Assembly: GCA_036257895.1 (NCBI GenBank)
Contig: DATAES010000151.1
Location: 6,373-70,372 of the forward strand
Length of the DNA stretch: 64,000 bases
Reading direction: 5' to 3'
DNA from: Acidimicrobiales bacterium
Lineage (GTDB): Bacteria; Actinomycetota; Acidimicrobiia; Acidimicrobiales; JACDCH01
Shown here: one piece after another, positions 1-64,000 of the stretch
How positions within the stretch are numbered: the stretch's first letter is position 1
How the letters are laid out: every line of letters starts with the position of its first letter
Notes under the pieces: model-generated
Seen by the model: the letters and a program-made list of their open reading frames with translations, nothing else
The model's database searches: none
What the model was told of the DNA's origin: nothing
Made by a program: the position numbers and the translations under genes

Positions 1-569
1 GGACGCCGGCCGAAGTTGCGCTCGCACAACAGGGAGTACAGCTGGACGCCGTCGAGCCGGCCTCGTTCGTAGCGCTCGGAGGGCGCCCTGCCGGTCTTGT
101 AGTCGGTGACGACCAGCTCGCCGTCGTGGTCGAGCTCGAGCCGGTCGATGATGCCGCGGACCCGTGCGCCGCCGATCGTCGCGTCGAGCATCAACTCGAT
201 GCCGATGGGCTGCACGAGGGTCGGGTCCTCGAGCCGGAAGTAGTTGCGCACGAGCCGACGGGCATCGTCGAGGAACGCTGCTTCCTCGTCGGGACCGAGG
301 TGCAACTCCACGTACTCGGGGTCGAGGCGCACGACCGAAAAGGCGTCGTCGAGTGCGCCGAAGGCGGCTTCGACGGTGCGATCGCCGGGGTCGAGCACCA
401 GCAGTCGCTCGAGTGCAGCGTGCACAAGCGTGCCCTTCGTGGCCCAGGGTGAGGGAGGCTCCGGCAGCCGATCGATGACCGAGAACCGGAACGCGAGCGC
501 GCAGTCGGTGAAGGCGGCGACCTTCGACGGCGACAGCGTTCGGGGCGATTCCAACGGCACGGGAACCAT
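1..569 (-). CDS. PD-(D/E)XK (RecB-family) nuclease, N-terminal part; 3' end lies beyond the window
   Basis: Hand translation of the minus strand from ATG 569: MVPVPLESPRTLSPSKVAAFTDCALAFRFSVIDRLPEPPSPWATKGTLVHAALERL...VRGIIDRLELDHDGELVVTDYKTG (nuclease core D..D/ExK). Absent from the ORF track, presumably because no stop lies inside the window. Confidence 0.7.
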   Translation of the reverse strand, partial: MVPVPLESPRTLSPSKVAAFTDCALAFRFSVIDRLPEPPSPWATKGTLVHAALERLLVLDPGDRTVEAAFGALDDAFSVVRLDPEYVELHLGPDEEAAFLDDARRLVRNYFRLEDPTLVQPIGIELMLDATIGGARVRGIIDRLELDHDGELVVTDYKTGRAPSERYERGRLDGVQLYSLLCERNFGRR

Positions 570-623
570 CTTGCACGCGGGGTGTGACAGTGAAGGGGGA
601 TCCCACCCCGCCGGCCCGGTACG

Positions 624-1010
624 GTGCCCAGCATCGACCCCGAAGCGGATGTGCTCGCCGCCAATCGTGCCTTCTACGAAGCGTTCGAGTCGCGGGACAT
701 CGATGCCATGTCGGAATCGTGGGAGCACTCCGACCGGGTCGTGTGCACGCATCCCGGGTGGCAGATGCTGCGTGGATGGGCCGCCGTGTCCGGCTCGTGG
801 TTCGCCCTGTTCAGCAACTCGACGCCGCTGCAGTTCATTCTCACCAACGAGTCGGTGGCGCTCGAAGGGGACGTGGCCTGGGTGACAGTCGACGAGAACT
901 TGATCGGCGAGACGATCAGCGGCACCGTCGCCGCATTGAACGTGTTCGTCTTCGACGGCGAACGCTGGCGGATGGTCGTCCACCACGGCGCCGCCGTCGC
1001 GGCGCGCTAG
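624..1010 (+). CDS. SnoaL-like / NTF2-fold small protein
   Basis: 128-aa ORF with a GTG start. ANRAFYEAFESRDIDAMSESW... is typical of the SnoaL/DUF4440 fold. High GC3. Confidence 0.75.
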   Translation: MPSIDPEADVLAANRAFYEAFESRDIDAMSESWEHSDRVVCTHPGWQMLRGWAAVSGSWFALFSNSTPLQFILTNESVALEGDVAWVTVDENLIGETISGTVAALNVFVFDGERWRMVVHHGAAVAAR

Positions 1011-1696
1011 CTCGAGACCGGGGGCGGGGTCGTTGCCGGAACAGTTGACTCCTCGGACCCCGGCGCCGCGCTCGACGCGTGCGCATTGATGTTGACGAGG
1101 TCCACGACGAACCAGAGCGTCGCATTCGGTTCGATGCCCGGACGTCCGGCTTCGCCGTAGGCCTGGTCGGGCGGGATGCCGAGCAGTCGCTGCTCGCCGA
1201 CCTTCATGCCGGGGATGCCTTCCTGCCAGCCCTTGATGACATCGTCGAGTTTGAACGACACCGGATGCCCCTGGTTCCAGGACGAGTCGAAGATCTTGCC
1301 GTCGCGGCAGTTCACCCCGACGTACTGCACGGTCACGGAGTCACCGGGCTGCACGGCGTCGTCGCCCGTTCCGCCGCGAAGTTCCTTGGTGACGAGCTGC
1401 GTGGGCGCGGGGCCGACCTGCACGGGAACGTAGGGCGCACCCGGCGGTGGCGTGTCGGTCATGGCGACGCACTGCTGGTCGGCGGTGGAAGAGCCGGCCG
1501 CAACCTTCGTCTTCCCGGAGACGGACCTGGTCACGAACGTGCCGAGGACGACGGCGGCGATGAGGACACCGGCGCCGGCCACGATCAGCCATCGTGTGCG
1601 TCGATCCTGCCGGCGGGACGCCTCCGCCGCTGCGGCGATCCGGGCTCGCCTGACTGCTTGCTGGCGCGCGCCCTTGTTCTTGGTCCTGGTCGGCAC
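1007..1696 (-). CDS. FKBP-type peptidyl-prolyl cis-trans isomerase, membrane anchored
   Basis: FKBP_C signature VTVQYVGV..DGKIFDSSW..PVSFKLDDVIKGWQEGIPGMKVGEQRLLGIPPDQAYG. N-terminal TM helix WLIVAGAGVLIAAVVLGTFV. The GTG start abuts the upstream stop. Confidence 0.9.
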   Translation of the reverse strand: MPTRTKNKGARQQAVRRARIAAAAEASRRQDRRTRWLIVAGAGVLIAAVVLGTFVTRSVSGKTKVAAGSSTADQQCVAMTDTPPPGAPYVPVQVGPAPTQLVTKELRGGTGDDAVQPGDSVTVQYVGVNCRDGKIFDSSWNQGHPVSFKLDDVIKGWQEGIPGMKVGEQRLLGIPPDQAYGEAGRPGIEPNATLWFVVDLVNINAHASSAAPGSEESTVPATTPPPVSS

Positions 1697-2962
1697 CTAT
1701 GCCTCCACCCGGCGGAGCGACTCCGCCTCCGCCCACGAGAACACGCCTTTGGCCATCAGCGAGGGCTCCGCGCTTCGCCGACGGGCGAACACCTCGGCCC
1801 GAGCCCGGTGGACCGCGGCCGAGTCCGGCGCGGCGAGCGCCGCGTACTCGGCGAGGTGGCCCGCCAGGCGCAGGTCGGCGTCGTCGTCGGACGCGGCGAG
1901 CTCGACGGCTCGCCGGGCGAGGACGTCGGCGCCGCCGGCGAGGCCGGCCAGCTCCGATGCGACGGCCTCGTCCCGCGCAGGCTTCAGATGGGCGGGGTTG
2001 CCGTCGTACCAGCCGCCGTACAAGCGCCACAGGTTGCGCACGATGAACTCCGGATCGTCGTAGATCGGACGAAGGTAGGGCTTCTCGAGCAGGTCCGGGG
2101 GCGCGGCCACCGTGTGGATGATGTCGTCGAGGCGGGCACCCTCGTTCATGAGCGCCAGCGTCTGGGTCGTGAGCGAGTCCAGGAGGGTCGCGGTGTCGAG
2201 GAGAACGGTGCGGACCCGATCCGAGCCTGCGATGGGCAGGCCGTGGCCCGGCAGCAACAACTCGGGCGCCGGATCGAGCGTGGCCATCTCCCGCAGCGCG
2301 GCGGCCCATTCTTCGGCGTACCGCTGCACCTTCTGGGGATTCCCGGCGTTGGGTGTGCACCAGATGATCAGGTCGCCGGTGCACAGCGTCCGGCGGTCGG
2401 GCACCCAGACCCAGGTGTGATCGTCCGTCTCGCCGCGGGCGTGGTGCAGTTCGGCGCCGACGCCGCCGAGGTCGAGGTCGAGCCGGTCGCTGTAGGTCAC
2501 GTCCGGTCGCCGGTACTCGAGCGGCCACTGCAACCCGGGCGCTCGGAACTGCCGCTGGTTGATCACGGCGTTGTAGCCCGCGGTCTTCACGTACCGGTCG
2601 AAGCGCGGATCGACGGCCTCATGACCGATGACCCGCATCGGCCCCTCGGCCTCGAAGGCTGCGGTCCCGAAGACGTGGTCGATGTGGCCGTGGGTGTAGA
2701 CGGCGGTGGTCGCCCGTTCGGTCGACCACGACCGGATCGCCTCGTGGACTGCACCCGCCACGAGGGCGCTGCCGGTGTCCACCAGGCAGAGGCCGTCGGG
2801 GGTGGAGAACGCGGTGACGTTGGCGAACGACTCGACGAAGGCCACACCGTCGCCGACCTCCTCGAGCGTGTTCGAGGGCCGGAAAGGGTGGTGATCGGTG
2901 ATCTCCTCGGTGCCATCGAGGATGCGAGCCGACAGTTCGAGCAGGGACTTGGACGCAGTCAC
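1697..2962 (-). CDS. MBL-fold metallo-hydrolase, alkyl/aryl-sulfatase-like (no SCP2 C-terminal domain)
   Basis: 421 aa. Metallo-beta-lactamase motif YTHGHIDHVFG and an SdsA1-type region (NAGNPQKVQRYAEEWAAALREM, LRPIYDDPEFIVRNLWRLYGGWYDGNPAHL). Confidence 0.8.
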   Translation of the reverse strand: MTASKSLLELSARILDGTEEITDHHPFRPSNTLEEVGDGVAFVESFANVTAFSTPDGLCLVDTGSALVAGAVHEAIRSWSTERATTAVYTHGHIDHVFGTAAFEAEGPMRVIGHEAVDPRFDRYVKTAGYNAVINQRQFRAPGLQWPLEYRRPDVTYSDRLDLDLGGVGAELHHARGETDDHTWVWVPDRRTLCTGDLIIWCTPNAGNPQKVQRYAEEWAAALREMATLDPAPELLLPGHGLPIAGSDRVRTVLLDTATLLDSLTTQTLALMNEGARLDDIIHTVAAPPDLLEKPYLRPIYDDPEFIVRNLWRLYGGWYDGNPAHLKPARDEAVASELAGLAGGADVLARRAVELAASDDDADLRLAGHLAEYAALAAPDSAAVHRARAEVFARRRSAEPSLMAKGVFSWAEAESLRRVEA

Positions 2963-2986
2963 CGAACGACCCTAGGTCCACGCACG

Positions 2987-3169
2987 CGACGGAGCGCCAG
3001 CGGAGGAGCGGCCCTACGGCCTGCGTGGCCGGGGAACGCCGACAGCACGACGGAGCGCCAGCGGGGGAGCGGCCCTACGGCCTGCGTGGCCAGGGAACGC
3101 AGACAACGCGACGAAGCGTCAGCGGAGGAGCGGGCCCAAGGGCCTGCGTGGCCGGGAACGCGGAGAACA
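2987..3169. repeat. Tandem repeat, 3 x 61 bp, in the divergent sulfatase/TetR intergenic region
   Basis: Units start at 2987, 3048 and 3109: cgacggagcgccagcggaggagcggccctacggcctgcgtggccggggaacgccgacagca. Copies 1 and 2 differ at a few positions; copy 3 is more diverged and has one deletion. Confidence 0.9.
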
Positions 3170-3187
3170 CAGCCTACGATTACTGCG

Positions 3188-3769
3188 ATGACGGCGATCG
3201 ACGGGCGGACGGCCCGTGCGGTGCGGACCCGCGAAGCCATCGTCGATGCGTCGATCGCATTGGTGGACGAGGGTGATGTTCGTCCGACTGCACTGAAAGT
3301 GGCCGAGCGTGCCGGGGTTTCGGTGCGTTCCGTGTTCCAGCACTTCGACGATCTCGAGGGTCTGTACGCCGCGATCGCCAATCGGCTCGTGGACCGGCTC
3401 GGCGGCGTGAAGGTCGTGGTCGACGCATCGCTGCCGCTGCCGGACCGGATCAACGAGATGGTGCGAAGTCGTTCGCGCCTCCTCGAGGTGCTGACTCCCA
3501 TCCGGCGAGCCGCAGCGGTGCATGCGCCGTTCTCCGCTGAGGTGCGGGCGCGGCTCCAAGCAGGCCACAACATGCTCCGCGCCGAGCTCGAGCGGGTGTT
3601 CGCCGACGAACTCGCCGAACGAGAGGAGCCCGCGCGGACGAGATTGCTCGACTCGCTCGACACGGTGCTGTCGTGGCCGAGCTGGGAGAACCTCCGCACG
3701 CTCAACGGCCGGACTCAGGAGGAAGCCCAGGCCGTGTTCGCGCACATGGTCGGCGCCCTGCTGCTGTAG
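3188..3769 (+). CDS. TetR/AcrR family transcriptional regulator
   Basis: Distal part of spurious ORF 1079..3769, with an in-frame ATG at 3188. HTH TALKVAERAGVSVRSVFQHFDDLEGL. Confidence 0.9.
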   Translation: MTAIDGRTARAVRTREAIVDASIALVDEGDVRPTALKVAERAGVSVRSVFQHFDDLEGLYAAIANRLVDRLGGVKVVVDASLPLPDRINEMVRSRSRLLEVLTPIRRAAAVHAPFSAEVRARLQAGHNMLRAELERVFADELAEREEPARTRLLDSLDTVLSWPSWENLRTLNGRTQEEAQAVFAHMVGALLL

Positions 3770-3816
3770 CTCGACACCAGCGCGCTCTGTGCCGCGGAGC
3801 ACCTAACCTCCCGCCC

Positions 3817-4707
3817 GTGGCCGAAGTCGATCTCGACCGTGCCGGCGACTTCGTCTGGCGTAACGCTCGGCTGATCGACAGGCTGCTGTTCGAGCAGCGC
3901 TTTGGCGGTGGCTCCGCCGAAGACGTCGTGCACGCGCTGCGCGCCTACCAGAACGACGACGGTGGCTTCGGCAACGCGCTGGAGCCCGACCTGCGCGGCC
4001 CGCTCAGCCAGCCGATCCACGTCGACATGGCGTTCCGCATCCTGAACGACATCGGCGTCGCACCGCCTGAGCTCGTCGCCCGCGCCTGCACGTACCTGTC
4101 GACGGTGTCGGGAGAGGGAGGCGGCGTGCCCGCCATCCTCCCGAACGTCGTTCGGTATCCGCGTGCCGAACACTGGCAGCCGCACGCGTGGATCGCGGAC
4201 GCGCTGAACCCGACGGCGATGCTGGCCGGGCTCCTCCACGCGATGCACGTCGGTCATTGGTGGCTCGATCATGCCGACACGTTCTGTTGGAAGCGACTCG
4301 GTGAGACCAAACCGAGCGACGGGCCCGAACTCGCCGCCGTCTACTGCTTCCTCAATCACGTTCCCGATCGCAAGCGCGCCGTAGACGTCGCCGAAGACAT
4401 CGCGGACGCGATCTTGACGGCGGGGTTCTTCGCGCTCGAACCCGAGGACCACACAGGCGAGTACGCGCTCACGCCGTTGCATCTCGCGCCGTCGCCCGAC
4501 GCGATGGCAGGTGGACTGTTCGCGCCCGAACTACTCGACGCCCACCTGGATCACCTTGCTGGACAGCAACAAGAAGACGGCGGATGGCCTGTGACCTGGG
4601 ACCCGCCGAGCGAGGGCTCGCTGCTCGAGTGGCGCGGCCGTCTCACGGTCGAAGCGCTCATGACACTGCAGAACTACGGAAAGGTGAAGGATGACTCCGG
4701 CGGCTGA
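3817..4707 (+). CDS. Prenyltransferase/terpene-cyclase-like alpha-alpha toroid repeat protein
   Basis: Two Q(N/E)DDGG(F/W) repeats (YQNDDGGFGNALE, QQEDGGWPVTW). Start set at in-frame GTG 3817, after the TetR stop; the ORF-track start 3673 overlaps TetR. Confidence 0.6.
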   Translation: MAEVDLDRAGDFVWRNARLIDRLLFEQRFGGGSAEDVVHALRAYQNDDGGFGNALEPDLRGPLSQPIHVDMAFRILNDIGVAPPELVARACTYLSTVSGEGGGVPAILPNVVRYPRAEHWQPHAWIADALNPTAMLAGLLHAMHVGHWWLDHADTFCWKRLGETKPSDGPELAAVYCFLNHVPDRKRAVDVAEDIADAILTAGFFALEPEDHTGEYALTPLHLAPSPDAMAGGLFAPELLDAHLDHLAGQQQEDGGWPVTWDPPSEGSLLEWRGRLTVEALMTLQNYGKVKDDSGG

Positions 4708-6136
4708 TGTCGGCGACGCGCTCGAAGTCCTGCTCGACTCGGCCTTGGAGCCGATCGTCGAAGTCGTCCTGGTGCGCGGCGGCGACACGCTCGAAGCGCA
4801 CTCGGCAGACGGCTCCGTCCGGTTCGAGCGCGACGGCAACGTGCTGGCTTCGGAGGGGCGCAACCCGTTGGCTGATCAGGCGACGGATCGCTTCGTCGGA
4901 CTCGCCGACGAGCGAGCGTCGCTCCAACCCGACCGCCGGTCGAACAGCTATCCGTTCGCGTACGAGCAGGCGGCCCAGTTGTTCGACCATCCCGCCGCCC
5001 CGGATCTGTGCGTGATCCACACGGCGGCGCACAACTGGGAGGACCAGGGCGGTCACCGGGGTGAGCACGGGTCGATCGACGTGGTTCAGGCGCGGGCGCC
5101 GTTCATCATCGCCGGTGCGGGTGTCCGGTCGTCGGGCATCGTGCCGCGGGCGGCGAAGCTCGTGGATGTCGTGCCGACGGTGCTGGCGCTGATGGGCGCC
5201 GCGCCGCCGCTGCAGACCGACGGGTCGGTGCTCCACGAGGTGCTGCAGTCGAACGGCACCGTGCCCGAACACGTCATCGGGTTCTTGTGGGACGGCTGCA
5301 ATCCGAATGTGCTGTACGACGCGGTGGCGAACGGTGATGCGCCGAACGTCGGCCGGCTGATGGCGATGGGCACGACGTTCGAACACGGTGCAATGGCATC
5401 GTTGCCCACGGTGACGCTCGCGAACCACACCGCCGTGTTGACGGGATTGCATCCCGGACACCATGGGATTCTGCACAACGCGTGGTGGGATCGCGCCGGC
5501 CAGCGCCAGGTCATCACGAACTCGCCGGCGACATGGCACGAGGCGTCGACCTGGCTGTTCCCCGGCGTCGAGACGATCCACGACGCAGTGCACCGCACGT
5601 GGCCTGACGGGTGCACCGTGTCCATCAACGAACCGACGGACGCGGGCGCGGATTTCTCGACCTTCGATTTCGTACGCCGGGGTCTTCCGCTCGAGCGACC
5701 GCCCGCGCCCGACGAGCTACCGAACGCGGATCAGCGGTTCGTGCGTCCCGTGAAGGAGTACCGGTGGTCGAGCCGTGTCGACCACACGACCGTGCAGCAA
5801 TTCGAAGGTGTGTGGTCAGGTCGATATCTCGGATCGGACTGGCCGCGGCCGAAGTTCACGTGGTGCAACTTCTCGTTGACGGATGCCGCGTTCCACGAAG
5901 GCGGACCACATTCGGAGATCGCGCTCGCGTCGATTCGTGACAGTGACGCGCGCCTCGGACAGATCCTCGATGCCGTCGAGCAGTCGGGTGTGTGGGAGCG
6001 CACCGCGTTCTTCCTCGTCGCCGACCACGGCATGGAAGAGACCGATCCGGCGGTCACAGGCGACTGGAGCCCGGCGTTGACCGAAGCCGGCATCGCCCAC
6101 CGCGACGAGGCCTTCGGCTTCATCTATCTCACGTGA
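4691..6136 (+). CDS. Alkaline-phosphatase superfamily (nucleotide pyrophosphatase/phosphodiesterase-like) protein
   Basis: NPP motifs: WDGCNP, nucleophile loop LPTVTLANHTAVLTGLHPGHHGI, TDAAFHEGGP and LVADHGME. A GEHGS...DVVPTVLALMG segment lies at the N-terminus. Overlaps the upstream gene by 17 nt. Confidence 0.8.
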   Translation: MTPAADVGDALEVLLDSALEPIVEVVLVRGGDTLEAHSADGSVRFERDGNVLASEGRNPLADQATDRFVGLADERASLQPDRRSNSYPFAYEQAAQLFDHPAAPDLCVIHTAAHNWEDQGGHRGEHGSIDVVQARAPFIIAGAGVRSSGIVPRAAKLVDVVPTVLALMGAAPPLQTDGSVLHEVLQSNGTVPEHVIGFLWDGCNPNVLYDAVANGDAPNVGRLMAMGTTFEHGAMASLPTVTLANHTAVLTGLHPGHHGILHNAWWDRAGQRQVITNSPATWHEASTWLFPGVETIHDAVHRTWPDGCTVSINEPTDAGADFSTFDFVRRGLPLERPPAPDELPNADQRFVRPVKEYRWSSRVDHTTVQQFEGVWSGRYLGSDWPRPKFTWCNFSLTDAAFHEGGPHSEIALASIRDSDARLGQILDAVEQSGVWERTAFFLVADHGMEETDPAVTGDWSPALTEAGIAHRDEAFGFIYLT

Positions 6137-6965
6137 CCGCCGGCGGATCGAGGATCAGTTCGTCAGGGAGGTCGAACGGCTCCGGTTGGCTGCCGTCGAT
6201 GTCGGTGACGCCATAGTCGCGGGCGAGCTCGCCCACCCGGTAGCCGCCGCCGGAACGTCGGCTGACAGCAGGATCGGTGGCCAAGGCGGCGATGCATCGG
6301 CCGGTGTACTCGGGGGACTCGAGTCCCGTGGCGCCCGCCATTTGTACCCGCTCGGTCGTCGTGAACCCCGGGAACACGGCGACGACGCTCACGCCGTGCG
6401 GTCGCAACTCGTGTGCGAGCGTCGCGGTCGCCCGCACGATGGCCGCCTTGGCGGTGTCGTACATGAGTGCGCCGAGGTAGCGACCGCGATCCCAAGCCGC
6501 GATGTTGACGATGAGTCCGCTGTCCTTGTCGAGGAGCAGTGGGATCGCCGCGTGTGACGTGGCCAGGGTCGGCTGCAGGCCGGCCACGAACATGCCGTTC
6601 CATTTCAACTGGAAGTCCTGCTCCCAGAACGGTGCCGAGAAACCTGCGTGGTCGTACGCCTCGTAGCCGCCCCAGGCGTTGTTGACGAGGACGTCGAGGT
6701 GGCCGTTGCAATCGTCTCCGACGCGTTGCATCAGCGCTGTGATGTCGTCGTAGTTCGTGTGGTCACAACGGACTGCGACGCCGCGGCCACCGCGCTCGGT
6801 CACGAGGCTCGCCGTCTCCTCGACGCTGCCCGGTGCGTTGTCCGCCGGCTTCGTGTCGCCCACTGTCCGTCCGGTGACGTACACCGTGGCGCCGATGTCA
6901 CCGAGCGACAGCGCGATGCCGCGACCGATGCCACGGCTGGCGCCGGTCACGATCGCGATCCTCAT
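6129..6965 (-). CDS. SDR family oxidoreductase
   Basis: Real part of ORF 6129..7847, starting MRIAIVTGASRGIGRG. Has NNAW and YDTAK. The ATG at 6965 overlaps the upstream ACAD stop (ATGA). Confidence 0.9.
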   Translation of the reverse strand: MRIAIVTGASRGIGRGIALSLGDIGATVYVTGRTVGDTKPADNAPGSVEETASLVTERGGRGVAVRCDHTNYDDITALMQRVGDDCNGHLDVLVNNAWGGYEAYDHAGFSAPFWEQDFQLKWNGMFVAGLQPTLATSHAAIPLLLDKDSGLIVNIAAWDRGRYLGALMYDTAKAAIVRATATLAHELRPHGVSVVAVFPGFTTTERVQMAGATGLESPEYTGRCIAALATDPAVSRRSGGGYRVGELARDYGVTDIDGSQPEPFDLPDELILDPPAVT

Positions 6966-8059
6966 TGCTTCGGGAGTCCGAGGATGCGCTCGCCGATGAT
7001 GTTCTTCTGCACTTGCGTCGTCCCTCCCGCGATGCGACCGCCGGGCGCGCCCAGGGCGCCGAGCGACGCGTCGTTGACCAACATGGCGTGGGCGCCGCCG
7101 ATCGACGCTCGCAGCATCGCTGCATCGAACAACAACTCGGTCACGCCGAGCTTCATCAACGAGCCGGCGACCGACGCGACCGGACCTTGCCGCTGCGCGA
7201 GCGCGAGATAGGAACGCCCGCGCGAGACAAGGAGCGCGAGTTGGTCGCGCCGAACGGAATCGAGGTCGTCGGCGCCCATCGACGCCATCGCGTCGAGCCG
7301 GCGTTGCAGCGAGATGGCCGAGGCGCCGATGTGGCCACGCTCGTTCGTCAACGTCGCCATTCCGACGTTCCAACCCTCGTTCTCGGCGCCGAGCAGGCAC
7401 GACGCAGGCACCCGCACCCCGTCGAGGAACACCTCGTCGAACTCCGATGCGCCGGTCATCTGCCGCAGGGGCCGCACGTCGACGCCGGGTGAATGCATGT
7501 CGACGAGGAAGAACGAGATGCCGCGATGCAGTTTGGCTGTGTGGTCGGTGCGGGCCATGCAGATGCCCCAGTCGCTGATGCGACCGTTCGAGCACCACAC
7601 CTTCTGCCCGGTCAGGAGGTACTCGTCGCCGTCCCGGTCGGCTCGAGTGGCCAGCGACGCGAGATCCGAACCCGCGCCGGGCTCGCTGAACAACTGACAC
7701 CAGACCCGTTCGCCGGTGATGATCGGTCGCAGGTGCTCGCGCTTCTGGTGCTCGGTGCCGAACAGCAGCAGGGAGCCACCGGCGAGAACGACACCGACCA
7801 TGTTGATGAAGGGCGGGACGCCAACGATCGCGCACTGCTCGATCCACGCGGCAGTGTGCTCAGCTGTGAGGCCTCGTCCGCCGCACTCCTCGGGCCAGTG
7901 GATCCCGGCGTATCCCGCGTCGAACAACCGCCGCTGCCACGCGGTCCCTTCGTCTCGCAGATCGGGCGGGAGGATGGCGCCGTAGTCCCGGGGCGCGTGC
8001 GGCTTGTTCGCGGCCAACCACGCTGCCGCCTCGTCCCGGAAGGCCTCCACGTCGATCAT
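6962..8059 (-). CDS. Acyl-CoA dehydrogenase
   Basis: 365 aa. WCQLFSEPGAGSDLASL, and C-terminal GGTTQVQKNIIGERILGLPK. Confidence 0.9.
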   Translation of the reverse strand: MIDVEAFRDEAAAWLAANKPHAPRDYGAILPPDLRDEGTAWQRRLFDAGYAGIHWPEECGGRGLTAEHTAAWIEQCAIVGVPPFINMVGVVLAGGSLLLFGTEHQKREHLRPIITGERVWCQLFSEPGAGSDLASLATRADRDGDEYLLTGQKVWCSNGRISDWGICMARTDHTAKLHRGISFFLVDMHSPGVDVRPLRQMTGASEFDEVFLDGVRVPASCLLGAENEGWNVGMATLTNERGHIGASAISLQRRLDAMASMGADDLDSVRRDQLALLVSRGRSYLALAQRQGPVASVAGSLMKLGVTELLFDAAMLRASIGGAHAMLVNDASLGALGAPGGRIAGGTTQVQKNIIGERILGLPKQ

Positions 8060-8084
8060 CTGCGCCCGTCCCCTTCCCCCCGTG

Positions 8085-8135
8085 CGAACTCCGGGTCGCC
8101 GTGGCCCCTATAGGGGCCACGGCGCACCAACATTC
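8085..8135 (-). repeat. REP-like palindromic element, family A copy 1
   Basis: The reverse complement matches the consensus GAATGTTGGTGCGCCGTGGCCCCTATAGGGGCCACGGCGACCCGRAGTTCG with one difference. The central 28 bp are a perfect palindrome. Confidence 0.9.
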
Positions 8136-8144
8136 GCTCGAGGT

Positions 8145-9038
8145 TTATGACAGGGCCTTCAGGGCGAGGCCCATCTCCTCGTTGAGGTTGGTCGGGACGG
8201 CGTAATCCTTCTCGTCGCGGATCTGGTCGAAGTGGTCTCGCACCGACTCCGCGGTCAGCTCGTGATCGACGAATCCGGGTGTGACACCGATGAACACCCG
8301 CGCGACACGTCCGCCGCCGACCGAGTACACCTCGCCGCTCACCGGGCAGTCCTCGTGCGCGAGGTACGTCACGACCGGTGTCACGTACTCGGGGCCGAGT
8401 TTGTCGGCAACCGGTCCGAGCAGCTCCTCGGTCATGCGAGTCTTGGCCACCGGCGCGATGGCATTGGCCTTGATGTTGCTCTTCGCGCCTTCGACGGCCA
8501 GCACACGGGTGAACCCGACGAGACCCATCTTCGCCGCGCCGTAGTTGGTCTGGCCGAAGTTGCCGAACACGCCTGCGCCCGAGGCCGTGTTGACGATGCG
8601 GCCGTAGCCCTGGTCGCGCATGATCGACCACGCCGGCTGCGTCACGTAGAACGCGCCCCGTAGGTGAACGTCGAGCACCGGGTTGAGCTGGTCGGGGACC
8701 ATGTTCTTGAACGACGCGTCGCGCAGGATGCCAGCGTTGTTGATGATGATGTCGATGCGACCGAACGAGTCCATTGCGGTCTTGACGATGTTCGCTCCGC
8801 CCTCGGGCGTGGCCACGGAGTCGTAGTTGGGGACGGCTTCGCCGCCCGCCGCCTTGATCTCGTCGACCACCTTCTGCGCGGCGCTCTCCGAGCCGCCGGT
8901 GCCGTCGACCGAGCCACCGAGGTCGTTCACCACGATCAATGCGCCGCGCTTCGCCAGTTCGAGGGCGTGCGATCGGCCGAGCCCGCCGCCGGCGCCGGTG
9001 ATGATCGCGACCTTGCCGTCAAATCCCAGATCTGCCAT
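8145..9038 (-). CDS. SDR, 3-hydroxyacyl-CoA dehydrogenase type (MFE-2 N-terminal-like)
   Basis: ITGAGGGLGRSHAL, NNAGILRD, YGAAKMGLVGF. Confidence 0.9.
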   Translation of the reverse strand: MADLGFDGKVAIITGAGGGLGRSHALELAKRGALIVVNDLGGSVDGTGGSESAAQKVVDEIKAAGGEAVPNYDSVATPEGGANIVKTAMDSFGRIDIIINNAGILRDASFKNMVPDQLNPVLDVHLRGAFYVTQPAWSIMRDQGYGRIVNTASGAGVFGNFGQTNYGAAKMGLVGFTRVLAVEGAKSNIKANAIAPVAKTRMTEELLGPVADKLGPEYVTPVVTYLAHEDCPVSGEVYSVGGGRVARVFIGVTPGFVDHELTAESVRDHFDQIRDEKDYAVPTNLNEEMGLALKALS

Positions 9039-9053
9039 GGGTAGGCAAGGTAG

Positions 9054-10664
9054 TCAGGCGAGACCGAGCGCCTCCAATGCGCGTGCCTTCACTCCCTTGT
9101 AGTCGACCTTGCCGTTCGGGGCGCGTTGGATCGACTCGACCACGACCACACGCTTCGGTGCTTTGTAGGCGGCGAGCTTGCCCTTCACGTGCGCGATGAC
9201 GTCGCCCTCGTCGACGGCCGCTTCGGGAAAAGGCTCGACCACCGCGGTGATTGCCTCTCCGAACTTGTCGTCGGGCACGCCGACGGCGACCGCGTCCCGA
9301 ATCGACGGATGCAGCTTGAGCACTTCCTCGACTTCCTCGGGGAAGACCTTCTCACCGCCCGTGTTGATGCACACCGACCCCCGTCCGAGCAGGGTGATCG
9401 TGCCGTCCGCCTCGATCGTCGCGTAGTCACCGGGAACCGAGTACCGCTTGCCGTCGATCATGAGGAACGTGGCCGCGCTCTTCTCGGCGTCCTTGTAGTA
9501 CCCGACCGGCTGCCGTCCGGTGACGGCGACGCGGCCGACCTCACCCGAACCTGCGACCACATCGCGCCCGTCCTCGGTGATCACGCGGGCATTGGGTCCG
9601 AGCGCGAACTTCGCCGTCTTCGTCTCGCCGCCCGCGGTCGTGAGCGCCGTGCCCATCCCGAGCGCTTCGGATGAAGAGAAACCGTCGCTCAGGAGCATGC
9701 CGCCGTGATGGCGCAGCAGCCCCTGCTTCGTCTCCTCCCCCCACATCACTCCGGACGAGACGATCAGGATGACGCTCGACAGGTCCCATTTCCCCGGTTG
9801 GTCGTCGAGCGCGCGCAACACGGGCTTCGCGAACGCATCGCCGACCCACGCGATCGCGTTGACGCCTTCGCGCTCGATCGCGTCGAGCAGCTCGGTCGCA
9901 TCGAACGATCGTCCTTCGAGCGTCACGACGCAGCCGGCGGAGGTCATCGCGGACAACGCCGTGAACATCCCGGTGCCGTGCATCAACGGCGCCGCGGGGA
10001 CGATGACCCGGCCGGGCCGGACGCAGAGCTCGCGCACTTTGTCGAGGTCGGCCTCGACTCCGAAGTCCACGCCGCTCGGTGGGTTCAAGTAGACGAACAA
10101 GTCGTCCAGCCGCCACATCACGCCCTTCGGCATGCCCGTCGTGCCGCCCGTGTAGAGCAGCAGGAGATCGTCGCCGTCGCGCCCGTGCGCGGGAACGGTC
10201 CGCTCGGATGCGGATGCAGCGGCCTCCTCGTAGGGCACGGCCCACGGCGGGCACGGCCCGCTGCCGTCGTCGACCCACAGCCAGGTCCGCACGCTCGCGA
10301 CACGATCCCGCACCCGGTCGCAGCGTTCCGAGAAGCACCCGTGGAAGATCACCGCGACCGCGTCGGCGTTGTCCCACAGGTACACGAGCTCGTCTTCCGC
10401 GTACCGGTAGTTCGTGTTCACGGGTGCGAGGCCCGCCTTGAAGACGGCGAACATCGACTCCATGTACTCGGGGCAGTTGTAGAGGTAGTGGGCGACCTTG
10501 TCCTGGCGGGCGGCGCCGGCGTCGAGAAGCACTTTGGCGACACCGTCAGCGCGGCGATCCATCTCTCCCCAAGTGATGCGGCGGTCGCCCTGTACCTGTG
10601 CCGGCGCATCCGGGAGGTTCTCGGCGACCACCTCCCAGACGTCGGCGAAGTTCCAGCCGGACAT
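9054..10664 (-). CDS. Acyl-CoA synthetase (AMP-forming)
   Basis: 536 aa. AMP-binding motif LLLYTGGTTGMPKGV, plus C-terminal GEKVFPEEVE and GKVDYK. Confidence 0.9.
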   Translation of the reverse strand: MSGWNFADVWEVVAENLPDAPAQVQGDRRITWGEMDRRADGVAKVLLDAGAARQDKVAHYLYNCPEYMESMFAVFKAGLAPVNTNYRYAEDELVYLWDNADAVAVIFHGCFSERCDRVRDRVASVRTWLWVDDGSGPCPPWAVPYEEAAASASERTVPAHGRDGDDLLLLYTGGTTGMPKGVMWRLDDLFVYLNPPSGVDFGVEADLDKVRELCVRPGRVIVPAAPLMHGTGMFTALSAMTSAGCVVTLEGRSFDATELLDAIEREGVNAIAWVGDAFAKPVLRALDDQPGKWDLSSVILIVSSGVMWGEETKQGLLRHHGGMLLSDGFSSSEALGMGTALTTAGGETKTAKFALGPNARVITEDGRDVVAGSGEVGRVAVTGRQPVGYYKDAEKSAATFLMIDGKRYSVPGDYATIEADGTITLLGRGSVCINTGGEKVFPEEVEEVLKLHPSIRDAVAVGVPDDKFGEAITAVVEPFPEAAVDEGDVIAHVKGKLAAYKAPKRVVVVESIQRAPNGKVDYKGVKARALEALGLA

Positions 10665-10764
10665 CGGCCCCCCTTATTGCTGCGATCTGGTGGGCGGGGA
10701 TCGTACCGGTCGCTGTGACACGATCGGCCCGTCTGAGGCTTTCCTGGACGTGGAGGTCGTATCG

Positions 10765-11259
10765 GTGGGGACTGCGCTTCCGGAGCGGGCGGACTTCGAC
10801 GACTTCGTCGCGACGCTCGAGCCCCGGTTGCGGCGGGCCCTGGTCGCCGCGTACGGGCCGGAAGCGGGCCGGGAGGCCACGGCGGACGCGCTGGCGTGGG
10901 CGTGGCAGCACTGGGACCGGCTGAGCGCCATGGACAACCCGGCCGGCTACCTCTGGCGAGTCGGCCAGACGTCGGTTCGCAGCGCAGCCCGCCGGCGGCA
11001 CCGGGAGCTGTCGGCTGTGGTCGAAGTCGAGTTGCAACCGCTCGAGGGCCATCGAGAACCTCGGGTCGAGCCCGCGCTCGACGGTGCGCTCGCCGATCTG
11101 TCCCCGCAGCAGCGGGCCGCCGTCGTGCTGGTCCACGGGTACAGCTACTCGTTGAGCGAGGCCGCTGACGTACTGAGCTGCTCGATATCGACGGTCCGCA
11201 ACCACGTGCAACGCGCACTCCGGCGCCTGCACGCCGCCTTGGAGGTCACCGATGACTGA
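10765..11259 (+). CDS. ECF-type RNA polymerase sigma factor
   Basis: Region 2 (ALAWAWQHWDRL..NPAGYLWRV) and region 4 HTH (LSPQQRAAVVLVHGYSYSLSEAADVLSCSISTVRNHVQRAL). GTG 10765 has GGAGG 8 nt upstream; GTG 10750 is an alternative start. Confidence 0.8.
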   Translation: MGTALPERADFDDFVATLEPRLRRALVAAYGPEAGREATADALAWAWQHWDRLSAMDNPAGYLWRVGQTSVRSAARRRHRELSAVVEVELQPLEGHREPRVEPALDGALADLSPQQRAAVVLVHGYSYSLSEAADVLSCSISTVRNHVQRALRRLHAALEVTDD

Positions 11260-12691
11260 ACGTCCCTCGTCCGACGACAGGGACGCACCGCGTCCTGAGG
11301 TCAGTGCGTTCCTGCACGATCGAGCGACGTCGCTCGACCGCGAGGCTGCGCCCGTGAGCGCCGACGAAGCGGCCCGGCGCACGATCGTCGACGCGAGCAC
11401 GCCCCGGCGGCAATGGCCTGTGTCGCTACGTCCGTCGAAGGTGCGGACGAGTCCGCGGTCGGCGCTCGCAGCGGCCGCCGTCATCGCGCTGATCGTCGGC
11501 GCGCTGGGCGGGTTCGCACTGGGCCGCGGGAGCGCGCCGAAGCACGCCACGGTCGCGACCGCCGCGGCGAACGCGCCCGCGGCCGACTCGGCTGGCGGGA
11601 CGACGACGGTGCCCAGTCAGACACTCGAGAAAGTGACATCGATGGCTCCCGGCATGCCCGGTGGTGTGCCGATGACGAGAGTCTTCGATCGCACGACGTC
11701 CGAGGGCATCGACCTGCATGCGTTCTTGCAGGACCAAGGACAGTTCCTGCAGGTGATGCCCACGTGCGCTCCCGGCGCGGAGTGCGCCGTCGCGAGCGCG
11801 ACGACTGGCAGCGGTGTAACCGCGCCGGAGTGCCCAGCGAACAGTTGGTGTCCGCCACCTGAGTGCTACGCGAGCAGCTTCGTCGTCGAGGCGGCGAACG
11901 ACGGTGCCGTCGGTCAGTCGTATTCGTCGGCTTACCCGCTTCACGACGTGGCGATGGTGACCTCGTCGGTGATGTTCGGCGATGCCGAGGGAAGTCCGGC
12001 TCGCGGTTGGGTTGTCAGATCGAACGAGCAGGTCGCGAGGGTCGAAGCGACGTGGTCGGACGGCTTCGTCGACTCGATGGCGCCCTCCCAGGGATGGGCT
12101 GTCGTCGCGCACAACGGCACGGGCAGCGCGACCATCACGGCGCTCGACGGGTCAGGTGCCGCAGTGGCCACGCTGCCGGGTGACGGCAACTCCTACATGC
12201 AGACGCCGTCTGAGTGCATTCCTCCTCCGCCGCCGCCCCCCGCGCTGCCGCCGGCCGGTGCAGAGCAACCGGATGACCCGGGCGCGGCGCGCCAAGCGAT
12301 CACCGACACGTATCAGACCGTGTTCACCCACGGCAGCGATGCGACGCTGAACGCGACGCTGATCGAGAACCCGGAGGGCATCGAGGACGCGGTCGCGGCC
12401 ACGAGGTCCAACTTCCCCGAGGCGGTCGACACGGTGACGGTGACGGTCGGCGACATCGTGTTCACCTCGAAGACCGAAGCAGCGTTGTACTTCGAGTTGA
12501 AGTACACGGGTGGCGCGTTGTTCGGCCAACAGGTCGGCTACGCCAAGTTCATCGACGGTACGTGGAAGATCTCCCACGACACGATGTGCATGGTCCTCGG
12601 CTGGGGTGGCGGCATGTGTGACGGCGGCGCGTCGGGTTCCTCGCCGGGCGCGCCACCGGTGACGCCGATGACCACCGCACCCAGCAACTAG
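11252..12691 (+). CDS. Putative anti-sigma factor: single-pass membrane protein with a Cys/Pro-rich extracytoplasmic domain
   Basis: Overlaps the sigma gene by 8 nt. One TM helix (ALAAAAVIALIVGALGGFALG) follows about 70 cytoplasmic residues. No HxxxCxxC zinc motif. Confidence 0.55.
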   Translation: MTERPSSDDRDAPRPEVSAFLHDRATSLDREAAPVSADEAARRTIVDASTPRRQWPVSLRPSKVRTSPRSALAAAAVIALIVGALGGFALGRGSAPKHATVATAAANAPAADSAGGTTTVPSQTLEKVTSMAPGMPGGVPMTRVFDRTTSEGIDLHAFLQDQGQFLQVMPTCAPGAECAVASATTGSGVTAPECPANSWCPPPECYASSFVVEAANDGAVGQSYSSAYPLHDVAMVTSSVMFGDAEGSPARGWVVRSNEQVARVEATWSDGFVDSMAPSQGWAVVAHNGTGSATITALDGSGAAVATLPGDGNSYMQTPSECIPPPPPPPALPPAGAEQPDDPGAARQAITDTYQTVFTHGSDATLNATLIENPEGIEDAVAATRSNFPEAVDTVTVTVGDIVFTSKTEAALYFELKYTGGALFGQQVGYAKFIDGTWKISHDTMCMVLGWGGGMCDGGASGSSPGAPPVTPMTTAPSN

Positions 12692-12722
12692 CTGGGGAGG
12701 CGGTGGCTACCATCGCCTCGCC

Positions 12723-13847
12723 ATGGAATTCGACCTTCCGGGTGAAGACGATCCTCAGCGCGCCGACGTGCGGCGCTGGCTGACGGAGCACCCACGACCC
12801 TCTGCACGCGCGCTGGCCGAGGCGGGCTACGTCGCGCCCCACTGGCCGAAGCCATACGGGCTCGATGCCGATCCGGTCCAGCAGTTGGTGATCGACGACG
12901 AGTTGCGTCGGGCCGGCGTGCAGCGTCCGAGCAACCAGATCGGCATCGGTTGGGCCGGGCCGACGATCCTGTACGCGGGCCCGGAAGCACAGAAGGAGCG
13001 CTATCTCGTTCCGTTGCTCGCCGCCGAGGAGATCTGGTGCCAGCTGTTCAGCGAGCCCGAAGCAGGCAGTGATCTCGCGTCGCTGCGGACGCGCGCCGTG
13101 CGGGATGGTGACGAATACGTCGTCAACGGATCGAAGATCTGGACGTCGGCCGCACACGTGGCGAAGTTCGGCATCCTCATCGCCCGCACCGACGCGGACG
13201 CGTCCAAGCACAAGGGCATCTCGTACTTCATCTGCCCGATGAAGTCGCCCGGCATCGAGATCCGTCCGATCGTCGAGATGACCGGCGCGCACATGTTCAA
13301 CCAGGTGTTCTTCAACGATGTGCGCATCCCGGCGGCGAACCTCGTCGGTGACGAGAACGAGGGATGGACGCTCGCCAAGGTGACCCTCGGCAACGAGCGG
13401 GTGTCGCTGTCGAGTGGGGGCGCGCTGTGGGGGATGGGGCCGACGGCGGAGGACCTGCTCGAGGTCGTACGCAAGGCCGGCGGCGTCGACGATCCGATCG
13501 CGCGTCAGCGCCTGGCGCGGCTGCACATCGAGGCGAAGGTGCTCGATCTCATCCGGCTTCGCACGGTCAGCGCCCGCATTCGAGGCGAGCAGCCGGGTCC
13601 CGAGGCGTCCATTCGCAAGGTGCTCGCAGACGAGCACGGCCAGCACATCATGCGAGTGGCCCGCGATCTCGCGGCCGCGGGCGGGATGCTCGCCACTGGC
13701 GGCCCGTTGGGAACGGCCGCAGAGCCTTGGTACTACGGGTTCCTGTTCAGCCCCGCGCTGACGATCGGCGGCGGCACCGGCGAGGTCCAGCGTTCGATCA
13801 TCGGCGAGCGCGTGCTCGGCCTCCCACACGAACCCACCCTCGACTGA
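12723..13847 (+). CDS. Acyl-CoA dehydrogenase
   Basis: 374 aa. WCQLFSEPEAGSDLASL, and GGTGEVQRSIIGERVLGLPHE. Confidence 0.9.
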   Translation: MEFDLPGEDDPQRADVRRWLTEHPRPSARALAEAGYVAPHWPKPYGLDADPVQQLVIDDELRRAGVQRPSNQIGIGWAGPTILYAGPEAQKERYLVPLLAAEEIWCQLFSEPEAGSDLASLRTRAVRDGDEYVVNGSKIWTSAAHVAKFGILIARTDADASKHKGISYFICPMKSPGIEIRPIVEMTGAHMFNQVFFNDVRIPAANLVGDENEGWTLAKVTLGNERVSLSSGGALWGMGPTAEDLLEVVRKAGGVDDPIARQRLARLHIEAKVLDLIRLRTVSARIRGEQPGPEASIRKVLADEHGQHIMRVARDLAAAGGMLATGGPLGTAAEPWYYGFLFSPALTIGGGTGEVQRSIIGERVLGLPHEPTLD

Positions 13848-13858
13848 GGCTTCTTTCT

Positions 13859-13907
13859 GTTTGTGCGGTTCTAACGCGCGCAGTGCGCGAGTTAGAACCG
13901 CACAAAC
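13859..13907 (+). terminator. 49-bp near-perfect palindrome; candidate factor-independent terminator or REP-like element (family C copy 1)
   Basis: gtttgtgcggttctaac / gttagaaccgcacaaac form a perfect 17-bp stem, with an inner cgcgc-agt-gcgcg 5-bp stem. Begins 12 nt after the ACAD stop. No T-tract. Confidence 0.5.
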
Positions 13908-13932
13908 GCCAAGACGTACTGTGCCCCGCGTT

Positions 13933-14334
13933 ATGGCGCGAAAGGAAGGGAAGGGCGAGCACCTCGCCATGAAGGAGCGCGTGGTCGCTACCACGGACCT
14001 TCCGGGCATCCCGGAGGGGACGACCGGCAAGGTGATCGTGGTCGAGGGACTGACGTGGATCCGGTACTGGGTCCGCTTCGCCAACGGCGTCGTGCGGGGT
14101 TCGCTCAACCGCAAGGTGCTGGCGCGGCCCAGTGAGTGGGCCGAGCTCGTCCGCCGCCGCGAGGCGGGCGAGGACGTGACGGCGGGCGACGACGGAACCG
14201 CTGCCGCCGAGGTCGACGGCGCGGGTGCTGCTGATAGCGGCGGCGCCGGCGACTCCGTCATGGTGAACGGCGTGCCGGTTCCCGCACACCTCCTCGAGCG
14301 CAGCAAGAACCGACGACAGGTCTTGGGAGTGTGA
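13933..14334 (+). CDS. Hypothetical small protein
   Basis: High GC3 throughout (..VVATTDLPGIPEGTTGKVIVVEGLTWIRYWVRFANGVVRGSL..). Start is ATG 13933 or ATG 13969. No recognisable domain. Confidence 0.6.
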   Translation: MARKEGKGEHLAMKERVVATTDLPGIPEGTTGKVIVVEGLTWIRYWVRFANGVVRGSLNRKVLARPSEWAELVRRREAGEDVTAGDDGTAAAEVDGAGAADSGGAGDSVMVNGVPVPAHLLERSKNRRQVLGV

Positions 14335-14364
14335 AGCGCAGACCTGCGGAAGAAGGAGTGTGAG

Positions 14365-15408
14365 ATGCAGCTTTCGATGCCGCTCAACTACGCCGGTGGG
14401 TTCGAGGCCTCGGCTCGGCAGGTCGTCGAGCTCGAGCATGCCGGTCTCGACCTCGTGTGGGTGGCCGAGGCCTACGGGTTCGACGCCGTCAGCTTCATGG
14501 GCTACCTCGTCGCGAAGACCGAACGGATCCAGATCGGTTCGGGCATCCTCCCGCTCTACACGCGCACGCCGACGCTGCTCGCCATGACCGCCGCCGGCCT
14601 CGACGCATTGTCGGGCGGTCGAGCGGTGCTCGGGCTCGGCGCATCAGGACCGCAGGTGATCGAGGGCTGGCACGGCATCCCGTACGACAAGCCCCTCGCC
14701 CGCACCCGCGAGATCGTCGACATCTGCCGCAAGGTGTGGAAGCGCGAGGCGCCGCTCACCAACGAGGGGCCGATGTACCACTTGCCGCTGCCGGCAGGAC
14801 AAGGCACGGGTCTTGGCAAACCGTTGAAGATCATCGGCCATCCGGTGCGCGACCGCATCCCGATCTACGTCGCGTCGCTGGGTGAGAAGAACGTCGCCCT
14901 CACCGCCGAGGTGGCCGACGGTTGGTTGCCCGTGTTCTTCGTACCCGAGAAGGCAAAGGACGTGTTCGGTCCTTCGATCGACGCTGGCGCGGCGAAGCGC
15001 GACCCTGCGCTCGGTCCGCTCGACATCTGCGCCGGCGGGTTGGTGTGCATCACCGACGACAAGGCCGAAGCCGAGTCGGTGCGCGACCTCGGTCGGGCGA
15101 TGGCTGCGCTGTACATCGGCGGCATGGGCGCGAAGGGCCAGAACTTCTACAACGCCCTCGCTCGACGCTACGGCTACGAGCAGGAGGCGGAGGAGATCCA
15201 GGACCTGTACCTCGCCGGCCACAAGCAGGAAGCCGCAGCGAAGGTCCCCTCGGACTTGCTCGAGCTCACCTCGTTGTGCGGGTCCGAAGGCTTCATCAAG
15301 GACCGCATCGCCGCCCACAAGGAAGCGGGTGTCACCGTCTTGCAGATCACCCCGTTCGGGGAACGGCCGGCCGAGATCGTCGAGAAGCTCAAGGTCTGGA
15401 GCGAGTAG
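14365..15408 (+). CDS. LLM-class F420-dependent oxidoreductase
   Basis: 347 aa with a luciferase-like monooxygenase fold (LDLVWVAEAYGFDAVSFMGYL.., VLGLGASGPQVIEGWHG). AAGGAG lies 6 nt before the ATG. Confidence 0.9.
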   Translation: MQLSMPLNYAGGFEASARQVVELEHAGLDLVWVAEAYGFDAVSFMGYLVAKTERIQIGSGILPLYTRTPTLLAMTAAGLDALSGGRAVLGLGASGPQVIEGWHGIPYDKPLARTREIVDICRKVWKREAPLTNEGPMYHLPLPAGQGTGLGKPLKIIGHPVRDRIPIYVASLGEKNVALTAEVADGWLPVFFVPEKAKDVFGPSIDAGAAKRDPALGPLDICAGGLVCITDDKAEAESVRDLGRAMAALYIGGMGAKGQNFYNALARRYGYEQEAEEIQDLYLAGHKQEAAAKVPSDLLELTSLCGSEGFIKDRIAAHKEAGVTVLQITPFGERPAEIVEKLKVWSE

Positions 15409-15531
15409 CGGAGCGTGAAGGCGCCGCACCCCGGGGGGCGAGGTGCGGGCCTCCACCTGAGCGGCACCGCCGTCCGCCGCTTCGGAGCACGATACGGACC
15501 CCACATTTCGCGCGGATGAAGCCGGCGTGAA

Positions 15532-16761
15532 CTACGAGTTCTGGTACGCGCCCGGAGCCGTGAACATGCCTCGGTGCCATCGCCGCGGGGTCGCGACGAT
15601 CGCGCGGGGGTAGCCCTCGAACAGCCAGCGGCCGAAACTCCGCGCCGTCCACGGGGTCAGCGACGCGAGCCGGAGGGCGGCACGTGCGCCGCGGCGGTGA
15701 CGGACGACGTGGACGAGGGCCCTCGACATGCGGTGGTCCGCGAACAATGCGGTGCGCACCTCGGCTTCGTACATCGCCGCGACGTGCTCCGGGTCCCTCG
15801 GTCCACCCCGCTCCATCGCGCGGCCCGCGAGCACTCCGGTGACAAGTGCCTGCGCGATGCCCTCGCCCGTCAGGGGATCGGTCGCGTACGCGGCGTCTCC
15901 AGCGAAGAGAACACGTCCGGAGGTCAGCGCCGTCGAGTCGACTCTGGCCGGGATGGGCCAGGCCCGATGTGCAGCCTCGGGTCGGGCGGCCGGACCGAGC
16001 ACCGACCGGATGTGAGGTCGGGCGAGTAGGTCGGGCCACACGTCCTTCATCGCTTGGACCCGGTCGACGTGTCCAGGACGGTGGACATCCGATCGCTGGA
16101 TGCCGAACCCCACGTTGGCTCGGCCGTCGGGGAGCGGGAACGACCACGCGTAGCCGGGCAACAAGTCGGGCTCGAACCAGACCCACAGCTTCCGCGCCTC
16201 GGGGCCGGCACCGATGAAGTACTGACGAAATGCGTGCCACTCGCCGAGATAGCCGGGCGTCGCGGCACCGACCGACTTGCGCAACGGCGACCAGACACCG
16301 TCCGCGCCCACCGCGAAGTGGGCGTGCACTTCACCGAGGCCGTCGACGTCGACGATCACCCGATCGGGCTTCTGGCGCGCGTCGAGCAAGGCGTGACCGT
16401 CGAGGACCTTGGCACCCGCGGCACGAGCGACGTCGAGCAACGCGGCGTCGAGGTCGCTGCGGCGGGCGACCGCTGCGAACAGCCCATCGCCGCGGGGGAG
16501 CGGGAACGTCGACACTCGCCCGGACGGCGACCGCACGACGACGTCATCCACTGCTTGCCACGACGCGACCGATCCGGGATCGAGCCCGAGGACTTCGAGG
16601 AGGCGTAGCGCCTCAGCCGTCAGGCCGTCGCCGCAGCACTTGTCCCGCGGGAACCGAGCCTTGTCGACCACGACGACGTCACGGCCGGCACGGGCGAGCG
16701 TGATCGCCGCCGCGGCGCCCGCCGGCCCACCACCGACGACCACGACATCAGCGGCCATCAT
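15532..16761 (-). CDS. Geranylgeranyl-reductase-family FAD-dependent oxidoreductase
   Basis: Real part of ORF 15532..17226, starting MMAADVVVVGGGPAGAAAA. RFPRDKCCGDGL is typical of the family. Confidence 0.85.
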   Translation of the reverse strand: MMAADVVVVGGGPAGAAAAITLARAGRDVVVVDKARFPRDKCCGDGLTAEALRLLEVLGLDPGSVASWQAVDDVVVRSPSGRVSTFPLPRGDGLFAAVARRSDLDAALLDVARAAGAKVLDGHALLDARQKPDRVIVDVDGLGEVHAHFAVGADGVWSPLRKSVGAATPGYLGEWHAFRQYFIGAGPEARKLWVWFEPDLLPGYAWSFPLPDGRANVGFGIQRSDVHRPGHVDRVQAMKDVWPDLLARPHIRSVLGPAARPEAAHRAWPIPARVDSTALTSGRVLFAGDAAYATDPLTGEGIAQALVTGVLAGRAMERGGPRDPEHVAAMYEAEVRTALFADHRMSRALVHVVRHRRGARAALRLASLTPWTARSFGRWLFEGYPRAIVATPRRWHRGMFTAPGAYQNS

Positions 16762-16811
16762 TCGTGCGACGTTACCGGTGGCGCTCCTTGCAGCGTCACC
16801 GGCGTGCAGCG

Positions 16812-17348
16812 TTACCGGCGTCGGTCGGCCCCGAGCAACGCGACGAACAGCACGGCCGGTTCCTTGCCCGGGTTGCGCCAGCGATGGCGAGTGCCGTTCT
16901 GGACGAAGGTGTCGCCCTGCTTCAAGGTCACCTCGGCACCGTCGTCGAGCTCGCAGATCACCTGACCGGACAGCACGACCTCGAAGTCGACCGTGTCGGT
17001 CGTGTGCATGCCTGGGTCGTTCGGCTCCATGTGCGCCGCCATGCCCGGAAGCCTCTCCTCCATCTCCGCGAGTGCCGCTTCCATGTCGAGGTCCGGCGGG
17101 AGGTCGACACCGGCGGGCGGAACCGTGAAGAACCCGATCCGATAGCCGGCCGTGGGTGGGAAGTACGCGGGTGCCGCGGGCAGCTGTCCACCGGTCGGAA
17201 GCGTCGGGGCATCGTCCGATGCCCACAGCCGATGGAACTCGTAGCCGGGCAACAACGCGAGCGTGATCGGCTCGACCTCCTCGTCGGACACGAACACGGA
17301 CTTACCGTCGGCGTCCTGTCCGGTCACCACCCGACGAACCTTTGTCAT
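16812..17348 (-). CDS. Cupin domain protein
   Basis: ATG 17348 (MTKVRRVVTGQD) lies 2 nt after the upstream stop. Cupin_2 core GMHTTDTVDFEVVLSGQV..GDTFVQNGTRHRWRN. Confidence 0.8.
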   Translation of the reverse strand: MTKVRRVVTGQDADGKSVFVSDEEVEPITLALLPGYEFHRLWASDDAPTLPTGGQLPAAPAYFPPTAGYRIGFFTVPPAGVDLPPDLDMEAALAEMEERLPGMAAHMEPNDPGMHTTDTVDFEVVLSGQVICELDDGAEVTLKQGDTFVQNGTRHRWRNPGKEPAVLFVALLGADRRR

Positions 17349-17350
17349 GT

Positions 17351-18757
17351 TCAGGCCTTTCGGATCTCGTCGATGCCCTCGAGCAGGCATGCATGGAACA
17401 CCTCCGGATCCGGCACTGCTGCCGGATCCGTGTTGACTGCGATCTGGAGCTCGTCCAGGTAGCTCAGCAACGCGATGTTGGCCGCGGCACCGGTCATCGG
17501 CGCGAACGCGAACTGCGCCTCCATCCGCGCGCCCGCGAAGTAGACGGGGACGGGAACACCCGGCACGTTCGTGGCGACGAAGTCGATGCCCTTGAGCATC
17601 GAGCCGAACACGCCGGTCGACACCGACGTCGGCAACCGGTAGAGCAGTCCGGCGAGTGGCTCGGTCAACGCGAGCGCGGGCTCGGCCCGCTGACGAAGCA
17701 TCAGCTCGCGCATGGCTCGCATGCGTTCGATCGGGTCGGCGATCGTCATCGGTATCGGGAACCGCGCCGGCGCGAACTGGTTGCCCGCGAGATCAGAGGT
17801 CTCGTCCGTGCGCACGTTGATCGGCATCGTCATGCGCAGGGCCTCGACCTCGACGCCGTGGCGATCGTGGTACCGACGCAGGCCGCCGGCGATCGCGGCG
17901 ATGAACGCGTCGTTGAGCTTGCCGTCGACCTTGCGTGCCGCCGCCTTCATCTCGTCGAGCGGGGCAACGATCGTGTCGAACCGCAGGCTCAACGATCGGT
18001 TGGTCATGAGTGGGCTCAGCGGCGCCGTCGCCGGAGCCAGCATCCGCGCCACCGAACTCGCCGTCTCACGCGCTCGGCTGAGGGCGGCGCTCGTATCGCG
18101 GCCCATCGCTACCGCGCCAGTCGTAGCGGTTCGCAACGATCGTCTCGCCATGCCCAGCTGCCGTCGTCCTTCGTGCTGCAGCGCGTCGATCACGCGCTCG
18201 CGCTGGCTCATCACGTGGACCGCGGGCGCGCTGGGGATCTCTCCGCGATCGAGCGGGGTGTCGCGCTCGAGATCGAACAGGTGCATGGCGATCTTCACTG
18301 CGCCGACGCCGTCGGTGATGGCGTGGTGGATCTTGATGATCAGACCGGCGCGTCCTTCGGCCAAGTCGTCGACGACGACGAACTCCCACAGTGGCCGCGC
18401 CCGATCGAAGCCCTGCATCGCGATCGGTTGCGCCATGTCGAGCAGGTCGCGCAGCGACCCGTCGCCTCCAGCGCGCGTCCATCGCAAGTGGTAATCGAGA
18501 TCGAAGTTCGGATCGACTTCCCACCTCGGTGGCGCGACGGACAGCGGGTTCGACATGACGCGCTGCCGTAGCCTCGGCACGAGCCGCGTGGCTCGTTCGA
18601 GGCTCTCGACGAGGCGCTCGCGGTCGGGCGACCGATCGAGCACGGCCACCGCGGTGATGGTGGACCGCAACTGTGGGTCCTTCTCGATCGTCCACATGAG
18701 CGCGTCCGCATCGCTCATGCGGTGCTCGAACCGCATCGACTCAGCCATCCCGTCCAT
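17351..18757 (-). CDS. Wax ester synthase/diacylglycerol acyltransferase (WS/DGAT)
   Basis: Catalytic HHAITDG motif and full-length family similarity. Start is ATG 18757, 18748 or 18736. Confidence 0.9.
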   Translation of the reverse strand: MDGMAESMRFEHRMSDADALMWTIEKDPQLRSTITAVAVLDRSPDRERLVESLERATRLVPRLRQRVMSNPLSVAPPRWEVDPNFDLDYHLRWTRAGGDGSLRDLLDMAQPIAMQGFDRARPLWEFVVVDDLAEGRAGLIIKIHHAITDGVGAVKIAMHLFDLERDTPLDRGEIPSAPAVHVMSQRERVIDALQHEGRRQLGMARRSLRTATTGAVAMGRDTSAALSRARETASSVARMLAPATAPLSPLMTNRSLSLRFDTIVAPLDEMKAAARKVDGKLNDAFIAAIAGGLRRYHDRHGVEVEALRMTMPINVRTDETSDLAGNQFAPARFPIPMTIADPIERMRAMRELMLRQRAEPALALTEPLAGLLYRLPTSVSTGVFGSMLKGIDFVATNVPGVPVPVYFAGARMEAQFAFAPMTGAAANIALLSYLDELQIAVNTDPAAVPDPEVFHACLLEGIDEIRKA

Positions 18758-18809
18758 TGTCGTGCGCGGGCCGAGTCGCTGCACGTTCCAGTCCTCCGTT
18801 CGCGCTCTG

Positions 18810-18858
18810 AAATTGCGTTCGGACTGGCCCCTATGCGGCCATCTCGCACGCCGAAACG
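18810..18858 (+). repeat. REP-like element, subfamily B copy 1
   Basis: aaattgcgttcggactggcccctatgcggccatctcgcacgccgaaacg. Shares the AATTGCG..TGGCCCCTAT.GGCCA..CGCACGCCGAAACG frame with the copies at 33925 and 55489. Confidence 0.8.
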
Positions 18859-18875
18859 CAGGAGTCATCACACGA

Positions 18876-20552
18876 TCAGCAGCGCACTCCGTCGGCCGGT
18901 TGGTAGAGCGCGGAAACCGAGTCGTTGTCCACGTGGCCGTCGACGTACGAGCGCACGCGTGGCGTGGTGACCCTCGTGCACACGCCACTCTTCGCATCCT
19001 GCGTGGTGCCTGCGCTCACGTCGACGTAGTGCGTCGAATACATGTGCACGGTCAACGTCGTTGCGTCGTACGTCGGCCACAGCAGGATCCCGTACGGGGA
19101 CGAGTTCTTCACCTTCAGATCAGGTGCGGGCCACGAGATCGTCGCCTCTCGTCCCCGCGGGTAGCGGCTGATGTAGAGCGAGTGCGACTGGTACGACACG
19201 AGGTCGAGTCCGGCGAAGAACGACGCGTTGAACAACGTGGTGGCGAACTGCGAGACCCCGCCGCCGATGTCGTGAGATTCGGTCGCGTTGTAGATGACGG
19301 GTGCGTCGACGAACCCTCGTGCCGCCGTGCGCTGACCGACGAAGTCGTTCACCGAGAACGTCTCGCCCGGCAAGATCACATGACCGCGCACGATGTCGGC
19401 GATGAGGTGGATGTTCGTGACGCGCGACTGGCAGCACGCGTGGTGTGTGGTCGGACCGAACATGTCGGGCTGGCCGACCTCCTCGGCGATCCCGAGCTGT
19501 TGCGCGGCCTCGGTCGTCAACTTCGGGCGCTGCGTCACGACGGACAGCGTGAGCGTCGGTGTGTTGGACTCCAACGCGGCGAGCACCTTTTGTGAAGCGC
19601 CGGGCTCACAGCATCCGGTTCCGTCCTGACTCGGATGCAGCACAGGTTTGCCGCCCTCGACACTGAAGCTGGCATCGACGGCGGGCTGAGCCGCGGCACC
19701 GAACAATGCGGTTACGCCGGCGACCGCCGCGGCATCATCGATGCCGACGGTGAGTGCACCGTCCTTCGGCACTGCGCGGAGCCAGGACGCGACGGCCGCC
19801 GGGTCGAGCGCCTTCGTCGCCGTGCCGAGCGTCATCGTCAGGGAGCGGTGCGCCAGCATGTTCGCCTGCTCCGCAACCCGCTGTGCATCCGCGTCCGTGA
19901 AGTGTGGTGCCAGCGCACCTTGTTCGACATGGACCTCGATCGGGCGCGTCGGAGACCCACTCGGTGCGGCGGCCACGAGCGCTTCGGCGAGTTGGTTCGC
20001 CTCGATCCCGATGCCCGGCTTCCCCGGGACGACTTCGACGGCGCCGGCCGCCGACGCCGCAATCGCGGGCTCGGTGGGATCGACGTGCGCGGCTCCCTCG
20101 AGTGCCCGCGCGCCGTCCGCGGCCACGGCGCGATCGACCTGGAACGCCGGTGCAACCTGGCGCGTCGAGAAGAGGGACGCGACCCATCCGACCGGCCGCG
20201 TGAAGACGTTGCCCTGCCGTCCGACCTTCATGACGGCGTCCACCGTGGCCGGCTGGTTCATGCCGAGACCGATGGCTTCGGCCGTCGTGTCGTAGCTCGC
20301 TGTCGGCGTGACGATGTGCACCGCGATGTTGCGGGCTTCGTCCGCCTGCCGGGTGACCTCCGCGGCGAGCTCGTCGCGAGAGTCTCCACCGACACCGTGA
20401 CCCCAGAGGGCGACGTTGCGGGCAACATCTCCGTCGTGTCCGCGGACATCGAGGCCCCATGCCGCGAGGAGCAGCGCCACGACGACGATCGGTGTCGCGA
20501 TCGCGATGATGCGTTTCCACCGCCGACGGCGAAACAGCTCGTGGCGGGGCAT
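18876..20552 (-). CDS. VanW-like domain protein, membrane anchored
   Basis: VanW core GETFSVNDFVGQRTAARGFVDAPVI..GGGVSQFATTLFNASFFAGL. TM helix IIAIATPIVVVALLLAAWGL. Start uncertain: ATG 20552, or upstream GTG/TTG codons up to 20600. Confidence 0.8.
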   Translation of the reverse strand: MPRHELFRRRRWKRIIAIATPIVVVALLLAAWGLDVRGHDGDVARNVALWGHGVGGDSRDELAAEVTRQADEARNIAVHIVTPTASYDTTAEAIGLGMNQPATVDAVMKVGRQGNVFTRPVGWVASLFSTRQVAPAFQVDRAVAADGARALEGAAHVDPTEPAIAASAAGAVEVVPGKPGIGIEANQLAEALVAAAPSGSPTRPIEVHVEQGALAPHFTDADAQRVAEQANMLAHRSLTMTLGTATKALDPAAVASWLRAVPKDGALTVGIDDAAAVAGVTALFGAAAQPAVDASFSVEGGKPVLHPSQDGTGCCEPGASQKVLAALESNTPTLTLSVVTQRPKLTTEAAQQLGIAEEVGQPDMFGPTTHHACCQSRVTNIHLIADIVRGHVILPGETFSVNDFVGQRTAARGFVDAPVIYNATESHDIGGGVSQFATTLFNASFFAGLDLVSYQSHSLYISRYPRGREATISWPAPDLKVKNSSPYGILLWPTYDATTLTVHMYSTHYVDVSAGTTQDAKSGVCTRVTTPRVRSYVDGHVDNDSVSALYQPADGVRC

Positions 20553-20661
20553 CCTCCACGATGGCACGACGACTGGCGCCGACTGCGTCACCGTCCACAA
20601 GATGAGCTAACGACCGGCGAGTGAAGACGCCGGACAGGTGCCGAGCGAGGGGACAGGACAC

Positions 20662-21567
20662 GTGGCAGGAATGTGTGAGGGCCGGATCTGCATCGTGACG
20701 GGCGCAGGTCGGGGAATCGGTAGGGAGCACGCACGGATGCTCGCAGCGCACGGCGCGAGGGTCGTGGTCAACGACCTCGGGGGAGAGATGGACGGCTCCG
20801 GCCGCTCGACCGGGCCGGCGCAGGACGTGGTCGACGAGATCGTCGAGGCCGGCGGCGAGGCGGTCGCCAACACCGACGACATCTCGGACTGGGAGGGCGC
20901 GCAGCGTCTCATCAACGCGGCGGTCGAGGCGTTCGACGGGCTCGACGTCCTCATCAACAACGCCGGCATCCTGCGCGACCGCATGCTCGTGAACATGACC
21001 GAGGAGGAGTGGGACGCGGTCATCAAGGTGCACTTGAAGGGGACGTTCGCACCCACGCGTTGGGCGGCGTCGTACTGGCGCGATCGCATGAAGGCGGGAG
21101 CGATCAACGACGCGCGGGTCATCAACACGTCTTCGGTCTCGGGCATCTACGGCAACCCCGGACAGACGAACTACGGCGCGGCCAAGATGGGCATCGGCGC
21201 GTTCACGATCATCAGCTCACTCGAGCTCGGTCGCTACGGCGTCACGGTCAATGCCATCGCACCCGCCGCGCTCACGCGCATGACCGAGAACCTCGGCATG
21301 GGTCAGGCCTCCGAGGAGGACAAGGAGATGATGTCGCCGCACTGGATCGCACCGGTCGCCACATGGCTGGCGTCGACCCAGTCCGCCGGCGTCACGGGAC
21401 GCGTGTTCGAGGCCTCCGGTCGTGTGTTCGGCATCGCAGAGAGCTGGCACCGCGGGCCCACAGCAGATCCGGTCGACGATCCGACGAAGCTCGATGCGAT
21501 TGCGCGTGGTCTGCTGGCCAAGGCCCGTCCCAACGCGGACATGGCCGGTCAGGACCGCAAAGGTTGA
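20662..21567 (+). CDS. SDR family oxidoreductase
   Basis: IVTGAGRGIGREHA, NNAGILRD, YGAAKMGIGAF. GTG 20662 has GAGGGGA 8 nt upstream; ATG 20671 is an alternative start. Confidence 0.9.
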   Translation: MAGMCEGRICIVTGAGRGIGREHARMLAAHGARVVVNDLGGEMDGSGRSTGPAQDVVDEIVEAGGEAVANTDDISDWEGAQRLINAAVEAFDGLDVLINNAGILRDRMLVNMTEEEWDAVIKVHLKGTFAPTRWAASYWRDRMKAGAINDARVINTSSVSGIYGNPGQTNYGAAKMGIGAFTIISSLELGRYGVTVNAIAPAALTRMTENLGMGQASEEDKEMMSPHWIAPVATWLASTQSAGVTGRVFEASGRVFGIAESWHRGPTADPVDDPTKLDAIARGLLAKARPNADMAGQDRKG

Positions 21568-22481
21568 TCCCCGCTCCGACCGGCACGATCACGCTCGCCG
21601 ACGGTCGCCGCCTCGCGTACGACGATGTCGGTGATCCGGCGGGCGCGCCGGTCGTGTACCTCCACGGATGTCCCGACTGCCGGCTCACGCGTCATCCCGA
21701 CGACGGCGTCGCGGCGCGCTGTGGTGTGCGGTTGATCGCGGTCGACCGTCCCGGCTATGGCGCGAGCGATGCCGATGACAATGGCGACGAGAACGCGCTC
21801 GCGGCGGACGTGGTCGCGCTCGTCGACGCGCTGGACGTCGATCGCTTTGCGGTGCTCGGTTGGTCGGCGGGTGGTCCGTGCGCGCTCGCGCTGGCGGCCG
21901 GGCATCCCACGCGCATCGCGGTCGCGGGCGTGGCCGCGGGACAAGTGCCGATCGAAGCGGATGCCGATCCCGAGGTACGCAACGCGCTCGATCCCGTGAT
22001 CGCGACCCGCAGTGACGTCCTCGCGACGATGAACCCGGACGCGTTCGCGGCGGAGGTCGCGCCGCTCGTGGCTTCGCGGGGCTTGACGATGGAGCTCGCT
22101 CGAGAGTTCGTCGTCGAAGGCAAGTCTCCCGAGTACTTGCGCGACCTCGACGCGGTCGAAGGTCTGCTCCATCAGCTCGCGCTCGGCATGAGTGCAGCGG
22201 TCGAGCACGGTCTCGCGGGCACAGAGCGTGACCTGTGCCGCATGGTGTCCTCGTGGCCGTTCGACCTCGCGGGGATCACGACGCCTGTGGTGCTCTGGTA
22301 CGGCTCGAACGACAGGGTGTTCGGTCCAGGGGCGGGACAGTGGCTGGCGCAGCGGATACCGGGCGCGCAGCTCGAAGTCGTCGAGGCATCACACCTGCTG
22401 CCTCTCGTACGGTGGGAGTCCATCCTCACCGTGCTCATCTCACATCTCGACCGGAGGGAAGAACATGCCACTCAACCATGA
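21564..22481 (+). CDS. Alpha/beta hydrolase
   Basis: Distal part of ORF 21009..22481. Nucleophile elbow GWSAGG. The TTG start overlaps the SDR stop (TTGA). Confidence 0.75.
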   Translation: MIPAPTGTITLADGRRLAYDDVGDPAGAPVVYLHGCPDCRLTRHPDDGVAARCGVRLIAVDRPGYGASDADDNGDENALAADVVALVDALDVDRFAVLGWSAGGPCALALAAGHPTRIAVAGVAAGQVPIEADADPEVRNALDPVIATRSDVLATMNPDAFAAEVAPLVASRGLTMELAREFVVEGKSPEYLRDLDAVEGLLHQLALGMSAAVEHGLAGTERDLCRMVSSWPFDLAGITTPVVLWYGSNDRVFGPGAGQWLAQRIPGAQLEVVEASHLLPLVRWESILTVLISHLDRREEHATQP

Positions 22482-23313
22482 CGCGGTCGGCGCTCGCGGC
22501 GAGCCCGGGGAAAGGAGCTGGAACTCGAAGGACGCCATCCTCTACGCCCTCGGCGTCGGCTGCGGCGTCGACGACCTGCCGTTCACGACAGAGAACACCC
22601 AAGGTGTCGAACAGCAGGTGCTGCCGACCATGGGCGTCGTGCTGCCGGTCGGTGGTCGAGGCGCGTGGGACGAGCTCGGCGACGTCAACTGGACGATGCT
22701 CGTGCATGGTGAGCAGGCCATCGAGCTGCACACGCCGATACCGGTCGAAGGGACGTGCCGGTCCGTTACGACCGTGACGGGCATCTACGACAAGGGATCG
22801 GGAGCGGTCGTCGTGACCGAGACGGAATCGGTCGACGCGAACACGGGCGAACCGCTGTTCACGACCCGCTCCGCCGCGTTCATCCGGGGCGAAGGTGGTT
22901 GGGGAGGCGACCGGGGGCCGAGCGCCGGCGACCGCCCCCAAGCGCCCGAGCGCGAGCCCGATCATGTCGTGAAGTACGAGACCGGTCGCGATCAAGCGCT
23001 CATCTACCGGCTCTCCGGGGACCGCAATCCGTTGCACTCGGATCCGGCGTTCGCCCACGCAGCAGGGTTCGACACGCCGATCCTGCACGGGCTGTGCACC
23101 TATGGCTTCACCGGTCGGGCGCTGCTCCACACGCTGTGCGGATCCGATCCCTCGAAGTTCAAGTCGATGGAGGGCCGGTTCAGCTCGCCCGTTTTCCCCG
23201 GCGACGAGTTGACGATCTCGATGTGGCTGACGGGCGACGGGGAAGCGATCTTCCAGACGCGCCGGCCCGGCGACGTCGTCGTGCTCGACAACGGGTTGTG
23301 CCGCTTCGGCTGA
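22465..23313 (+). CDS. MaoC-family (R)-specific enoyl-CoA hydratase, double hot-dog
   Basis: ATG 22465 is preceded by GGAGGG. Hydratase-2 motif YRLSGDRNPLHSDP. Confidence 0.9.
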   Translation: MPLNHDAVGARGEPGERSWNSKDAILYALGVGCGVDDLPFTTENTQGVEQQVLPTMGVVLPVGGRGAWDELGDVNWTMLVHGEQAIELHTPIPVEGTCRSVTTVTGIYDKGSGAVVVTETESVDANTGEPLFTTRSAAFIRGEGGWGGDRGPSAGDRPQAPEREPDHVVKYETGRDQALIYRLSGDRNPLHSDPAFAHAAGFDTPILHGLCTYGFTGRALLHTLCGSDPSKFKSMEGRFSSPVFPGDELTISMWLTGDGEAIFQTRRPGDVVVLDNGLCRFG

Positions 23314-23432
23314 ACAGCTCGCGCGTGGCCCGCCGCTTCGCTGCCGCGCGGCGAGGGAAGCGCCAGCGACGAGCCGCAGTCTGCGGAGGCAGGAGCGAAG
23401 CGACGCCCGGAGCAGACAGACAGGAACGCGCT

Positions 23433-24092
23433 TCAGAACAGGCGCAGCGTGTCGGACTCGATGCCGCGCAACTCGTCGTAGTCGACTTCGACCCACGTGA
23501 TGCCGCGGCTCTCCGCGAGCACGCGCGCCTGCGGCTTCACGACCTGTGCGACGAAGATGCCGCGCACAGGACGCAGCATCGGATCGAGATTCATCCGCTC
23601 GATGTAGCGGGCGAGCTGCTCGACGCCGTCGATCTCGCCTCGTCGCTTCACTTCGATCGCGACCGCGCCACCGTCGCCATCTCGGCAGAGCAGGTCGACA
23701 GGACCGATGTCCGTCGGATGCTCGCGACGGACGAGCCGCAGGCCGGTGGCGATCGCGGTGCAGTTCGCGGCGAGCAGTTCCTGCAGGTGCGCTTCGACGC
23801 CGTCCTTCTGCAGACCGGGGTCGGTGCCGAGTTCGTAGCTGACGTCCGACAGGATCTCCTCGATCGTGATGGTGAGGGTCTCACCCTTGGTGTTGGTGAC
23901 CGTCCATCCGCTTGGTTCCTCGACCAGCCGGTTGGGCGCGACCATCCAGTTGAGGGGCTTGTACGCACCGCCGTCAGAGTGAATCGACAGGCAGCCATCG
24001 GCCTTGATCATCAACAGCCTTGTCGCCATGGGAAGGTGAGCCGTGAGTCGCCCGTCGTAGTCGACGGCGCAACGCGCGATCACGAGGCGCAC
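23433..24092 (-). CDS. nucS: Endonuclease NucS (EndoMS), non-canonical mismatch repair
   Basis: 219 aa with full-length NucS similarity ([16 protein letters not shown]..., ..[28 protein letters not shown]). Confidence 0.95.
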
Positions 24093-24143
24093 CGGCCGAG
24101 ACTACGGGACTTCCTGCCTGCCCACGGATGTGCGGGATGGTTG

Positions 24144-24190
24144 ACGCCCGGGCGTTTCACTACCCAGCCGGTAGTCAGACGCCCGGGCGT
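24144..24190. repeat. Twin-palindrome element (family D copy 1): ACGCCCGGGCGT-N23-ACGCCCGGGCGT
   Basis: Two identical perfect 12-bp palindromes at 24144 and 24179, 35 bp apart. The same arrangement recurs at 52036/52071. Confidence 0.85.
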
Positions 24191-24232
24191 CCTGCAACAC
24201 GTGCGCTCGCGATAGGGGCAGACTCTGGCCCA

Positions 24233-26737
24233 ATGGTGGACGCCACCAGGGCCGGCACCTTCGACCAGGCTGTGCATTCCACGCCGACCTTGCGCGTACG
24301 CGACGTCCACAAGCGCTTCGGACGGCTCGAAGTGCTCCGTGGCATCGATCTCCAGGTGTCTCGCGGCGAGATCCTCTCCCTGGTCGGGGAGAACGGCACG
24401 GGCAAGTCGACGATCGTGCATAGCATCGCCGGAACGTGGCTGCCGGATGGGGGCACGGTCGAGCTCGACGGTCGGCCGCTCTGCGCCTCCGACCCGCGGG
24501 TAGCCGTGGTGTGGCAAGACCTTGCGCTGTGCGACAACTTGAGCGTCGTCGCCAACTTGTTCCTCGGCGACGAGCGCCGCGACAGCTACCTCCTCGATGA
24601 GCGACAGATGATCGCGGAGGCCGTGGACCTCTTCGACGCGTTGCATCTCACGCCCGGCGATCTGGAACGGCCCATCGGCGAACTGTCTGGCGGGCAGCGC
24701 CAGCTCGTCGCCATCGCGCGCGCGGTGCGACGACGGCCGGAGGTTCTCGCGCTCGACGAGCCGACAGCGTCGCTCGGCGTGAACGAGACCGCGGTGGTCG
24801 AGCAGCTGTTGGCCGAGCTTCGTTCCCAGGGGACCGCCATCCTGCTGGTGTCGCACAGGCTCGATCAGGTCTTCGAGCTGGCCGACCACATCGCCGTGTT
24901 GCGCGACGGGCGCATCCTCGCCGTGGCCTCGCCGCGCGACGTCCATCCCGACGACGTGGTGGCGATGATGTCGGGCACCGAGGCGGTGTCGTCGGCCCGC
25001 CGCCAGCTCCGCCGGTTGCACAGCCTCGTCGAGCAACTCGCCGACGTCGAGCCTGCGGCCAGCCTGCCGCTCATCGTGTCGGCGATGGCCGAGGCCGTCG
25101 ATGTCGAGCAGCTGTGCGTGCACCTGCTGGACGAGTCGGGTGGCGAACCCCGGCTTCGGTGCTCGGCCACCGTGGGCCTCGATCTCGACGGTGTCGACGG
25201 GCTCGACCGACTCCGGCTCGGGGCGTTGGGCGGACCGCCCGGCGCTGCCGCGGCGGCTGCGTCCACGGTGATCGTCGAGGACACCCGCACCGACCCGTTG
25301 TGGTCGCACTGGCGGGGGCGCACGTTGGCGCAGGTCCGCAGCTGCTGGTCGATTCCCATCGTCGGCGCGGCCGGGGTGCTCGGCACCATCTCCGCGTTCG
25401 ACGACAATCCGGGTAGCCCGCAGCCCGACCAGCTCGAACTCGTAACGCTCTACGCGAGCCATGCTGCGGCGGCGATCGAGCGAGAGCGGCTCCTCGCTGA
25501 CGCGACGCGCCGCAATCGAATGCTCGAGACGCTCCGCGGCGTCCTCGACAAGCTGGCAGGGCCCCACCCCGCAGAGGGCGCGCTCGGCGTCGCGCTCGTT
25601 GCACTGTGTCGCGGCCTGGGAGCCGATGCCATCGCGCTGCATCCTGCGGGTGGCGAGAGCCTCGAGCTCGTGACCGCTGAGCTCGTGGACGGATCGGCGG
25701 CTGCGGCCGCCGATCGTCAGCGTGCCGCGGCGGCTTGTGTGCTGCGCAGCTACGACGACGTCGATCGTGCCCGGCCGGTCGGACCCGACGTCGTCGCCGT
25801 CCCGATCGCAACCCCAGATGGTCGGGCCGTTCTGACCGCATGGTGGGGCGACGCCGATCGGTTGTCGAGCGACGCACTCGATCTGTTCGACGACGCAGCG
25901 CGATCGTTGTCACTCGCTCTCGAACGCGAGGCGCTCGAGCGGGCGAACGCGGAAGCGGCTGCGCTGCGGAGGTCGCATCGACTGCAACGCGATTTCCTCC
26001 ACCGCCTCAACCACGAGCTGCGGACTCCTTTGACGGCGATCCAGGGATACGCCTCCACCCTGCGTCAGACCGATGTGAGCTGGGACAGCTCCGCGCAGGA
26101 GCGGTTCCTCGACTCGATCGCGGCGGAGTCGGCGCGGATGGGCCGGCTGGTCGGCGACCTCCTCGACTTCAGCGCGATCGACTCCGGCACGCTCAGGCTC
26201 GTGCGTGACTGGTGCAATCTCGAGCTCGTCCTCGAAGCGGCCCGCCGCTGCGTGGGAGACGGCACGTCTCCGGTCATCGAGCTCGCCCACGCTGCCGAGC
26301 TACCCGCGGTGTGGGCCGACCACGATCGGCTCGAGCAGGTCTTCGTCAACTTGCTCGACAACGCCGTGCGTCACGCGTCCGGTGTCACCCGGATCAACGT
26401 TCGCTCCTCGGTCGACCTCGACGCGGGCTCCGTCACCGTGCGCGTCGCCGACGACGGACGTGGCATCCCGGCTTCGCTGGTCGATCGTGTCTTCCTCCCT
26501 CGTGAGCGGGGCACGACCGACGATGCCGGCGCAGGTCTCGGTCTCGCCATCGCCCGCGGCATCGTGGTCGCACACGGCGGCACCATCTGCATCGACCGTC
26601 GCCGCCCCGGGACCACCGTCGTGGTCACGGTGCCGATCGATCCCTCCCCGCTCGACTCCAGCGGCGACGTCGTCGATCTCATCAACGCTGTCGCCGATCC
26701 CGTCTCGGTCGACCACGCCACCGACATGGTCGAATGA
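24233..26737 (+). CDS. Hybrid sensor histidine kinase: ABC ATPase (NBD) - GAF - GAF - HisKA - HATPase_c; no TM segment
   Basis: NBD motifs GENGTGKST, VVWQD, LSGGQRQ, VLALDEPT and VSHR. GAF-like CWSIPIVGAAGVLGTISAF..AAAIERERLL. H-box NHELRTPLTAI. N/G1/G2 boxes NLLDNAVRHA, DDGRGIP and GAGLGLAIARG. Start set at ATG 24233, where GC3 rises; the ORF opens at 24128. Confidence 0.85.
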   Translation: MVDATRAGTFDQAVHSTPTLRVRDVHKRFGRLEVLRGIDLQVSRGEILSLVGENGTGKSTIVHSIAGTWLPDGGTVELDGRPLCASDPRVAVVWQDLALCDNLSVVANLFLGDERRDSYLLDERQMIAEAVDLFDALHLTPGDLERPIGELSGGQRQLVAIARAVRRRPEVLALDEPTASLGVNETAVVEQLLAELRSQGTAILLVSHRLDQVFELADHIAVLRDGRILAVASPRDVHPDDVVAMMSGTEAVSSARRQLRRLHSLVEQLADVEPAASLPLIVSAMAEAVDVEQLCVHLLDESGGEPRLRCSATVGLDLDGVDGLDRLRLGALGGPPGAAAAAASTVIVEDTRTDPLWSHWRGRTLAQVRSCWSIPIVGAAGVLGTISAFDDNPGSPQPDQLELVTLYASHAAAAIERERLLADATRRNRMLETLRGVLDKLAGPHPAEGALGVALVALCRGLGADAIALHPAGGESLELVTAELVDGSAAAAADRQRAAAACVLRSYDDVDRARPVGPDVVAVPIATPDGRAVLTAWWGDADRLSSDALDLFDDAARSLSLALEREALERANAEAAALRRSHRLQRDFLHRLNHELRTPLTAIQGYASTLRQTDVSWDSSAQERFLDSIAAESARMGRLVGDLLDFSAIDSGTLRLVRDWCNLELVLEAARRCVGDGTSPVIELAHAAELPAVWADHDRLEQVFVNLLDNAVRHASGVTRINVRSSVDLDAGSVTVRVADDGRGIPASLVDRVFLPRERGTTDDAGAGLGLAIARGIVVAHGGTICIDRRRPGTTVVVTVPIDPSPLDSSGDVVDLINAVADPVSVDHATDMVE

Positions 26738-27462
26738 GCGAAGACGCGACACTCGTCCTGGTCGTCGAGAACGACGCCAACATCGTCGACCTCGTCCAGG
26801 CGAACCTGCTGGCACGAGGGTTCGCGGTGATCGTGTCGCGCACAGGCGCCGACTCGGTCGAGCTCGTCGACACTCGCAGTCCGGATGTCGTGCTGCTCGA
26901 CCTCATGCTTCCGGCTGTCGACGGCTTCGACCTGTGCCGAGAGATCCGGGAGCGTTCCTCCGTGGGGATCATCGTCGTGTCAGCTCGTCGGGGCGAGCAG
27001 GACAAGGTCCGCGCACTCAATCTCGGCGCCGACGACTACCTGACCAAGCCGTTCGGGATTGACGAACTGCTCGCCCGCATCAACGCGCTCCTGCGGCGCA
27101 GCCGTCCGCCGGCGCCTCCCGAGGTGCATGCGCCAGTCTCGTTCGGCTCGGTGACGGTCGACCTCGAGGCACAGCTCGTCACCAAGGACGGCGTGGCCGT
27201 CCACTTGACGCCGACGGAGTTCGCGCTCCTGCGCGAGCTCGTGCTCGCCCCCGGCAAGCTGTTGTCGCACGCGACGCTGTTGCGCAAGGTGTGGGGCCCC
27301 GGTTACGAGACCGCGACGGAGTACACCCGCGTGTACGTGCGCAGGCTGCGGGCCAAGCTCGAGGATCCCGACGGTCCGGCTCTCATCGCCACCGAGCCGC
27401 GCGCCGGCTACCGGATGGCGCTCCCCGAGGAGCGACCCAACGAGTCGATGCCGTCACGCTGA
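26734..27462 (+). CDS. OmpR/PhoB-family response regulator, KdpE-like
   Basis: Receiver domain (VLLDLMLPAVDGF, LTKPF) plus winged helix (LTPTEFALLRELV..LLRKVWGPGYETATEYTRVYVRRLRAKLEDDP..GYRM). ATGA overlap with the kinase stop. Confidence 0.95.
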   Translation: MSEDATLVLVVENDANIVDLVQANLLARGFAVIVSRTGADSVELVDTRSPDVVLLDLMLPAVDGFDLCREIRERSSVGIIVVSARRGEQDKVRALNLGADDYLTKPFGIDELLARINALLRRSRPPAPPEVHAPVSFGSVTVDLEAQLVTKDGVAVHLTPTEFALLRELVLAPGKLLSHATLLRKVWGPGYETATEYTRVYVRRLRAKLEDPDGPALIATEPRAGYRMALPEERPNESMPSR

Positions 27463-27480
27463 GCGTGCGCGCCAGGCGGC

Positions 27481-27545
27481 GTTCGCGGTTCGTTCACGTT
27501 GAGGCAAGGATTTCTACATCTCGTTCACATCCGCGTTCCTAGCGT
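27481..27545 (+). promoter_or_regulatory. Candidate response-regulator binding sites and promoter upstream of the ABC importer genes
   Basis: GTTC(A/G/C)(C/T) hexamers at 27481, 27492, 27523 and 27535, paired at 11-12 bp. TCGTTCAC is repeated exactly at 27490 and 27521. Locally AT-richer. TAGCGT (TANNNT) at 27540. Confidence 0.3.
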
Positions 27546-27607
27546 CGCAGCCAAGAGGCACCGCGCCTTCGGTGTCGTGTCATCGGGTACCGCACAGGGG
27601 GAAGCAC

Positions 27608-28822
27608 ATGCGCGTCAGGCATCTCAGGTCGACCGTTGCCCTCGTCACGTTGGGGCTCCTGCTGCTTGCAGCGTGCAGCGACTCCAAGAGCAACACGAGC
27701 ACGAGCTCGGGCGGGAACGGGTCGAACGCGTCGAGTGGCACCATCGCGGCGTCGGACTTCGCGGCCGACTTCGCGGCGATGGCCAAGGTGAAGGATCTCG
27801 CAGCCAAGGGCAAGGGCCTCATCGGGGTCCTGTTGCCTGACACGACGACCTCGGCGCGCTACGAGTCGTTCGACCGCCCATATCTCGAGAAGGCGTTCCA
27901 GACCGCGGGGCTGTCCAAGGACCAGTACAAGATCGACAACGCTCAGGGCAGCGCGTCCACCATGCAGACGCAAGCCGAGGCCGACATCACGAACGGGGCC
28001 ACCGTGCTGTTGGTCGATGCGCTCGATTCGGGCAGCGGCGCGGCGATCGAGTCAGCCGCCGCGGCCAAGGGCGTCAGGGTCATCGACTACGACCGCCTCG
28101 TGAAGGGGGGCGACCCCGACCGGGTGTACGTCAGCTTCGACAACGTGGAGGTCGGCAAGCTCATCGGCCAGGGCTTCATCGACTGCGCCACCGACTGGAA
28201 GGTGGCGAAGCCGAACGTTCTCGTGATGGACGGCGATCCCACCGACAACAACGCCGGCCTGTTCGCGCAGGGCTACAACGGCGTGCTCCAGCCGAAGTTC
28301 GATTCCGGCGACTACGTGAAGGTCGGTGAGCCGGCAGGCACGTGGACCCCGACGGTGGCAGCCACCACGTTCGAGCAGCAGTACACGGCCAATCCCAACA
28401 TCAACTCGGCCGTGACGCCGAACGACGACAACGCGAACGCGGTGATCGCGAGCCTGCAGCGCCAGCAGATCCCGGCAAAGACGTTCCCGACGACCGGGCA
28501 GGACGCGTCGACATCCGGGCTCCAGAACATCCTGAAGGGCTACCAGTGCGGCACCGTCTACAAGCCGATCTACCTCGAGGCCCAGGCCGCGGCCGCAGTC
28601 GCCATCTACATGCGGGCCGGTGAGGATCCGCCGTCGGCGCTGGTCAACGGCACGACGAAGGACACGCAGGCGAACACCGACGTGCCGTCGGTGCTGCTGA
28701 AGCCGACGTGGGTCACGGTCGACAACATGTCGGCCACCGTCGTCAAGGACGGTGCCGTGACGGTCGCGGCGCTCTGTGTCACTGCCGTGGCCACGCAGTG
28801 CTCTGCGGCGGGGATCAAGTAG
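27608..28822 (+). CDS. Sugar ABC transporter substrate-binding lipoprotein (XylF/RbsB-like, CUT2 type)
   Basis: ATG 27608 lies after GGGGGA. Lipobox LLLLAAC. Periplasmic-binding core IGVLLPDTTTSARYESFDRPYLEKAF...VRVIDYDRL. Confidence 0.9.
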   Translation: MRVRHLRSTVALVTLGLLLLAACSDSKSNTSTSSGGNGSNASSGTIAASDFAADFAAMAKVKDLAAKGKGLIGVLLPDTTTSARYESFDRPYLEKAFQTAGLSKDQYKIDNAQGSASTMQTQAEADITNGATVLLVDALDSGSGAAIESAAAAKGVRVIDYDRLVKGGDPDRVYVSFDNVEVGKLIGQGFIDCATDWKVAKPNVLVMDGDPTDNNAGLFAQGYNGVLQPKFDSGDYVKVGEPAGTWTPTVAATTFEQQYTANPNINSAVTPNDDNANAVIASLQRQQIPAKTFPTTGQDASTSGLQNILKGYQCGTVYKPIYLEAQAAAAVAIYMRAGEDPPSALVNGTTKDTQANTDVPSVLLKPTWVTVDNMSATVVKDGAVTVAALCVTAVATQCSAAGIK

Positions 28823-28835
28823 TCGACGCTGGGGG

Positions 28836-28870
28836 GACGCGGTGGACGAGGGCTTCTCGTGCACCGCGTC
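28836..28870 (+). other. Intercistronic stem-loop between the binding-protein and ATPase genes
   Basis: GACGCGGTG-G-ACGAG ggctt CTCGT-G-CACCGCGTC: 9+5 bp stem with one G-G mismatch and a 5-nt loop, 14 nt after the SBP stop. Confidence 0.5.
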
Positions 28871-28932
28871 CGCCGGCGAACCACAATGCAGCTGTGCCAG
28901 TTGGTCGGTGAGGCCCGGGGAGGAACCAGGTC

Positions 28933-29748
28933 GTGAACCCGGACGCCACTGTGCAAAGCGAACCCGAACGAACGTCGTCGAGCGCCAGCCCGTTGCTCCG
29001 TCTCGAGGGCATCGGGAAGAGCTTCGGCAACGTGCACGCGCTCGTCGACATCGACCTCGACATCCTCTCGGGCGAGGTCATGGCGTTGACCGGCGACAAC
29101 GGCGCCGGCAAGTCCGTGCTCATCAAGTGCATCGCCGGCATTCACAGCCCTGACACCGGCAGAATCCTCTGGGAGGGGACGCCGGCTCACCTCCGGTCCC
29201 CCCGGGACTCGTCGGCGCTGGGCATCGAGACCGTCCACCAGGACCTCGCGCTCTGCGACAACCTCGACATCGTCCAGAACATGTTCCTCGGTCGCGAGAA
29301 GGTGCGGCACCACGCCCTGGACGAGGAGGACATGGAGCGCGCCGCGGGCCAGACCCTCGGCGGGCTCGCGGTCACGACAGTGCGTTCGGTGCGTCAGCTT
29401 GTCGCATCGCTCTCGGGCGGCCAGCGTCAATCGGTCGCCATCGCGAAAGCGGTCCTCTGGAACTCGAAGCTGGTGATCATGGACGAGCCCACCGCCGCGC
29501 TCGGCGTCGCGCAGACGCGGATGGTCCTCGATCTCGTGCGCCGGCTTGCCGACCGAGGGCTCGCAGTTCTGATCGTGTCGCACAACATGAACGACGTGTT
29601 CCAGGTGGCCGACCGCATCACGGTGCTCCGTCTCGGGCGCCTCGTCGCGGTGCGGCCTCGGGCGGAGATGGATCCCCAGATCGCGGTCGACCTCATGACC
29701 ACCGGCGTGTCGACCCGAACGGTGAAGATGGCCGATGACCGCGGTTGA
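28933..29748 (+). CDS. Sugar ABC transporter ATP-binding protein, single NBD (half the size of canonical CUT2 ATPases)
   Basis: 271 aa. GDNGAGKSV, VHQDLALCDNL, LSGGQRQSVAIAKAV, IMDEPTAALGV and VSHNM. GTG start after GGAGG. Confidence 0.9.
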   Translation: MNPDATVQSEPERTSSSASPLLRLEGIGKSFGNVHALVDIDLDILSGEVMALTGDNGAGKSVLIKCIAGIHSPDTGRILWEGTPAHLRSPRDSSALGIETVHQDLALCDNLDIVQNMFLGREKVRHHALDEEDMERAAGQTLGGLAVTTVRSVRQLVASLSGGQRQSVAIAKAVLWNSKLVIMDEPTAALGVAQTRMVLDLVRRLADRGLAVLIVSHNMNDVFQVADRITVLRLGRLVAVRPRAEMDPQIAVDLMTTGVSTRTVKMADDRG

Positions 29749-31027
29749 CGAGCCCGAACCGGCCGCGGTCGACCACGAACTGGTCGAGGCGGCCGTCGCG
29801 GAGACCGAAGTCACCGAGCCGCCCGAGGCCGTCGCCGAGACCCTCCGCGACTACACGCGGGTGGTGTACGTCCGCATCAAGTCGGGCGACAGCGGCGTGC
29901 TCCCGGTGGTCGGCGGGCTGCTCCTCATTTCGATCCTGTTCCAGTGGCTGAACCCGAACTTCCTGACAGCCGGGAACATCGTCAACCTGCTGATCCAGGG
30001 CGCGCCGTACATGCTGCTGGCAATGGGTGAGATCTTCGCGCTGTTGCTCGGCGAGATCGATCTGTCGATCGGCTTCGTCAGCGGCATCGGCGGTGTCGTC
30101 ACCGCGGAGTTGGTGAAAGAGTCGACCGGCTGGCCCTGGTGGGCGGCGATCCTGGCGGGTCTAGTCGTCTGCGCGCTGATTGGCCTGCTGCAGGGAACGA
30201 TCATCACTCGCTTCGGCCTCCCGTCGTTCGTCGTGACACTGGCCGGTCTGCTCGGGTGGCAAGGCGTGATGTTGCTGATACTCGGTCAAGGCGGCTCGCA
30301 GCCGATCAACGACGACGTCATCAACAACATCACGAGCGGCAACCTCACACCCGCGGGCAGTTGGCTAGCGATGATCGCGATCGTCGCCGCGTTCGGCGCG
30401 CGCACGTGGTTCCGCGAGGCGCGCCGGCGCGCGTCAGGTCTCGTGGCTCCGCCCGCGGTCGTGACGGTGATCAAGATCGCGGCTTCGGCGGTCGCGGGCA
30501 TCATCCTCGTGATCATCTGCAACACCGATCGCGGGCGGCTCGTGCCGATCCAGGGCGTGCCGTGGGTCGTGTTGCTCGTGCTGGCGGTGCTGACCGCGTG
30601 GACGTTCCTGCTCGGTCGCACGCGCTTCGGTCGTTACGTGTATGCCATCGGCGGCAACGCAGAAGCAGCACGCCGCGCCGGTATCAACCTCTCTCGCATC
30701 CGCACGATGTGCTTCATGCTGTCGTCCTTCACAGCCGGCATCGCGGGCATCGTCACTGCGTCACGGTTGCGCTCGGTGTCCACGTCGCTCGAGGGCGGAA
30801 CGCTCGTGCTCTACGCCGTCGCCGCGGCCGTGATCGGGGGCACGAGCCTGTTCGGCGGGCGGGGCAAGGCGATCCACGCCGTGCTCGGCGGCCTCGTGAT
30901 CGCGGCGATCGACAACGGCATGGGCCTCCAGGGCTACAGCGCGGCGGCGAAGTACGTGGTGACCGCGCTCGTTTTGCTGGCTGCGGTCACGATCGACGCC
31001 GTGGCCCGGCGCAACGCCGCGCGCTGA
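29735..31027 (+). CDS. Sugar ABC transporter permease (XylH/RbsC-like)
   Basis: 430 aa, multi-TM. NIVNLLIQGAPYMLLAMGEIFALLLGEIDLSIG, and C-terminal GGTSLFGGRG. Overlaps the ATPase gene by 14 nt. Confidence 0.9.
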   Translation: MTAVDEPEPAAVDHELVEAAVAETEVTEPPEAVAETLRDYTRVVYVRIKSGDSGVLPVVGGLLLISILFQWLNPNFLTAGNIVNLLIQGAPYMLLAMGEIFALLLGEIDLSIGFVSGIGGVVTAELVKESTGWPWWAAILAGLVVCALIGLLQGTIITRFGLPSFVVTLAGLLGWQGVMLLILGQGGSQPINDDVINNITSGNLTPAGSWLAMIAIVAAFGARTWFREARRRASGLVAPPAVVTVIKIAASAVAGIILVIICNTDRGRLVPIQGVPWVVLLVLAVLTAWTFLLGRTRFGRYVYAIGGNAEAARRAGINLSRIRTMCFMLSSFTAGIAGIVTASRLRSVSTSLEGGTLVLYAVAAAVIGGTSLFGGRGKAIHAVLGGLVIAAIDNGMGLQGYSAAAKYVVTALVLLAAVTIDAVARRNAAR

Positions 31028-31029
31028 GG

Positions 31030-31719
31030 TCAGAAGCGGAACTCGACGCCGCCGATCCGGCGGGTTCCGTCGCCAGATCCGCGTAGGTCGACGGCGGCGA
31101 GTCCACCCGTTCCGTCGACGATGCGAAGGCTCGCGTTGTCGAGCTCGATCACGCCCTCGACGACGGGCAGGGCGAGGATCTCACTCCACCGGGCTGCGAC
31201 CTTGTCGGCGTCCGGTACGCGCAACTCGACGCCGGAGATGCCGTCGACGGTTTCGGTGCGAACGGCGCGCTGCCAGTCGGGACCCGCCGGCATCCATGGC
31301 CCGTTGAAATCGTCGCCTCCCGGCTGGAAGTCGATCTCGAGGAACGACCCACCCGTGTCGCTCGGGTGAAGTTGCATGATCTTGTAGCCGTGCTCGTCGG
31401 CGTCGAGGACCTTGCGCATGCCGAGTTCCTCGGCGCGGGCGCGCACTTGCTCGTGCTCGTCGGTGTGGCAGATCACCATGTAGCCGCCGTCGCCACCGAG
31501 CCGGTCGAGCTGCCGGCCTGCGGCGGTGCCCTCCTTCGTCGGTGACACGACCTCGACGAACTGGGTCCCCACCGGCAGCACGGCGTTGCGCAGCCCGAAT
31601 GTCGCGACAGCAGGATCGTTGAACGCGACTTGCAACCCGAGCTCGCGCCCCAGGTCAGCGACGACTGCGTCGAGGTCGCGTGCAACGAGCGCGACCTGTC
31701 GCAGGCGGATCCACGTCAT
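31030..31719 (-). CDS. VOC/glyoxalase-like domain protein
   Basis: 229 aa. [35 protein letters not shown] overlap with the upstream hydratase. Confidence 0.7.
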
Positions 31720-32483
31720 CGAAACACCGGCTTGCGCTTCTCGACAAAGGCGCGGAACGCCTCCGCGGTGTCCTCGCTCGCCGCGATCTTCAGGTGACGC
31801 TCTGCCTCGTAGTCGACGAAGTCGGCGAACGACATCCGTTCGGCGGCCACGTAGTTCCTCTTCAACCCCAGTAGCGCGGTCGGCGACTTCTCGAGGAGCG
31901 TGGTGAGCACCTCCTCGGTGTCGGCTCTGAACGACTCGTCAGGGAAGACGCGCGCCACCAAGCCGATCTGGAGCGCTTCCGCAGCGTCGATACGCCGCGG
32001 CAAGAAGGACAGGTCGCGCGCTCGCGCCGCGCCGACGATGCGGGGGAGCGACCATGGGATCGCCATGTCGCCGGCCACGGCAACGTCGAGGAACGCGGTG
32101 TTGAGTCGAGCACCGGCGGACATCACCCGCAGGTCGCACGCCAGGGCCCACCCCAAGCCGGCGCCCGCACACGCGCCGTTGATCGCCGCGACGGTGACGG
32201 CGCGGATCTCGTGCAGCAGCGTCGTCACCACGAACTCGCGTGACGTGAGCCGCTCGTCGGCCTCGCCACTCGTGAAGTGCTTGAGATCGGCTCCGGGACA
32301 GAACGCCTTGCCCTCGCCGGTGAGCACCAGCACGCGGATCGACGCGTTGCCCGCCGCCTGCTCGAGCGCGTCGCGTGCTTCGCGCACCATCCTGTTCGTC
32401 ATCCCGTTCATGTTCTCCGGCCGGTTGAGCGTGAGCCGCGCGAGCCCGTCGGACACCTCGTAACGCAGGGTCTCGAAATCCAT
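31716..32483 (-). CDS. Enoyl-CoA hydratase/isomerase (crotonase)
   Basis: ATG 32483 ([10 protein letters not shown]). [14 protein letters not shown] and [21 protein letters not shown]. Confidence 0.9.
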
Positions 32484-32531
32484 CACGCTCACTGTCGTGC
32501 ATCGACCGCGCCACTGTCCACGTCCCCCGGT

Positions 32532-32582
32532 CGAACTCCGGGTCGCCGTGGCCCCTATAGGGGCCACGGCGCACCAACATTG
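32532..32582 (-). repeat. REP-like palindromic element, family A copy 2
   Basis: The reverse complement matches the family A consensus with 2 differences. Confidence 0.9.
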
Positions 32583-32609
32583 CCAGACGATGGTCTACGG
32601 GGGTGGGTA

Positions 32610-32966
32610 CTACTCGGCGCTTCTCAGCACGCAGAGCTCGTTGCCTTCCGGATCCGCGAGCACGATCCACGTCTCCTCGCCGGTCTGCCCGATGTCGACG
32701 CGCGTCGCGCCCATCGACTCGAGTCGCGCCACCTCGGCATCACGATCGTCCGGACGGAGGTCGAGGTGGATCCTGTTCTTCGCGGTCTTGTCGTCGCGCA
32801 CTTCGAGAAAGAGAAGGGTCGCTCCGTTCGCGCCACCCTTCGGCTGGATCCAGATCTCATCCGGTTCTTCGCCGCCGACCTCGTAGTCGAGCGCCTCCGC
32901 CCACCATCGTGCGAGTGCATGCGGATCATGCGCATCGATCGTCACAGTTTCGAGGCGCAAGGTCAC
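32610..32966 (-). CDS. VOC family (glyoxalase/bleomycin-resistance fold) protein
   Basis: 118 aa. VTIDAHDPHALARWWAEAL..NRIHLDL..VLADPEGNELCV. Confidence 0.85.
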   Translation of the reverse strand: MTLRLETVTIDAHDPHALARWWAEALDYEVGGEEPDEIWIQPKGGANGATLLFLEVRDDKTAKNRIHLDLRPDDRDAEVARLESMGATRVDIGQTGEETWIVLADPEGNELCVLRSAE

Positions 32967-32997
32967 GGAGCGAACCTCCGATTCGCTGAACCAGCCA

Positions 32998-33897
32998 TCA
33001 TCTCGGAATCGGGAAGATCACGTCCTCGTCCGCCATCCCGGCGGCTGCATCCGCGCGGTCCTCGGCAGCCATCGGGGTGAACCGCTCGGCAGCTTCGAGC
33101 ACGCGGGGGAGCAAGCCGAGATCGCCCGGTGTGCAGAACGCGTGCACGCCGGGTGTCGACAGCGCGAACGACACGCCCCGTTCGATGCCGTCATCGTCCT
33201 TCTGTGGCTCGTACCACGACGTTGCCCACCGGTCTGCAGTGGCGGGGTCGCCCGCGATCACGTCCGCCAGGGGCCGCTGATCGGGCCATGGCCGGCGAGC
33301 GACGGCCTTGATGACCATCACGCCCAGGTCGCGCTCGGCGCACACTGCGAGCAGCTCCTCGGCGGCTTCTCGGTAGACCGGGTCGGCCCACAGGCGCGGA
33401 TACACCGGGAACATCACCGTGTCGAGGTCGTAGCGCCGCAGCGCTTCGAGAAACGTGCGCGGCACCGTGAGGTCGTGGCCCGTGATGCCGGCGAAGCGGC
33501 ACTTGCCTTCGTCGCGCAGCTGGAGGATGCGCTCGATGCCAGGGGCGCGGTTCTCGAGCTCGTCGAGTGTGGTGACGGCGTGCGCTTGGTACAGGTCGAG
33601 GACGTCGCAGCCGAGCAGTCGCCGGCTGTCGTCGAACTGGTCGACGACACCATCCGGATTCGATCGCAACGTCTTGGCCGCGACGAACAGCTCGTCGCGC
33701 ACCGCGGGAACGGCAGGGCCGACGGCCTTCTGCGCGTCGCCGTACTGCGGCGCGATGTCGAGGTGGTTCACACCGTGTTCCATCGCGAGTGTGAGGCCCC
33801 GAGCACCTTGCTCTTCCGAGGACATCCAGAACGCGGCCCCCCCGAGGATGGCGACGCTGCTCTCGTGCCCGGTTCGACCCAGTCGCCGACGCTCCAT
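32998..33897 (-). CDS. Aldo/keto reductase
   Basis: 299 aa. RRLGRTGHESSVAILGG, HLDIAPQYGDA, LDLYQAH. Confidence 0.85.
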   Translation of the reverse strand: MERRRLGRTGHESSVAILGGAAFWMSSEEQGARGLTLAMEHGVNHLDIAPQYGDAQKAVGPAVPAVRDELFVAAKTLRSNPDGVVDQFDDSRRLLGCDVLDLYQAHAVTTLDELENRAPGIERILQLRDEGKCRFAGITGHDLTVPRTFLEALRRYDLDTVMFPVYPRLWADPVYREAAEELLAVCAERDLGVMVIKAVARRPWPDQRPLADVIAGDPATADRWATSWYEPQKDDDGIERGVSFALSTPGVHAFCTPGDLGLLPRVLEAAERFTPMAAEDRADAAAGMADEDVIFPIPR

Positions 33898-33924
33898 TGC
33901 TGCCCCCTCCGGCGCACCCTGTCG

Positions 33925-33973
33925 TTCTTGCGTGCAACGTGGACCCTATAGGGCCGTTCTGCACGCCGAAACG
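33925..33973 (+). repeat. REP-like element, subfamily B copy 2
   Basis: ttcttgcgtgcaacgtggaccctatagggccgttctgcacgccgaaacg. Confidence 0.75.
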
Positions 33974-33982
33974 GCTGGGTGG

Positions 33983-35578
33983 CTAGCGCTTGTGGCGGCG
34001 TTGGCCTTCGAGGCGTTCGCGGATGACCGCACGGCGCTCCTGCAACTCTCGGTACGTGAGCTTCTCGACGGAGTCGTCGAGGCCGAAGCTGGCCTTCACG
34101 CCCGTCATGTCGAGTTGCCACGCGTCGGGATCGAGCCCGAGCTCCGCCGCGATGCGCTCGCCGTGGGCGTTGGCGAAGTGCATCGAGATCTCCGCGATCT
34201 CGCCGAAGATGTCGAGATCCGGCGCGAGCGTTGCGATCGCGCCGTCGAGGAACATCATGTTCTTCACGAACAGCATCAGCTCCTTCGGCAGGCGCGCGCC
34301 GATGCCGAGCAGGGCCTTGATGGTGCGTTGGATCTCCCCGACCAGCTCGTCACCCGTCATCGTCGTCGGGTCGACGGGGGGTCGATCGAGACCGAGGTCG
34401 ATGATGATCGCGTCGAGGTCCGTGTCGGACGGCAGAGCGCCGAGATCGCGCAACGCTCCGAGTTGGCCGCGCACGTCGTTCATCGAGCCAGCGATCAAGA
34501 GTCGCAGGAGCGCCAGACGTTTCGGTTCGGACAGCCGTCCGGTGATGCCGAAGTCCATGAGGGCGGTGCGACCGTCGGCCATCACGAACAGGTTCCCGCC
34601 GTGCAGGTCGCCATGGAAGATGCCGTGGATGAGCGCGCCCTCCATGCCGCCCACCATGCCCGTGCGCACGACCTCGTGCGTGTCGACGCCGGCGTCCTTC
34701 ATGCCGGCGACGTCCTCGAACGCGAAGCCGCGGAGACGTTCCATCACCAGCACGCGACGGGTGACGAGCGAAGGATGCGGCCGCGGGATGACGTAGCCGC
34801 GCTGGCCCAGGAGCGCGAACGCGTGCGCGACCTCGAGCATGTTGTCCGCCTCGAGGCGGAAGTCGAGCTCCTCGGCGATGGTCTCGGCGAACAGCTCGAC
34901 GAGCGCGGGAGGATTGGCGAGCGCCGCGACCGGTATGCGCCCGACGAGGTGCGGTGCCACCCACGACATGACGCGAAGGTCTCGGTGGACCAGCTCGCTC
35001 ACTTGCGGTCGCTGCACCTTGACGACGACCTCCTCGCCGGACACGAGCGTGGCGGCATGCACCTGCGCGATCGATGCCGCGGCCAACGGTGTTCGTTCGA
35101 TCGTGCGGAAGACCGCATTCAGAGGCTGCAGCAAGTCCTCCTCGATGACCCGGCGCACCACGTCGAATGGCTCGGGCGGCACCTGGTCGCGGCACTTCCG
35201 GAATTCCGCGACGAGCGGTTCCGGGAAGATGCCTTCACCCGACGAGATGATCTGCCCGAGCTTGATGTACGTCGGCCCTAACCGCTCGGCAGCAATGCGC
35301 AACCTCCGTGAGATGCCGGCGACCGATGCTTCGGTGCCGCGCTCGCGCACCGCCCACACCGCGACGGGCAGGCCGAGATCGCGCAGCGTCACCAGCATCC
35401 GCCCGCCCGGCGGCACTCGTCGATAGCGAGTCAGCTCCGGCACCGAGGCCCGAACGCTCGCGCGGAGACGATCGACATCTCGGCGCCACGTCAGGGCATC
35501 CAACTCGACGACCCATGGGCCGTGATCGGTGAAGGAGCCGTATTCGACGTCGGGTGATACCTGCGGTGCTGCTGTCAC
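33983..35578 (-). CDS. ABC1/UbiB-family atypical protein kinase
   Basis: GPTYIKLGQIISS, AAASIAQVHAA, VVKVQRP, HGDLHGGNLF and MDFG. Start set at GTG 35578, supported by GC3; TTG 35503 is an alternative. Confidence 0.8.
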   Translation of the reverse strand: MTAAPQVSPDVEYGSFTDHGPWVVELDALTWRRDVDRLRASVRASVPELTRYRRVPPGGRMLVTLRDLGLPVAVWAVRERGTEASVAGISRRLRIAAERLGPTYIKLGQIISSGEGIFPEPLVAEFRKCRDQVPPEPFDVVRRVIEEDLLQPLNAVFRTIERTPLAAASIAQVHAATLVSGEEVVVKVQRPQVSELVHRDLRVMSWVAPHLVGRIPVAALANPPALVELFAETIAEELDFRLEADNMLEVAHAFALLGQRGYVIPRPHPSLVTRRVLVMERLRGFAFEDVAGMKDAGVDTHEVVRTGMVGGMEGALIHGIFHGDLHGGNLFVMADGRTALMDFGITGRLSEPKRLALLRLLIAGSMNDVRGQLGALRDLGALPSDTDLDAIIIDLGLDRPPVDPTTMTGDELVGEIQRTIKALLGIGARLPKELMLFVKNMMFLDGAIATLAPDLDIFGEIAEISMHFANAHGERIAAELGLDPDAWQLDMTGVKASFGLDDSVEKLTYRELQERRAVIRERLEGQRRHKR

Positions 35579-35639
35579 GCCCTGGCCACTCTGCCCGGTG
35601 CAGGTACCATCCGGCCACTCGATCAAAGGGGACAAGCCA

Positions 35640-37295
35640 GTGATCGACCGGTGGATCGTCGATTCGCAACCGAGTACGAGGTATCCGATCTTCACTCGGG
35701 GCAACGTCGGCGAAGTCTTTCCCGACCCGGTAGCGCCGCTCAGCGGCGACACCATCAAGCGCTACGCGGAGCACGGATGGCGGGATGCGTTCGTGCGTTT
35801 CGGTGCGTTCGATGCCGACGAGTTCGATCCCGACAACACCGAGATCATCGGAATCTTCGGCGGCTACTGCTATCTCAACGTGTCGATCAGCCGGATCCTC
35901 GGCGTACGGACGCCTGGTCTCACGGCCGAGTCGATCGACAACCAACTCTGGGGCGAGATGCCGGGCGTGCCGCCATATGCGCCGCAGCCGACGGATGAGA
36001 GCCCGAGCCACACCGAGCGGATCCAGCAGACGCTCGGCTGGGCGCTCACCACCGAGTCGTTGCCGGAGCTCGCCGAGGACGAACGTCTCCTCGACCGGCT
36101 CCGTGACGAACGGCCCGATCTCACGCAGCTGAGCGATGCCGCGCTCGTTGACCGCATGCGCGACCTGACGGACGAACACTTCCGCCGGCTCTTCGGCCAC
36201 CATCTGTTCATCTCGTACTGCGCCACGGTTCCGGTGGGCCTCATCCAACAGGTGTGCGCGGCTGTCGGGCGTCCCGATGACATGCTTCGCCTCATGGCCG
36301 GCGTCGGCGACGTCGAGTCCGCGGCGCCGAGCTATGCGATGTGGGACCTGTCGCGGCTGCCCGCCGACAGCGACGAGTTCAAGGTCCGGTTCGGTGAGTT
36401 CCTGCACGAGTACGGCGCCCGCGGACCGAACGAGTGGGAGATGCGATCACCGACGTGGGAGATCGAGCCCGAGCTCGCGCTCGTTGCCATCGAACAGATG
36501 CGCCGGACGCCGGACGATGGTGCGCCGCTCGAGCACCAGGCAGCGCGCGCGCAGGAAAGGGAACGAGTCGGTGCCGACATCGCCGCGATGCTCGAAGGTG
36601 ACGCCGAGACCCACGGGCAGTTCCTTGCGGCGTTGCGGGCTGCACCGCTCTTCCTTGCCGGCCGCGAGCGCTCGAAGACGAACGCGATCCGCCTCACGCA
36701 CGAGCTGCGTCTCGCCATGCACGAGCTCGGCCGGCGCTACGTCGAGCGCGGCGTGTTCGACCAGCCGAACAACTTCGGCATGGTGCGCTGGGATGAGCTC
36801 GACCAACTGGCCGCCGACCCGGGCTCGCTGACCGAAACGATCCGCGAGCGCGAAGCCATCTACGCGGAGCTGGTCACGCTCGAGCCGACATTCGTGTTCG
36901 AAGGTGAGCCGCCGTCGCCGTCGTCGTGGCCGCGTCGTGACGCGCGACCCGCCGCGGTTGCAGGCGACGGGGACGTGCTCCAGGGCATCCCGGGCTGTCC
37001 CGGCAAGGCGCGCGGCCGAGCGCGCGTCGTGCTCGACTCGCATGATCCGACGACGCTCGAGCCGGGCGACGTGCTGGTCGCGCCGATCACGGATCCGTCA
37101 TGGACGCCGCTGTTCGTGCCGGCGGCCGCCGTGGTCGTCGACGTCGGTGCGCCCCTGAGTCACGCCATCATCGTCAGCCGCGAGCTCGGCATCCCTTGTG
37201 TCGTGTCGGTGACGGATGCGACCCGGAAGATCCCGAACGGTGCTTCGGTGGAAGTGGACGGCGACACCGGAACGGTGACAGTGCTCGAAGTGTGA
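35640..37295 (+). CDS. PEP-utilising-enzyme mobile (swivel phosphohistidine) domain protein; no ATP-grasp domain
   Basis: GTG 35640 lies 7 nt after AGGGGA. C-terminal GIPGCPGKARGRARVV..GDVLVAPITDPSWTPLF..GAPLSHAIIVSRELGIPCV. Confidence 0.75.
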   Translation: MIDRWIVDSQPSTRYPIFTRGNVGEVFPDPVAPLSGDTIKRYAEHGWRDAFVRFGAFDADEFDPDNTEIIGIFGGYCYLNVSISRILGVRTPGLTAESIDNQLWGEMPGVPPYAPQPTDESPSHTERIQQTLGWALTTESLPELAEDERLLDRLRDERPDLTQLSDAALVDRMRDLTDEHFRRLFGHHLFISYCATVPVGLIQQVCAAVGRPDDMLRLMAGVGDVESAAPSYAMWDLSRLPADSDEFKVRFGEFLHEYGARGPNEWEMRSPTWEIEPELALVAIEQMRRTPDDGAPLEHQAARAQERERVGADIAAMLEGDAETHGQFLAALRAAPLFLAGRERSKTNAIRLTHELRLAMHELGRRYVERGVFDQPNNFGMVRWDELDQLAADPGSLTETIREREAIYAELVTLEPTFVFEGEPPSPSSWPRRDARPAAVAGDGDVLQGIPGCPGKARGRARVVLDSHDPTTLEPGDVLVAPITDPSWTPLFVPAAAVVVDVGAPLSHAIIVSRELGIPCVVSVTDATRKIPNGASVEVDGDTGTVTVLEV

Positions 37296-37322
37296 CCTCG
37301 CTGGTCGCGCGAGGCTGAGGTC

Positions 37323-38486
37323 ATGCTCGAAGGGATTCGTGTCGTCGAGCTCGGCGTGTGGGTTGCCGGGCCGGCAGCCGCGGGGATCATGGCCGACTGG
37401 GGCGCCGACGTCATCAAGGTCGAGGCACCGTCGGGCGACCCGATGCGACGCATGCTCGCGGTGACCGCCGGCGGCCGTGGCGATCTGCCGAGCCCGCCGT
37501 TCGATCTCGACAACCGCGGCAAACGATCGGTCGTCTTCGACCTCGAGACCGACGAGGGCCGCGATGCAATGGACACGCTGCTCGAAACCGCCGACGTGTT
37601 CATGACCAACCTTCGCCCCGAGGCCGTCGATCGTCTCGGCCTCGGACCGGAAGCGGTGCGGGCCGCGCATCCGAGGCTCGTCTACGCCACGGTGACCGGA
37701 TACGGCCGCGAGGGCCCGGAGACATGGCGGGCGGGCTACGACGTGGGCGCGTTCTGGGCCCGGTCGGGTCTCGCTGCGCTGGCGGTACCGCCGGACGACC
37801 CGCAGCCGCAGTTCCGGGGCGGGGTCGGCGACCACGTCACGGCGATCACGACGCTTGCGGGCATCCTCGGCGCGCTGTGGCAACGCGAGCGCACCGGGGA
37901 GGGTCAGGTCGTCGAGACATCGCTCCTGCGCACCGGCATCTACTGCCTCGGATGGGACCTCGGCATCCAGTTGCGGCTCGGCAAGCTGGCGTCGACCCTG
38001 CCCCGCACCGAGCAGTCCAACCCGATGATCAACGTGTACCGGGCCGCCGACGAGAAGTGGTTCTGGTTGCTCGGCGTCGAGGCCGATCGCATGTGGCCCA
38101 AGCTGCTCCGTGCCGTCGACCGCGACCGCTGGGCGGATGACGATCGCTACCGCACCGCACGCGACCGGCGGTACAACGCCAAGGAGCTGATCGCCGAGCT
38201 CGACGAGCTGTTCGCCAGCCGCGCCCGGGCCGAGTGGACCGCGGTGCTCGACGAGCACGACGTGTGGTGGGCACCGGTGAACACCGCTGAGGACGTCGTC
38301 AACGATCCGCAGGCCATCGCCGCGGGCGCGTTCGTCGACGTTCCGGACGGGCTCGGCTCGGACGCCCATCGGGCAGTCGCGACGCCGGTCCGGTTCACCG
38401 ACGCCGGCGATGCCGGGCCTCGTGGTCCGGTGCCGGGGTTGGGCGAGCACACCGAAGAAGTGCGGCGCGAGCTCGGGCTGGCGTGA
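37323..38486 (+). CDS. Family III CoA-transferase (CaiB/BaiF)
   Basis: GIRVVELGVWVAGPAAAGIMADWGADVIKVE, and FDLDNRGKRS. Confidence 0.9.
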   Translation: MLEGIRVVELGVWVAGPAAAGIMADWGADVIKVEAPSGDPMRRMLAVTAGGRGDLPSPPFDLDNRGKRSVVFDLETDEGRDAMDTLLETADVFMTNLRPEAVDRLGLGPEAVRAAHPRLVYATVTGYGREGPETWRAGYDVGAFWARSGLAALAVPPDDPQPQFRGGVGDHVTAITTLAGILGALWQRERTGEGQVVETSLLRTGIYCLGWDLGIQLRLGKLASTLPRTEQSNPMINVYRAADEKWFWLLGVEADRMWPKLLRAVDRDRWADDDRYRTARDRRYNAKELIAELDELFASRARAEWTAVLDEHDVWWAPVNTAEDVVNDPQAIAAGAFVDVPDGLGSDAHRAVATPVRFTDAGDAGPRGPVPGLGEHTEEVRRELGLA

Positions 38487-39637
38487 GCGAGCGCGCCGAG
38501 ACGCCGATCGAGCTCGCGGCCCGCATCGGCGCCAAGGTCGCGCCGCGCAGCGCCGAGATCGAGCAGAACCGCACGCTGCCTGGTGACATCGTCGAGGACC
38601 TGGCGGCGGCTGGCCTGTTCAAACTGTTCGTCCCGGCGCGCTACGGCGGCGGTGAAGTGAGCGCAGCGGACGGCCTGGCCGTGATGGAGGAGATCGCCGC
38701 TCACGACGGGTCGACCGGGTGGTGCGTGATGATCGCGATGACGACCGGTCTGATCGGGGGATTCCTCCCCGCTGACCACGCACGAGCCGTCTACGGATCA
38801 CCGGATGCGATCACCGGCGGGTTCGCAGCGCCCATGGGACGCGGCAAGCGAGTCGACGGTGGCATCTCGGTCAGAGGTCGGTGGCAGTGGGGATCGGGCA
38901 TTGCGCACTGCACGGCCATCGGCGGCGGCTGCGTCGTGCACGGAGGCGGTCCCGACGGCGACGAACGACCCACGGCCAAGTTCGTGCTGTTCGACCTCGG
39001 CGATGTCGAGATCCTCGACACCTGGTACGTCGCGGGCCTCAAGGGAACCGGAAGCACCGACTATCAGGTGCACGACGCGTTCGTCCCCGAAGACCGGTGG
39101 TTCGCGCTCGCGGGCGCCGTGCCCCGTGAGGACGGCCCGCTCTACCGGTTCTCGTTCTTCGGTCTGCTAGCGCTGGGTGTCTCGGCGATCGCACTCGGAC
39201 TGGCGCGGCGTTCGATCGACGAGCTGATCGTGCTCGCGGCGACGAAACGACCGCAAGGGAGCTCGCGTCCACTGGCCGAACGAACCCCGGTGCAGGCCGA
39301 CGTCGCGATCGCAGAAGCCTCGCTGCGGTCGGCGCGCGCCTTCGTCGCGGATGCGGTGGGCGATGCATGGACGACCGTGCTCGCGGGCGACACGGTTTCG
39401 GACGAGCAGCGGCGCGTCATCCGCCTCGCCGCCACCCACGCGATGTCCATCGGCGCGCAAGTGGTCGACCGGATGTACACCGCGGCCGGTGGCGTCGCGG
39501 TCTACGAGGACAGCGCCTTGCAACGAGTGCTGCGCGACGTCCATGTCGCGACCCAACACGCCATCACCTCGTCCCGCACGTACGAACTGGCCGGTCGCCT
39601 GCGACTGGGTCTCGAGACTGATACTGCGCAGCTGTGA
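38483..39637 (+). CDS. Acyl-CoA-dehydrogenase-fold flavoprotein (group-D monooxygenase-like)
   Basis: 384 aa. GTGA overlap with the CoA-transferase stop. WCVMIAMTTG.., W.WGSGI, GLKGTGSTDY. Confidence 0.75.
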   Translation: MSERAETPIELAARIGAKVAPRSAEIEQNRTLPGDIVEDLAAAGLFKLFVPARYGGGEVSAADGLAVMEEIAAHDGSTGWCVMIAMTTGLIGGFLPADHARAVYGSPDAITGGFAAPMGRGKRVDGGISVRGRWQWGSGIAHCTAIGGGCVVHGGGPDGDERPTAKFVLFDLGDVEILDTWYVAGLKGTGSTDYQVHDAFVPEDRWFALAGAVPREDGPLYRFSFFGLLALGVSAIALGLARRSIDELIVLAATKRPQGSSRPLAERTPVQADVAIAEASLRSARAFVADAVGDAWTTVLAGDTVSDEQRRVIRLAATHAMSIGAQVVDRMYTAAGGVAVYEDSALQRVLRDVHVATQHAITSSRTYELAGRLRLGLETDTAQL

Positions 39638-39680
39638 GTGGGCTCCGCGTCGTCGGCGAACGGCTTCTCGGACTGCCGCG

Positions 39681-40454
39681 ATGATCCGCACCGCGCGCGA
39701 TGGCGACGTACTCGTCGTGACGATCGACGTTCCGGGCGACGATCTCAACCGGGTCGGCGAGGAGCTGCACGGCGCGCTCGCAGAATTGTTCCCGATGCTG
39801 CAGCGTGAGCGCGAGGCGCGGGCCATCGTGTTGACCGCTCACGGTCGTGCGTTCTCCGCGGGCGGCGATTTCGAGTGGTTCCCGCAACTGCAGGAGCCCG
39901 GCAGGCTCGAGGCGCTACGACGGGATGGCAAGCAGATCATCTGGGACCTGCTCGACGTGCATCTGCCGATCGTGTGTGCCCTCAACGGTCACGCCATCGG
40001 TCTGGGCGCGTCGATCGCGCTGTTGTGCGATGCGGTGTTCATGGCAGAGTCCGCGACGATCGCAGATCCGCACGTACGCGTCGGGATCGTCGCCGGCGAC
40101 GGCGGCACCGTGGCGTGGCCACTGGCCATCGGACCGATGCTGGCGAAGCGCTATCTGTTGACCGGCGACCCGGTGAGCGCGGTCGACGCGGCTCGGCTGG
40201 GACTCGTGACGGAGGTCGCGCCCGACGACGAGGTGGTCGAGCGGGCGATGACGTTCGCGCGCAAGCTGGCGGCGGGTGCGCCCTTGGCGGTCCAGTACAC
40301 GAAGCAAGCGGTGAACCAATTCGTGAAGCAGGTTGCGGGCACGTCGTTCGACCTCGCGACCGCGCTCGAGATCACGACGTTCCGGTCCGCCGATCACGCC
40401 GAAGCGCTCGCCGCCATCCGGGAGAAGCGTCCGCCCAACTTCAAGGGAGTCTGA
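39681..40454 (+). CDS. Enoyl-CoA hydratase/isomerase (crotonase)
   Basis: ATG 39681 (MIRTARDGDVLVVT). LTAHGRAFSAGGDF, ALNGHAIGLGASIALLCD, and C-terminal REKRPPNFKGV. Confidence 0.9.
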   Translation: MIRTARDGDVLVVTIDVPGDDLNRVGEELHGALAELFPMLQREREARAIVLTAHGRAFSAGGDFEWFPQLQEPGRLEALRRDGKQIIWDLLDVHLPIVCALNGHAIGLGASIALLCDAVFMAESATIADPHVRVGIVAGDGGTVAWPLAIGPMLAKRYLLTGDPVSAVDAARLGLVTEVAPDDEVVERAMTFARKLAAGAPLAVQYTKQAVNQFVKQVAGTSFDLATALEITTFRSADHAEALAAIREKRPPNFKGV

Positions 40455-40458
40455 ACTG

Positions 40459-41106
40459 GTGGAGCTCTACGACGGGCTGATGACGACGCGGTCGATGAGG
40501 CGGTTCACCGACGAACCGGTGACCGACGAGGAGATCGAACGGATCCTGGCTGCGGCCGTGCAGGCGCCGAGTGGCGGCAACATCCAGCCGTACCAGTTCG
40601 TCGTGGTGACGGACGCAGACCGGCGGCGGGCGATCGGCGAGCTGTACAGGCGCGCGTACGACCGCTACGAGCCCGCTGTGCTGAAGCTGTTCCCGCCGTT
40701 CACAGACGAGAACGCGCGACGGCGGCACGAACGCAACTGGGCGGCGTCGCGCCATCTCGCGGACACGATCGGATCGGCCCCCGCGATGGTGCTCGTCCTC
40801 ATGCCCCGCATCTCGATGACGGTGTCCGATGACGAAGGCGAGATGGATGTCGGCCCGACGTACGCATCGGTGTACCCGGCGGTGCAGAACGCCGTGCTGG
40901 CCGCCCGGTCGATGGGCATCGGCACCGTGCTCACGACCGTGTACCGGATCCACGAAGAAGAAGTGCGCAGCGTGTGCGGTATCCCGGACCGATACGAGGT
41001 CGCCGCCCTGTTGCCCCTCGGCCGCCCCACCGGGACGTGGGGCATCGCACCCCGCCGACCCGCTCCGTCGATCACCAGCTGGAACCAGTTCGGCACCCGC
41101 CGCTGA
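40459..41106 (+). CDS. Nitroreductase family protein
   Basis: GTG 40459 lies 9 nt after AAGGGAG. RSMRRFTDEPVTDEEIERILAAAVQAPSGGNIQPY. Confidence 0.85.
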   Translation: MELYDGLMTTRSMRRFTDEPVTDEEIERILAAAVQAPSGGNIQPYQFVVVTDADRRRAIGELYRRAYDRYEPAVLKLFPPFTDENARRRHERNWAASRHLADTIGSAPAMVLVLMPRISMTVSDDEGEMDVGPTYASVYPAVQNAVLAARSMGIGTVLTTVYRIHEEEVRSVCGIPDRYEVAALLPLGRPTGTWGIAPRRPAPSITSWNQFGTRR

Positions 41107-41123
41107 CGCGCTCGGCCCCCGAC

Positions 41124-41174
41124 GAATGTTGGTGCGCCGTGGCCCCTATAGGGGCCACGGCGACCCGAAGTTCG
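41124..41174 (+). repeat. REP-like palindromic element, family A copy 3 (consensus copy)
   Basis: gaatgttggtgcgccgtggcccctataggggccacggcgacccgaagttcg. Contains the last codons and the stop of the convergent hydratase gene. Confidence 0.9.
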
Positions 41175-41973
41175 GAGGGTGTTTGGCCATCCAGGCGCGG
41201 ACTCCCTCCGCGTAGTCCGGCTGTCTCACCATCTCGTCGAGAAGGCGCTCGGCTTCTGTGGTGGAGGCCCCGACGTCGCGGTCCAGATCGGCGTACAGCT
41301 GACGCTTCGCCGCGGCGTTGGCGGCGGGGCTGATCTCCGCCGCGATCGTCCTGCCATAGTCGACCGTGAACGTCAGCAGCTCGTCGGGCGGCAGGACGCG
41401 ATTCACGAGCCCGATCCGTGCCGCCTCCTCCGCGAACACGACGCGCGACGACAACAACAGGTCGGCGGCATGGCCGACCCCCACGAGTCGCGGCAGCACC
41501 CACGACAAGCCGTGTTCGGCGGGGAGCCCCAATCGTCCCGACGAGGTCGTGAGCTTCGCGCCCGCGGCGGCGAAACGGATGTCGCAGAAGCAGGCAAGGA
41601 CGAGACCGACGCCGGCGGCCGCGCCGTTGATCGCGGCAATGATCGGCTTCGGGATGCCGTAGTGGAACGCGTACACGTGCTCGTACTCGGGACGGACGCC
41701 ATGGCCGGGTGTCGCAAGAGACGCAACGTCAACGCCCGCGTCGTATTCACCCGTGACCGAGATCTTCTCGAGCGCGTCGGTGTCGCCTCCGGCACAGAAC
41801 CCGCGGCCTGCTCCGGTCACGACGATCACACGCACTGCACGGTCGGCTTCGGCGCGCGCCATCGCATCGCGGTACTCGTGGTTCATCCGCCCTGTCCACG
41901 CGTTCAAGCGCTCGGGACGATTCAGGGTGACGGTGGCGACGCCGTCCGCAACGTCGTACAGGACGACGCTCAT
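41146..41973 (-). CDS. Enoyl-CoA hydratase/isomerase (crotonase)
   Basis: ATG 41973 (MSVVLYDVADGVATVTLNRPERLNAW). VTGAGRGFCAGGD and AINGAAAGVGLVLACFCDIRF. The final residues ..PNFGSPWPL and the TAG stop are encoded by repeat A3. Confidence 0.9.
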   Translation of the reverse strand: MSVVLYDVADGVATVTLNRPERLNAWTGRMNHEYRDAMARAEADRAVRVIVVTGAGRGFCAGGDTDALEKISVTGEYDAGVDVASLATPGHGVRPEYEHVYAFHYGIPKPIIAAINGAAAGVGLVLACFCDIRFAAAGAKLTTSSGRLGLPAEHGLSWVLPRLVGVGHAADLLLSSRVVFAEEAARIGLVNRVLPPDELLTFTVDYGRTIAAEISPAANAAAKRQLYADLDRDVGASTTEAERLLDEMVRQPDYAEGVRAWMAKHPPNFGSPWPL

Positions 41974-42710
41974 ACAGCGGCGATCGCCGTCGCCGCGAGA
42001 TCCGATCGGCAGATCAACAAGTCGGGTGACCACGGGTCGGACTGGTTGTAGACGAGCGATCGTCCGTCGATGCGCGACGCGTGCAATCCCGCTGCTCGCG
42101 CGACGGCGACCGGCGCGCAGTTGTCCCACTCGTACTGTCCGCCGGCGTGCGCGTAGACGTCGACCTCGCCGAGCACGACGGCCATCGCCTTCGCGCCGGC
42201 AGAGCCCATGGCGACCAGGTCGGCGCCGAGTGCCTCGGCGATGCGCAGCGCGACCGCGGGAGGACGGGTGCGGCTCACCACCACGCGCGGTGGCCCGTCA
42301 TGGCGAGCCGGTTCGGGCGGCGGGGGATCAGTCGCCAGCGTGATGCCCATGGCGGGCAACGCCACTGCGCCGGCCAGGGGCTCACCGCGACCGTCGACGA
42401 GCGCCACGTGGACGGCCCAGTCGGCGCGCCCCGGTTCGCCGAATTCGCGAGTGCCATCGAGCGGATCGACGATCCAGACCCGCTCCGCCCCGAGTCGGGA
42501 TCGGTCCTCGATGCCCTCCTCCGACAGGACCTTGTCTTCCGGGCGCAGCTCACCGAGCGCCTCGACGATGAACCGGTGGGCCGACCAGTCGCCTTCGTCC
42601 CGCAGCGACCACCAGTCGTGGGCCGTCCCTCCGGCCTTGGCTCGCAACTCGAGGAGCAGCGCACCGGCCCGTGTGGCCACGTCCGCCGCAACCTCGTGGT
42701 CCGAAAGCAT
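41970..42710 (-). CDS. cysQ: 3'(2'),5'-bisphosphate nucleotidase / inositol monophosphatase family
   Basis: IMPase motifs VWIVDPLDGTREF and YEWDNCAP. Divergent from cysDNC. Confidence 0.8.
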   Translation of the reverse strand: MLSDHEVAADVATRAGALLLELRAKAGGTAHDWWSLRDEGDWSAHRFIVEALGELRPEDKVLSEEGIEDRSRLGAERVWIVDPLDGTREFGEPGRADWAVHVALVDGRGEPLAGAVALPAMGITLATDPPPPEPARHDGPPRVVVSRTRPPAVALRIAEALGADLVAMGSAGAKAMAVVLGEVDVYAHAGGQYEWDNCAPVAVARAAGLHASRIDGRSLVYNQSDPWSPDLLICRSDLAATAIAAV

Positions 42711-42780
42711 GGCGGCCGACGCTAGTGGGACGGCCCGTAGTTGCAGGAATACGGAGCGCTCTGGTCAACTTTTCATTCCC

Positions 42781-43686
42781 ATGCCATACGAGCTGTCTCA
42801 CCTGCGCGCTCTCGAAGCGGAATCGATCCACATCTTCCGTGAGGTTGCGGCGGAATTCGAGCGGCCGGTTCTGCTCTTTTCGGGCGGCAAGGACTCGATC
42901 GTGATGCTGCGGCTGGCGGAGAAGGCGTTCTGGCCGGCTCGGCTCCCGTTCCCCGTGATGCACATCGACACCGGTCACAACTTCGACGAGGTCCTGGCCT
43001 TCCGGGACGCGCGAGTGGCCGAGCTCGGGGCCCGCCTCGTGGTCGCTTCCGTGCAGAATTCCATCGACAGCGGGCGCGTCGTCGAGGAGACCGGGCCTCG
43101 TGCGAGCCGCAACCGCTTGCAGACCGTGACCTTGCTCGACGCCATCGAGGAGCACCGCTTCGATGCCGTCTTCGGCGGTGCGCGACGCGACGAGGAGAAG
43201 GCGCGTGCCAAAGAGCGCGTCTTCAGCTTCCGTGACGAGTTCGGCCAATGGGATCCGAAGAACCAGCGGCCCGAGCTCTGGAGCATCTACAACGGCCGCC
43301 ACCGGAAGGGCGAGCACATCCGGGTGTTCCCCCTCAGCAACTGGACCGAGCTCGACATCTGGCAATACATCGCCGACGAAGGCATCGCCGTGCCGGAGAT
43401 CTACTACGCCCATCATCGCGAGGTCTTCCGACGCGACGGGATGTTGCTCGCCGTCACGGACTACGTCACGTTGATGGACGGCGAGGAACCGTTCCAGGCG
43501 CTCGTGCGATTCCGAACCGTGGGCGACGCCTCGTGCACCGGTGCCGTCGAGTCCAGCGCGACCACGGTGGACGAGGTGATCGCAGAGGTGTCCGCCACCC
43601 GCATCACCGAACGCGGCGCGACGCGGGCGGACGACCGCATCAGCGAAGCCGGCATGGAAGACCGAAAGCGCGAAGGCTATTTCTGA
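42781..43686 (+). CDS. cysD: Sulfate adenylyltransferase subunit 2
   Basis: MPYELSHLRALEAESIHIFREV.., PP-loop FSGGKDS, ..RISEAGMEDRKREGYF. Confidence 0.95.
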   Translation: MPYELSHLRALEAESIHIFREVAAEFERPVLLFSGGKDSIVMLRLAEKAFWPARLPFPVMHIDTGHNFDEVLAFRDARVAELGARLVVASVQNSIDSGRVVEETGPRASRNRLQTVTLLDAIEEHRFDAVFGGARRDEEKARAKERVFSFRDEFGQWDPKNQRPELWSIYNGRHRKGEHIRVFPLSNWTELDIWQYIADEGIAVPEIYYAHHREVFRRDGMLLAVTDYVTLMDGEEPFQALVRFRTVGDASCTGAVESSATTVDEVIAEVSATRITERGATRADDRISEAGMEDRKREGYF

Positions 43687-44948
43687 TGGAACTGCTGCGA
43701 TTTGCGACGGCGGGATCGGTGGACGACGGCAAGTCGACGTTGATCGGACGGCTGCTTTACGACTCGAAGGCGATCTTCGAAGATCAACTCGAAGCCGTCG
43801 AGCGCACGTCACGCGCTCGTGGTGACGAGTACACCGACCTCGCCCTGCTCACCGACGGCCTTCGGGCCGAGCGCGAACAGGGCATCACGATCGATGTCGC
43901 GTACCGCTACTTCGCCACGCCGAAGCGAAAGTTCATCATCGCCGACACTCCCGGCCACGTGCAGTACACGCGGAACATGGTCACAGGGGCGTCGACCGCC
44001 GACCTCGCGTTGATCCTGATCGATGCCCGCAAGGGAGTTCTCGAACAGAGCCGGCGGCACGCGTTCTTGTCGAGCCTGCTCGGCATCCCGCACCTGGTGC
44101 TCTGCGTCAACAAGATGGATCTCGTCGACTACGACGAAGACGTGTTCGAAGAGATCAAGGCCGAATTCCGCGACTTCGCGATGAAGCTCGACGTGCACGA
44201 TCTCACGTTCGTGCCGATCTCCGCACTGCACGGCGACAACGTCGTCAACCGCTCACCGAACATGCCCTGGTTCGAGGGTTCGTCGTTGCTGCACCATCTC
44301 GAAGAAGTGCACATCGCGTCTGACCGCAACCTCATCGACGCGCGCTTCCCTGTGCAGTACGTCATCCGTCCGCAGGACCAGACAGGTCCGTACCACGACT
44401 ACCGCGGCTACGCGGGAACCATGGCGGGCGGGGTGCTGAAGCCAGGGGACGAGGTCGTCGTGTTGCCGTCCGGTTTCGAGTCGACGATCCGTTCGATCGT
44501 CACCCACGACGGTCCCGAGGAGGAAGCGTTCTCGCCCATGGCGGTGACGATCACCCTGTCCGACGACATCGACGTGTCGCGCGGCGACATGATCTGCCGT
44601 CGCCACAACCGCCCGCACACCGGGCAGGACATCGACGCGACCGTGTGCTGGATGACCGAGCAGTCTTCGCTCCGCGCCGGCACGCGCGTCGTCCTCAAGC
44701 ACACCACGCGCTCGGTCAAGGCCATGGTGCGCGAGTTGCAGTACCGGCTCGACGTGAACACGTTGCATCGCGACGAGCACGCGACCGAACTCGACTTGAA
44801 CGAGATCGGTCGCATCACGTTGCGTACGCAGTCGCCGCTGTTCTTCGACGAGTACCGCCGCAACCGTGACACGGGCAGCTTCGTGCTCATCGACGAGGCG
44901 ACCAACAACACGGTCGCCGCCGGGATGATTCTCTCGCCCGCACAGTGA
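43686..44948 (+). CDS. cysN: Sulfate adenylyltransferase subunit 1 (GTPase), not fused to APS kinase
   Basis: G1 [10 protein letters not shown]3 DTPGH, G4 NKMD. The start ATG overlaps the cysD stop (TGATG). Confidence 0.95.
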
Positions 44949-45535
44949 GCGACAACATCGTCTGGCACCAGAGTGCGGTGTCCCGCGAGCAACGACTGTC
45001 GCGCGGCGCAACGGTGTGGTTCACCGGTCTGTCGGGATCGGGCAAGTCGACGGTCGCGCACGAGTGCGAGGTACGGCTCCTGGAACTCGGTCGTCCTGCA
45101 TACGTGCTCGATGGCGACAATCTTCGTCACGGGCTCAACGGCGATCTCGGGTTCAGCGCCGAGGACCGGACCGAGAACATCCGTCGCGTGGGCGAGGTCG
45201 CGCGTCTGTTCGCCGACGCGGGCGTGATCGCGTTGGTACCGGTGATCAGCCCTTATCGCGCCGACCGGGCCAGAGCGCGCGCCGCCCACGAGGCGGCCGC
45301 CCTGCAGTTCGTCGAAGTGTTCGTCGATACGCCGATCGACGTGTGCGAGGCACGGGATCCGAAAGGGCTCTATGCGAAGGCGAGGCGGGGCGAGATCGTC
45401 GGGTTCACCGGCGTCGACGACCCGTACGAGGCTCCCCAGGAACCCGAGTTGCGACTGACGCCGGCCGACGGGTCGGCCGCCGATCAGGCAGAACGAGTGC
45501 TCGCCGCGCTCGCGGCGGCGCCGTCAGGCGGCTGA
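44945..45535 (+). CDS. cysC: Adenylyl-sulfate (APS) kinase
   Basis: P-loop GLSGSGKST and [15 protein letters not shown] overlap with cysN. Confidence 0.95.
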
Positions 45536-45784
45536 CGAAACGCGGGAGGGAGCGTTGGTGGCGGGCTCACCGTACGGCTTGCCGGCGGTGTCGTAGCAGT
45601 CGAGGTGGTAGTGCTCGACTCGGTCCCACTTGCCGTCGACGTACACGTTGCAGATGACCTGGTTGGCCCTGACCTTCGCCCGGAACTTGACCTGCTCGTC
45701 GCAGGTGACGCACATCGCGCTGCTTCCCGCCTCGATCGTGCGAAGGACAGCGCGGCTCTTCCACTGCGAGGTCGACTTCACCAT
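45524..45784 (-). CDS. Small Cys/His-containing protein (possible zinc ribbon), unknown function
   Basis: 86 aa with very high GC3. C25xxC28 ... H58xH60xxC63. The 3' end overlaps the cysC 3' end by 12 nt (convergent). Confidence 0.65.
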
Positions 45785-45821
45785 GACTATCCATCGGCCG
45801 ATCCCACGTCGATGTGAAGTG

Positions 45822-45856
45822 GTTTGTGCGGTTCTAACGCGCGAATAGCGCGCGTT
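45822..45856 (+). repeat. Family C half-copy with its own 8-bp hairpin
   Basis: gtttgtgcggttctaacgcgcg (22 nt) is identical to 13859-13880. Local hairpin AACGCGCG-aatag-CGCGCGTT. The right outer arm is absent. Confidence 0.7.
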
Positions 45857-45901
45857 GTCACCGGCAGAACGGAGAGGAAACCGACCGCGCCGTCACCCGA
45901 G

Positions 45902-46228
45902 TCACCTATCGGCCGAACTGCGGCGGTACATCCGGCCCGCGGCTCGGACCAGCGAGCGCAGTTCCGCCTCGTCGGCGCCGGAAGCGACGAGTGCGTCGAT
46001 CCGGCGTTCGAGATCGGCGGCGGCGGCCTCGTCCACCGGCGGCCGCACGCCGAACGCTTCGGGACCGGCGACCGCGGTGACGAGGATCAGGCACACGATG
46101 GCGACCGCTGCAATCAGGCCCGTCGCGATGGCGACGCCGTTGTGGTCTGTGACCGATGCCACGATCATCCCCCCGATCGCGAGGACGCACACGGTGAGGA
46201 CACACCGGCGAATCCACCGAGGGGACAC
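45902..46228 (-). CDS. Small two-TM membrane protein, unknown function
   Basis: High GC3. TM helices CVLTVCVLAIGGMIVASV and VAIATGLIAAVAIVCLILVTAV. Start is GTG 46228 or ATG 46168. Confidence 0.55.
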   Translation of the reverse strand: MSPRWIRRCVLTVCVLAIGGMIVASVTDHNGVAIATGLIAAVAIVCLILVTAVAGPEAFGVRPPVDEAAAADLERRIDALVASGADEAELRSLVRAAGRMYRRSSADR

Positions 46229-46289
46229 GCTTGGAACGTACCCGCGCGGCCCCGACGACGGTCGGACGACCACTACCGTGAACGAGGCG

Positions 46290-47597
46290 ATGCCCGAGAA
46301 TCCCGACCCATTCGCACATCTTCCCGAGCAGGAAGCGGATCCCGTCGAATGGGATCCGCAACAACGTCGTTTCATCCCACACAGTCCGCGAGCGGACAGC
46401 GCCGCAGCGAGTCCGCCGCCACCTCCTCCGGCGGCGGAACCGCCTCAGGAACGCGATCAGCGCCGCTTCTTCGTCGGCGCCAGCGCGGTCGGCCAGGCTC
46501 CACCCCCTCGCGCCGGAGCCGACGCGCTCGCGACACAGCCGCCGGCACCGCCACCTTCGCTGCCGCCGTTTCCGCCGACCGTCGTCCCCCCCGGACCACC
46601 TCCCGGGCCAGAGCCGGCACCATTGCCGCGGCCCGAGCCGTCGACGGCGCCTGGCGGTCGCGGCACGCCGCGGCGGCGCCGCAGGCTGAAGTGGATCGTC
46701 GTCATCTGCCTGCTGCTTCCGATCGTGTTGCTCGCGGCCGGTCTCATCTATGCAGAGATCAAGTTCCGCCAGATCGAACGCGTGCCGGTCGGCTCGTTGC
46801 TCGACGGCGGTGGCAGCGGGACCAACATCCTCGTCGTCGGTTCCGACACGCGCGCAAACGCCGAGGGCAGCACCGCGGCAGGCGAGCCTCCCGGTGAGCG
46901 CGCGGACACCATCATGGTGCTGCGGTTGGACGGTGACGGGGCGAAGATGCTGTCGATCCCTCGCGACCTCATCGTCACGCTCGCGGACACCGGCGAGCGC
47001 GCGCGTATCAACGCGGCCTACAACAACGACCTCGGCGGCGGTCCCGGCCGTTTGCTGAAGACGGTGCAGCAGAACTTCGGGATACCCATCAACCGCTACA
47101 TGGAGGTCGACTTCGTGTCGTTCGCCGGGTTGGTCGACGCGGTCGGCGGCGTGAACATCGACTTCCCGTATCCCGCGTTCGACAGCCAGAGCGGGCTCGA
47201 CGTCAAGCAGACCGGCAGCGTGAAGCTGAATGGTGAGCAGGCGCTCGCGTATGTCCGTTCGAGGCACTACACGGAGATCAAGGAAGACGGGAAGGCGCAT
47301 GAGGACCCGACGGCGGATCTCGGTCGGGTGGAGCGCCAGCAAGCGTTCATGCGAGCGGTGATGGGGAAGGTTGCCGGGTCGCGCAACCCGATCACGCTGT
47401 TGCGGGCCGGCGGTGAGGTCACGGACGGCCTTCGTGTCGACGACAAGTTGGGATTGTTCGGCGCGATCCGACTCGCGTGGGACATGAAGGGATCGCACCC
47501 GGAGTCGGTGACCTTGCCGGTCGCGGTGAACGGCGACAACGCCACCCTGCATCTCCAACAACCCGAAGCGAACCAGGTCCTCGCCGGGTTCAAGTAG
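46290..47597 (+). CDS. LCP (LytR-CpsA-Psr) family cell-envelope phosphotransferase with a Pro-rich N-terminal tail
   Basis: NILVVGSDTR..RADTIMVLRLD..LSIPRDL..INAAY..YMEVDF..LAYVRSRH. One TM helix (WIVVICLLLPIVLLAAGLIYA). Confidence 0.85.
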   Translation: MPENPDPFAHLPEQEADPVEWDPQQRRFIPHSPRADSAAASPPPPPPAAEPPQERDQRRFFVGASAVGQAPPPRAGADALATQPPAPPPSLPPFPPTVVPPGPPPGPEPAPLPRPEPSTAPGGRGTPRRRRRLKWIVVICLLLPIVLLAAGLIYAEIKFRQIERVPVGSLLDGGGSGTNILVVGSDTRANAEGSTAAGEPPGERADTIMVLRLDGDGAKMLSIPRDLIVTLADTGERARINAAYNNDLGGGPGRLLKTVQQNFGIPINRYMEVDFVSFAGLVDAVGGVNIDFPYPAFDSQSGLDVKQTGSVKLNGEQALAYVRSRHYTEIKEDGKAHEDPTADLGRVERQQAFMRAVMGKVAGSRNPITLLRAGGEVTDGLRVDDKLGLFGAIRLAWDMKGSHPESVTLPVAVNGDNATLHLQQPEANQVLAGFK

Positions 47598-47629
47598 CCC
47601 TGCGGCCCTCCGTCGCTGGTACGAAGAAC

Positions 47630-49312
47630 TCAGCCGCGCACCAGCGGCTTGTAGCGGATGCGGTGCGGTTGGTCGGCGGCGGCGCCGAGTTCTTTGCGGC
47701 GCCATGACTCGTATTCGCTGAAGTTGCCCTCGAACCAACGAACCTGCGACTGGCCTTCGAATGCGAGCACGTGGGTGGCGATGCGATCGAGGAACCAGCG
47801 GTCGTGGCTGATCACGACCGCGCAGCCGGCGAACGACTCGAGCCCGTCTTCGAGCGCTCGCAGCGTGTCGACGTCGAGATCGTTCGTCGGCTCGTCGAGC
47901 AGGAGCACGTTGCCGCCGCGGCGAAGCATCTTGGCGAGGTGGACGCGATTGCGTTCGCCGCCCGACAGCACACCGACTTTCTTCTGCTGATCGCTGCCCT
48001 TGAAGTTGAACGACGCCACGTACGCGCGGCTGTTCATCTCCTTGCCGCCCATGAGCAGGATGTCCTGGCCGTCGGTGATCTCCTCGTACACGGTCTTGTC
48101 GGAGTCGAGGATGTCGCGACTCTGGTCCACGTAGGCGAGCTCGACGGTCGGGCCGATGCGCAACTCGCCGTCGTCGGGTTTCTCCGCACCGGTCAGCATG
48201 CGGAACAGCGTCGTCTTGCCTGCACCGTTGGGACCGATGACGCCGACGATGCCGGCAGGAGGCAGCGTGAACGACAGGTCGTCGATCAGCAAGTGGTCGC
48301 CGTATCCCTTCGCCAGGTGCTCGGTCTCGATGACCACGTCACCGAGGCGCTCACCGGACGGAATGGTGATCTCGAGCCGGTCGCCCCGTCCGTCCGCCGC
48401 CTTTGCTTCTGCCAACAGCTTCTCGTAGGCCGCGAGACGTGCCTTGCCCTTCGCCTGCCGAGCCTTCGGTGCCATGTGTACCCATTCGAGCTCGCGCTCG
48501 AGTGTGCGCTGTCGCGCCGAGTCCGCCTTCTCCTCGCGACGGAGCCGCTCTTGTTTCTGTTCGAGCCACGACGTGTAGTTGCCCTCGAAGGGGATGCCCC
48601 GGCCGCGATCGAGTTCGAGGATCCAGCGGGCCACGTTGTCGAGGAAGTAGCGATCGTGCGTGATGGCCACGACGGTGCCCGGATACTCCGACAGCGTCCG
48701 TTCGAGCCACGCCACGGATTCCGCGTCGAGATGATTCGTCGGTTCGTCGAGCAGCAACAGGTCCGGCTTAGACAGCAGCAACCGGCACAGCGCGACCCGC
48801 CGCCGTTCGCCACCGGACAGTGTCGTGACATCCGCGTCGCCCGGCGGAAGACGGAGCGCGTCCATCGCGATCTCGATCGTGCGCTCGAGATCGTTCGCGC
48901 CCTTGGCCGCGATCTCCGCTTCGAGCCGCGCCTGCTCCTGGCCGATCTTGTCGTAGTCCGCATCGGGATCCGCGTACTTCGCCAGCACCTCGTCGTAACG
49001 GGTCAGCAGCGCGGCGACCTCGCCGACACCTTCCATGACGTTGCCTTGCACGTCCTTGTCCGCGTCGAGCTGCGGCTCCTGCTCGAGCAGCCCGACAGTG
49101 AAGCCCGGCGTCAGTCGCGCCTCACCCGTGTAGCCGTCGTCGAGCCCGGCCATGATCCGCAACAAGGAGGACTTGCCGGCGCCATTCGGTCCGATGACGC
49201 CGATCTTCGCTCCGGGATAGAACGCGAGCGTGATGTCGGCGAGCACGTTCTTGTCAGGCGGGTGGAACCGGCTGACCCTGTGCATGGTGAAGATGAATTG
49301 CGCGGAGGTCAC
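47630..49312 (-). CDS. ettA: Energy-dependent translational throttle protein EttA (ABC-F)
   Basis: Two NBDs (GPNGAGKSS/LSGGERRRV and GPNGAGKTT/LSGGERNRV). N-terminus VTSAQFIFTMHRVSRF matches the EttA N-terminus. GTG start at 49312. Confidence 0.95.
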   Translation of the reverse strand: MTSAQFIFTMHRVSRFHPPDKNVLADITLAFYPGAKIGVIGPNGAGKSSLLRIMAGLDDGYTGEARLTPGFTVGLLEQEPQLDADKDVQGNVMEGVGEVAALLTRYDEVLAKYADPDADYDKIGQEQARLEAEIAAKGANDLERTIEIAMDALRLPPGDADVTTLSGGERRRVALCRLLLSKPDLLLLDEPTNHLDAESVAWLERTLSEYPGTVVAITHDRYFLDNVARWILELDRGRGIPFEGNYTSWLEQKQERLRREEKADSARQRTLERELEWVHMAPKARQAKGKARLAAYEKLLAEAKAADGRGDRLEITIPSGERLGDVVIETEHLAKGYGDHLLIDDLSFTLPPAGIVGVIGPNGAGKTTLFRMLTGAEKPDDGELRIGPTVELAYVDQSRDILDSDKTVYEEITDGQDILLMGGKEMNSRAYVASFNFKGSDQQKKVGVLSGGERNRVHLAKMLRRGGNVLLLDEPTNDLDVDTLRALEDGLESFAGCAVVISHDRWFLDRIATHVLAFEGQSQVRWFEGNFSEYESWRRKELGAAADQPHRIRYKPLVRG

Positions 49313-49330
49313 AGACGCAACGGTAATTGC

Positions 49331-49381
49331 GAATGTTGGTGCGCCGTGGCCCCTATGGGGGCCACGGCTACCCGAAGTTCG
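49331..49381 (+). repeat. REP-like palindromic element, family A copy 4
   Basis: Two differences from the consensus. One of them (GA to TA at 49369) forms the stop codon of the GH3 gene. Lies 18 nt upstream of the ettA start. Confidence 0.9.
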
Positions 49382-51707
49382 TCGAGCGGATGTCGCGCTG
49401 GCGGTACTCGGCGAGGTCGCCCCGTACCTTGACGGTGAAGAAGCGGCGGATGTCCTTCCACGACGCGCCGACGGCAAAGGTGAACTGGCCGGGTTCGCAC
49501 ACGAAGCGCATGTCCGGGTCGTAGAACGCGAGGCGGCTCGGGTGCACGGTGAACTTGACTGTCTGTGATTCGCCCGGTTGCAGATCGACTCGGCCGAACC
49601 CGATCAATCGCCGGCGCGGCCGCGCCACCGACGCCACTTCGTCGGTGACGTACAGCTGCACGACCTCTTCGCCGGCGTGGCCGCCGGTGTTGGTGATCGT
49701 GACCTCGATCTCAGTGTCGTCGCGCGTCGTTCCTGGTCGTATGTGCAGGCGGTCGTAGGCGAACGTCGTGTACGACAGCCCGTGACCGAACGTGAACAGG
49801 GCCGACGTCGGCCCGTCCGTGTAGTCGCCCCAGAACTGTGAGTGGCCGCCGCCGAAGCGGTGTCCCGCATGGATGGGCACCTGGCCGACCGCTCGCGGCA
49901 TCGTGACCGGCAACCGTCCGCTCGGGTTGGTCACACCGCACAGCACGTCTGCGATGGCGTTGCCGCCTTCCTCACCGGGCAGCCAGGCCATCAGCACGGC
50001 AGGGACGTTCTCGGCGATCCACGGCAGCGCGAAGACGCGCCCACCAATGATGACGACGACGGTCGGTGTTCCGGTCGCGACCGCTGCTTCGATCAGCTGA
50101 TTTTGCAAGCCGGTCAGTGACAGATCGCTCGCGTCACGTGCCTCGCCAACAGTCGAGCGCTGCATGAGACCGGAGCGACCACCCACGCAGACGATCGCGA
50201 CGTCGGCGTCCCGCGCGAGGGCGACCGCTGCGTCGAATCCGGAGCGGTCGTCGCCGTCGATCGCGCAACCGCGCTCGTAGTCGACCGATGCCTCCTGACC
50301 CGCGAGGTGGCGCAGCGCGGCAAGTGGTGTGACATGGTCGGTGTAGTACGGCCCGGGGGAGAAGGCGCCGCCGGTCTCGGGCAGCTCGAAGGGCGTCGAT
50401 CCGGTCGAGTCGCGCTCGTACACCCCCTCGATGTGCGCCGGGTAGTGGTAGTCACCCTGCAGGCCGCGGACGTCATCCGCCAAGGGGCCGATCACGGCGA
50501 TGCGCCCGAGCAGCTCCAGCGGCAGCAGCCCGCCCTCGTTGCGGACCAGGACGAGCGAGCGAGCCGCGGCCCGCCGAGCGAGCGCGCGTTGCGCGTCCGT
50601 CTCGAATACCGTCGCCGCGCGTCCTTCATCCGCGAACGGCGCTTCGAACAGTCCGAGGCGGAACTTGGTCGCGAGGACGCGACCGACGGCGCGGTCGACG
50701 AGCGCGGCCTCGACGGCGCCTTCCTCAACGGCACGTGCGAGCTCTCCGTAGCAGTCGAGCGCGGGCAGTTCGAGGTCGAGTCCGGCAGCGAGCGCCTGCA
50801 CCGCAGCGGCGGCCCGGTCCGGAGCCGTGTGATGGTGGGCGATCAACCTCGACACGGCGAAGTAGTCAGCCACGACGAGGCCGTCGAACCCCAACTCGTC
50901 GCGCAGCAGACCTGTGAGGATCGCCGCGGAGCCCGCGCAGGGAAGTCCGTCCACCGAGCAGTACGCGTTCATCACCGAGGCCAGCCCGGCATCACGGATC
51001 GCGGCCGCGAACGGCTCCGCGTACACCTCGCGCAGCTCGCGCGGCCCGAGCTGCGCTGGCGCGTGGTTCATCCCGCCCTCCGGCAGTCCGTAGCCGAGGA
51101 AGTGCTTGCCGGTACAGATCACGCCGTCTCGCAGGTCGCTCGTCTGCAGACCGCGCACGTATGCAGTGCCGAGCGCGCCGCTCAACACGGGATCCTCGCC
51201 ATAAGTCTCCTCGACCCGTCCCCAGCGAGGGTCGCGGGCGATGTCGAGCACCGGGGCCAGCGTCTGGCGCGCGCCAACGGCCATCATCTGCTCGCGGATG
51301 ACGCCAGCCACGGATTCGATCAACTCCGGATCCCACGTTGCGGCCAGACCGATGGCTTGCGGGAACACCGTTGCGCCGCGCGCGCAGAGCCCGGCGACCG
51401 ACTCTTCGTGGACCACGACGGGGATCCCCAGCCGGTTCGAGTCAATGGCGAGGCGCTGGATCTCGTTGAACACGCGCGCACTCTCGACCGGGAGCAGCCC
51501 TGTCGACGCGCCGATCCGCGTCACGTGCCCGATCCCGTCGTGCAGGCGTGACCGCACACGGCGCTCGTCGACGCCGTCCGGTCCGACCAGATCCGTGACC
51601 CAGACGCCCCCGAGTTGGGCGACTTTCTCGTCGAGTGTCATCCGGTGGACGAGGTCGTCCACACGGTCGTCGACTGCGGCACCGGCGTCGAGGTAGAGGT
51701 CGCTCAC
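49368..51707 (-). CDS. Glycoside hydrolase family 3 beta-glucosidase
   Basis: 779 aa. GKHFLGYG, plus GH3 N- and C-terminal domains and a C-terminal fibronectin-like region. Confidence 0.9.
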   Translation of the reverse strand: MSDLYLDAGAAVDDRVDDLVHRMTLDEKVAQLGGVWVTDLVGPDGVDERRVRSRLHDGIGHVTRIGASTGLLPVESARVFNEIQRLAIDSNRLGIPVVVHEESVAGLCARGATVFPQAIGLAATWDPELIESVAGVIREQMMAVGARQTLAPVLDIARDPRWGRVEETYGEDPVLSGALGTAYVRGLQTSDLRDGVICTGKHFLGYGLPEGGMNHAPAQLGPRELREVYAEPFAAAIRDAGLASVMNAYCSVDGLPCAGSAAILTGLLRDELGFDGLVVADYFAVSRLIAHHHTAPDRAAAAVQALAAGLDLELPALDCYGELARAVEEGAVEAALVDRAVGRVLATKFRLGLFEAPFADEGRAATVFETDAQRALARRAAARSLVLVRNEGGLLPLELLGRIAVIGPLADDVRGLQGDYHYPAHIEGVYERDSTGSTPFELPETGGAFSPGPYYTDHVTPLAALRHLAGQEASVDYERGCAIDGDDRSGFDAAVALARDADVAIVCVGGRSGLMQRSTVGEARDASDLSLTGLQNQLIEAAVATGTPTVVVIIGGRVFALPWIAENVPAVLMAWLPGEEGGNAIADVLCGVTNPSGRLPVTMPRAVGQVPIHAGHRFGGGHSQFWGDYTDGPTSALFTFGHGLSYTTFAYDRLHIRPGTTRDDTEIEVTITNTGGHAGEEVVQLYVTDEVASVARPRRRLIGFGRVDLQPGESQTVKFTVHPSRLAFYDPDMRFVCEPGQFTFAVGASWKDIRRFFTVKVRGDLAEYRQRDIRSTNFG

Positions 51708-51774
51708 GGGAAGACAGCATCCACCAACCCGTGCCCGGAAGCCATCGAGGGCTCACCGGTAGGATCGACGCACG

Positions 51775-54700
51775 ATGGCTGACGAACGCTCCTCGCGAGC
51801 ACTCGGCCCGAACGAGTGGCTCGTCGACGAGATGTACGAGCAATACCGCGCTGATCCGTCTTCGGTGAGCAAGAGCTGGCAGGAGTTCTTCGCCGACTAC
51901 CGCCGTGACGACCAGCCCGCACCGACACCCGCACGCGTACCGACACCCGCTCCCGTACCGACACCCGCTCCCGCCCCGACAGCCGCTCCCGCGCCCGCAC
52001 CCGCTCCCGCACCCGCGCCCACCGCCAAGCCTGCGACGCCCGGGCGTCCGACGACCGCAGCGGTAGTGGAACGCCCGGGCGTCGCAACGGCGAAGGACGA
52101 GGAGGCGGACGTGCAGCCGTTGCGAGGTGCCGCGGCTCGCATCGTGGCCAACATGGAGGCGAGCCTCGCCATCCCGACCGCGACGAGCTTCCGCGAGGTC
52201 CCGGCCCGCCTGCTCGAGGTGAACCGTTCGGTCATCAACGGTTACCTGAGCCGCACCCGCGGTGGCAAGGTCAGCTTCACCCATCTCATCGGCTACGCAG
52301 TCGTGCGCGCGATCGCCGAGACGGTTCGCGTCATGAACTCGAGCTACGCCGAAAGTGACGACGGCAAGCCGGAGGTCGTCCGCCATCGACAGCTCGGTCT
52401 CGGCCTCGCGGTCGACGTCGAGAAGAGCGACGGCTCGCGCACGCTGTTCGTTCCGGTGATCAAGAACGCCGACACACTCGACTTCCGCGGGTTCTGGAAC
52501 GCGTACGAGGACCTGATCCGCAAGGTGCGTTCGAACAAGCTCAGCCCGGACGACTTCGCCGGCGCCACGGTGAGCCTCACCAACCCCGGCACCATCGGAA
52601 CGGTGCAGTCCGTACCCCGGCTCATGCCGGGGCAGGGCGTCATCGTCGGCGTCGGGGCGCTCGACTATCCCGCCGCGTACCAGGGTGCCGACCCTCGGGC
52701 GCTAGCCGAGCTCGGCGTCTCGAAGGTGATGGTCATCACCTCGACGTACGACCACCGTGTCATCCAGGGCGCGGAGTCGGGACTGTTCCTAAAGCGCGTG
52801 CACGAGCTGCTGCTCGGGGCCGACGGCTTCTACGACAAGGTGTTCCGCTCGCTCTCGGTGCCCTACGAAGCAGTGCAGTGGCGGCGGGACGTGAACCCCG
52901 TCGACCGCGAACAAGCCATGCTCGAGAAGCAGATGGCGGTGGACACGCTCATCCGGGTGTACCGGGTGCGGGGCCACCTCATCGCCGACCTTGATCCGCT
53001 GGCTGCCTCCGAGCCGCACATGGAGAACGAGCTCGACCCCGCCACTTACGGGCTGACCATCTGGGATCTCGAGCGCGAGTTCCTCACCAACGGGCTGGCT
53101 GGCACCGACTGCATGAAGCTCGGCGACATCCTGCACCTGCTGCGCGATGCGTACTGCCGCACGATCGGCATCGAGTACATGCACATCCAGGAACTGTCCG
53201 AACAGCACTGGATCCAAGAGCAGGTGGAGGGCGTGCGCGCCGAGCTCGATGCCGACGACCAGCGTCACCTGCTCGACCGGCTCAACGCGGCCGAAGCCTT
53301 CGAGATGTTCCTCGGCACCAAGTACATCGGACAGAAGCGGTTCGGCATGCAAGGCGCCGAGTCGGCGATCCCGATCCTCGACGCGGTGATCGAGGAGGCG
53401 GCCGAGCGCGACCTCGACGGCGTTGTGATGGGCATGTCGCACCGAGGCCGGCTCAACGTGCTCGCCAACATCGTCGGCAAGAGCTACGACCAGATCTTCA
53501 AGGAATTCGAAGGTGCCGTCGATCCCGAGTCGACGCAAGGCTCCGGCGACGTGAAGTACCACCTCGGCCAATCCGGCAAGTTCGTTTCGCGCAGTGGCAA
53601 AGAGATCGAAGTCGAGTTGTCGGCCAACCCGAGCCATCTCGAGGCGGTGGACCCCGTCGTCGTGGGTATGGCGCGGGCGAAGCAGGATCTGATCAACGAT
53701 CCGGGCTCGTTCTCCGTCGTGCCGATCCTCGTGCACGGCGACGCCGCGTTCGCAGGGCAAGGCGTCGTCGCGGAGACGCTGCAGCTCGGGATGATCAAGG
53801 GTTACCGCGTCGGCGGCACGATCCATCTCGTCATCAACAACCAACTCGGCTTCACGACCCCGCCCGAGTCGGCGCGGTCGTCCGAGTACCCGACGGACAT
53901 CGCCAAGATGGTGCAGGCGCCGATCTTTCACGTGAACGGTGACGACCCGGAGGCGTGCGTGCGGGTCGCAAGGCTCGCGTTCGCGTACCGGCAGCGGTTC
54001 GGCAAGGACGTCGTCATCGACATGATCTGCTACCGCCGGCTCGGTCACAACGAAGGTGACGACCCGAGCTACACGCAGCCGCTGATGTACAAGCGCATCG
54101 AGAACAAGCGGTCGGTCCGCAAGCTCTACACCGAGTCGCTCGTCAAGCGAGGCGATATCACCCTGGACGAAGCCGAACACGCGCTCGACGACTTCCAGGC
54201 GAAGCTGCAAGAGGCGCTCAACTCGACACGATCGCATGCTCCTGCGCCCGGCACGAGGGCGCAGCCCCCGCCCCCGCCCGCTGGTTGCCTGCCCCGGGTC
54301 GAGACCGGCGTCGACCGAGCGACCATCGATCGGATCTATGACGTCTTGTCGACGCCCCCCGAGGGCTTCGAACTGCACCCGAAGCTCGGTCGCCAGTTCG
54401 ACGCGCGCACGAAGATGTTCAAGCAGGAGGGCGAGGTCGACTGGGCGCTGGCCGAGGCGATCGCCTTCGGTTCACTGTTGCTCGAGGGCACCGACATCCG
54501 CGTGGCGGGGCAGGACACGAGGCGGGGCACGTTCAGCCAGCGCCACTCCGTGCTCGTGGACTACTCCACCGGCGCGGAGTGGGCGCCGCTGGCCCACCTC
54601 GACCCGGACCAGGCGAAGTTCTGGATCTACGACTCGCTTCTGTCGGAGTACGCGGCGGTCGGCTTCGAGTACGGCTACTCGGTCGTCAACAAGAGCGCCC

Positions 54701-55470
54701 TCGTCGCGTGGGAGGCGCAGTTCGGCGATTTCGTGAACGGGGCCCAGATCGTCATCGATCAGTACCTCGTCGCTGCCGAGGACAAGTGGGGCCAGACGTC
54801 CGGCCTCGTGATGCTACTGCCGCACGGGTACGAAGGGCAGGGGCCTGAGCACAGCTCGGCTCGTATCGAGCGCTTCCTCACACTGTGCGCGGAGGACAAC
54901 ATCCAGATCACGAACTGCACGACTGCAGCGCAGTACTTCCATCTGTTGCGCCGGCAGATGCGTCGCGAAGTGCGCAAGCCGCTGATCGAGTTCACGCCGA
55001 AGTCGTTGTTGCGGGCGAAGCCGGCGCGCTCGAAGGTCGCGGAGCTCACGCAGGGTTCGTTCTACGAAGTGCTCGACGACCCGACGTTCACGGGCGACGC
55101 GGCATCGGTCAGACGGGTCGTGCTGGCGTCCGGCAAGATCGCACTCGACGCGATCGCGAAGCGCGACGAGGCCGGTACCGCCGTCGCGGTGCTCCGCGTC
55201 GAGCAGCTGTACCCGTGGCCGCATGATCACCTTGCGGCCGCGCTGTCCGCATTCACGGGGGCGCGTGAGCTCGTGTGGCTGCAAGAGGAGCCGGAGAACA
55301 TGGGCGCGTGGAACTTCGTCACGGGCCGGCTGTACGAAGCGCTTGGCGACGACTACACGATCCGTCGCATCAGCCGATTCGAATCAGGTAGCCCCGCCGC
55401 CGGCTCCCATGGCGTCCACGTCCAGGAACAGGAACAGATCGTCGAGGACGCGGTCGTCACCGGCGTCTGA
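51775..55470 (+). CDS. kgd: Multifunctional 2-oxoglutarate metabolism enzyme (E1 with fused E2-like acyltransferase domain)
   Basis: 1231 aa. NEWLVDEMYEQYRADPSSV, acyltransferase DHRVIQGAESGLFL, and TPP-dependent E1 core. Confidence 0.95.
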   Translation: MADERSSRALGPNEWLVDEMYEQYRADPSSVSKSWQEFFADYRRDDQPAPTPARVPTPAPVPTPAPAPTAAPAPAPAPAPAPTAKPATPGRPTTAAVVERPGVATAKDEEADVQPLRGAAARIVANMEASLAIPTATSFREVPARLLEVNRSVINGYLSRTRGGKVSFTHLIGYAVVRAIAETVRVMNSSYAESDDGKPEVVRHRQLGLGLAVDVEKSDGSRTLFVPVIKNADTLDFRGFWNAYEDLIRKVRSNKLSPDDFAGATVSLTNPGTIGTVQSVPRLMPGQGVIVGVGALDYPAAYQGADPRALAELGVSKVMVITSTYDHRVIQGAESGLFLKRVHELLLGADGFYDKVFRSLSVPYEAVQWRRDVNPVDREQAMLEKQMAVDTLIRVYRVRGHLIADLDPLAASEPHMENELDPATYGLTIWDLEREFLTNGLAGTDCMKLGDILHLLRDAYCRTIGIEYMHIQELSEQHWIQEQVEGVRAELDADDQRHLLDRLNAAEAFEMFLGTKYIGQKRFGMQGAESAIPILDAVIEEAAERDLDGVVMGMSHRGRLNVLANIVGKSYDQIFKEFEGAVDPESTQGSGDVKYHLGQSGKFVSRSGKEIEVELSANPSHLEAVDPVVVGMARAKQDLINDPGSFSVVPILVHGDAAFAGQGVVAETLQLGMIKGYRVGGTIHLVINNQLGFTTPPESARSSEYPTDIAKMVQAPIFHVNGDDPEACVRVARLAFAYRQRFGKDVVIDMICYRRLGHNEGDDPSYTQPLMYKRIENKRSVRKLYTESLVKRGDITLDEAEHALDDFQAKLQEALNSTRSHAPAPGTRAQPPPPPAGCLPRVETGVDRATIDRIYDVLSTPPEGFELHPKLGRQFDARTKMFKQEGEVDWALAEAIAFGSLLLEGTDIRVAGQDTRRGTFSQRHSVLVDYSTGAEWAPLAHLDPDQAKFWIYDSLLSEYAAVGFEYGYSVVNKSALVAWEAQFGDFVNGAQIVIDQYLVAAEDKWGQTSGLVMLLPHGYEGQGPEHSSARIERFLTLCAEDNIQITNCTTAAQYFHLLRRQMRREVRKPLIEFTPKSLLRAKPARSKVAELTQGSFYEVLDDPTFTGDAASVRRVVLASGKIALDAIAKRDEAGTAVAVLRVEQLYPWPHDHLAAALSAFTGARELVWLQEEPENMGAWNFVTGRLYEALGDDYTIRRISRFESGSPAAGSHGVHVQEQEQIVEDAVVTGV
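52036..52082. repeat. Twin-palindrome element (family D copy 2), in-frame inside the kgd linker
   Basis: ACGCCCGGGCGT at 52036 and 52071 with the same 35-bp spacing as 24144/24179. The spacer shares CGGTAGT. Encodes ..TPGRPTTAAVVERPGV... Confidence 0.85.
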
Positions 55471-55488
55471 CCGTCCGCCCGGCTTTCC

Positions 55489-55537
55489 AAATTGCGGACG
55501 TGGTGGCCGTATAGGGGCCAGAACGCACGCCGAAACG
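55489..55537 (+). repeat. REP-like element, subfamily B copy 3
   Basis: aaattgcggacgtggtggccgtataggggccagaacgcacgccgaaacg, between convergent kgd and P450. Confidence 0.8.
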
Positions 55538-55549
55538 AGTCGGGGAAGG

Positions 55550-56734
55550 TCAGGCGACCTCGACCGGGATGGACGTGGGGGAGCGGCCGAGAACGGTGCG
55601 CCACTCCACGGACCACGGATCGTCGGCGTGCTCGAGCGCTGGACCGCTGGCGAATCCCCGGACGGCTTCTTCGACGGTCATGCGAGCGAGCGCGGCGCCG
55701 AGGCAATAGTGCGGCCCGGCGCCGAAGCTCAGCAGCTTCGGCGCATCGGGCTCGGTGAATCGCGCGACGTCGAACGTGTCCGGGTCGCGCCACACATCTT
55801 CCTGACGGTTGGCGGCCGCGGTCGACAACACGACCATGGCGCCTGCGGGCAACGCCGTGCCCGCGACGTCGGTGGGCTCGACAACGGTGCGTGGGATCCC
55901 CCAGATGCTCGGTTCGTAGCGGATCGACTCCGCCGCGGCACTCGCTGCGAGCTCGGGCTCTTCGCGCACTCGCGCCGTCTGCTCTGGATGGCGCAGCAGC
56001 GTGAGCAGCGTGCAACCGAGCTGGCTGGCCGTGGTGTCGTGCCCACCGACGATCAGGTTGGCCACCATCGCAACGAGCTCGTCGTGCGAGAGCTTCTCGC
56101 CGTCCTGCTCGGCCGCCAGCAGCGCAGTGACGAGATCCTCGCCCGGGTCGTCGCGCCGGACGTCGGCCAGAGCGCGCACGTAGTCGAGCATCGCCACGAT
56201 TGCTTCGGTCGCCTCGGCGATCTGCTCGTCGTCCATGAACACGAAGGTCGCGCTGAGCGCGTCGGCCCAGTCGGCGAAGACCGGCACGTCGTGTTCGGGA
56301 ACCCCGAGCAACCGGCACATGACCCGCATCGGGATTCGGCCGAAGAGCGTCACGAGGTCGCCGCCGCCGTCCACGTCGATCGTCGCCATCGCTTCGGCGA
56401 CGAGCATCGCCGCGTTCGTCCGCAGTGCCTCGACGGAGCGAGGTGTGAACGCGCGCGACACGAGTGCCCGAAGGCGGTTGTGTGTAGCGCCTTCGTTGGT
56501 GAACATCAAGCCGCCGTACCAGTCGCGCAACGGTCCGTCGGTGATTCCCATGAGGTCGAAGAACGTGAGGCCAACGCCCGCAAGCCGGCGGTCGCGGGTG
56601 AGCCGATCGATGTCCTCGTATCGGAAGACGATCGTCGCTCCGGTCGCGTCGTCGACCCCGGTCGGCCCTTCGGCTGCGTACTGCCGCAGCGCCGCATGCA
56701 TGTCGTCGCCGAACACCGTCGCCATGTCGAGCAT
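55550..56734 (-). CDS. Cytochrome P450
   Basis: Heme loop FGAGPHYCLG, ExxR (ESIRYEP), and I-helix GGHDTTAS. ATG 56734 lies 9 nt after AAGGGG; the ORF-track start 56752 is a TTG. Confidence 0.9.
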   Translation of the reverse strand: MLDMATVFGDDMHAALRQYAAEGPTGVDDATGATIVFRYEDIDRLTRDRRLAGVGLTFFDLMGITDGPLRDWYGGLMFTNEGATHNRLRALVSRAFTPRSVEALRTNAAMLVAEAMATIDVDGGGDLVTLFGRIPMRVMCRLLGVPEHDVPVFADWADALSATFVFMDDEQIAEATEAIVAMLDYVRALADVRRDDPGEDLVTALLAAEQDGEKLSHDELVAMVANLIVGGHDTTASQLGCTLLTLLRHPEQTARVREEPELAASAAAESIRYEPSIWGIPRTVVEPTDVAGTALPAGAMVVLSTAAANRQEDVWRDPDTFDVARFTEPDAPKLLSFGAGPHYCLGAALARMTVEEAVRGFASGPALEHADDPWSVEWRTVLGRSPTSIPVEVA

Positions 56735-56748
56735 GGTCACCCGCCCCT

Positions 56749-57531
56749 TCAAATGAGTGTCAGACCTCCATCGACCGCCAGAGTCTGGCCGGTGACGTAG
56801 CTCGCGTCATCCGACAAGAGGAACACCGTGGCCGCGGCGACCTCCCAAGCCGTGCCCTGACGGCCGAGCGGGACGGGCGTCCGCTCGCGGGAGGGACGCC
56901 CCGCCGAAGCCAGCCGTCCGAGCGGTGTGTCGATCAGTCCGGGTGCGACGACGTTGGCCCGGACACCGCGGCGCGCACCCTCGAGCGCGACGTGGCGGCA
57001 CAGGCCGATGATCCCTGCCTTCGACGCGTCGTAGGCGGGAAGGCGACTGCCCGGCATGAGGCCCGCGACCGAACTGATGAACACGATGCTGCTGCCCTCG
57101 TCGAGTCGTGGCATCGCGGCGCGCGCGACGAGGAAGTGGCCGCGCAGGTTCACCGCGAACGTGGTGTCCCAGTCGGCGGCGCTCGTGCCTTGGAGTCCGC
57201 CTCCCATGCCGATGCCGACGTTGAGGACGATCCCATCGAGTCCTTCGTCGGCCACCGCCTCGACCATGGAGTCACATTCCTCGGCCGACGCGATGTCCGC
57301 CGTGATCACCGAGCAGTGTCCTCCCTCCCGTTCGATCCACGCGGCGGTGTCCTCGGCCGCGTCGCGATCGCGGTCAGCGCATGCAACGGTTGCTCCTTCG
57401 CGGGCAGCGAGGATCGAGATGGCGCGACCGTTGCCGGTCGGCGCATCTTCGTCGGCGGACGCCTGCGTGCCGGCGCCCACGACGAGGATGTGCCGCCCTT
57501 CGAGCCGTCCGTCGGCACGTGCCTCTGTCAC
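56749..57531 (-). CDS. SDR family oxidoreductase
   Basis: 260 aa with YDASK. C-terminus SYVTGQTLAVDGG. Confidence 0.9.
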   Translation of the reverse strand: MTEARADGRLEGRHILVVGAGTQASADEDAPTGNGRAISILAAREGATVACADRDRDAAEDTAAWIEREGGHCSVITADIASAEECDSMVEAVADEGLDGIVLNVGIGMGGGLQGTSAADWDTTFAVNLRGHFLVARAAMPRLDEGSSIVFISSVAGLMPGSRLPAYDASKAGIIGLCRHVALEGARRGVRANVVAPGLIDTPLGRLASAGRPSRERTPVPLGRQGTAWEVAAATVFLLSDDASYVTGQTLAVDGGLTLI

Positions 57532-57550
57532 GACCCGCCGCTCCCCTCAC

Positions 57551-58108
57551 TCACGCGTCGAAGCCCGGCACGCCCGGCTCGCGCTGGACGCCGAGGGAGT
57601 TCAACGTGAACGCGACCATGTGGTAGTGGCCGATCAGCATCGGCACCTCGATGAGCTGTCGCTCGTCGTAACGGCTGGCGAGCTCGCCCCAGGTCTCGTC
57701 GCTGATGCAGCCGGTTTCGTGCAGCTCGTCAGCAGCGCGGATGAGCGTCGCATCGAACGGATCGCTCCAACCGTCCGCACCCTTCTTGACCCGCTCGATG
57801 TCTTCGTCGGTGATGCCGGTGCCACGCCCGATCACGACGTGCTGGCCCCACTCGTACTCCGCCTGGCACAACCAACCAGTACGCAGGATGAGGAGCTCGC
57901 GCTCGCGCGCGGGCAGCTTGCCGGCGAGCAACTTGCCACCGAAGGGCAACCACCGGCGGAACAGTCCCGGATGGCGGACGAGCGTGGCGAAGATGTTGAT
58001 CGCCCAGTCGTCCGATGTCGCGACCGACTGGAGCAACTCGCGTTGCTCGTCGGTTGCGTCGTGGGCCGTCACGGGCTGGAGCCGTGGTACATCCGGTGCG
58101 CTCGCCAT
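57551..58108 (-). CDS. Carboxymuconolactone decarboxylase (AhpD-like) family protein
   Basis: ATG 58108 (MASAPDVPRLQP). RERELLILRTGWLCQAEYEWGQH. Confidence 0.8.
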   Translation of the reverse strand: MASAPDVPRLQPVTAHDATDEQRELLQSVATSDDWAINIFATLVRHPGLFRRWLPFGGKLLAGKLPARERELLILRTGWLCQAEYEWGQHVVIGRGTGITDEDIERVKKGADGWSDPFDATLIRAADELHETGCISDETWGELASRYDERQLIEVPMLIGHYHMVAFTLNSLGVQREPGVPGFDA

Positions 58109-58127
58109 TCTGTGACCGTAGTTCTCC

Positions 58128-58178
58128 GAATGTTGGTGCGCCGTGGCCCCTATGGGGGCCACGGCGACCCGGAGTTCA
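58128..58178 (+). repeat. REP-like palindromic element, family A copy 5
   Basis: Three differences from the consensus. Its last 3 nt are the stop codon of the amidohydrolase gene. Lies 19 nt upstream of the CMD start. Confidence 0.9.
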
Positions 58179-59723
58179 GTAGGGGCTCCAGTGCGTGGTG
58201 GGCGACGACAGCCATGCGAACATCTCGCGACGCGACATGGGGCCGCGGGCGCGCCACGGCGAACCGAGCGCACCTCCCTCGCGCAAGCCCGCAGCGTCGC
58301 CCTGCGACGCCGTCAGTGGATCGGACTCGAACGCGCACCGCGTCGCGGCGGGATCGATCCCGAACAAGTTCGCGGCGTTCAGCCCGAAGACCTTGCGCTT
58401 CAGCTCGTCGGTCAACGGGGGGTAGCCGTATCGCTCCTGGGCCTCCGCGCTGATCTGGAACGCACGGAACCCCGCGATCTGCGGTTGCGGCGACCCGTAC
58501 CAGACGGCGTCGGTTCCCCACAGCACGCGCTCGGTCCCGACGCGGCTCAGCAGCTTGCCGATCGCGTGCGCGGCCTCCGTGGGCCGCGTCATCAGCTGTC
58601 GCCACACCGTTCCGAGATCGGCCCAGACGTTGTCGTTGGGTGGCACCTGATGACGGTCGAGCGCCGCCAGCAACGTGTCGATGCCGAGTCGGGCCGCCGG
58701 ATTGTAGGGACCTTCGCGACGGTCGGCATCCCACGCCCCGTGGAACACGACGAACTGCATGTCGGGAAACAGGCGCGATACCGCGACGATGTCCTCCGGA
58801 CCATTGTGGGCGGCGTCGAAGTTCACCAACGGCAACCCCTTGTGGGCACAGAGCACCTTGACGCCCAGATCGTGCGCGTGCTGGACGACGGGAAGACCGA
58901 TGGCCGGATCGTCGAGGCCGAACCCATGCCCCGTCGGACTCCACGCCGTGTAGACCTTGAACGCCGCGACGTGACCGCCGGAAGCGGTTGCGGTCATGCC
59001 GTCGAGCCGAGCCGACAAGTCGCCGACGTTCGGTGCGATCACGTTGTGGACGAGCACCCGTGACGCGCCGCCCGTGGTGAGCGACGCGGCGAGTTGTTGG
59101 GTGCCGACGGCATCGGGGAACGGCACCGGTGCGTCGTCAGGTCCCGAGTTGGGTACGTCCGACAGCAGAGCAACGGTCGTGTCACTCGCGAGGAAGACAT
59201 CGTGCAGGTACGCGGCTCGGTTGACGCACTCGAGTTGGTCGTCGGACGCGCAGTCCGGAGGCAGCATCCCGAGCACGAGCTGCACGGTCTCGGGCGCGTT
59301 CTCCCGCCAAGGCGCGTCGGGCATCACGTGGTGCGTGTGGACGTCGAAGATGAACTCGCCTTGCGTGTTCAGCACCTGCTCGCACGCGGGCACGTCCTCG
59401 GGCGGAGGCGCGCTGAACGATCCCGCAGGACTGCTCGATCCGGTCGTGCTCGCGGCGTCGAATCCGCTCGCGCCAGGCTTGTGGTCCGCCGAACACGCCA
59501 TGTCGAACATGGCGAGCGATGCCGCGAGGCCGCCGGCGCCGAGGAGGAAGCGACGTCGGTCGATCCCGTTGCGGCGTGCGGCACGATCGACGATCTCGAG
59601 CGTTTCGCGCGCGATCGCACGGTCACGTGCAGTTGCCGATGCCGGAATGAACTCACCGTTCGACACCGGGCCAGGCCGTACCGGCAACACCGGTCTGCCG
59701 TCACTGTCTCGATCCACCCGCAC
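58176..59723 (-). CDS. Amidohydrolase-fold metal-dependent hydrolase with a Tat signal
   Basis: Twin-arginine motif DRRRFLLGAGGLAASLAMF and HxH motif FDVHTHH. Start uncertain: GTG 59723, 59690 or 59666. Confidence 0.8.
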   Translation of the reverse strand: MRVDRDSDGRPVLPVRPGPVSNGEFIPASATARDRAIARETLEIVDRAARRNGIDRRRFLLGAGGLAASLAMFDMACSADHKPGASGFDAASTTGSSSPAGSFSAPPPEDVPACEQVLNTQGEFIFDVHTHHVMPDAPWRENAPETVQLVLGMLPPDCASDDQLECVNRAAYLHDVFLASDTTVALLSDVPNSGPDDAPVPFPDAVGTQQLAASLTTGGASRVLVHNVIAPNVGDLSARLDGMTATASGGHVAAFKVYTAWSPTGHGFGLDDPAIGLPVVQHAHDLGVKVLCAHKGLPLVNFDAAHNGPEDIVAVSRLFPDMQFVVFHGAWDADRREGPYNPAARLGIDTLLAALDRHQVPPNDNVWADLGTVWRQLMTRPTEAAHAIGKLLSRVGTERVLWGTDAVWYGSPQPQIAGFRAFQISAEAQERYGYPPLTDELKRKVFGLNAANLFGIDPAATRCAFESDPLTASQGDAAGLREGGALGSPWRARGPMSRREMFAWLSSPTTHWSPY

Positions 59724-59772
59724 CCCCGGAGCCGAGCGAACGGCCCGAGCGTAGGTGCCCGTCGGTGCGAAA

Positions 59773-60399
59773 TCAGCGCACGCTGAAGCCCACGACTGAC
59801 TCGAGCTCAGCCAGCGCCACGTCGGGATCGACGACTTTGATCGTGGTCATGCCCATCTGTGCTGCGGGCTTGAGGTTGATGCCGAGGTCGTCGAGGAAGA
59901 CGACCTCGCTCGGTTCGACCGCGAGCTGCTCGCACGTCAGCTCGTAGATGCGGGGGTCGGGCTTGCGCAGGCCCGTCTTGCTCGACTCGACGACGACGTC
60001 GAAGAGGCCCTCCACGATCGTGAGCATCGTGTCCTCGCCCTCGGTCATCGTCGCGACGTTGTTGGTGATGAGCGCCGTCTTCAGGTGTTCGTGACACCGA
60101 GCGATCGCCTCGAGCATCTCCGGACGGATGTCGCCGGCCAGACAAGCCATGACCTCACGGGCGTCGATCTTCCAGCCGGCGGCGAGTGCCTCTGCTTCGT
60201 ACGCGTCGCAGAACTCGTCGAAGGTCACTTCGTTGCGCTCGTGTCGCGCCCACGCGTTCGAATTGTGGTTGGTGGCGTTCAGTCCCCGCAGGAAGTCCTC
60301 GGGTAGGCCTCTGTCGCGCTCGTACCGAGCGAACGACTCGAACGGGCTCGTCGAGATGACACCCCCGAAGTCGAACAGGGCGGCGCGGATCGGCGACAT
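59773..60399 (-). CDS. HAD-superfamily hydrolase
   Basis: ATG 60399 (MSPIRAALFDFGGV, DxD-type motif I). RKPDPRIY, FLDDLGINLK. Confidence 0.85.
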   Translation of the reverse strand: MSPIRAALFDFGGVISTSPFESFARYERDRGLPEDFLRGLNATNHNSNAWARHERNEVTFDEFCDAYEAEALAAGWKIDAREVMACLAGDIRPEMLEAIARCHEHLKTALITNNVATMTEGEDTMLTIVEGLFDVVVESSKTGLRKPDPRIYELTCEQLAVEPSEVVFLDDLGINLKPAAQMGMTTIKVVDPDVALAELESVVGFSVR

Positions 60400-60485
60400 T
60401 CCGGCATCGTACGGAACCGCAGCCAGTTCGAAGGTCGACCCCTCGCGGTTCGTCGACAGTTCGTCCCCGGAGCGCGTCCAGCAGC

Positions 60486-60605
60486 GAGAACCCCGACCTG
60501 GCACCGTTCCTGTCCAGCGGCAACATCTTCCTGCGGAACGCCGTCGTGTCCGCCTCCGGCTCGGTCGACGGCGAGATCGCCGAGACGTTCGCGGTGAGCT
60601 CGTAG
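60486..60605 (+). pseudogene. Possible 3' remnant of a lost gene; coding-like periodicity without a start codon
   Basis: Hand translation gives ENPDLAPFLSSGNIFLRNAVVSASGSVDGEIAETFAVSS*. 38 of 39 codons end in G/C. No in-frame ATG, GTG or TTG before 60546. The strand cannot be fixed from GC3 alone. Confidence 0.3.
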
Positions 60606-60612
60606 CTGTCGT

Positions 60613-61962
60613 CTAACCGAGGAAGTCGTGAGCCAGCGCGTTCCACAGCTCGGTGGAGAGCCGTAGCGATTCGACGTCGACCCGCTCGTCGTCGCCGTGG
60701 AACATGACGCCGTAGTCCTCGAGGCTCATCTGCGTGCTGAACAGACCGAACCCGTAAGCAGTCGAACCCGCTCGACGGAAGAACCGAGCGTCGGTGGCAC
60801 CGACCGTGAGGAACGGCACGGTTGCCGAGCCCTCGTAGAACGTCTGCGTCACCCGGCTCAGTGCATCCCACAGAGGTGTCTCGACCGGCGACGCTGTCGA
60901 CGGATCGTCGTGTGCATGCACGATGTCGACGCTTCCTCGAAGATCGCCGAGCGCTTCGTCGAGTAGCCCGTACACCTGGTCGATGGTCTGGCCCGGCAGC
61001 GTCCTGATGTCGAGCTCGAGATCGACAGTGTCTGGGATGACGTTGATCTTGGAGCCGCCGTGCACGATCGTCGGAGCGATCGTCGTGTGCGTGCACGCAT
61101 GGAACTGGCGGCCCATGCCGAGCGGCAATGACTCACACACCTCGACGAATCCTTCCTCTTGGAGGAGCGGCGCGGTCAACTCGTCGGGGTAGCCCATCGA
61201 CTCGATGAAGCGGCGCCACACGTCGTGCAGCATCGTGGGTGGCCGGAACTCGTCGAGGCGACGCACGATCTCCGCCGCTGTGACGAGCGCGTTGTCGGTG
61301 CGGAACGGCTGCGAGGCGTGGCCGGCGGTGCCCTTCACCCGCAGCCGGCACCAGGCGGTGCCCTTCTCGCCCACGATCACCGGGAGTTTCAAGCCCTGCG
61401 GGCTGGGGATCGGGATCCCCCCGGACTCTGTGATCACGTAGTCGGCGGCCACCGCGTCGTGCTCGCGGGTGACGAGATGCTCGGCCCCGTAGGTGCCGAG
61501 CGCCTCCTCGTCGGCCACAGCCAGGTACACCAGCGTGCCCTTCGGGCGGAACCCCGTCTGGGCGAGGTGCTTCGTCGCGACCGCCATAGAAGCGGTGAGG
61601 TTCAACATGTCGACGGCGCCGCGGCCCCAAACGTCGGTCGAGCCATCCTCGTTCGTCACCAGGTCACCGCTGAACGGATCGCGCTGCCATCGATCCTCGT
61701 TCGCAGGGACGACGTCGGTATGACCCATCAACAAGAGCGTCGGAGCGTTCGCGTCGGTGCCTTCGATGCGCGCGACAAGACTCGCTCGACCCTCGATCGG
61801 TTCGTACGTCTCGATGTCGAGTCCACCCGTACCGAGGTACTGCGACAGCGTGTCGACGCTGCGCGATTCCTTGCCCGAAGCTGCAGTTCCATCGTTCACG
61901 CACTCGTTGCGAATGAGTTGTTGCAAGAGGTCGGTGACCTCTGCGCTGATGTCTTCTTGCAC
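60613..61962 (-). CDS. M20-family metallopeptidase (dipeptidase/deacylase)
   Basis: LLMGHTDVV, VADEEALG and GTAGHAS. Start set at GTG 61962; codons upstream of it have low GC3. Confidence 0.85.
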   Translation of the reverse strand: MQEDISAEVTDLLQQLIRNECVNDGTAASGKESRSVDTLSQYLGTGGLDIETYEPIEGRASLVARIEGTDANAPTLLLMGHTDVVPANEDRWQRDPFSGDLVTNEDGSTDVWGRGAVDMLNLTASMAVATKHLAQTGFRPKGTLVYLAVADEEALGTYGAEHLVTREHDAVAADYVITESGGIPIPSPQGLKLPVIVGEKGTAWCRLRVKGTAGHASQPFRTDNALVTAAEIVRRLDEFRPPTMLHDVWRRFIESMGYPDELTAPLLQEEGFVEVCESLPLGMGRQFHACTHTTIAPTIVHGGSKINVIPDTVDLELDIRTLPGQTIDQVYGLLDEALGDLRGSVDIVHAHDDPSTASPVETPLWDALSRVTQTFYEGSATVPFLTVGATDARFFRRAGSTAYGFGLFSTQMSLEDYGVMFHGDDERVDVESLRLSTELWNALAHDFLG

Positions 61963-62075
61963 GTTCGCGAGCGTACGTCGCAGGCGTTGGACGTGCGCGA
62001 TCGTGAGAGAAATCACGCGTCGATGAGCAACTATCCACACGCGCGGCGCGATCCTTTGCTTGACTTACGCGTGAA

Positions 62076-63470
62076 ATGGCGTCAAACCATGTCGTTGTGG
62101 ATGGTTCGAACATCGCGACCGAAGGACGCGCCTCGCCGAGTTTGCAACAACTCGACGAAGCAGTGCGCGCGTTGCTCGCGGAGTACGGCTATGAGCATGT
62201 GACTGTTGTCGTCGATGCAACCTTCGGTCATCGCATCGATGCAAAGGAAGTGAGTGCGTACGAAGAGGCTGTGCTGAACGGCGAACTGGTGACGCCGCCG
62301 GCGGGTGCGATCGGTCGCGGCGACGCGTTCGTCTTGCAGATCGCTGACCGCGCGAATGCCAATGTGTTCTCCAACGACTCGTTCCAGGAGTTCCACGGTG
62401 ACTATCCGTGGCTCTTCGACGAGGGACGCTTGATCGGCGGCAAGCCCGTCGCCAATGTCGGCTGGGTCTTCGTGTTGCGCGCTCCCGTGCGCGGCCCCGC
62501 CAGCCGCAGATCGCTTCGTGATGCGCGCAAGTCGACGAAGGCCAAGTCGACCCCTATCACGCCGCTGAAGACGCCCACCGGTAAGGCCACCCAGGCCGCC
62601 AAGGCCAGCCACGTCGGCAAGGTCACCCCGACCACTCAGGCCGCCAAGGCCACGAAGGCCACGAAGAAGGAGACGCCTTCGCCCGCCAAAGCAGCCAAGA
62701 AGGCTTCGCTGTCCGTCGCGCCGCCGTCGGATGAGCCGATTTCGGCGGCGCCGCGCCCCCGGCGCCGACGCTCGGGAGGACGTCGCGAGCCGATCAACGA
62801 CCAGCTCGTGTACCTGACGTTCGTCGTCGATCACCCGCTCGGCACGGTTGTCGAAGGAACAGTCGATCGCTTCTCGTCGCACGGTGCGTACGTGCACACC
62901 GGCGACGCGCAGTGTTACGTCCCGTTGCGCGAGCTCGGGGATCCACCACCGCGCAGTGCGCGCGAGGTACTGAATCTTGGCGAAACGCGCCCCTTTGTCG
63001 TGCATCGCTTCGATCCCGTTCGTCGAGGGATCGATGTGCTGCCCGTGATCGGAAGCGTCGCCGTGTCCGAAAGCGGCAGTGATGTCGCCGAGGCGGTCGC
63101 TGACGCGACCGGTAGTACCAACCAAACCACACACGCCGAGGAGGCGCACGTGTCCCCTGCAGCCAAGAAGGCCGGGCCCCGGAGACGGGCCGCGGCCAAG
63201 AAGGCTCCGGCCAGGAAGAAGAAGGCGACTGCGAAGCGGGCTCCGGCTCGTAAGAAGGCAGCCGCACGAAAGACAACCGCTCGGAAGAGCACTGCTCGCA
63301 AGAGCACTGCACGCAAGCGCACGGCCAAGAAGGCGACCAGGAAGAAGGCGCCCGCACGCAAGAAGGCCGCGGCCAAGCGGACAACTGCTCGGAAGAGCAC
63401 GAAGAAGGCGACGCGCAAGAGGGCTCCGGCCCGCAAGCGCGCCGTGAAGAGGACCGCCCGCAAGCGCTGA
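62076..63470 (+). CDS. NYN (Zc3h12a-like PIN) ribonuclease domain - S1-like domain - histone-H1-like Lys/Ala/Arg tail protein
   Basis: N-terminus: VVVDGSNIA..VTVVVDAT..GRGDAFVLQIADRANANVFSNDSFQEF. Middle: GTVVEGTVDRFSSHGAYVHTGDAQCYVPLRELG. C-terminus: about 100 aa of AAKKA/ARKK/TARKS repeats. Confidence 0.8.
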   Translation: MASNHVVVDGSNIATEGRASPSLQQLDEAVRALLAEYGYEHVTVVVDATFGHRIDAKEVSAYEEAVLNGELVTPPAGAIGRGDAFVLQIADRANANVFSNDSFQEFHGDYPWLFDEGRLIGGKPVANVGWVFVLRAPVRGPASRRSLRDARKSTKAKSTPITPLKTPTGKATQAAKASHVGKVTPTTQAAKATKATKKETPSPAKAAKKASLSVAPPSDEPISAAPRPRRRRSGGRREPINDQLVYLTFVVDHPLGTVVEGTVDRFSSHGAYVHTGDAQCYVPLRELGDPPPRSAREVLNLGETRPFVVHRFDPVRRGIDVLPVIGSVAVSESGSDVAEAVADATGSTNQTTHAEEAHVSPAAKKAGPRRRAAAKKAPARKKKATAKRAPARKKAAARKTTARKSTARKSTARKRTAKKATRKKAPARKKAAAKRTTARKSTKKATRKRAPARKRAVKRTARKR

Positions 63471-63486
63471 GGCGTACGGGTGCCCG

Positions 63487-64000
63487 TCATCGACCGGGCC
63501 CGGCCGGCACATCACCGGTCCGGGCCCGGAGGCGGGTGACCACACGTTCGAAGAACTCGCGAGGCTGTACCCCTGGCACGACGAACGAGTCGCCGAACAA
63601 CCACGCCGGAGTTGCGGCGATGCCGAGTTCGCGAGCGGACTCCATCGACGAGGCCACCGACCTCGCGCCCTCGCCCCCTTCGAGGGCTGCATCGACCTCG
63701 GTGGACGGCGCTCCGCTCTGTTCGACCAGCGTCGCCAGGATCTCGGGATCGCCGATGTCGAGTCCGGTCACGAAGTGCGCGTCGAACAGCGAATCGTCGA
63801 GCGCACGAAACGCTGCCGGCCACCGGCGCCGAACCACCTCGGCGGTGTCGAGTGCGCGACGGCTGTTCGGCACGAGCGCCGGTGCTCGGAACGGGATGCC
63901 GAGCTCGCGGCACTCCCGTCCGATCGAGGCATACACGGCGCTCAGCCGTCCTCGCGGGCTGACCCATCGCCCGTCTCGGGGCAACTCCGGATGCAACTCG
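63487..64000 (-). CDS. DsbA-like thioredoxin-fold oxidoreductase, C-terminal part; 5' end beyond the window
   Basis: ORF 63487..63996, and the frame stays open to the window edge (..ELHPELPRDG..). ARELGIAATPAWLF..VVPGVQPREFF. Confidence 0.7.
   Translation of the reverse strand, partial: ELHPELPRDGRWVSPRGRLSAVYASIGRECRELGIPFRAPALVPNSRRALDTAEVVRRRWPAAFRALDDSLFDAHFVTGLDIGDPEILATLVEQSGAPSTEVDAALEGGEGARSVASSMESARELGIAATPAWLFGDSFVVPGVQPREFFERVVTRLRARTGDVPAGPGR

Follow-up and report, generated by a model that had tools for sequence, protein, structure and literature searches.

A histidine kinase fused to an ABC nucleotide-binding domain, conserved next to CUT2 sugar importers in Actinomycetota, as a candidate sensor of sugar uptake

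Introduction

Regulatory domains that couple the binding of a ligand or partner to the opening and closing of NBDs are known from MalK (TOBE, with MalT and EIIAGlc), MetN (C2) and ModC (TOBE), all of which have an N-terminal NBD and C-terminal regulatory domains hanging below the NBDs. These appended domains regulate transport, and in the MalK-MalT case a transcription factor is sequestered; we know of no GAF-GAF-histidine kinase appended to the NBD in these systems. In PstSCAB-PhoU-PhoR, a relay via the NBD protein PstB informs a histidine kinase about the state of an SBP-dependent ABC importer. That relay is non-covalent and proceeds via PhoU and the PAS domain of the membrane-anchored PhoR, whereas in the system described here the NBD lies within the polypeptide of a kinase that is not membrane-anchored. 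XylFII-LytS-YesN, which controls xylFGH, and ChvE-VirA are SBP-dependent sugar-sensing three-component systems. The present locus resembles them in combining a XylF/ChvE-type SBP, as reporter of an extracellular monosaccharide, with a two-component system that would induce a CUT2 importer; LytS and VirA, however, are membrane kinases in direct periplasmic contact with the SBP, unlike the NBD-kinase, which has no TM segment.

Flux-sensing modules have been described in Firmicutes for BceRS-BceAB (Fritz et al. 2015, PMC4513084; George & Orlando 2023, PMC10314905). The likeness lies in a kinase without a sensing domain of its own, an ABC transporter as the sensor, adjacent genes and a two-component system inducing its own transporter. 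BceS, however, is a membrane kinase that touches the BceB permease by its TM helices, whereas the kinase here is soluble and its proposed contact is the fused NBD; BceAB, which acts on antimicrobial peptides, has an FtsX-type, exporter-like design, whereas our transporter is an SBP-dependent CUT2 sugar importer; and the Bce mechanism has been demonstrated, while ours is inferred. The SLC5-STAC kinases CbrA, CrbS and RpuS are fusions of a transporter domain and a kinase (PMC9100948, PMC8871633), and S-component/5TMR kinases link a transport component to a kinase (PMC11109136). These proteins and the Amt-kinases share with our locus a covalent link between a transport component and a histidine kinase that couples uptake and signalling. 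In those fusions the kinase is joined to a membrane translocation domain, from either a secondary or an ECF-type system, whereas here the fusion takes in only the soluble ABC motor domain, the permease being encoded separately. Our search found no published description of an NBD-fused kinase adjoining a CUT2 importer.

Here, we analysed such a locus and its relatives. Our preferred reading, to which we give a probability of about one half, is that the kinase dimer would take the place of the ATPase on the permease dimer, and that NBD closure driven by the SBP and sugar would lead to phosphorylation of the regulator.

Results

Gene organization of the locus

The window, that is, the whole 64,000-nucleotide stretch of DNA analysed, comes from an Acidimicrobiales MAG. 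ORF coordinates confirmed a five-gene block on the + strand at 24233-31027; the originally predicted gene order, strand and overlaps were all recovered, with Pfam domains in agreement:

24233-26737, + strand: NBD-histidine kinase, 834 aa (ORF, Pfam, AF2 model)
26734-27462, + strand: OmpR/PhoB-family response regulator, 242 aa (Pfam Response_reg and Trans_reg_C)
27608-28822, + strand: lipoprotein SBP, XylF/ChvE-like, 404 aa (Pfam Peripla_BP_4)
28827-28878, + strand: predicted stable intercistronic RNA hairpin in the SBP-ATPase gap (MFE and shuffle comparison)
28933-29748, + strand: single-NBD CUT2-type ATPase, 271 aa (one Pfam ABC_tran domain)
29735-31027, + strand: CUT2 permease, GguB/XylH-like, 430 aa (Pfam BPD_transp_2)

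The kinase start at 24233 agrees with the NCBI protein (P0001, 100% identity); the frame is also open from an ATG further upstream, at 24128. The regulator is predicted to be translationally coupled to the kinase via the ATGA overlap that joins its start to the kinase stop. A gap of 145 bp (27463-27607) separates it from the SBP gene, the intercistronic hairpin has an MFE of -44.4 kcal/mol (z = -3.4 versus shuffles), and the ATPase and permease genes share 14 nt. The flanking genes encode NucS, a VOC/glyoxalase-like protein, an enoyl-CoA hydratase, a MaoC-type hydratase and an SDR; inspection of these flanks revealed no kdp genes near the block, in line with the original prediction.

The best NCBIfam matches of the regulator are MtrA, KdpE and PhoB, each below cut-off, and regulators of different loci are 63-83% identical. 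The labels "KdpE-like" for the regulator and "Kdp-like" for the kinase core are not supported: the scores fall far under the NCBIfam cut-offs, MtrA outscores KdpE, and the likeness is the general one of OmpR/PhoB and HisKA proteins. The SBP carries a lipobox (LLAAC), reaches 170 bits against NCBIfam xylF (cut-off 390), and has E. coli XylF (3M9W, 1e-38) and ChvE (3URM) as closest PDB matches. The ATPase displays a canonical LSGGQRQ signature and NCBIfam matches to N-halves. The permease scores 220 bits against NCBIfam GguB, below cut-off, and a sequence search found no CUT2 permease structure; its cytoplasmic coupling (EAA-type) loop FGRYVYAIGGNAEAARRAGINLSRIR, beginning at about nt 30614, is retained by all permeases of the family, including those of the ATPase-less clade described below.

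Domain architecture of the fused kinase

The kinase comprises, in order, an NBD, a linker helix, a GAF domain, a GAF-like domain, DHp (HisKA) and CA (HATPase_c):

24290-24973, + strand: ABC NBD, residues 20-247 (motifs, NCBIfam, fold search)
25052-25423, + strand: GAF domain 1, residues 274-397 (Pfam GAF_2/GAF, AF2 secondary structure)
25580-25867, + strand: second, GAF-like domain, residues 450-545 (AF2 model)
25958-26647, + strand: kinase core, DHp and CA (Pfam HisKA, HATPase_c)

Pfam delineates ABC_tran at residues 35-179, GAF at 278-416, HisKA at 585-652 and HATPase_c at 696-803. The AF2 model has a mean pLDDT of 85, with lower values (58-70) in the linker at residues 250-270 and otherwise confident junction domains. 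Neither a TM-like segment nor a periplasmic sensor was detected by Pfam, hydropathy or AF2; the highest 19-residue hydropathy (1.8) comes from a part of the GAF-like domain that is charged and rich in Ala. The kinase is predicted to be a soluble, cytoplasmic, TM-less protein.

The NBD displays a Walker A (GENGTGKST), a Q-loop (W94-Q95), an LSGGQRQ signature, a Walker B (LALDE, with catalytic E176) and an H-loop (H208). Across 93 aligned homologues, there is no variation in the Walker A core, the Q-loop, the Walker B or most of the signature, and at least 90% retain H208; keeping all catalytic motifs, the NBD is apparently ATP-competent. The H-loop region is altered in the translated loci L007 (His missing) and L013 (His kept), changes that may reflect read errors.

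GAF domain 1 is a possible cytoplasmic ligand input. The GAF-like domain has no match in a Pfam search and is tied to its neighbours by long helices (398-442 and 546-610) in the AF2 model. In the kinase core, the phospho-acceptor H594 sits in HELRTPL and an E/DxxT phosphatase motif is present; none of the 93 homologues departs from H594, T598 or the N/G-box residues. The GAF domains are conserved across the homologues, and bacteriophytochrome PAS-GAF-PHY-HK structures head the fold search with the whole kinase model. Such tandem GAF-HK spines are typical of cytoplasmic ligand sensors and fit a stand-alone sensor whose NBD would never contact the permease but would, by ATP-dependent dimerization, report energy charge or clamp the kinase dimer, and whose GAF domains would bind an internal sugar or metabolite, with the two-component system still governing the importer operon. 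We hold this alternative, to which several results below are relevant, to be rather unlikely.

A family conserved next to CUT2 importers

The fusion defines a real family: the architecture is shared by 223 retrieved, near-full-length clusters from Actinomycetota MAGs, none shorter than 760 aa. Database entries without the NBD exist (e.g. P0091, 665 aa), as do frameshifted loci, both of which would suit a mis-assembled or mis-called ATPase-kinase fusion or a decaying pseudogene. The P0091 locus does encode an NBD, however, broken by frameshifts in a long-read assembly in which the permease is broken too; moreover, the motifs, also surveyed across the 223 clusters, are invariant and the AF2 model is confident across the junction domains, the linker apart. 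The continuous ORF in the 223 clusters effectively refutes an assembly artefact, and we attach next to no weight to this reading.

CUT2 genes adjoin the fused kinase in all 24 complete loci and in the five informative truncated ones (5/5), so that the synteny whose conservation the original prediction had proposed to check is strongly upheld. The hosts are Acidimicrobiales, Solirubrobacterales, Nocardioidaceae and Streptosporangiaceae MAGs. Four architectures occur among the 24 loci: 18 are canonical, one (L167) has the transporter upstream of the kinase, with the permease stop overlapping the kinase start, one (L087) has an RbsACB-like transporter with a tandem-NBD ATPase, and four lack the ATPase. 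The adjacency thus persists despite changes of gene order or transporter subtype.

Relationship of the kinase NBD to CUT2 ATPases

Sequence comparison places the kinase NBD in the single-NBD CUT2 ATPase subfamily. In NCBIfam it matches best to the N-terminal halves of CUT2 ATPases, and its fold matches transporter NBDs with a TM of about 0.8. It is 41% identical to the ATPase at 28933-29748, 44% to the cognate ATPases (a single clade, n=17) and 41-44% to HK-less single-NBD CUT2 ATPases, versus a median of 33% for generic CUT2 ATPase NBDs (mostly tandem N-terminal halves). The kinase NBD and the single-NBD ATPases have in common the segment Q-D-L-A-L-C-D-N-L after the Q-loop, the canonical signature and an L-G-V D-loop. 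The same subgroup, marked by LSGGQRQ, QDLALCDNL, the L-G-V D-loop and a length of about 260-280 aa, includes the ATPases of FrcABC-like single-NBD importers (L014, L049, L023), which stand alone with neither signalling domains nor an adjacent NBD-kinase.

The post-Q-loop segment, which aligns with the MalK region that cross-links to EAA loops, is better conserved across the 93 homologues than any other non-catalytic stretch of the NBD; a single-NBD CUT2-type input with such an invariant groove segment is left unexplained by a stand-alone sensor. The shared motifs nevertheless reflect subfamily inheritance, in our interpretation, and are no proof of co-adaptation. Other comparisons favour the stand-alone sensor. 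Mean identity within the family is 53% for the kinase NBD and 65% for the cognate ATPase, the kinase NBD being the faster-evolving of the two. NBD distances correlate with those for the remainder of the kinase and for the regulator (r = 0.83-0.91), and distance correlation revealed no NBD-permease co-evolution beyond the background of the kinase core (r 0.65 for NBD-permease, 0.64 for core-permease). Finally, L087 pairs the kinase with another CUT2 subtype and a tandem ATPase.

The original prediction also allowed a heterodimer, with one kinase NBD and one ATPase subunit per permease, so that each such transporter would bear a kinase. The transporter ATPase is indeed a single NBD needing dimerization in 19/24 loci, and the two NBDs match in their D-loop and carry canonical Walker A and signature motifs that are compatible with each other. 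This arrangement misfits the tandem-NBD locus L087 and the ATPase-less clade, to neither of which it can apply, and single-NBD CUT2 ATPases occur without a fused kinase in Streptomyces, Nonomuraea and Labrys (L014, L049, L023) and hence need no such partner. Histidine kinases are, furthermore, obligate homodimers, and in a homodimer the second NBD would either lack a partner or link the transporter to another one. We judge the heterodimer improbable.

The ATPase-less clade

The ATPase-less clade comprises 55 clusters. In 4/4 loci examined, L171 from a short-read assembly among them, the order is HK-RR-SBP-permease with genes overlapping or 6 nt apart. In all 55 clusters, the Walker A (GGNGAGKST), the Q-loop Gln, the LSRGQRQ signature and the DEPT Walker B are intact, and the H-loop His is present in 54. 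The kinase NBD may be the sole NBD serving the permease in this clade. A second, complete CUT2 system lies about 6 kb upstream of these loci, and its single-NBD ATPase could serve both permeases. A stand-alone sensor does not account for an operon that keeps the SBP and a permease whose coupling loop is intact, with the kinase supplying its only NBD.

The clade also bears on a brake on transport, likened to the C-terminal regulatory domains of MetN and ModC, in which the NBD-kinase would vie with the ATPase for the permease, chiefly so as to throttle uptake when the GAF ligand, internal sugar, is high, kinase output being secondary. Such trans-inhibition is in keeping with the topology of NBDs bearing C-terminal regulatory domains, the conserved GAF domains and the docking-type motifs kept in the kinase NBD, but the ATPase-less operon offers no competitor. 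In addition, strong conservation extends to the kinase core, the phospho-acceptor His, the coupled regulator and the operator, a clear sign of selection on transcriptional output. We consider a brake a doubtful explanation, with little chance of being correct.

A conserved, predicted operator in the regulator-transporter gap

The direct repeats originally noticed in the 145-bp gap (TCGTTCAC, at 27490 and 27521) are real and belong to a conserved four-half-site operator:

27481-27528, + strand: predicted regulator operator, four direct half-sites conserved across loci
27540-27545, + strand: -10-like hexamer TAGCGT (read from sequence)

The half-sites, GTTCGC (27481), GTTCAC (27492), TTCTAC (27512) and GTTCAC (27523), are spaced 11, 20 and 11 nt from start to start. 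The operator occupies the regulator-to-transporter gap in canonical loci. A score of at least 21/24 was found in 17 loci (18 with L170), every time in this gap, and, with both strands of 421 kb scanned, nowhere outside it; the scores of shuffled controls did not exceed 19. Within the window, 27481-27528 is the sole match with at most one mismatch. TAGCGT lies 11 nt 3' of the last half-site, and many other loci have a TAnnnT at a similar offset (roughly 9-14 nt). No good -35 element was found near TAGCGT and a generic sigma-70 scan called no promoter in this region; a -10-like box without a good -35 element corresponds to an activator-dependent layout. PhoB pho boxes take the place of the -35 element and consist of tandem direct repeats of 11 bp, a geometry shared by the operator at 27481-27528; the conserved repeats sit where a PhoB-type activator would typically bind. 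That the regulator controls the importer promoter, as originally proposed, gains in silico support from this locus-specific, PhoB-style operator, which would imply regulation without any need for docking and is compatible with a stand-alone sensor.

Discussion

In the docking mechanism that we favour, the two NBDs of the kinase dimer would fill both coupling-loop docking sites of the permease dimer, replacing the ATPase dimer, and this sensing complex would coexist with ordinary transport complexes. As the kinase has no TM segment, the permease would have to relay the signal across the membrane: sugar-loaded SBP at its outer face would favour ATP-dependent NBD closure, as in ordinary importer ATPases. 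The tweezers-like motion would travel along the linker helix and the helical spine of the two GAF-type domains into DHp/CA and alter the kinase/phosphatase balance there, the GAF domains perhaps contributing cytoplasmic input. The signal read in this way may be flux, as originally proposed, or else occupancy or conformation. Phosphorylated regulator would then bind the four GTTCAC half-sites and activate the SBP-ATPase-permease operon.

Docking of the NBD on the permease, a central element of the original prediction, is favoured indirectly by the ATPase-less clade, with its intact NBD motifs and coupling loop, and by the subfamily and Q-loop/helical-subdomain motif shared by NBD and ATPase; the co-evolution analysis speaks against it. 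The kinase topology, an N-terminal NBD with C-terminal dimerizing domains, agrees with that of MalK, MetN and ModC. Two particular cases count against docking: the kinase of L087 is paired with an RbsC-like permease and an ATPase with a different Q-loop segment, and the ATPase-less loci have a second CUT2 system nearby and lack the GTTCAC operator.

Taken together with the kinase and regulator, the SBP-ATPase-permease block would constitute a self-contained sugar-import and signalling module, and our comparisons suggest that the kinase plugs into the importer, senses sugar uptake and turns the importer genes on.

A five-gene block and its neighbourhood

Five open reading frames, all on the + strand and correctly delimited in the original prediction, encode a histidine kinase with an N-terminal ABC nucleotide-binding domain (NBD), an OmpR/PhoB-type response regulator and the three components of a sugar importer, namely a substrate-binding protein (SBP), an ATPase and a permease.

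24233-26737, + strand: kinase gene (834 aa; Pfam ABC_tran, GAF, HisKA and HATPase_c)
26734-27462, + strand: regulator gene, ATGA overlap with the kinase gene (Pfam Response_reg and Trans_reg_C)
27463-27607: regulator-SBP gap, 145 bp
27608-28822, + strand: lipoprotein SBP gene (lipobox LLAAC; Pfam Peripla_BP_4)
28933-29748, + strand: ATPase gene (271 aa; one Pfam ABC_tran)
29735-31027, + strand: permease gene, 14-nt overlap with the ATPase gene (Pfam BPD_transp_2)

The window, from an Acidimicrobiales MAG, has a high GC content (about 68%), and an NCBI protein from such a MAG matches the kinase with 100% identity. Kinase and regulator have the features of a classical HisKA two-component pair with an OmpR/PhoB-type regulator, H594 and the CA-box residues being invariant. 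The earlier labels of a Kdp-like kinase core and a KdpE-like regulator had to be abandoned: the KdpD profile scores 119 bits (cut-off 1123) and covers the kinase core only, KdpE scores 187 bits (cut-off 325), the regulator scores higher with MtrA than with KdpE (NCBIfam), and Pfam and hydropathy analyses of the kinase found neither KdpD_N nor Usp nor transmembrane (TM) helices. No kdp genes lie nearby, as had been noted, the flanking genes encoding NucS, a VOC protein, an enoyl-CoA hydratase, a MaoC hydratase and an SDR.

The importer has the components of the CUT2 class (TC 3.A.1.2), with a Peripla_BP_4 SBP, a BPD_transp_2 permease featuring a GGNxxAA coupling loop and a CUT2-type ATPase. The best NCBIfam matches are XylF/ChvE for the SBP (whose nearest PDB relative is XylF), GguB/RbsC for the permease and YtfR/RbsA/XylG for the ATPase, all below the equivalog cut-offs; those of the D-xylose system XylFGH are not reached (xylF 170 versus 390 bits, xylG 176 versus 724), nor is that of GguB, the best permease match (220 versus 450 bits). 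Both NBDs of the locus, in the kinase and in the ATPase, are closest to the N-terminal halves of the CUT2 ATPases YtfR, XylG, AraG and RbsA (NCBIfam). The ATPase itself is not a canonical two-NBD CUT2 ATPase of about 500 aa with a degenerate second site, having 271 aa, a single ABC_tran domain and an N-half match only.

Two intergenic elements were also observed. Upstream of the kinase gene lies a divergent gene for the endonuclease NucS (23433-24092, - strand; NucS_N and NucS_C), which is not conserved at other loci. The sequence between the two genes contains a 22-nt inverted repeat (24143-24191; 91% complementary, 5-nt loop) in which the palindromic 13-mer GACGCCCGGGCGT occurs twice without mismatch, the copies being 35 nt apart; this repeat could be either a REP-like element or an operator through which another regulator acts on the nucS and kinase promoters, which are divergent. 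The SBP and ATPase genes are separated by 110 nt, which include a very stable RNA hairpin (28827-28878; -44.4 kcal/mol, z = -3.4) that looks like the usual intercistronic stabiliser or a partial terminator giving excess binding protein.

Family and domain architecture of the fused kinase

Two protein searches returned 240 protein-database clusters, of which 223 reach a length of 760 aa or more and have the architecture of the window kinase in common, with identities of 52-95%. An exhaustive search with the GAF-GAF region specific to the family retrieved 67 clusters (E <= 1e-30, 50% clustering level); the match begins at residue 245-270 in about 20 full-length members, so that an NBD-sized domain precedes it in these, the others being fragments or unrelated giant multi-GAF proteins. 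Scans of genome and metagenome collections yielded about 20 full-length loci among the matches listed. The records, all from MAGs, are assigned to Acidimicrobiales, Solirubrobacterales, Nocardioidaceae and Streptosporangiaceae. Their source annotations read "XylG" or "ATP-binding cassette domain-containing protein", and no curated NCBIfam family covers the fusion.

Homologues that seem to lack the NBD, such as the database protein P0091 (665 aa), are artefacts: the P0091 locus, from a long-read assembly in which the permease is broken as well, has the NBD in three frameshifted pieces. At three comparison loci (L003, 9545-10001 and 14983-16279; L164, 12650-13600; L005, around 12910), long-read MAGs have frameshifts that break up the NBD of the kinase, the ATPase or the permease, and database proteins thus falsely appear "NBD-less" or truncated.

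An AlphaFold2 (AF2) model of the kinase, built on a 93-sequence alignment (mean pLDDT 85), delimits the following segments.

Residues 20-247: NBD
Residues 254-269: short linker helix, lower confidence
Residues 274-397: GAF domain
Residues 398-442: long helix
Residues 450-545: second GAF-like domain, no Pfam match
Residues 546-610: unbroken helix into the DHp domain, including H594
Residues 659-805: CA domain

In fold searches, the GAF/kinase spine matched full-length bacteriophytochromes and the N-terminus matched the ordinary transporter NBDs MlaF, LptB and ArtP (TM-score about 0.8). The NBD displays a Walker A (GENGTGKST), a Q-loop (Q95), a signature (LSGGQRQ), a Walker B (LALDE176) and an H-loop (H208). 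Residues G52, N54, G55, G57, K58, T60, W94-Q95, S152, G154, R156, Q157 and D175-E176 are invariant in the 93 homologues and H208 is conserved in at least 90%, while in a motif census of the 223 clusters the catalytic motifs are preserved in the commonest variants listed, which make up about 90% or more of the clusters. The kinase NBD hence carries the motif set of a functional ABC ATPase and is predicted from its sequence to be active.

Ancestry of the kinase NBD

A distance tree built from 321 NBDs groups the kinase NBDs into a single clade and places the 17 cognate ATPases, encoded at the same loci, in a separate one. The kinase NBD shares a mean identity of 44% with the cognate ATPases and of 41-44% with single-NBD CUT2 ATPases from Streptomyces, Nonomuraea and Labrys loci without a histidine kinase, versus a median of 33% with generic CUT2 ATPase NBDs, which are mostly the N-terminal halves of tandem ATPases. 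All single-NBD members have in common the Q-D-L-A-L-C-D-N-L segment after the Q-loop, a canonical LSGGQRQ signature and an L-G-V D-loop; generic CUT2 N-halves carry a degenerate LSxAQQQ signature. The closest identity and the three shared features together indicate that the kinase NBD was recruited from the single-NBD CUT2 ATPase subfamily. We also considered a tandem ATPase split in two, with the kinase NBD as its missing C-terminal part, and discarded this because the domain resembles N-halves and single NBDs and not the degenerate C-halves.

The residues shared by kinase NBD and cognate ATPase are no proof of co-adaptation, since the ATPases from loci without a histidine kinase have them too and they are thus inherited. 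Outside the catalytic motifs, no part of the kinase NBD is more invariant than the segment following the Q-loop. By analogy with MalK, this segment corresponds to the region in contact with the EAA loop, and its invariance is what continued docking on a permease would predict.

Association with CUT2 transporters and the case for docking

The association of the fused kinase with a CUT2 transporter, to which the original prediction was tied, recurs in relatives. We assembled 29 informative loci, the window included, from genomes, metagenomes and exact-protein look-ups. The transporter genes adjoin the kinase-regulator pair in all 24 loci with enough flanking sequence, and in the five truncated contigs an SBP gene follows the regulator gene before the contig ends. 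Four architectures are found.

Gene orders at the 24 loci with sufficient flanks
18 loci: kinase, regulator, SBP, single-NBD ATPase, permease (canonical order)
1 locus (L167): SBP, ATPase, permease, kinase, regulator, the permease stop overlapping the kinase start
1 locus (L087): kinase, regulator, tandem-NBD ATPase, RbsC-like permease, RbsB-like SBP
4 loci (L005, L168, L169, L171): kinase, regulator, SBP, permease, no ATPase gene

The flanks vary between loci and the module is hence self-contained. At L087, the locus with the RbsACB-like transporter, a GAF-GGDEF diguanylate cyclase gene (15-1283) lies directly upstream of the fused kinase gene. At the Acidimicrobiales locus L164, genes for a GH43 glycoside hydrolase and a ROK-family protein (6349-7281 and 2543-3436) are found just upstream of the module; they give a weak hint of pentose (xylose or arabinose) substrates and were not seen at other loci.

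The loci without an ATPase gene belong to a clade of 55 clusters with 78-95% identity to the L005 kinase. The gene is absent at all four clade loci examined, one of them a short-read assembly, and the genes present overlap or sit 6 nt apart. All 55 clusters have kinases whose NBD shows an intact Walker A, Q-loop glutamine, LSRGQRQ signature and DEPT Walker B, and 54 of them also have the H-loop histidine; a GKLT defect in the Walker A of L005, which would oppose a motor role, is a read error, as the clade members read GKST (55/55). The clade permease is also intact, with a cytoplasmic coupling loop (FGRDVHAIGSNAEAARRAG) nearly identical to that of the window (FGRYVYAIGGNAEAARRAG). With SBP and permease retained, the NBD-docking loop preserved and the kinase NBD as the only NBD of the operon, this clade offers the strongest available argument for docking. 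A caveat comes from a second, complete CUT2 system (SBP, permease and single-NBD ATPase) some 6 kb upstream (L168, 1-2937; L169, 1-2704; L005, about 1600-2834), whose ATPase might serve both permeases. The lack, at these loci, of the GTTCAC operator described below is a second caveat.

Two further observations concern the same loci. A gene for an MFS transporter (Sugar_tr/TRI12-type) follows the permease gene directly (L168, 13746-15347; L171, 8781-10463; L005, 13636-15141) and may act as a partner of this variant or be its actual output. Short tandem repeats precede the kinase gene in L169 (four copies of GGGGCCTGAACCACC, 7745-7815) and L171 (three CCAGGAGTCACGGGCAG-like copies, about 2830-2880), with no conservation between the loci.

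Strict adjacency, the ATPase-less clade and the conserved docking-type motifs constitute the genomic evidence for transporter coupling, and we estimate docking of the kinase NBD on the permease to have a probability of about 0.5. The two NBDs of a kinase dimer would bind the coupling loops of a permease dimer, replacing the ATPase dimer; docking of the sugar-loaded SBP would promote ATP-dependent NBD closure; the movement would pass via the helical spine to the DHp/CA core; and the phosphorylated regulator would switch on the importer operon. Such a replacement fits all four architectures, whereas a heterodimer of the kinase NBD with the transporter ATPase, the other arrangement originally proposed, fits only those with a single-NBD ATPase and is disfavoured. 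A PDB sequence search with the permease returned no CUT2 permease structure.

The chief alternative is a stand-alone cytoplasmic sensor whose NBD would be an ATP-dependent clamp and whose GAF domains would bind the ligand. It accounts for the outcome of a mirror-tree test on 16 complete loci, a sample of low power, which gave no extra co-evolution signal between NBD and permease (r = 0.65, versus 0.64 for kinase core and permease). Two co-evolving blocks were apparent, one of the kinase NBD, middle part and core with the regulator (r = 0.83-0.92), the other of SBP, ATPase and permease (r = 0.82-0.87), and sequence divergence is faster in the kinase NBD than in the cognate ATPase (mean identity 53% versus 65%), a result that likewise does not support docking. 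A stand-alone sensor leaves unexplained, however, both the choice of a CUT2-type NBD and the existence of operons without an ATPase gene.

Docking could be taken further, if tentatively: we consider it rather unlikely that the kinase's own NBDs are the importer motor in the ATPase-less clade, and perhaps also in a fraction of the complexes throughout the family. Were this so, one polypeptide would power sugar uptake as well as phosphorylate itself, the kinase would mechanically register every ATP cycle triggered by the SBP and thereby act as a true molecular flux meter of an ABC importer, and a cytoplasmic kinase without a membrane segment would sense an extracellular ligand.

A predicted operator upstream of the importer genes

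The direct repeats first noticed in the 145-bp gap proved to be half-sites 2 and 4 of a predicted operator with four direct half-sites, spaced 11, 20-21 and 11 nt from start to start.

27481: half-site GTTCGC
27492: half-site GTTCAC
27512: half-site TTCTAC
27523: half-site GTTCAC
27540: -10-like box TAGCGT, 11 nt past the last half-site

Across 23 loci, the operator scores a mean of 21.5 out of 24, against a mean of 15.9 and a maximum of 19 in shuffled controls. With the threshold set at 21, 17 loci carry the pattern, in each case within this gap, and a search of 421 kb on both strands gave no other occurrence; L170 is an eighteenth locus with the operator. At L087, among those scoring, it precedes the tandem ATPase gene. 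The operator is the sole match with at most one mismatch in the 64-kb window. The GTTCAC operator was not found in the ATPase-less loci, and a search upstream of the kinase gene for an operator indicative of autoregulation was also negative.

The 11-bp repeat units end about 10 bp before the -10 box and there is no -35 element. Tandem 11-bp repeats of this kind in place of a -35 element are the design of PhoB/OmpR activators, and the importer genes display, as judged from the DNA, the predicted layout of a PhoB-type activator-dependent promoter. This conserved, locus-specific operator supports the proposed control of the importer promoter by the regulator, and we regard it as very probable that the regulator controls the importer operon.

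Relation to known systems and significance

The relay from transporter to signalling is known in detail for very few systems, and BceS-BceAB, PhoR-PhoU-PstB and DcuS-DctA rely on weak, hard-to-trap membrane contacts. The module described here is a putative transporter-coupled two-component signalling system with an ABC NBD on the kinase, and it is widespread in uncultured Actinomycetota. It resembles BceRS-BceAB flux sensing (PMC4513084, PMC10314905) in regulatory logic only: Bce-type modules combine an FtsX-type permease bearing a large extracellular domain with a two-TM kinase that senses within the membrane, whereas the permease here is of the BPD_transp_2 type and the kinase has no TM segment. 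The regulatory logic of Pst-PhoU-PhoR is likewise similar, and MalK, MetN and ModC have a similar topology, with an NBD followed by a C-terminal regulatory domain. Transport components are also fused to kinases in SLC5-STAC kinases (PMC9100948), Amt-kinases and S-component/5TMR kinases (PMC11109136). None of these systems joins an ABC NBD and a histidine kinase in one polypeptide, and we found no description of such a fusion in the literature searched.

The link appears to have become hard-wired in evolution through the attachment of the transporter's motor domain to the kinase, which makes it visible in sequence and open to direct test. The family brings its own natural controls, with operons that have a separate ATPase, no ATPase, a tandem ATPase or another gene order. 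It occurs widely among Actinomycetota of soil and fresh water, where misnaming of its members as "XylG" or "ATP-binding cassette domain-containing protein" leaves their regulatory role invisible in annotations. If the mechanism holds, the family would illustrate a way for a soluble kinase to detect sugar outside the cell and would provide a modular design, made of SBP, permease and NBD-kinase, for synthetic sensors.

Follow-up and report, generated by a model that had tools for sequence, protein, structure and literature searches.

The E. coli CUT2 ATPases RbsA, XylG, MglA and AraG carry two fused NBDs, one site of which is degenerate. In Sinorhizobium, the fructose transporter has a half-size CUT2 ATPase, FrcA. 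The two-NBD layout is typical, yet not universal, since half-size members have already been described: PMC7264815 cites Wagner et al. 2018 for a half-size CUT2 ATPase in the pentose transporter of Sulfolobus acidocaldarius, and FrcA is named in PMC10433430. Both the Sulfolobus pentose ATPase and FrcA have a single NBD of ~250–280 aa; their partners are a BPD_transp_2 permease and a binding protein of the Peripla_BP_4 type.

Binding-protein-dependent sensing by kinases is known from XylFII–LytS/YesN (Firmicutes), ChvE–VirA and LuxP–LuxQ, the kinases of which are membrane-spanning and make direct contact with the binding protein. Examples of ABC ATPases fused to regulatory parts are MalK, the regulatory domain of which binds MalT, and CmpC/NrtC; in these, the C-terminus of the NBD is joined to a domain by which transport and regulation are connected. 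PhoR with PstB/PhoU constitutes a transporter-coupled sensor kinase system. Flux sensing by a transporter-coupled sensor kinase has likewise been described for BceS–BceAB (PMC9169098, PMC5786555). The Bce and PhoR kinases lack an extracytoplasmic sensor of their own, are genetically tied to an ABC transporter, and have been proposed to read the activity of this transporter, with which they make non-covalent contact as membrane proteins. Loose protein–protein contacts, difficult to define precisely, are the customary explanation for the coupling of transport and regulation in Bce, Pst/PhoU/PhoR and MalK/MalT.

The locus described here lies in a 64,000-nucleotide stretch of Acidimicrobiales DNA (in the following, the window; G+C content ~68%) and comprises five co-directional genes on the forward strand, coding for a sensor histidine kinase, a response regulator, a binding lipoprotein, an ABC ATPase and a permease. 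The kinase and the ATPase are identical to proteins of an Acidimicrobiales MAG (P0001 and P0251). The kinase gene (24233..26737) is given with the start of the 834-aa NCBI call, the longest ORF (869 aa) beginning at 24128, and its stop overlaps the start codon of the regulator gene (ATGA). The regulator (26734..27462) is of the OmpR/PhoB family, with Response_reg and Trans_reg_C domains. It is followed by the gene of a XylF/ChvE-like sugar-binding lipoprotein (27608..28822), which matches Peripla_BP_4 with an E value of 2.6e-38 and stays below the equivalog cut-offs. The start codon of this gene is probably the ATG at 27608, preceded by AGGGGGAAG, with the longest ORF running from 27572; the C-terminal end of the signal peptide reads LLLLAAC. 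The ATPase gene (28933..29748, 271 aa) has a GTG start with the Shine-Dalgarno-like stretch GGGGAGGAA immediately upstream, and overlaps by 14 nt with the start of the permease gene (29735..31027). The permease is a GguB-like CUT2 protein of 430 aa (BPD_transp_2, E 1.3e-35), so that the ATPase gene adjoins Peripla_BP_4 binding-protein and BPD_transp_2 permease genes, the operon partners of a CUT2 system. The kinase carries an NBD of its own, and the recurrence of this ATPase–kinase fusion across soil Actinomycetota suggests that the kinase may sense sugar uptake by engaging with the transporter. For the explanation as a whole, i.e. the description of the module together with docking of the kinase NBD on the permease, we estimate a probability of about 0.5; its descriptive parts are nearly certain.

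The ATPase itself proved to be ordinary. Pfam assigns a single ABC_tran domain to it (residues 39–188, E 9e-29) and otherwise no notable domain, in agreement with the single NBD that had been read from the sequence alone. Its top 10 NCBIfam models are all CUT2 ATPases (YtfR, RbsA, two XylG models, MglA, GguA, AraG, a B6 transporter ATPase, AlsA and LsrA) with E values from 2e-60 to 4e-43, the next family following at 1e-34. The best family matches to E. coli RbsA, XylG, MglA and AraG extend over the N-terminal halves, and the partners belong to the same protein types. In contrast to these ~500-aa proteins with one degenerate site, the 271-aa ATPase has one ABC_tran domain and canonical motifs (GDNGAGKS, the Q-loop VHQD, LSGGQRQ, MDEPT and SH). 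The sequence-only reading set the half size against the canonical layout, yet this size is not unusual among relatives: among 8,000 candidates at E 1e-20, all of the best 120 clusters contain proteins of 251–337 aa, annotated as sugar/xylose transport ATPases, and single-NBD ATPases occur in the same gene context in Nonomuraea and Labrys. No difference in kind from the Sulfolobus pentose ATPase and FrcA was found, the protein of the window being an Acidimicrobiales member of this type. It is almost certainly a regular half-size CUT2 ATPase, and its size is ordinary. As Walker A, Q-loop and H-loop of the N-half type are combined with a canonical LSGGQ in one NBD, two copies of the ATPase can form two consensus ATP sites on the adjacent permease. 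Members of this subgroup are presumed to be homodimers when bound to the permease.

The NBD of the kinase (24281..24982; residues 52–285 of the 869-aa ORF) has its motifs intact as well (GENGTGKS, WQD, LSGGQRQ, LDEPT, SH). BLASTP aligned it to the ATPase with 41% identity over 239 residues (E 1e-51), far beyond chance, and its top 10 NCBIfam models, too, are CUT2 ATPases. That the locus holds two NBDs of the same subfamily, one free and one tethered to a kinase, is thus confirmed. All eight peptides that had been quoted as shared strings are present, four in the ATPase (29233–29652) and four in the kinase (24509–24925, within the ORF 24128–26737). Both NBDs match the CUT2 models at profile positions ~1–245, corresponding to the N-terminal half, and both resemble C-halves at only ~27% identity. 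A reconstitution of the N-half plus C-half CUT2 ATPase from the two proteins is thereby ruled out.

The comparison with both CUT2 halves that the sequence-only reading had proposed was made with an alignment of 179 NBDs, comprising 11 kinase NBDs, 8 cognate ATPases, 73 N-halves, 73 C-halves, 12 single NBDs and LivF/LivG as outgroups. The 73 pairs of halves stem from E. coli RbsA and XylG and 71 other two-NBD proteins, which bear out the layout of ~500 aa with two NBDs stated for canonical CUT2 ATPases. In the neighbour-joining (NJ) tree (200 bootstraps), the kinase NBDs form a clade with 97% support and the cognate ATPases one with 92%; the latter group with four other half-size NBDs (from Nonomuraea, Labrys, Streptomyces and locus L002) at 73%. 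The kinase NBDs fall within the CUT2 lineage, as sister to the whole group of half-size ATPases in ~50% of the replicates. Kinase NBD and cognate ATPase appeared as exclusive sisters in 0/200 bootstraps, and therefore they separated when the module arose or earlier. Within-family identity is 52% for the kinase NBDs versus 68% for the ATPases. The kinase NBDs evolve faster, and NJ may therefore draw them to a too basal position or otherwise misplace them.

The mean identities follow the same order: the ATPase is 45–47% identical to other half-size ATPases (Nonomuraea, Labrys, Streptomyces), 41% to the kinase NBDs, 36% to CUT2 N-halves and 27% to CUT2 C-halves. Hence, the free ATPase can hardly be called a close paralogue of its tethered counterpart, as had been suggested from the shared strings. 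One of these, QDLALCDNL, is a hallmark of the entire half-size clade rather than of the locus, and reads QDLALCNNL in Labrys and QDLALFDNL in Nonomuraea. The identity of 41% and the 0/200 exclusive sisters rule out a recent duplication of the adjacent gene; the kinase NBD almost certainly represents an old offshoot of the half-size CUT2 lineage, as judged from the sequences, and not a recent copy of its neighbour. Residue matching between kinase NBD and ATPase within loci, as a trace of gene conversion or of shared adaptation to one permease, was absent from the 98 columns compared (mean z 0.02; z > 2 in 6/98). The distance matrices of kinase NBD and ATPase correlate at 0.68, versus 0.86 for ATPase and permease.

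A search for degenerate sites was likewise suggested by the sequence-only reading, and the motifs were inspected in 74 kinase NBDs and 40 cognate ATPases. G[ED]NGAGK[ST], the Q-loop Gln, LSGGQRQ, the Walker B D–E (DEPT) and the H-loop His are kept at ≥90%, with no degenerate-site asymmetry between the two families. In E. coli RbsA and XylG, the degeneracy of the halves is complementary: the N-half signature is LSIGD or LGLGQ, and the C-half shows GAGRT as Walker A and is devoid of the Q-loop Gln and the H-loop His. With the catalytic motifs intact in both NBD families, the sequences give no indication that a heterodimer is obligatory. To judge from their motifs, each family should be able to form a symmetric homodimer with two consensus sites.

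The kinase is cytoplasmic by all appearances. Pfam places ABC_tran at residues 70–214, GAF at 313–451, HisKA at 620–687 (E 4e-20, H-box NHELRTPL) and HATPase_c at 731–838 (E 1e-22). With H-box, HATPase_c and the adjoining OmpR-type regulator gene that overlaps the kinase stop, the protein has the features of a HisKA-type two-component sensor kinase. Neither hydropathy analysis nor the AF2 model gave a membrane helix, the stretch of highest hydropathy being located inside a folded domain. The model (mean pLDDT 75) arranges an NBD (18–247), a helical linker (254–289), the GAF domain, a 45-residue helix, a second alpha/beta domain and a 65-residue helix leading into the DHp domain, followed by the catalytic domain. 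The linker between NBD and GAF is predicted with low confidence in the monomer, and has numerous invariant residues in the alignment. Within the kinase NBDs, the Q-loop segment QDLALCDNL..N..LG.E is conserved at 0.85, as compared to 0.88 for Walker A. The GAF domains could be true ligand sensors, a point that counts against a docking of the NBD.

Related loci were collected from genomes (10 loci, L001–L010, with the whole kinase as query) and from metagenomes (80 loci, with only the GAF–kinase part as query). The genome loci stem from Actinomycetota MAGs, Solirubrobacterales, Nocardioidaceae and Streptosporangiaceae. An NBD is fused to the kinase in 73/73 loci with enough upstream sequence. 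The usual gene order is kinase, regulator, binding protein, half-size ATPase and permease, the ATPase gene lying between those of the binding protein and the permease in 49 of the 52 loci that reach this position. When the linker–GAF part was searched against 1.84 billion representatives, ~68 clusters were obtained at E ≤1e-30; in the full-length members, a set apart from a few representatives of 577–585 aa, the match begins at residue 230–270 and leaves room for an NBD. The Pfam records of five close kinase relatives (P0056, P0089, P0091, P0093 and P0098) list no ABC_tran domain. In the one record that was checked, P0091 (locus L164), an NBD-less kinase could be dismissed, as the NBD is split over three frames, which indicates a frameshifted assembly or gene call. 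Cluster look-up returned no cultured host of the kinase fusion. Kinase, regulator, operator repeats, binding protein, half-size ATPase and permease almost certainly constitute a module conserved in Acidimicrobiales, Solirubrobacterales, Nocardioidaceae and Streptosporangiaceae.

The spacer between regulator and binding-protein genes holds a candidate operator (27480..27541, + strand) with CGTTCAC at 27491 and 27522 and degenerate partners ~11 nt away at 27480 and 27534. Direct repeats of the type GTT[ACT]A[CT] are conserved in this spacer across relatives: 61/65 spacers contain at least one repeat, versus 17.8 ± 3.4 in shuffled spacers, and 49/65 contain at least two, versus 3.1 ± 1.7. The spacings of 11–12, 31 and 42 nt are as expected for tandem binding of OmpR/PhoB-type regulators. 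No autoregulatory operator was seen upstream of the kinase gene in the window, and scans for sigma-70 promoters and terminators were uninformative in DNA of 68% G+C. From the repeats, we infer that the regulator controls the transporter operon. Such simple regulation would explain the conserved synteny equally well as docking of the kinase on the transporter, and in this respect weighs against the latter.

The module occurs in several variants. In locus L092, a two-NBD ATPase replaces the half-size one, and five loci have two permease genes. In two independent lineages, one represented by L102 and the other by L002 and L110 (kinases 50–52% identical), the ATPase gene is absent, and the permease gene directly follows the binding-protein gene. 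The regulator stop overlaps the binding-protein start in these loci (TGATG or ATGA), which leaves no operator spacer. Locus L102 has an intact permease of 414 aa, followed by an acyl-CoA thioesterase gene, and a kinase NBD with canonical motifs; its operon begins with a GH3 glycosidase gene, upstream of which a repeat pair is found. Locus L002 may be decaying, since its permease is frameshifted and its kinase NBD has degenerate motifs (GAGKLT, LSRGQ); another half-size CUT2 system is located 6 kb upstream. An operon of this kind could also borrow an ATPase encoded elsewhere, as actinobacterial CUT1 systems do with MsiK, which is a further consideration against docking. In Streptomycetaceae, an NBD of the half-size type is fused to SpoIIE/PP2C and HATPase_c_2 domains (>120 clusters; Kitasatospora, Streptomyces, Streptacidiphilus, Actinacidiphila). 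The gene of this protein lies outside a transporter operon, in L011 adjoining a complete CUT2 locus. Given both fusions, the domain was recruited into signalling proteins at least twice.

The mechanism that we consider best supported is a docking of the kinase NBD pair on the permease dimer. Like other HisKA kinases, the protein is presumably a parallel homodimer, which would bring two NBDs side by side; rod-like domain architectures are typical of parallel kinase dimers. The C-termini of the NBDs would then be directed away from the membrane, as is the case for the side-by-side NBDs of dimers with C-terminal regulatory domains, e.g. MalK. The pair would dock on the coupling helices of the permease dimer and replace two ATPase subunits. 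The sugar-loaded binding protein could then drive ATP-dependent closure of the kinase NBDs, and this closure would be relayed via the conserved helical linker and the GAF domains to the kinase core. As the kinase is without a membrane segment, external sugar would be sensed through the NBDs. Most permease copies would carry ATPase homodimers and perform transport, the operons without ATPase gene being dedicated receptor versions. Based on the conservation of the Q-loop segment and on the ATPase-less operons, the docking step taken alone is given odds slightly below even. The modelled architecture, with its long helices and tandem alpha/beta domains ahead of the DHp and its lack of a membrane helix, and the invariant residues of the NBD–GAF linker are counted in its favour as well. 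In MalK, the Q-loop segment lines the cleft for the coupling helix, and the corresponding segment of the kinase NBD is the putative cleft for permease contact by homology. As no PDB chain matches the permease, this assignment rests on the analogy with MalK.

Two blocks emerge from the distance matrices, one made up of kinase NBD, GAF–kinase part and regulator (r 0.87–0.95), the other of binding protein, ATPase and permease (r 0.77–0.86). In mirror-tree comparison with the permease, the kinase NBD reaches 0.53 and the rest of the kinase 0.50 (partial correlations of 0.29 vs 0.23), i.e. the NBD shows no excess. This result and the lack of residue matching between the two NBDs are neutral towards docking or speak against it. 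Carried to its end, the docking reading would make the kinase a genuine ABC importer subunit, in which NBD closure is read out as histidine-kinase activity and a signal crosses the membrane in the absence of a membrane segment; the operons of L102 and L002/L110 would encode pure receptor complexes, and Streptomycetaceae would have put the same principle to use a second time in their NBD–PP2C–HATPase_c_2 proteins. This extended version is put forward tentatively, with roughly one chance in three.

Three other explanations were weighed against docking. The strongest of them, albeit unlikely, holds that the kinase NBD never contacts the transporter and serves within the kinase dimer as a soluble switch for ATP-driven dimerisation or as a sensor of energy charge, with the GAF domains binding an intracellular sugar-derived ligand and a purely regulatory link to the transporter. 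GAF domains are common small-molecule sensors, and the strict conservation of the catalytic motifs indicates that ATP binding and hydrolysis matter. The assignment of the NBD to the kinase–regulator block instead of the transporter block would fit a soluble switch, as would the similar NBD that Streptomycetaceae attach to a PP2C phosphatase, encoded outside any transporter operon. Still, this leaves unexplained the constant half-size CUT2 type of the NBD, the persistence of the module beside a CUT2 permease across classes, and the existence of ATPase-less operons with translational coupling of binding protein and permease to the kinase–regulator pair. Moreover, the putative permease-contact segment is as tightly kept as Walker A.

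Less probable again is the arrangement that the sequence-only reading derived from the two NBDs, a heterodimer on the permease in which a free half-size ATPase is paired with an NBD tethered to the kinase, giving one kinase protomer per signalling-competent transporter. The NBDs do come from the same half-size CUT2 lineage, they have in common the Q-loop/cleft string, LSGGQRQ and the unusual D-loop A[AS]LGV, and the genes co-occur in 49/52 loci. However, complementary degeneracy is missing, both copies being fully canonical and both N-half-like, so that an N-half plus C-half pair does not result and nothing favours a heterodimer over homodimers. The two NBD genes belong to different transcription units, with the regulator gene and the operator-bearing spacer in between, operons without a free ATPase gene exist, and the NBD families do not covary within loci. 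A dimeric kinase presents two NBDs, which is a better fit to a symmetric site. The same absence of covariation, together with the intact kinase NBD of the ATPase-less locus L102, makes it improbable that the kinase NBD binds or competes with free or idle ATPase subunits off the membrane, thereby reporting or throttling the unengaged ATPase pool. This explanation, the least probable of the three, draws on the sequestration of MalT by MalK as an analogy, on NBD–NBD interface motifs common to both proteins (Walker A, signature, D-loop), and on the co-occurrence of 94%.

Compared with the known systems, the locus resembles Bce and PhoR–PstB/PhoU in a kinase apparently without its own extracytoplasmic sensor that is genetically tied to an ABC transporter, whose activity it is proposed to read. 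The kinase is soluble, the synteny is conserved, and conserved direct repeats precede the transporter genes, which the regulator would control. In contrast to the membrane kinases of these systems, it carries a transporter-type ATPase domain of its own. The Bce arrangement of a two-TM intramembrane-sensing kinase with a BceAB-type resistance exporter is not seen here; the transporter is a binding-protein-dependent CUT2 importer. As in XylFII–LytS, ChvE–VirA and LuxP–LuxQ, a periplasmic-type sugar-binding protein would provide the input of a two-component system, with a CUT2 sugar transporter as the induced target. However, the kinase has no membrane segment, and any signal would therefore need to pass through the permease. 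MalK and CmpC/NrtC are similar in that a regulatory part is joined to the NBD C-terminus; here, this part is a complete GAF–HisKA–HATPase_c kinase with its own response regulator. What sets the kinase fusion apart from Bce, Pst/PhoU/PhoR, MalK–MalT, XylFII–LytS and ChvE–VirA is the covalent integration of the transporter-type ATPase domain into a soluble kinase. Full-text searches of open-access papers returned no description of an ABC-NBD::histidine-kinase or ABC-NBD::SpoIIE fusion. The module is conserved and, as a variant of two-component sensing coupled to a transporter, apparently undescribed.

In summary, the half-size ATPase adds nothing new, and the interest of the locus lies in the neighbouring kinase. 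The device that couples transport to regulation may here be hard-wired: a transporter-type ATPase domain is fused to a histidine kinase, and this fusion is conserved in several orders of Actinomycetota from soil, always next to an importer that matches it. If the kinase NBD pair does not dock on the permease, the NBD would represent a new ATP-dependent input domain for two-component systems. If it does, the module would provide a clean, testable model of how the conformational cycles of an ABC transporter are converted into phosphorylation signals, and a portable sugar-sensing module for engineering.

The transporter part of the module varies in gene content among the related loci. In five of these (L095, L099, L106, L123 and L127) a single half-size ATPase gene is followed by two consecutive permease genes, an arrangement that implies a putative heterodimeric membrane part, which would be served by one ATPase gene together with the NBD of the kinase. 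The L092 locus (4560-7306) carries the kinase-regulator pair, followed by a pair of the GTT[ACT]A[CT] direct repeats (at 4560), a CUT2 ATPase with two NBDs and a permease that is more divergent (32% identity); between the kinase-regulator pair and the ATPase and permease genes, the binding-protein gene is missing. Three further variants are devoid of an ATPase gene (L102, 5070-12657; L002, 9947-15572; L110, 3-3484). In these loci the permease gene directly follows the binding-protein gene, the start of which is overlapped by the stop of the regulator gene. The operon of L102 begins with a GH3 glycosidase gene, upstream of which a pair of the same direct repeats is located.

Some of the reading frames are shifted or split. 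In L002, the Walker A motif of the kinase NBD (9971-10726) is degenerate (GAGKLT), as is the signature (LSRGQ), and the permease (14368-15572) contains a frame shift near 14910; these features could reflect either decay of the locus or errors in long-read assembly. In the close relative L164, located on a 615-kb contig, kinase NBD and permease alike are split over several frames (6527-7276 and 11983-13279). Because of such splitting of the NBD, database entries can show a kinase apparently lacking this domain.

Ahead of its first hydrophobic segment, the permease of the window features an N-terminal extension (MTAVDEPEPAAVDHELVEAAVAETEVTEPPEAVAE...; 29735-29900) that is acidic, spans about 50 residues and is absent from E. 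coli RbsC.

A half-size CUT2-type NBD was also found in a different fusion, joined to SpoIIE/PP2C and HATPase_c_2 domains, in Streptomyces shenzhenensis (locus L011, NZ_PENI01000005.1, 9854-11872). This NBD shares 50% identity with the window ATPase. More than 120 clusters of about 610-620 aa show the same architecture in Kitasatospora, Streptomyces, Streptacidiphilus and Actinacidiphila, their sole annotation being SpoIIE family phosphatase. In L011, the fusion gene adjoins, in divergent orientation, a LacI regulator as well as a CUT2 operon that is complete.

Direct repeats of the form GTT[ACT]A[CT] precede the binding-protein gene in the window (27480-27541) and are conserved in the relatives, with 61 of 65 related loci carrying at least one of them at the equivalent position; the repeats are spaced 11-12, 31 and 42 nt apart and represent a candidate operator of the OmpR-type regulator. 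Judged by eye from ORF translations, the flanks of the module (20600-24100 and 31030-37300) hold lipid/CoA-metabolism-like and unrelated genes (SDR, hydrolase, MaoC-like, enoyl-CoA hydratase, aldo-keto reductase, UbiB-like kinase and PEP-utilising enzyme). No sugar-catabolic genes were seen there, and the context therefore gives no reading of the transported sugar.

Relative to that of the window, the binding protein shows 36-40% identity in L001, L088, L091, L102, L114 and L120 versus 45-72% elsewhere; the ATPase, where present in these six loci, retains about 59-61%. Distance matrices likewise set the kinase-regulator block apart from the transporter block. The binding protein has been exchanged within the module in the six loci, and sugar specificity was probably exchanged along with it.

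Follow-up and report, generated by a model that had tools for sequence, protein, structure and literature searches.

We found that the gene at positions 62076-63470 (forward strand) of the window, by which we mean the whole 64,000-nucleotide stretch of Acidimicrobiales DNA that was analyzed, codes for a predicted ribonuclease of the Regnase/KHNYN type that also carries an S1 domain and a highly basic, probably disordered tail. We hypothesized, with a probability of about 0.6, that the product is a metal-dependent endoribonuclease of single-stranded RNA, that the S1 domain and the disordered, basic regions keep the RNA bound, and that it serves lineage-specific housekeeping RNA decay or processing in Acidimicrobiia. 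The parts follow one another in the order NYN nuclease, basic linker, S1 domain, acidic patch, and polycationic tail. The list of open reading frames (ORFs) gave exactly the coordinates claimed in an earlier note on this DNA, with a length of 464 aa and an ATG start, and the motifs quoted there were all recovered: VVVDGSNIA (aa 6-14), VTVVVDAT (aa 42-49), GRGDAFVLQIADRANANVFSNDSFQEF (aa 80-106), and GTVVEGTVDRFSSHGAYVHTGDAQCYVPLRELG (aa 256-288). In database protein comparisons, homologues that were 46-97% identical over the full length had the same architecture, and the N-terminus M-x3-HVVVDGSN was kept across the family alignments. The features discussed below are as follows.

61963..62075, no strand: divergent intergenic/promoter region shared with an M20 peptidase gene (from the estimated M20 start)
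62076..63470, +: complete gene, 464 aa plus stop (ORF list, ATG start; full-length homologues)
62076..62543, +: NYN domain (PIN-like, RNase_Zc3h12a/PRORP group), aa 1-156 (PF11977, AlphaFold, Foldseek)
62100..62111, +: D9-G-S-N12, Asp downstream of strand S1 plus Asn (aligns with Regnase-1 D141, N144; 5h9v/3v32)
62214..62216, +: D47, invariant Asp directly after strand S2 (beta 41-45), putative fourth catalytic carboxylate (alignments, model secondary structure)
62319..62324, +: G82-D83, N-terminus of helix H4 (aligns with Regnase-1 D225-D226, KHNYN D524-D525)
62370..62390, +: S99-N-D101-S-F-Q-E105, Asp downstream of strand S4 plus fifth acidic residue (aligns with Regnase-1 S242, D244, D248)
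62544..62795, +: basic, low-confidence, probably disordered linker, aa 157-240 (pLDDT, composition)
62754..62786, +: Arg-rich motif R-P-RRRR-S-GG-RR, aa 227-237, abutting the S1 domain (consensus RxRRRR)
62796..63050, +: S1/OB-fold RNA-binding domain (RNA binding predicted), aa 241-325, helix 243-252 plus five strands (PF00575, model, Foldseek)
63051..63155, +: acidic low-confidence spacer, aa 326-360, net charge -6 (pLDDT < 50, composition)
63156..63467, +: polycationic low-confidence tail, aa 361-464 (composition, pLDDT)

Family and Fold of the Nuclease Domain

The N-terminal domain belongs to the RNase_Zc3h12a/PRORP group: RNase_Zc3h12a (PF11977) matched aa 4-108 above its gathering threshold in Pfam (29.7 bits, cut-off 23, E 6.1e-7), and the PIN-like alpha/beta/alpha fold had its nearest structures in this group. 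The pairing of NYN and S1 domains that the earlier note had read from the letters was thus upheld by Pfam, both models scoring above their curated cut-offs. Six divergent family members scored 28.7-41.3 bits against PF11977 (cut-off 23); the 29.7 bits of the window protein are a modest score. The AlphaFold model of the domain (pLDDT 91.5, pTM 0.87) was a confident PIN-like/NYN fold, as had been expected, and its top PDB matches in Foldseek were 6sjd, 7ndh, 3v34, 5h9v, PRORP1/2, and 9s2d (probability 1.00, TM ~0.6-0.65). The best fold neighbors were ZC3H12B/C, MCPIP1/Regnase-1 (ZC3H12A), PRORP, and KHNYN. Searching PDB sequences with the full single sequence returned spurious histone-tail matches only, and a profile of the NYN domain alone was needed to reach KHNYN (4.9e-5) and ZC3H12A (7e-5). 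The domain was highly conserved, with a mean column identity of 77% across 32 species. Neither NYN_YacP/Rae1 (PF05991) nor NYN/LabA (PF01936) matched in Pfam even at E<=10, PRORP had no Pfam match in the window protein, and no NCBIfam model scored above its cut-off.

The window protein shares with Regnase-1/MCPIP1 (ZC3H12A), ZC3H12B/C, KHNYN, and N4BP1 the PF11977 family, the fold, and the motifs DGSN, (D)D-x-F at H4, and SND-x-x-x-(D/E), and it has the same design as the Regnase/KHNYN family, namely a NYN nuclease with an accessory RNA-binding module. However, it is bacterial, it is only ~21-23% identical to the eukaryotic RNase_Zc3h12a proteins, and it lacks their CCCH, KH, CUE, and UBA modules, carrying an S1 domain and basic disorder instead. 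No zinc-finger Pfam match followed the NYN domain, where a beta-hairpin, a helix, and the low-confidence linker were found; because no CCCH finger directly follows, the protein is not a Regnase orthologue. The hairpin (aa 119-135, GGKPVxxVGWVF) and helix (aa 141-156) form an invariant, family-specific extension of the domain, whereas KHNYN has an N-terminal arm (PMC12709174). PRORP (PF16953) falls in the same PIN-like structural group (Foldseek E 4e-6 to 4e-5) and also combines a nuclease with a separate RNA-recognition domain, but its PPR, its zinc-binding central domain, and its DD pair D474/D475 are all absent from the window protein. Rae1/YacP (PF05991), the LabA-like NYN proteins (PF01936), and a CRISPR-associated NYN ribonuclease are bacterial NYN-type PIN-like proteins as well, but they represent other NYN groups, with other architectures and contexts.

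Active-Site Residues

PIN-like nucleases carry acidic residues after strand S1, at the N-terminus of helix H4, and after strand S4, and at least four are needed for activity (Matelska et al. 2017). According to the model secondary structure, these three near-universal positions are filled by D9, D83, and D101. In the profile alignment, D9, N12, D83, D101, and E105 corresponded to D141, N144, D226, D244, and D248 of Regnase-1, and downstream of S4 the family sequence lsndsfqef was aligned with VSNDTYRDL. Eight residues (D9, N12, D47, D83, S99, N100, D101, and E105) were invariant in 60 family sequences, an alignment that reaches down to ~51% full-length identity, and in 32 species-level genomes. 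Considering that such invariance of acidic residues is hard to explain otherwise, catalysis has probably been kept.

The active site nevertheless departs from the eukaryotic one. A DD pair at H4 is found in ZC3H12A (D225/D226), KHNYN (D524/D525), and PRORP1 (D474/D475) (Matelska et al. 2017; PMC12709174); in KHNYN it is part of the tetra-Asp motif D443/D524/D525/D543, and the D524A and D525A mutants served as nuclease-dead controls (PMC12709174). The window protein lacks this form of the motif, having G82-D83, with Gly82 invariant where Regnase-1, KHNYN, and PRORP1 have the first Asp of the pair. In contrast, an extra invariant Asp, D47, follows strand 2 at a position occupied by Pro in Regnase-1 (tvvvdatfg vs. 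TVFVPSWRK). The fourth acidic residue of PIN-like domains is "in most cases situated downstream to S2" (Matelska et al. 2017), and D47 apparently makes up for the missing Asp, a reading based on topology and not on measured geometry. The acidic residues expected of a PIN active site were found, D9, D47, D83, and D101 being invariant in the 60 sequences and at canonical positions, while the label "Zc3h12a-type" held for the PF11977 match and not strictly for the active site (GD for DD, extra Asp after strand 2).

Linker, S1 Domain, and Polycationic Tail

The linker (aa 157-240) was K/T/A/P-rich with a net charge of +15, in agreement with the Lys/Thr/Ala-rich linker described earlier, and ended in the Arg-rich motif, of which R229 or R231, depending on the alignment used, was nearly invariant. 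Its pLDDT was low (10-residue block means of 42-62, three stretches below 50). Tandem repeats of 9/18 bp were detected in it (TRF, 62583-62666), it differed from homologue P0001 by a 15-aa repeat indel, and across the family it varied from 50 to 158 aa with a median net charge of +11.

The S1 domain was supported by Pfam (PF00575, aa 253-320, 31.8 bits, cut-off 22, E 1.9e-7) and by a five-stranded AlphaFold model with pLDDT 94-97. In Foldseek it superposed on the S1 domains of Mycobacterium tuberculosis RpsA (4nni/4nng) with an rmsd of 1.4 A (1.4-1.9 A over the RpsA/bS1 matches), and other matches included bS1, eIF2alpha, GSP13, PNPase, and the S1 domain of RNase II/R. The family profile matched bS1 with E 4e-14; the bS1 motif DYGAFV was aligned with SHGAYV of the family (H269 and Y272 invariant) and the His of LLHIS with the nearly invariant P283. 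At what we take to be the classical RNA-contact positions of S1 domains, the two aromatic ones are thus kept as H269 and Y272, and the third is a nearly invariant Pro (P283). The domain is predicted to bind RNA. The acidic spacer behind it closed with a conserved boundary motif, AEEA-x-VSPA, in which E356 was nearly invariant, and an acidic patch before the tail was also present in divergent members.

The tail (104 aa) contained 28 K, 22 R, and 30% Ala but no D or E, giving a net charge of +50. It was built from AKKA/PARKK/TARKS repeats, encoded partly by 15-bp tandem repeats (TRF, 63254-63322), and its pLDDT was low (10-residue block means of 44-53, much of it below 50). At least 60 aa followed the S1 domain in 172 of 178 homologues, and the median net charge was +38 in the 196 homologues whose tails were 30 aa or longer. 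Members of 660-770 aa had longer basic low-complexity tails only, no extra domains being found. The likeness to histone H1 and HU tails proposed earlier held for composition and not for homology: the models HC2 (PF07382, aa 361-463, 28.4 bits against a Pfam cut-off of 40), NF038053 hist_H1_lk_Burk (28.4 vs. 80), and NF038052 (11.5 vs. 135 in NCBIfam) all stayed below their cut-offs, and the family profile matched HrdB/SigA (lysine-rich regions) and mycobacterial uL22 (basic extension) just as well. Membership in the H1/Hc2 families was therefore rejected, and we make no homology claim for the tail. The same K/A/P/R/T repeat composition is seen in the TopA C-terminal domain, HupB/HupS, the N-terminus of HrdB/SigA, the uL22 extension, and AlgP/PhaF/Hc2. 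Nucleic-acid-binding proteins of GC-rich Actinobacteria often carry such lysine repeats (PMC5714199), which makes the tail less unusual than the earlier note implied. Documented roles of such tails are polyanion tethering and processivity, and in actinobacterial TopA they stabilize the complex of enzyme and nucleic acid (PMC5714199). Variation in repeat number is common to algP and the window family, but here the tail sits on a nuclease.

Distribution and Gene Neighborhood

The architecture was present in thousands of database proteins, with 345 clusters at E<=1e-30, and it was kept in all 120 best database matches and all 150 listed 50%-identity representatives. Checking its phyletic distribution, we found it in at least 563 species-level genomes, and the best 80 of these matches were essentially all from Acidimicrobiia. 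The neighborhood was stable: 2-oxoglutarate dehydrogenase, with or without M20 (36/80 loci), then a HAD gene (53/80 loci), divergent from the NYN-S1 gene. Naive clustering of flanking ORFs told us nothing, since spurious frames are numerous in high-GC DNA, and neighbors were therefore taken from the real gene calls of four genomes. No conserved partner gene was found, and these gene calls contained no small partner and no adjacent antitoxin or immunity gene. The NYN-S1 gene is a conserved chromosomal gene of Acidimicrobiia in a core-genome context; since its conserved neighbors are metabolic genes, synteny is silent on a role in RNA.

Proposed Function and Alternatives

In the proposed endoribonuclease, the NYN domain would be the catalytic module, in which D9, D47, D83, and D101 would bind a divalent metal (Mg2+ or Mn2+) and the water network that hydrolyzes the phosphodiester of single-stranded RNA, assisted by N12, S99, and E105. 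The NYN domain alone would be expected to have little substrate affinity or specificity. The accessory RNA-binding module would here be the S1 OB-fold behind the Arg-rich motif, in parallel with the CCCH finger of Regnase-1, the KH domain of KHNYN/N4BP1, the PPR of PRORP, and the RRM/LOTUS domains of MARF1. The linker (+15) and the tail (+50) may act as nonspecific polyanion tethers that raise the local RNA concentration and residence time, and the tail may also place the enzyme at ribosomes, the nucleoid, or polyphosphate, which are sites rich in RNA or polyanions.

Other functions were also considered. As a special case of the RNase reading, the protein could mature rRNA or tRNA or act on ribosomes instead of degrading mRNA in general, with the S1 domain and tail docking on (pre-)ribosomes, comparable to Rae1/YacP (NYN) or Nob1/Utp24 (PIN); unlikely as it is, we regard this as the foremost of the alternatives. 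The S1 domain is nearest to bS1 domains, the tail profile matches uL22, the 77% column identity of the catalytic domain is what a fixed structured substrate would lead one to expect, and PIN-like Nob1 and Utp24 mature rRNA while PRORP matures tRNA (Matelska et al. 2017). On the other hand, the likeness to bS1 is generic for the fold, NYN_YacP did not match, and no rRNA, tRNA, ribosomal-protein, or ribosome-biogenesis gene was linked at any locus examined. That the protein is instead a nucleoid-associated nuclease for DNA or R-loops appears distinctly improbable. Such an enzyme would bind the chromosome with its tail and single-stranded DNA with its S1 domain, while its PIN-like domain would cut DNA flaps, or the RNA within hybrids, during repair, replication, or surveillance coupled to transcription. 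Lysine-repeat tails of Streptomyces are indeed enriched in DNA-binding and not in RNA-binding proteins (TopA, HupS, FtsK, Ku, and HrdB; PMC5714199), AlgP (with a repeat number that varies in algP) and PhaF have H1-like tails by which they bind DNA and the nucleoid, and the PIN-like superfamily includes the FEN/5'-nucleases. But all significant neighbors in sequence and structure were RNA endonucleases of the ZC3H12, KHNYN, and PRORP families, FEN nucleases appeared in Foldseek only at E>0.05 and TM ~0.4, and the NYN model had neither a helical arch nor an H3TH element. Moreover, S1 is overwhelmingly an RNA-binding module, and the KHNYN ex-PIN, the closest characterized relative, cleaves single-stranded RNA and has no DNase activity (PMC12709174). 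PolA, UvrD/PcrA-HRDC, NucS, and Exo_endo_phos genes lay within a few kb in some genomes but were neither adjacent nor consistently present.

A catalytically dead protein, whose NYN domain merely binds nucleic acid and which serves as an RNA-binding protein, chaperone, or condensate scaffold, is very unlikely. Known RNase_Zc3h12a members retain 0-5 active-site residues, and some are predicted to be inactive (Matelska et al. 2017); over half of the window protein is low-confidence, charged, and probably disordered; however, the eight invariant residues described above include four canonical acidic ones, the stated minimum for activity (Matelska et al. 2017). Many bacterial PIN-like/NYN nucleases are toxins or CRISPR/defense accessories, but a toxin or antiphage effector is scarcely credible here and was rejected: PADLOC defense models gave no match, no phage or plasmid homologue was found, no antitoxin or immunity gene was adjacent in the four genomes, and the gene is highly conserved, in stable core synteny, in at least 563 species genomes. 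The RNA endonuclease proposed above is thus our preferred reading.

The architecture of RNase E joins an endoribonuclease to an S1 domain, Arg-rich segments that bind RNA, and extended regions of charged disorder. By this design RNase E/G (and RNase Y) would be functional analogues of the window protein, whose core single-gene context would fit a housekeeping decay enzyme. The analogy is one of design only: the catalytic fold of RNase E/G is unrelated, the S1 domain of the window protein lies C-terminal to the nuclease, and no RNase_E_G match was found in Pfam or NCBIfam. We know of no degradosome partners for the NYN-S1 protein, a further difference from RNase E/G. One bolder speculation, which we consider quite improbable, is that NYN-S1 is a major and perhaps essential endoribonuclease with a housekeeping role in Acidimicrobiia, and a third solution, beside RNase E/G and RNase Y, for initiating RNA decay in bacteria, built on the fold of Regnase-1/KHNYN/N4BP1. 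Its block-charged disorder (acidic patch, then a tail of +40 to +60) would drive RNA-dependent condensates or tethering to nucleoid or ribosome, comparable to the BR-bodies of RNase E, and D47/G82 would be a prokaryotic state that is ancestral or parallel to the eukaryotic tetra-Asp.

What is understood of bacterial RNA decay comes mainly from work on RNase E/G, RNase Y, and RNase J. In soils, fresh waters, the sea, and wastewater, Acidimicrobiia are abundant members of the community but, to our knowledge, genetically unexplored. A Regnase/KHNYN-type nuclease that is strongly conserved across the class and brings its own module for RNA binding would be a new participant in bacterial RNA metabolism and provide a tractable prokaryotic model of a nuclease family important in human immunity. 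It would also allow a clean test, set up by nature, of the influence that a polycationic disordered tail has on a nucleic-acid enzyme, and would give a function to the bacterial members of PF11977, which are listed as "Unknown function in bacteria" (Matelska et al. 2017). Consistent with the earlier note, which knew of no characterized bacterial example, we did not find a bacterial NYN-S1 enzyme in the literature searched or an NCBIfam model above cut-off. We rate the importance as moderate: each part is of a known kind, the domains are already labeled in databases, and no unusual mechanism has been shown so far.

Intergenic Region and Codon Usage

The intergenic region between the divergent M20 and NYN-S1 genes spans 36-113 bp, depending on the M20 start chosen, with a GC content of 0.59; it contained no sigma-70 consensus and no Rfam match. 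Homology of M20 to its orthologues began only at about residues 19-33 of the longest ORF, in which GTG codons at 61962 and 62016 are candidate starts, so ~27 codons of the supposed M20 5' end are probably noncoding. The earlier note had reported more A/T-ending codons in the 5' half of the NYN-S1 gene and at the M20 5' end. The dip was real, with GC3 at 0.60 in the first 60 codons of both the NYN-S1 gene and the longest M20 ORF and at ~0.8-0.9 further in, but it was confined to those 60 codons and did not extend over the 5' half, and part of the M20 end is probably noncoding. Horizontal transfer or a regulatory signal at 61.8-62.4 kb was rejected as its source on these grounds, together with the intergenic results and the absence of the dip at 76 orthologous loci (0.834 vs. 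0.853). A GC3 dip of equal size was seen in several other, unrelated genes of the window, and the dip is an ordinary effect of the 5' end and the intergenic region.

Domain Architecture of the NYN-S1 Protein

The ORF listing gave a 464-aa ORF with an ATG start at 62076-63470 on the forward strand, exactly where the earlier note had placed a NYN-like RNase fused to an S1-like domain and a histone-H1-like tail, and every peptide motif quoted there was found. Both domains withstood the HMM check, exceeding their Pfam cut-offs: RNase_Zc3h12a (PF11977) at aa 4-108 (29.7 bits, cut-off 23) and S1 (PF00575) at aa 253-320 (31.8 bits, cut-off 22). No NCBIfam model was above its cut-off for the protein. 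An antisense 536-aa ORF (62082-63692, reverse strand) spanning the whole gene was rejected as a high-GC artefact; the forward frame is conserved in hundreds of genomes. Other long alternative-frame ORFs, typical of high GC, also overlap the gene, and homologues conserve the forward frame only. The layout was taken from two AlphaFold runs on 60-sequence alignments, one of the NYN domain only (aa 1-155) and one of the full-length protein.

Predicted layout of the NYN-S1 protein
aa 1-156: NYN domain (domain-only model, aa 1-155: pLDDT 91.5, pTM 0.87); strands 5-9, 41-45, 96-98, 119-125 and 129-135 with interleaved helices; terminal helix 141-154 (141-156 in the full-length model)
aa 157-240: linker of low confidence (10-residue pLDDT block means 42-62, three stretches <50); K/T/A/P-rich, net +15
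aa 241-325: S1 domain (pLDDT 94-97); one helix and a five-stranded barrel
aa 326-360: acidic spacer (pLDDT <50), net -6
aa 361-464: tail of low confidence (block means 44-53, much <50); 28 K, 22 R, 30% Ala, no D/E, net +50

The C-terminal end of the linker is Arg-rich (RPRRRRSGGRR). TRF detected tandem repeats of 9/18 bp in the linker DNA (62583-62666) and of 15 bp, encoding 'TARKS', in the tail (63254-63322), and the linker of the closest database relative (P0001, 97% identity) is longer by one 15-aa unit, TQAAKASHVGKVAPT (columns ~179-193 of the family alignment). Thus, the low-confidence segments change by repeat gain and loss, which resembles the repeat-number polymorphism reported for algP. 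At 63051-63170 (aa 326-365), a conserved acidic patch precedes the polycationic tail family-wide; it is followed, ahead of the tail, by a boundary motif AEEA-(P/H)-VSPA-x-KKA, in which E356 is nearly invariant. Patch and motif might serve as a charge-block element or as a short linear motif for interactions.

In Foldseek searches, the S1 segment of the full-length model was superposed on S1 domains of Mycobacterium tuberculosis RpsA (4nni, 4nng) with an rmsd of 1.4 Å, and further matches were S1 domains of other bS1 proteins, eIF2alpha, GSP13, PNPase and RNase II/R. The family profile matched bS1 with an E value of 4e-14. Its tail columns matched two basic regions, the lysine-rich N-termini of Streptomyces HrdB/SigA and an extension of mycobacterial uL22; therefore, the tail signal reflects shared actinobacterial composition rather than H1 homology. 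The suggested likeness to H1 and HU tails holds for the basic repeat composition and fails for H1 homology, since Hc2 (PF07382, aa 361-463, 28.4 bits) and hist_H1_lk_Burk, the top NCBIfam model (28.4 bits), were under their cut-offs of 40 and 80. GC-rich Actinobacteria commonly carry such lysine-repeat tails; 22 Streptomyces proteomes contain 554 proteins with them (PMC5714199).

A Complete-Looking but Variant Active Site

A single-sequence search of PDB sequences with the protein returned spurious histone-tail matches only. A profile built from 32 species genomes over the N-terminal 150 aa matched KHNYN (4.9e-5) and ZC3H12A (7e-5) there. When the NYN model was compared with the PDB by Foldseek, all 30 matches at E <0.01 were ZC3H12B (6sjd), ZC3H12C (7ndh-k), MCPIP1/Regnase-1 (3v32-34, 5h9v), PRORP1/2, KHNYN (9s2d) and human mitochondrial RNase P (7onu), with probabilities of 1.00 for the first 29 and 0.99 for 7onu and query-normalised TM scores of 0.54-0.66; FEN/T5 exonuclease appeared at E >0.05 only. 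By score and fold, the protein belongs to Pfam RNase_Zc3h12a.

Residues of the NYN-S1 protein and their Regnase-1 (ZC3H12A) counterparts in the profile alignment
D9: D141
N12: N144
D47: Pro of 'TVFVPSW'
G82: D225
D83: D226
D101: D244
E105: D248

Residues D9, G10, S11, N12, D47, G82, D83, S99, N100, D101 and E105 were invariant in the 60-sequence and 32-species alignments. In PIN-like active sites three near-universal acidic residues lie after S1, at the N-terminus of H4 and after S4, the fourth lies mostly downstream of S2, and activity needs at least four (Matelska et al. 2017). The acidic PIN site that structure prediction was to verify appears to be present in a confident NYN fold: by the secondary structure of the AlphaFold model, D9, D47, D83 and D101 match exactly these four canonical positions. 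Because four acidic residues occupy them while G82 stands at D225, the modelled site looks complete, yet arranged unlike the eukaryotic tetra-Asp site, which is D443/D524/D525/D543 in KHNYN (PMC12709174) and whose DD pair is D474/D475 in PRORP1 (Matelska et al. 2017). ZC3H12A carries D141/D225/D226/D244/D248. D47 would then be the fourth catalytic carboxylate. The protein is not an orthologue of Regnase/ZC3H12, as it has neither CCCH finger nor DD pair, and membership in the RNase E/G, YacP/Rae1, LabA or H1/Hc2 families was ruled out.

Beyond the region alignable to ZC3H12A/KHNYN, W112-R144 (62409-62507) forms a family-specific extension, a beta-hairpin 'GGKPVxxVGWVF' and a helix start, with W112, F114, R118, GGKP, GW, R135, P137-V-x-G140 and S143 invariant. 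It may be an RNA-binding or dimerisation element.

Taxonomic Distribution

A word-indexed search of 5.8 billion clusters gave 6138 matches. The best 120 of these were 262-575 aa long (most 400-530) and carried NYN, S1 and HC2 families wherever domain matches are on record; named matches came from Acidimicrobiales, Acidimicrobiaceae and Microthrixaceae MAGs, Aquihabitans sp. and Actinomarinicola tropica. When aa 1-340 were searched exhaustively against 1.84 billion representatives at 50% identity, 345 clusters reached E<=1e-30, and all 150 representatives among the matches listed align from query residue 1-21, with total lengths of 180-770 aa. Scanning one genome per GTDB species confirmed at least 563 loci, the best 80 of which were from Acidimicrobiia or unclassified Actinomycetota MAGs, save three evidently mislabelled bins. 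Of the latter, which are reference-genome MAGs (L031, L045, L051), two go under the name 'Bifidobacterium breve' and one under 'Acidobacteria bacterium'; their NYN-S1/HAD context fits Acidimicrobiia, which suggests mislabelling or contamination.

A post-S1 stretch of at least 60 aa was found in 172 of 178 homologues with both motifs (median 146 aa), and the median tail net charge was +38 (196 homologues with tails of at least 30 aa). Long members have no extra Pfam domain, only extended basic A/P/K/T/S tails; the divergent P0146 (666 aa), P0189 (770 aa), P0170, P0210 and P0160 likewise have ~370-430 aa after S1 without a Pfam domain. The P0146 tail is Arg/Pro-rich instead of Lys/Ala-rich, which may reflect a wrong reading frame in a GC-rich repeat, and P0189 has acidic 'RADFD' repeats ahead of its basic part.

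Homologues bear generic names ('S1 RNA-binding domain-containing', 'NYN domain-containing', 'histone H1-like repetitive region-containing protein'). Since databases already annotate its domains, the architecture is catalogued though uncharacterised; our literature search turned up no work on NYN-S1 proteins from bacteria, in agreement with the earlier note, which knew of no characterised bacterial example. The 154 bacterial RNase_Zc3h12a sequences were described as a separate evolutionary group of unassigned function (Matelska et al. 2017). We rate a NYN nuclease with an accessory RNA-binding module as a known design, of which the bacterial S1 and polycation version and the variant active site are new.

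Genomic Context and Proposed Function

Within the window, the NYN-S1 gene and an M20 peptidase gene point away from each other; past M20 lie genes for HAD hydrolase, amidohydrolase and, farther off, a fused 2-oxoglutarate dehydrogenase, and a convergent DsbA-like gene lies downstream of NYN-S1. Among the best 80 of at least 563 loci, an opposite-strand HAD gene lay upstream in 53 and an M20 gene did so in 36, and the DsbA-like gene was present in only 9. In two complete genomes, and in two long contigs of 1.2 and 3.2 Mb from MAGs, gene calls showed 2-oxoglutarate dehydrogenase, with or without M20 and HAD, divergent from NYN-S1, with variable downstream genes and no small partner gene beside it; M20 is present and HAD absent in one locus (L084). 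PADLOC gave no match, and no phage or plasmid homologues and no Rfam element at the locus were found. The gene belongs to the core chromosome, is inherited vertically and stands alone; it is no toxin or defence cassette.

A conserved core synteny block (51775-62040 in the window; also L081, L083, L084) runs from 2-oxoglutarate dehydrogenase, with or without M20 and HAD, to the divergent NYN-S1 gene; the dehydrogenase is of the fused Kgd/SucA type, with E2 acyltransferase and E1 domains (1231 aa). An Exo_endo_phos/4HBT/DUF2505/UvrD-HRDC helicase cluster recurs nearby in L081, L082 and L084. Two forward-strand ORFs without Pfam match, 55223-56800 (525 aa) and 57056-58453 (465 aa), overlap high-GC3 reverse-strand ORFs (55550-56752, 56749-57531) and are probably spurious frames.

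To our knowledge, all characterised members of the nuclease group are RNA cutters. By analogy with them, the best-supported reading is that the protein would be a Mg2+/Mn2+-dependent ssRNA endonuclease. KHNYN ex-PIN is a Mn2+-dependent ssRNA endonuclease without DNase activity (PMC12709174), and specificity in the group comes from appended RNA-binding domains (Matelska et al. 2017). S1 may be such a module, with an Arg-rich motif ahead and two basic, probably disordered segments flanking it. The lysine-repeat tail of TopA stabilises the enzyme-nucleic-acid complex and gives processivity (PMC5714199), and AlgP and PhaF have H1-like tails by which polyP or PHA granules are tethered to the nucleoid; from these, we infer for the tail of the NYN-S1 protein a role as non-specific polyanion tether, which would lengthen substrate residence. 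It may also localise the enzyme, with RNA, ribosome, DNA or polyP as candidate ligands. Its place in the core genome and a catalytic domain with 77% mean column identity (32-species alignment) speak for a housekeeping function of the gene, in the decay or processing of RNA, on bulk mRNA or specific stable-RNA precursors.

As a special case of this RNase reading, the resemblance to bS1 and uL22, its sole support, would fit a ribosome-associated or rRNA/tRNA maturation nuclease, which we consider doubtful. A part like that of RNase E or RNase Y, in which the protein would be the main RNase to initiate decay in Acidimicrobiia and would show condensate or tethering behaviour, is unlikely. The bias of lysine-repeat proteins to DNA would suit a DNA or R-loop nuclease tethered to the nucleoid, but every neighbour of the nuclease domain contradicts this, making it quite improbable. 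An inactive RNA-binding scaffold is very unlikely given the invariant catalytic residues, and a toxin or defence effector, contradicted by the genomic context, is hardly credible.

Codon Usage and the M20 Start

The earlier note had also seen more A/T-ending codons in the 5' half of the NYN-S1 gene and at the 5' end of the divergent M20 gene (roughly 61.8-62.4 kb). GC3 was 0.60 in the first 60 codons of the NYN-S1 gene and of the longest M20 ORF and ~0.8-0.9 farther in, so the dip is real over that stretch; it is not an unusual signal, because 76 orthologous loci had none (0.834 vs 0.853) and several unrelated window genes fall to 0.58-0.67. The effect is local and ordinary for a 5' end and promoter region. 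The longest M20 ORF (GTG 62040, reverse strand) is probably over-extended, since 36 orthologues show homology to it only from residues ~19-33 onwards; its true start is likely GTG 61962, or else 62016. Depending on the M20 start, the divergent intergenic region would measure 36-113 bp, with a GC of 0.59.
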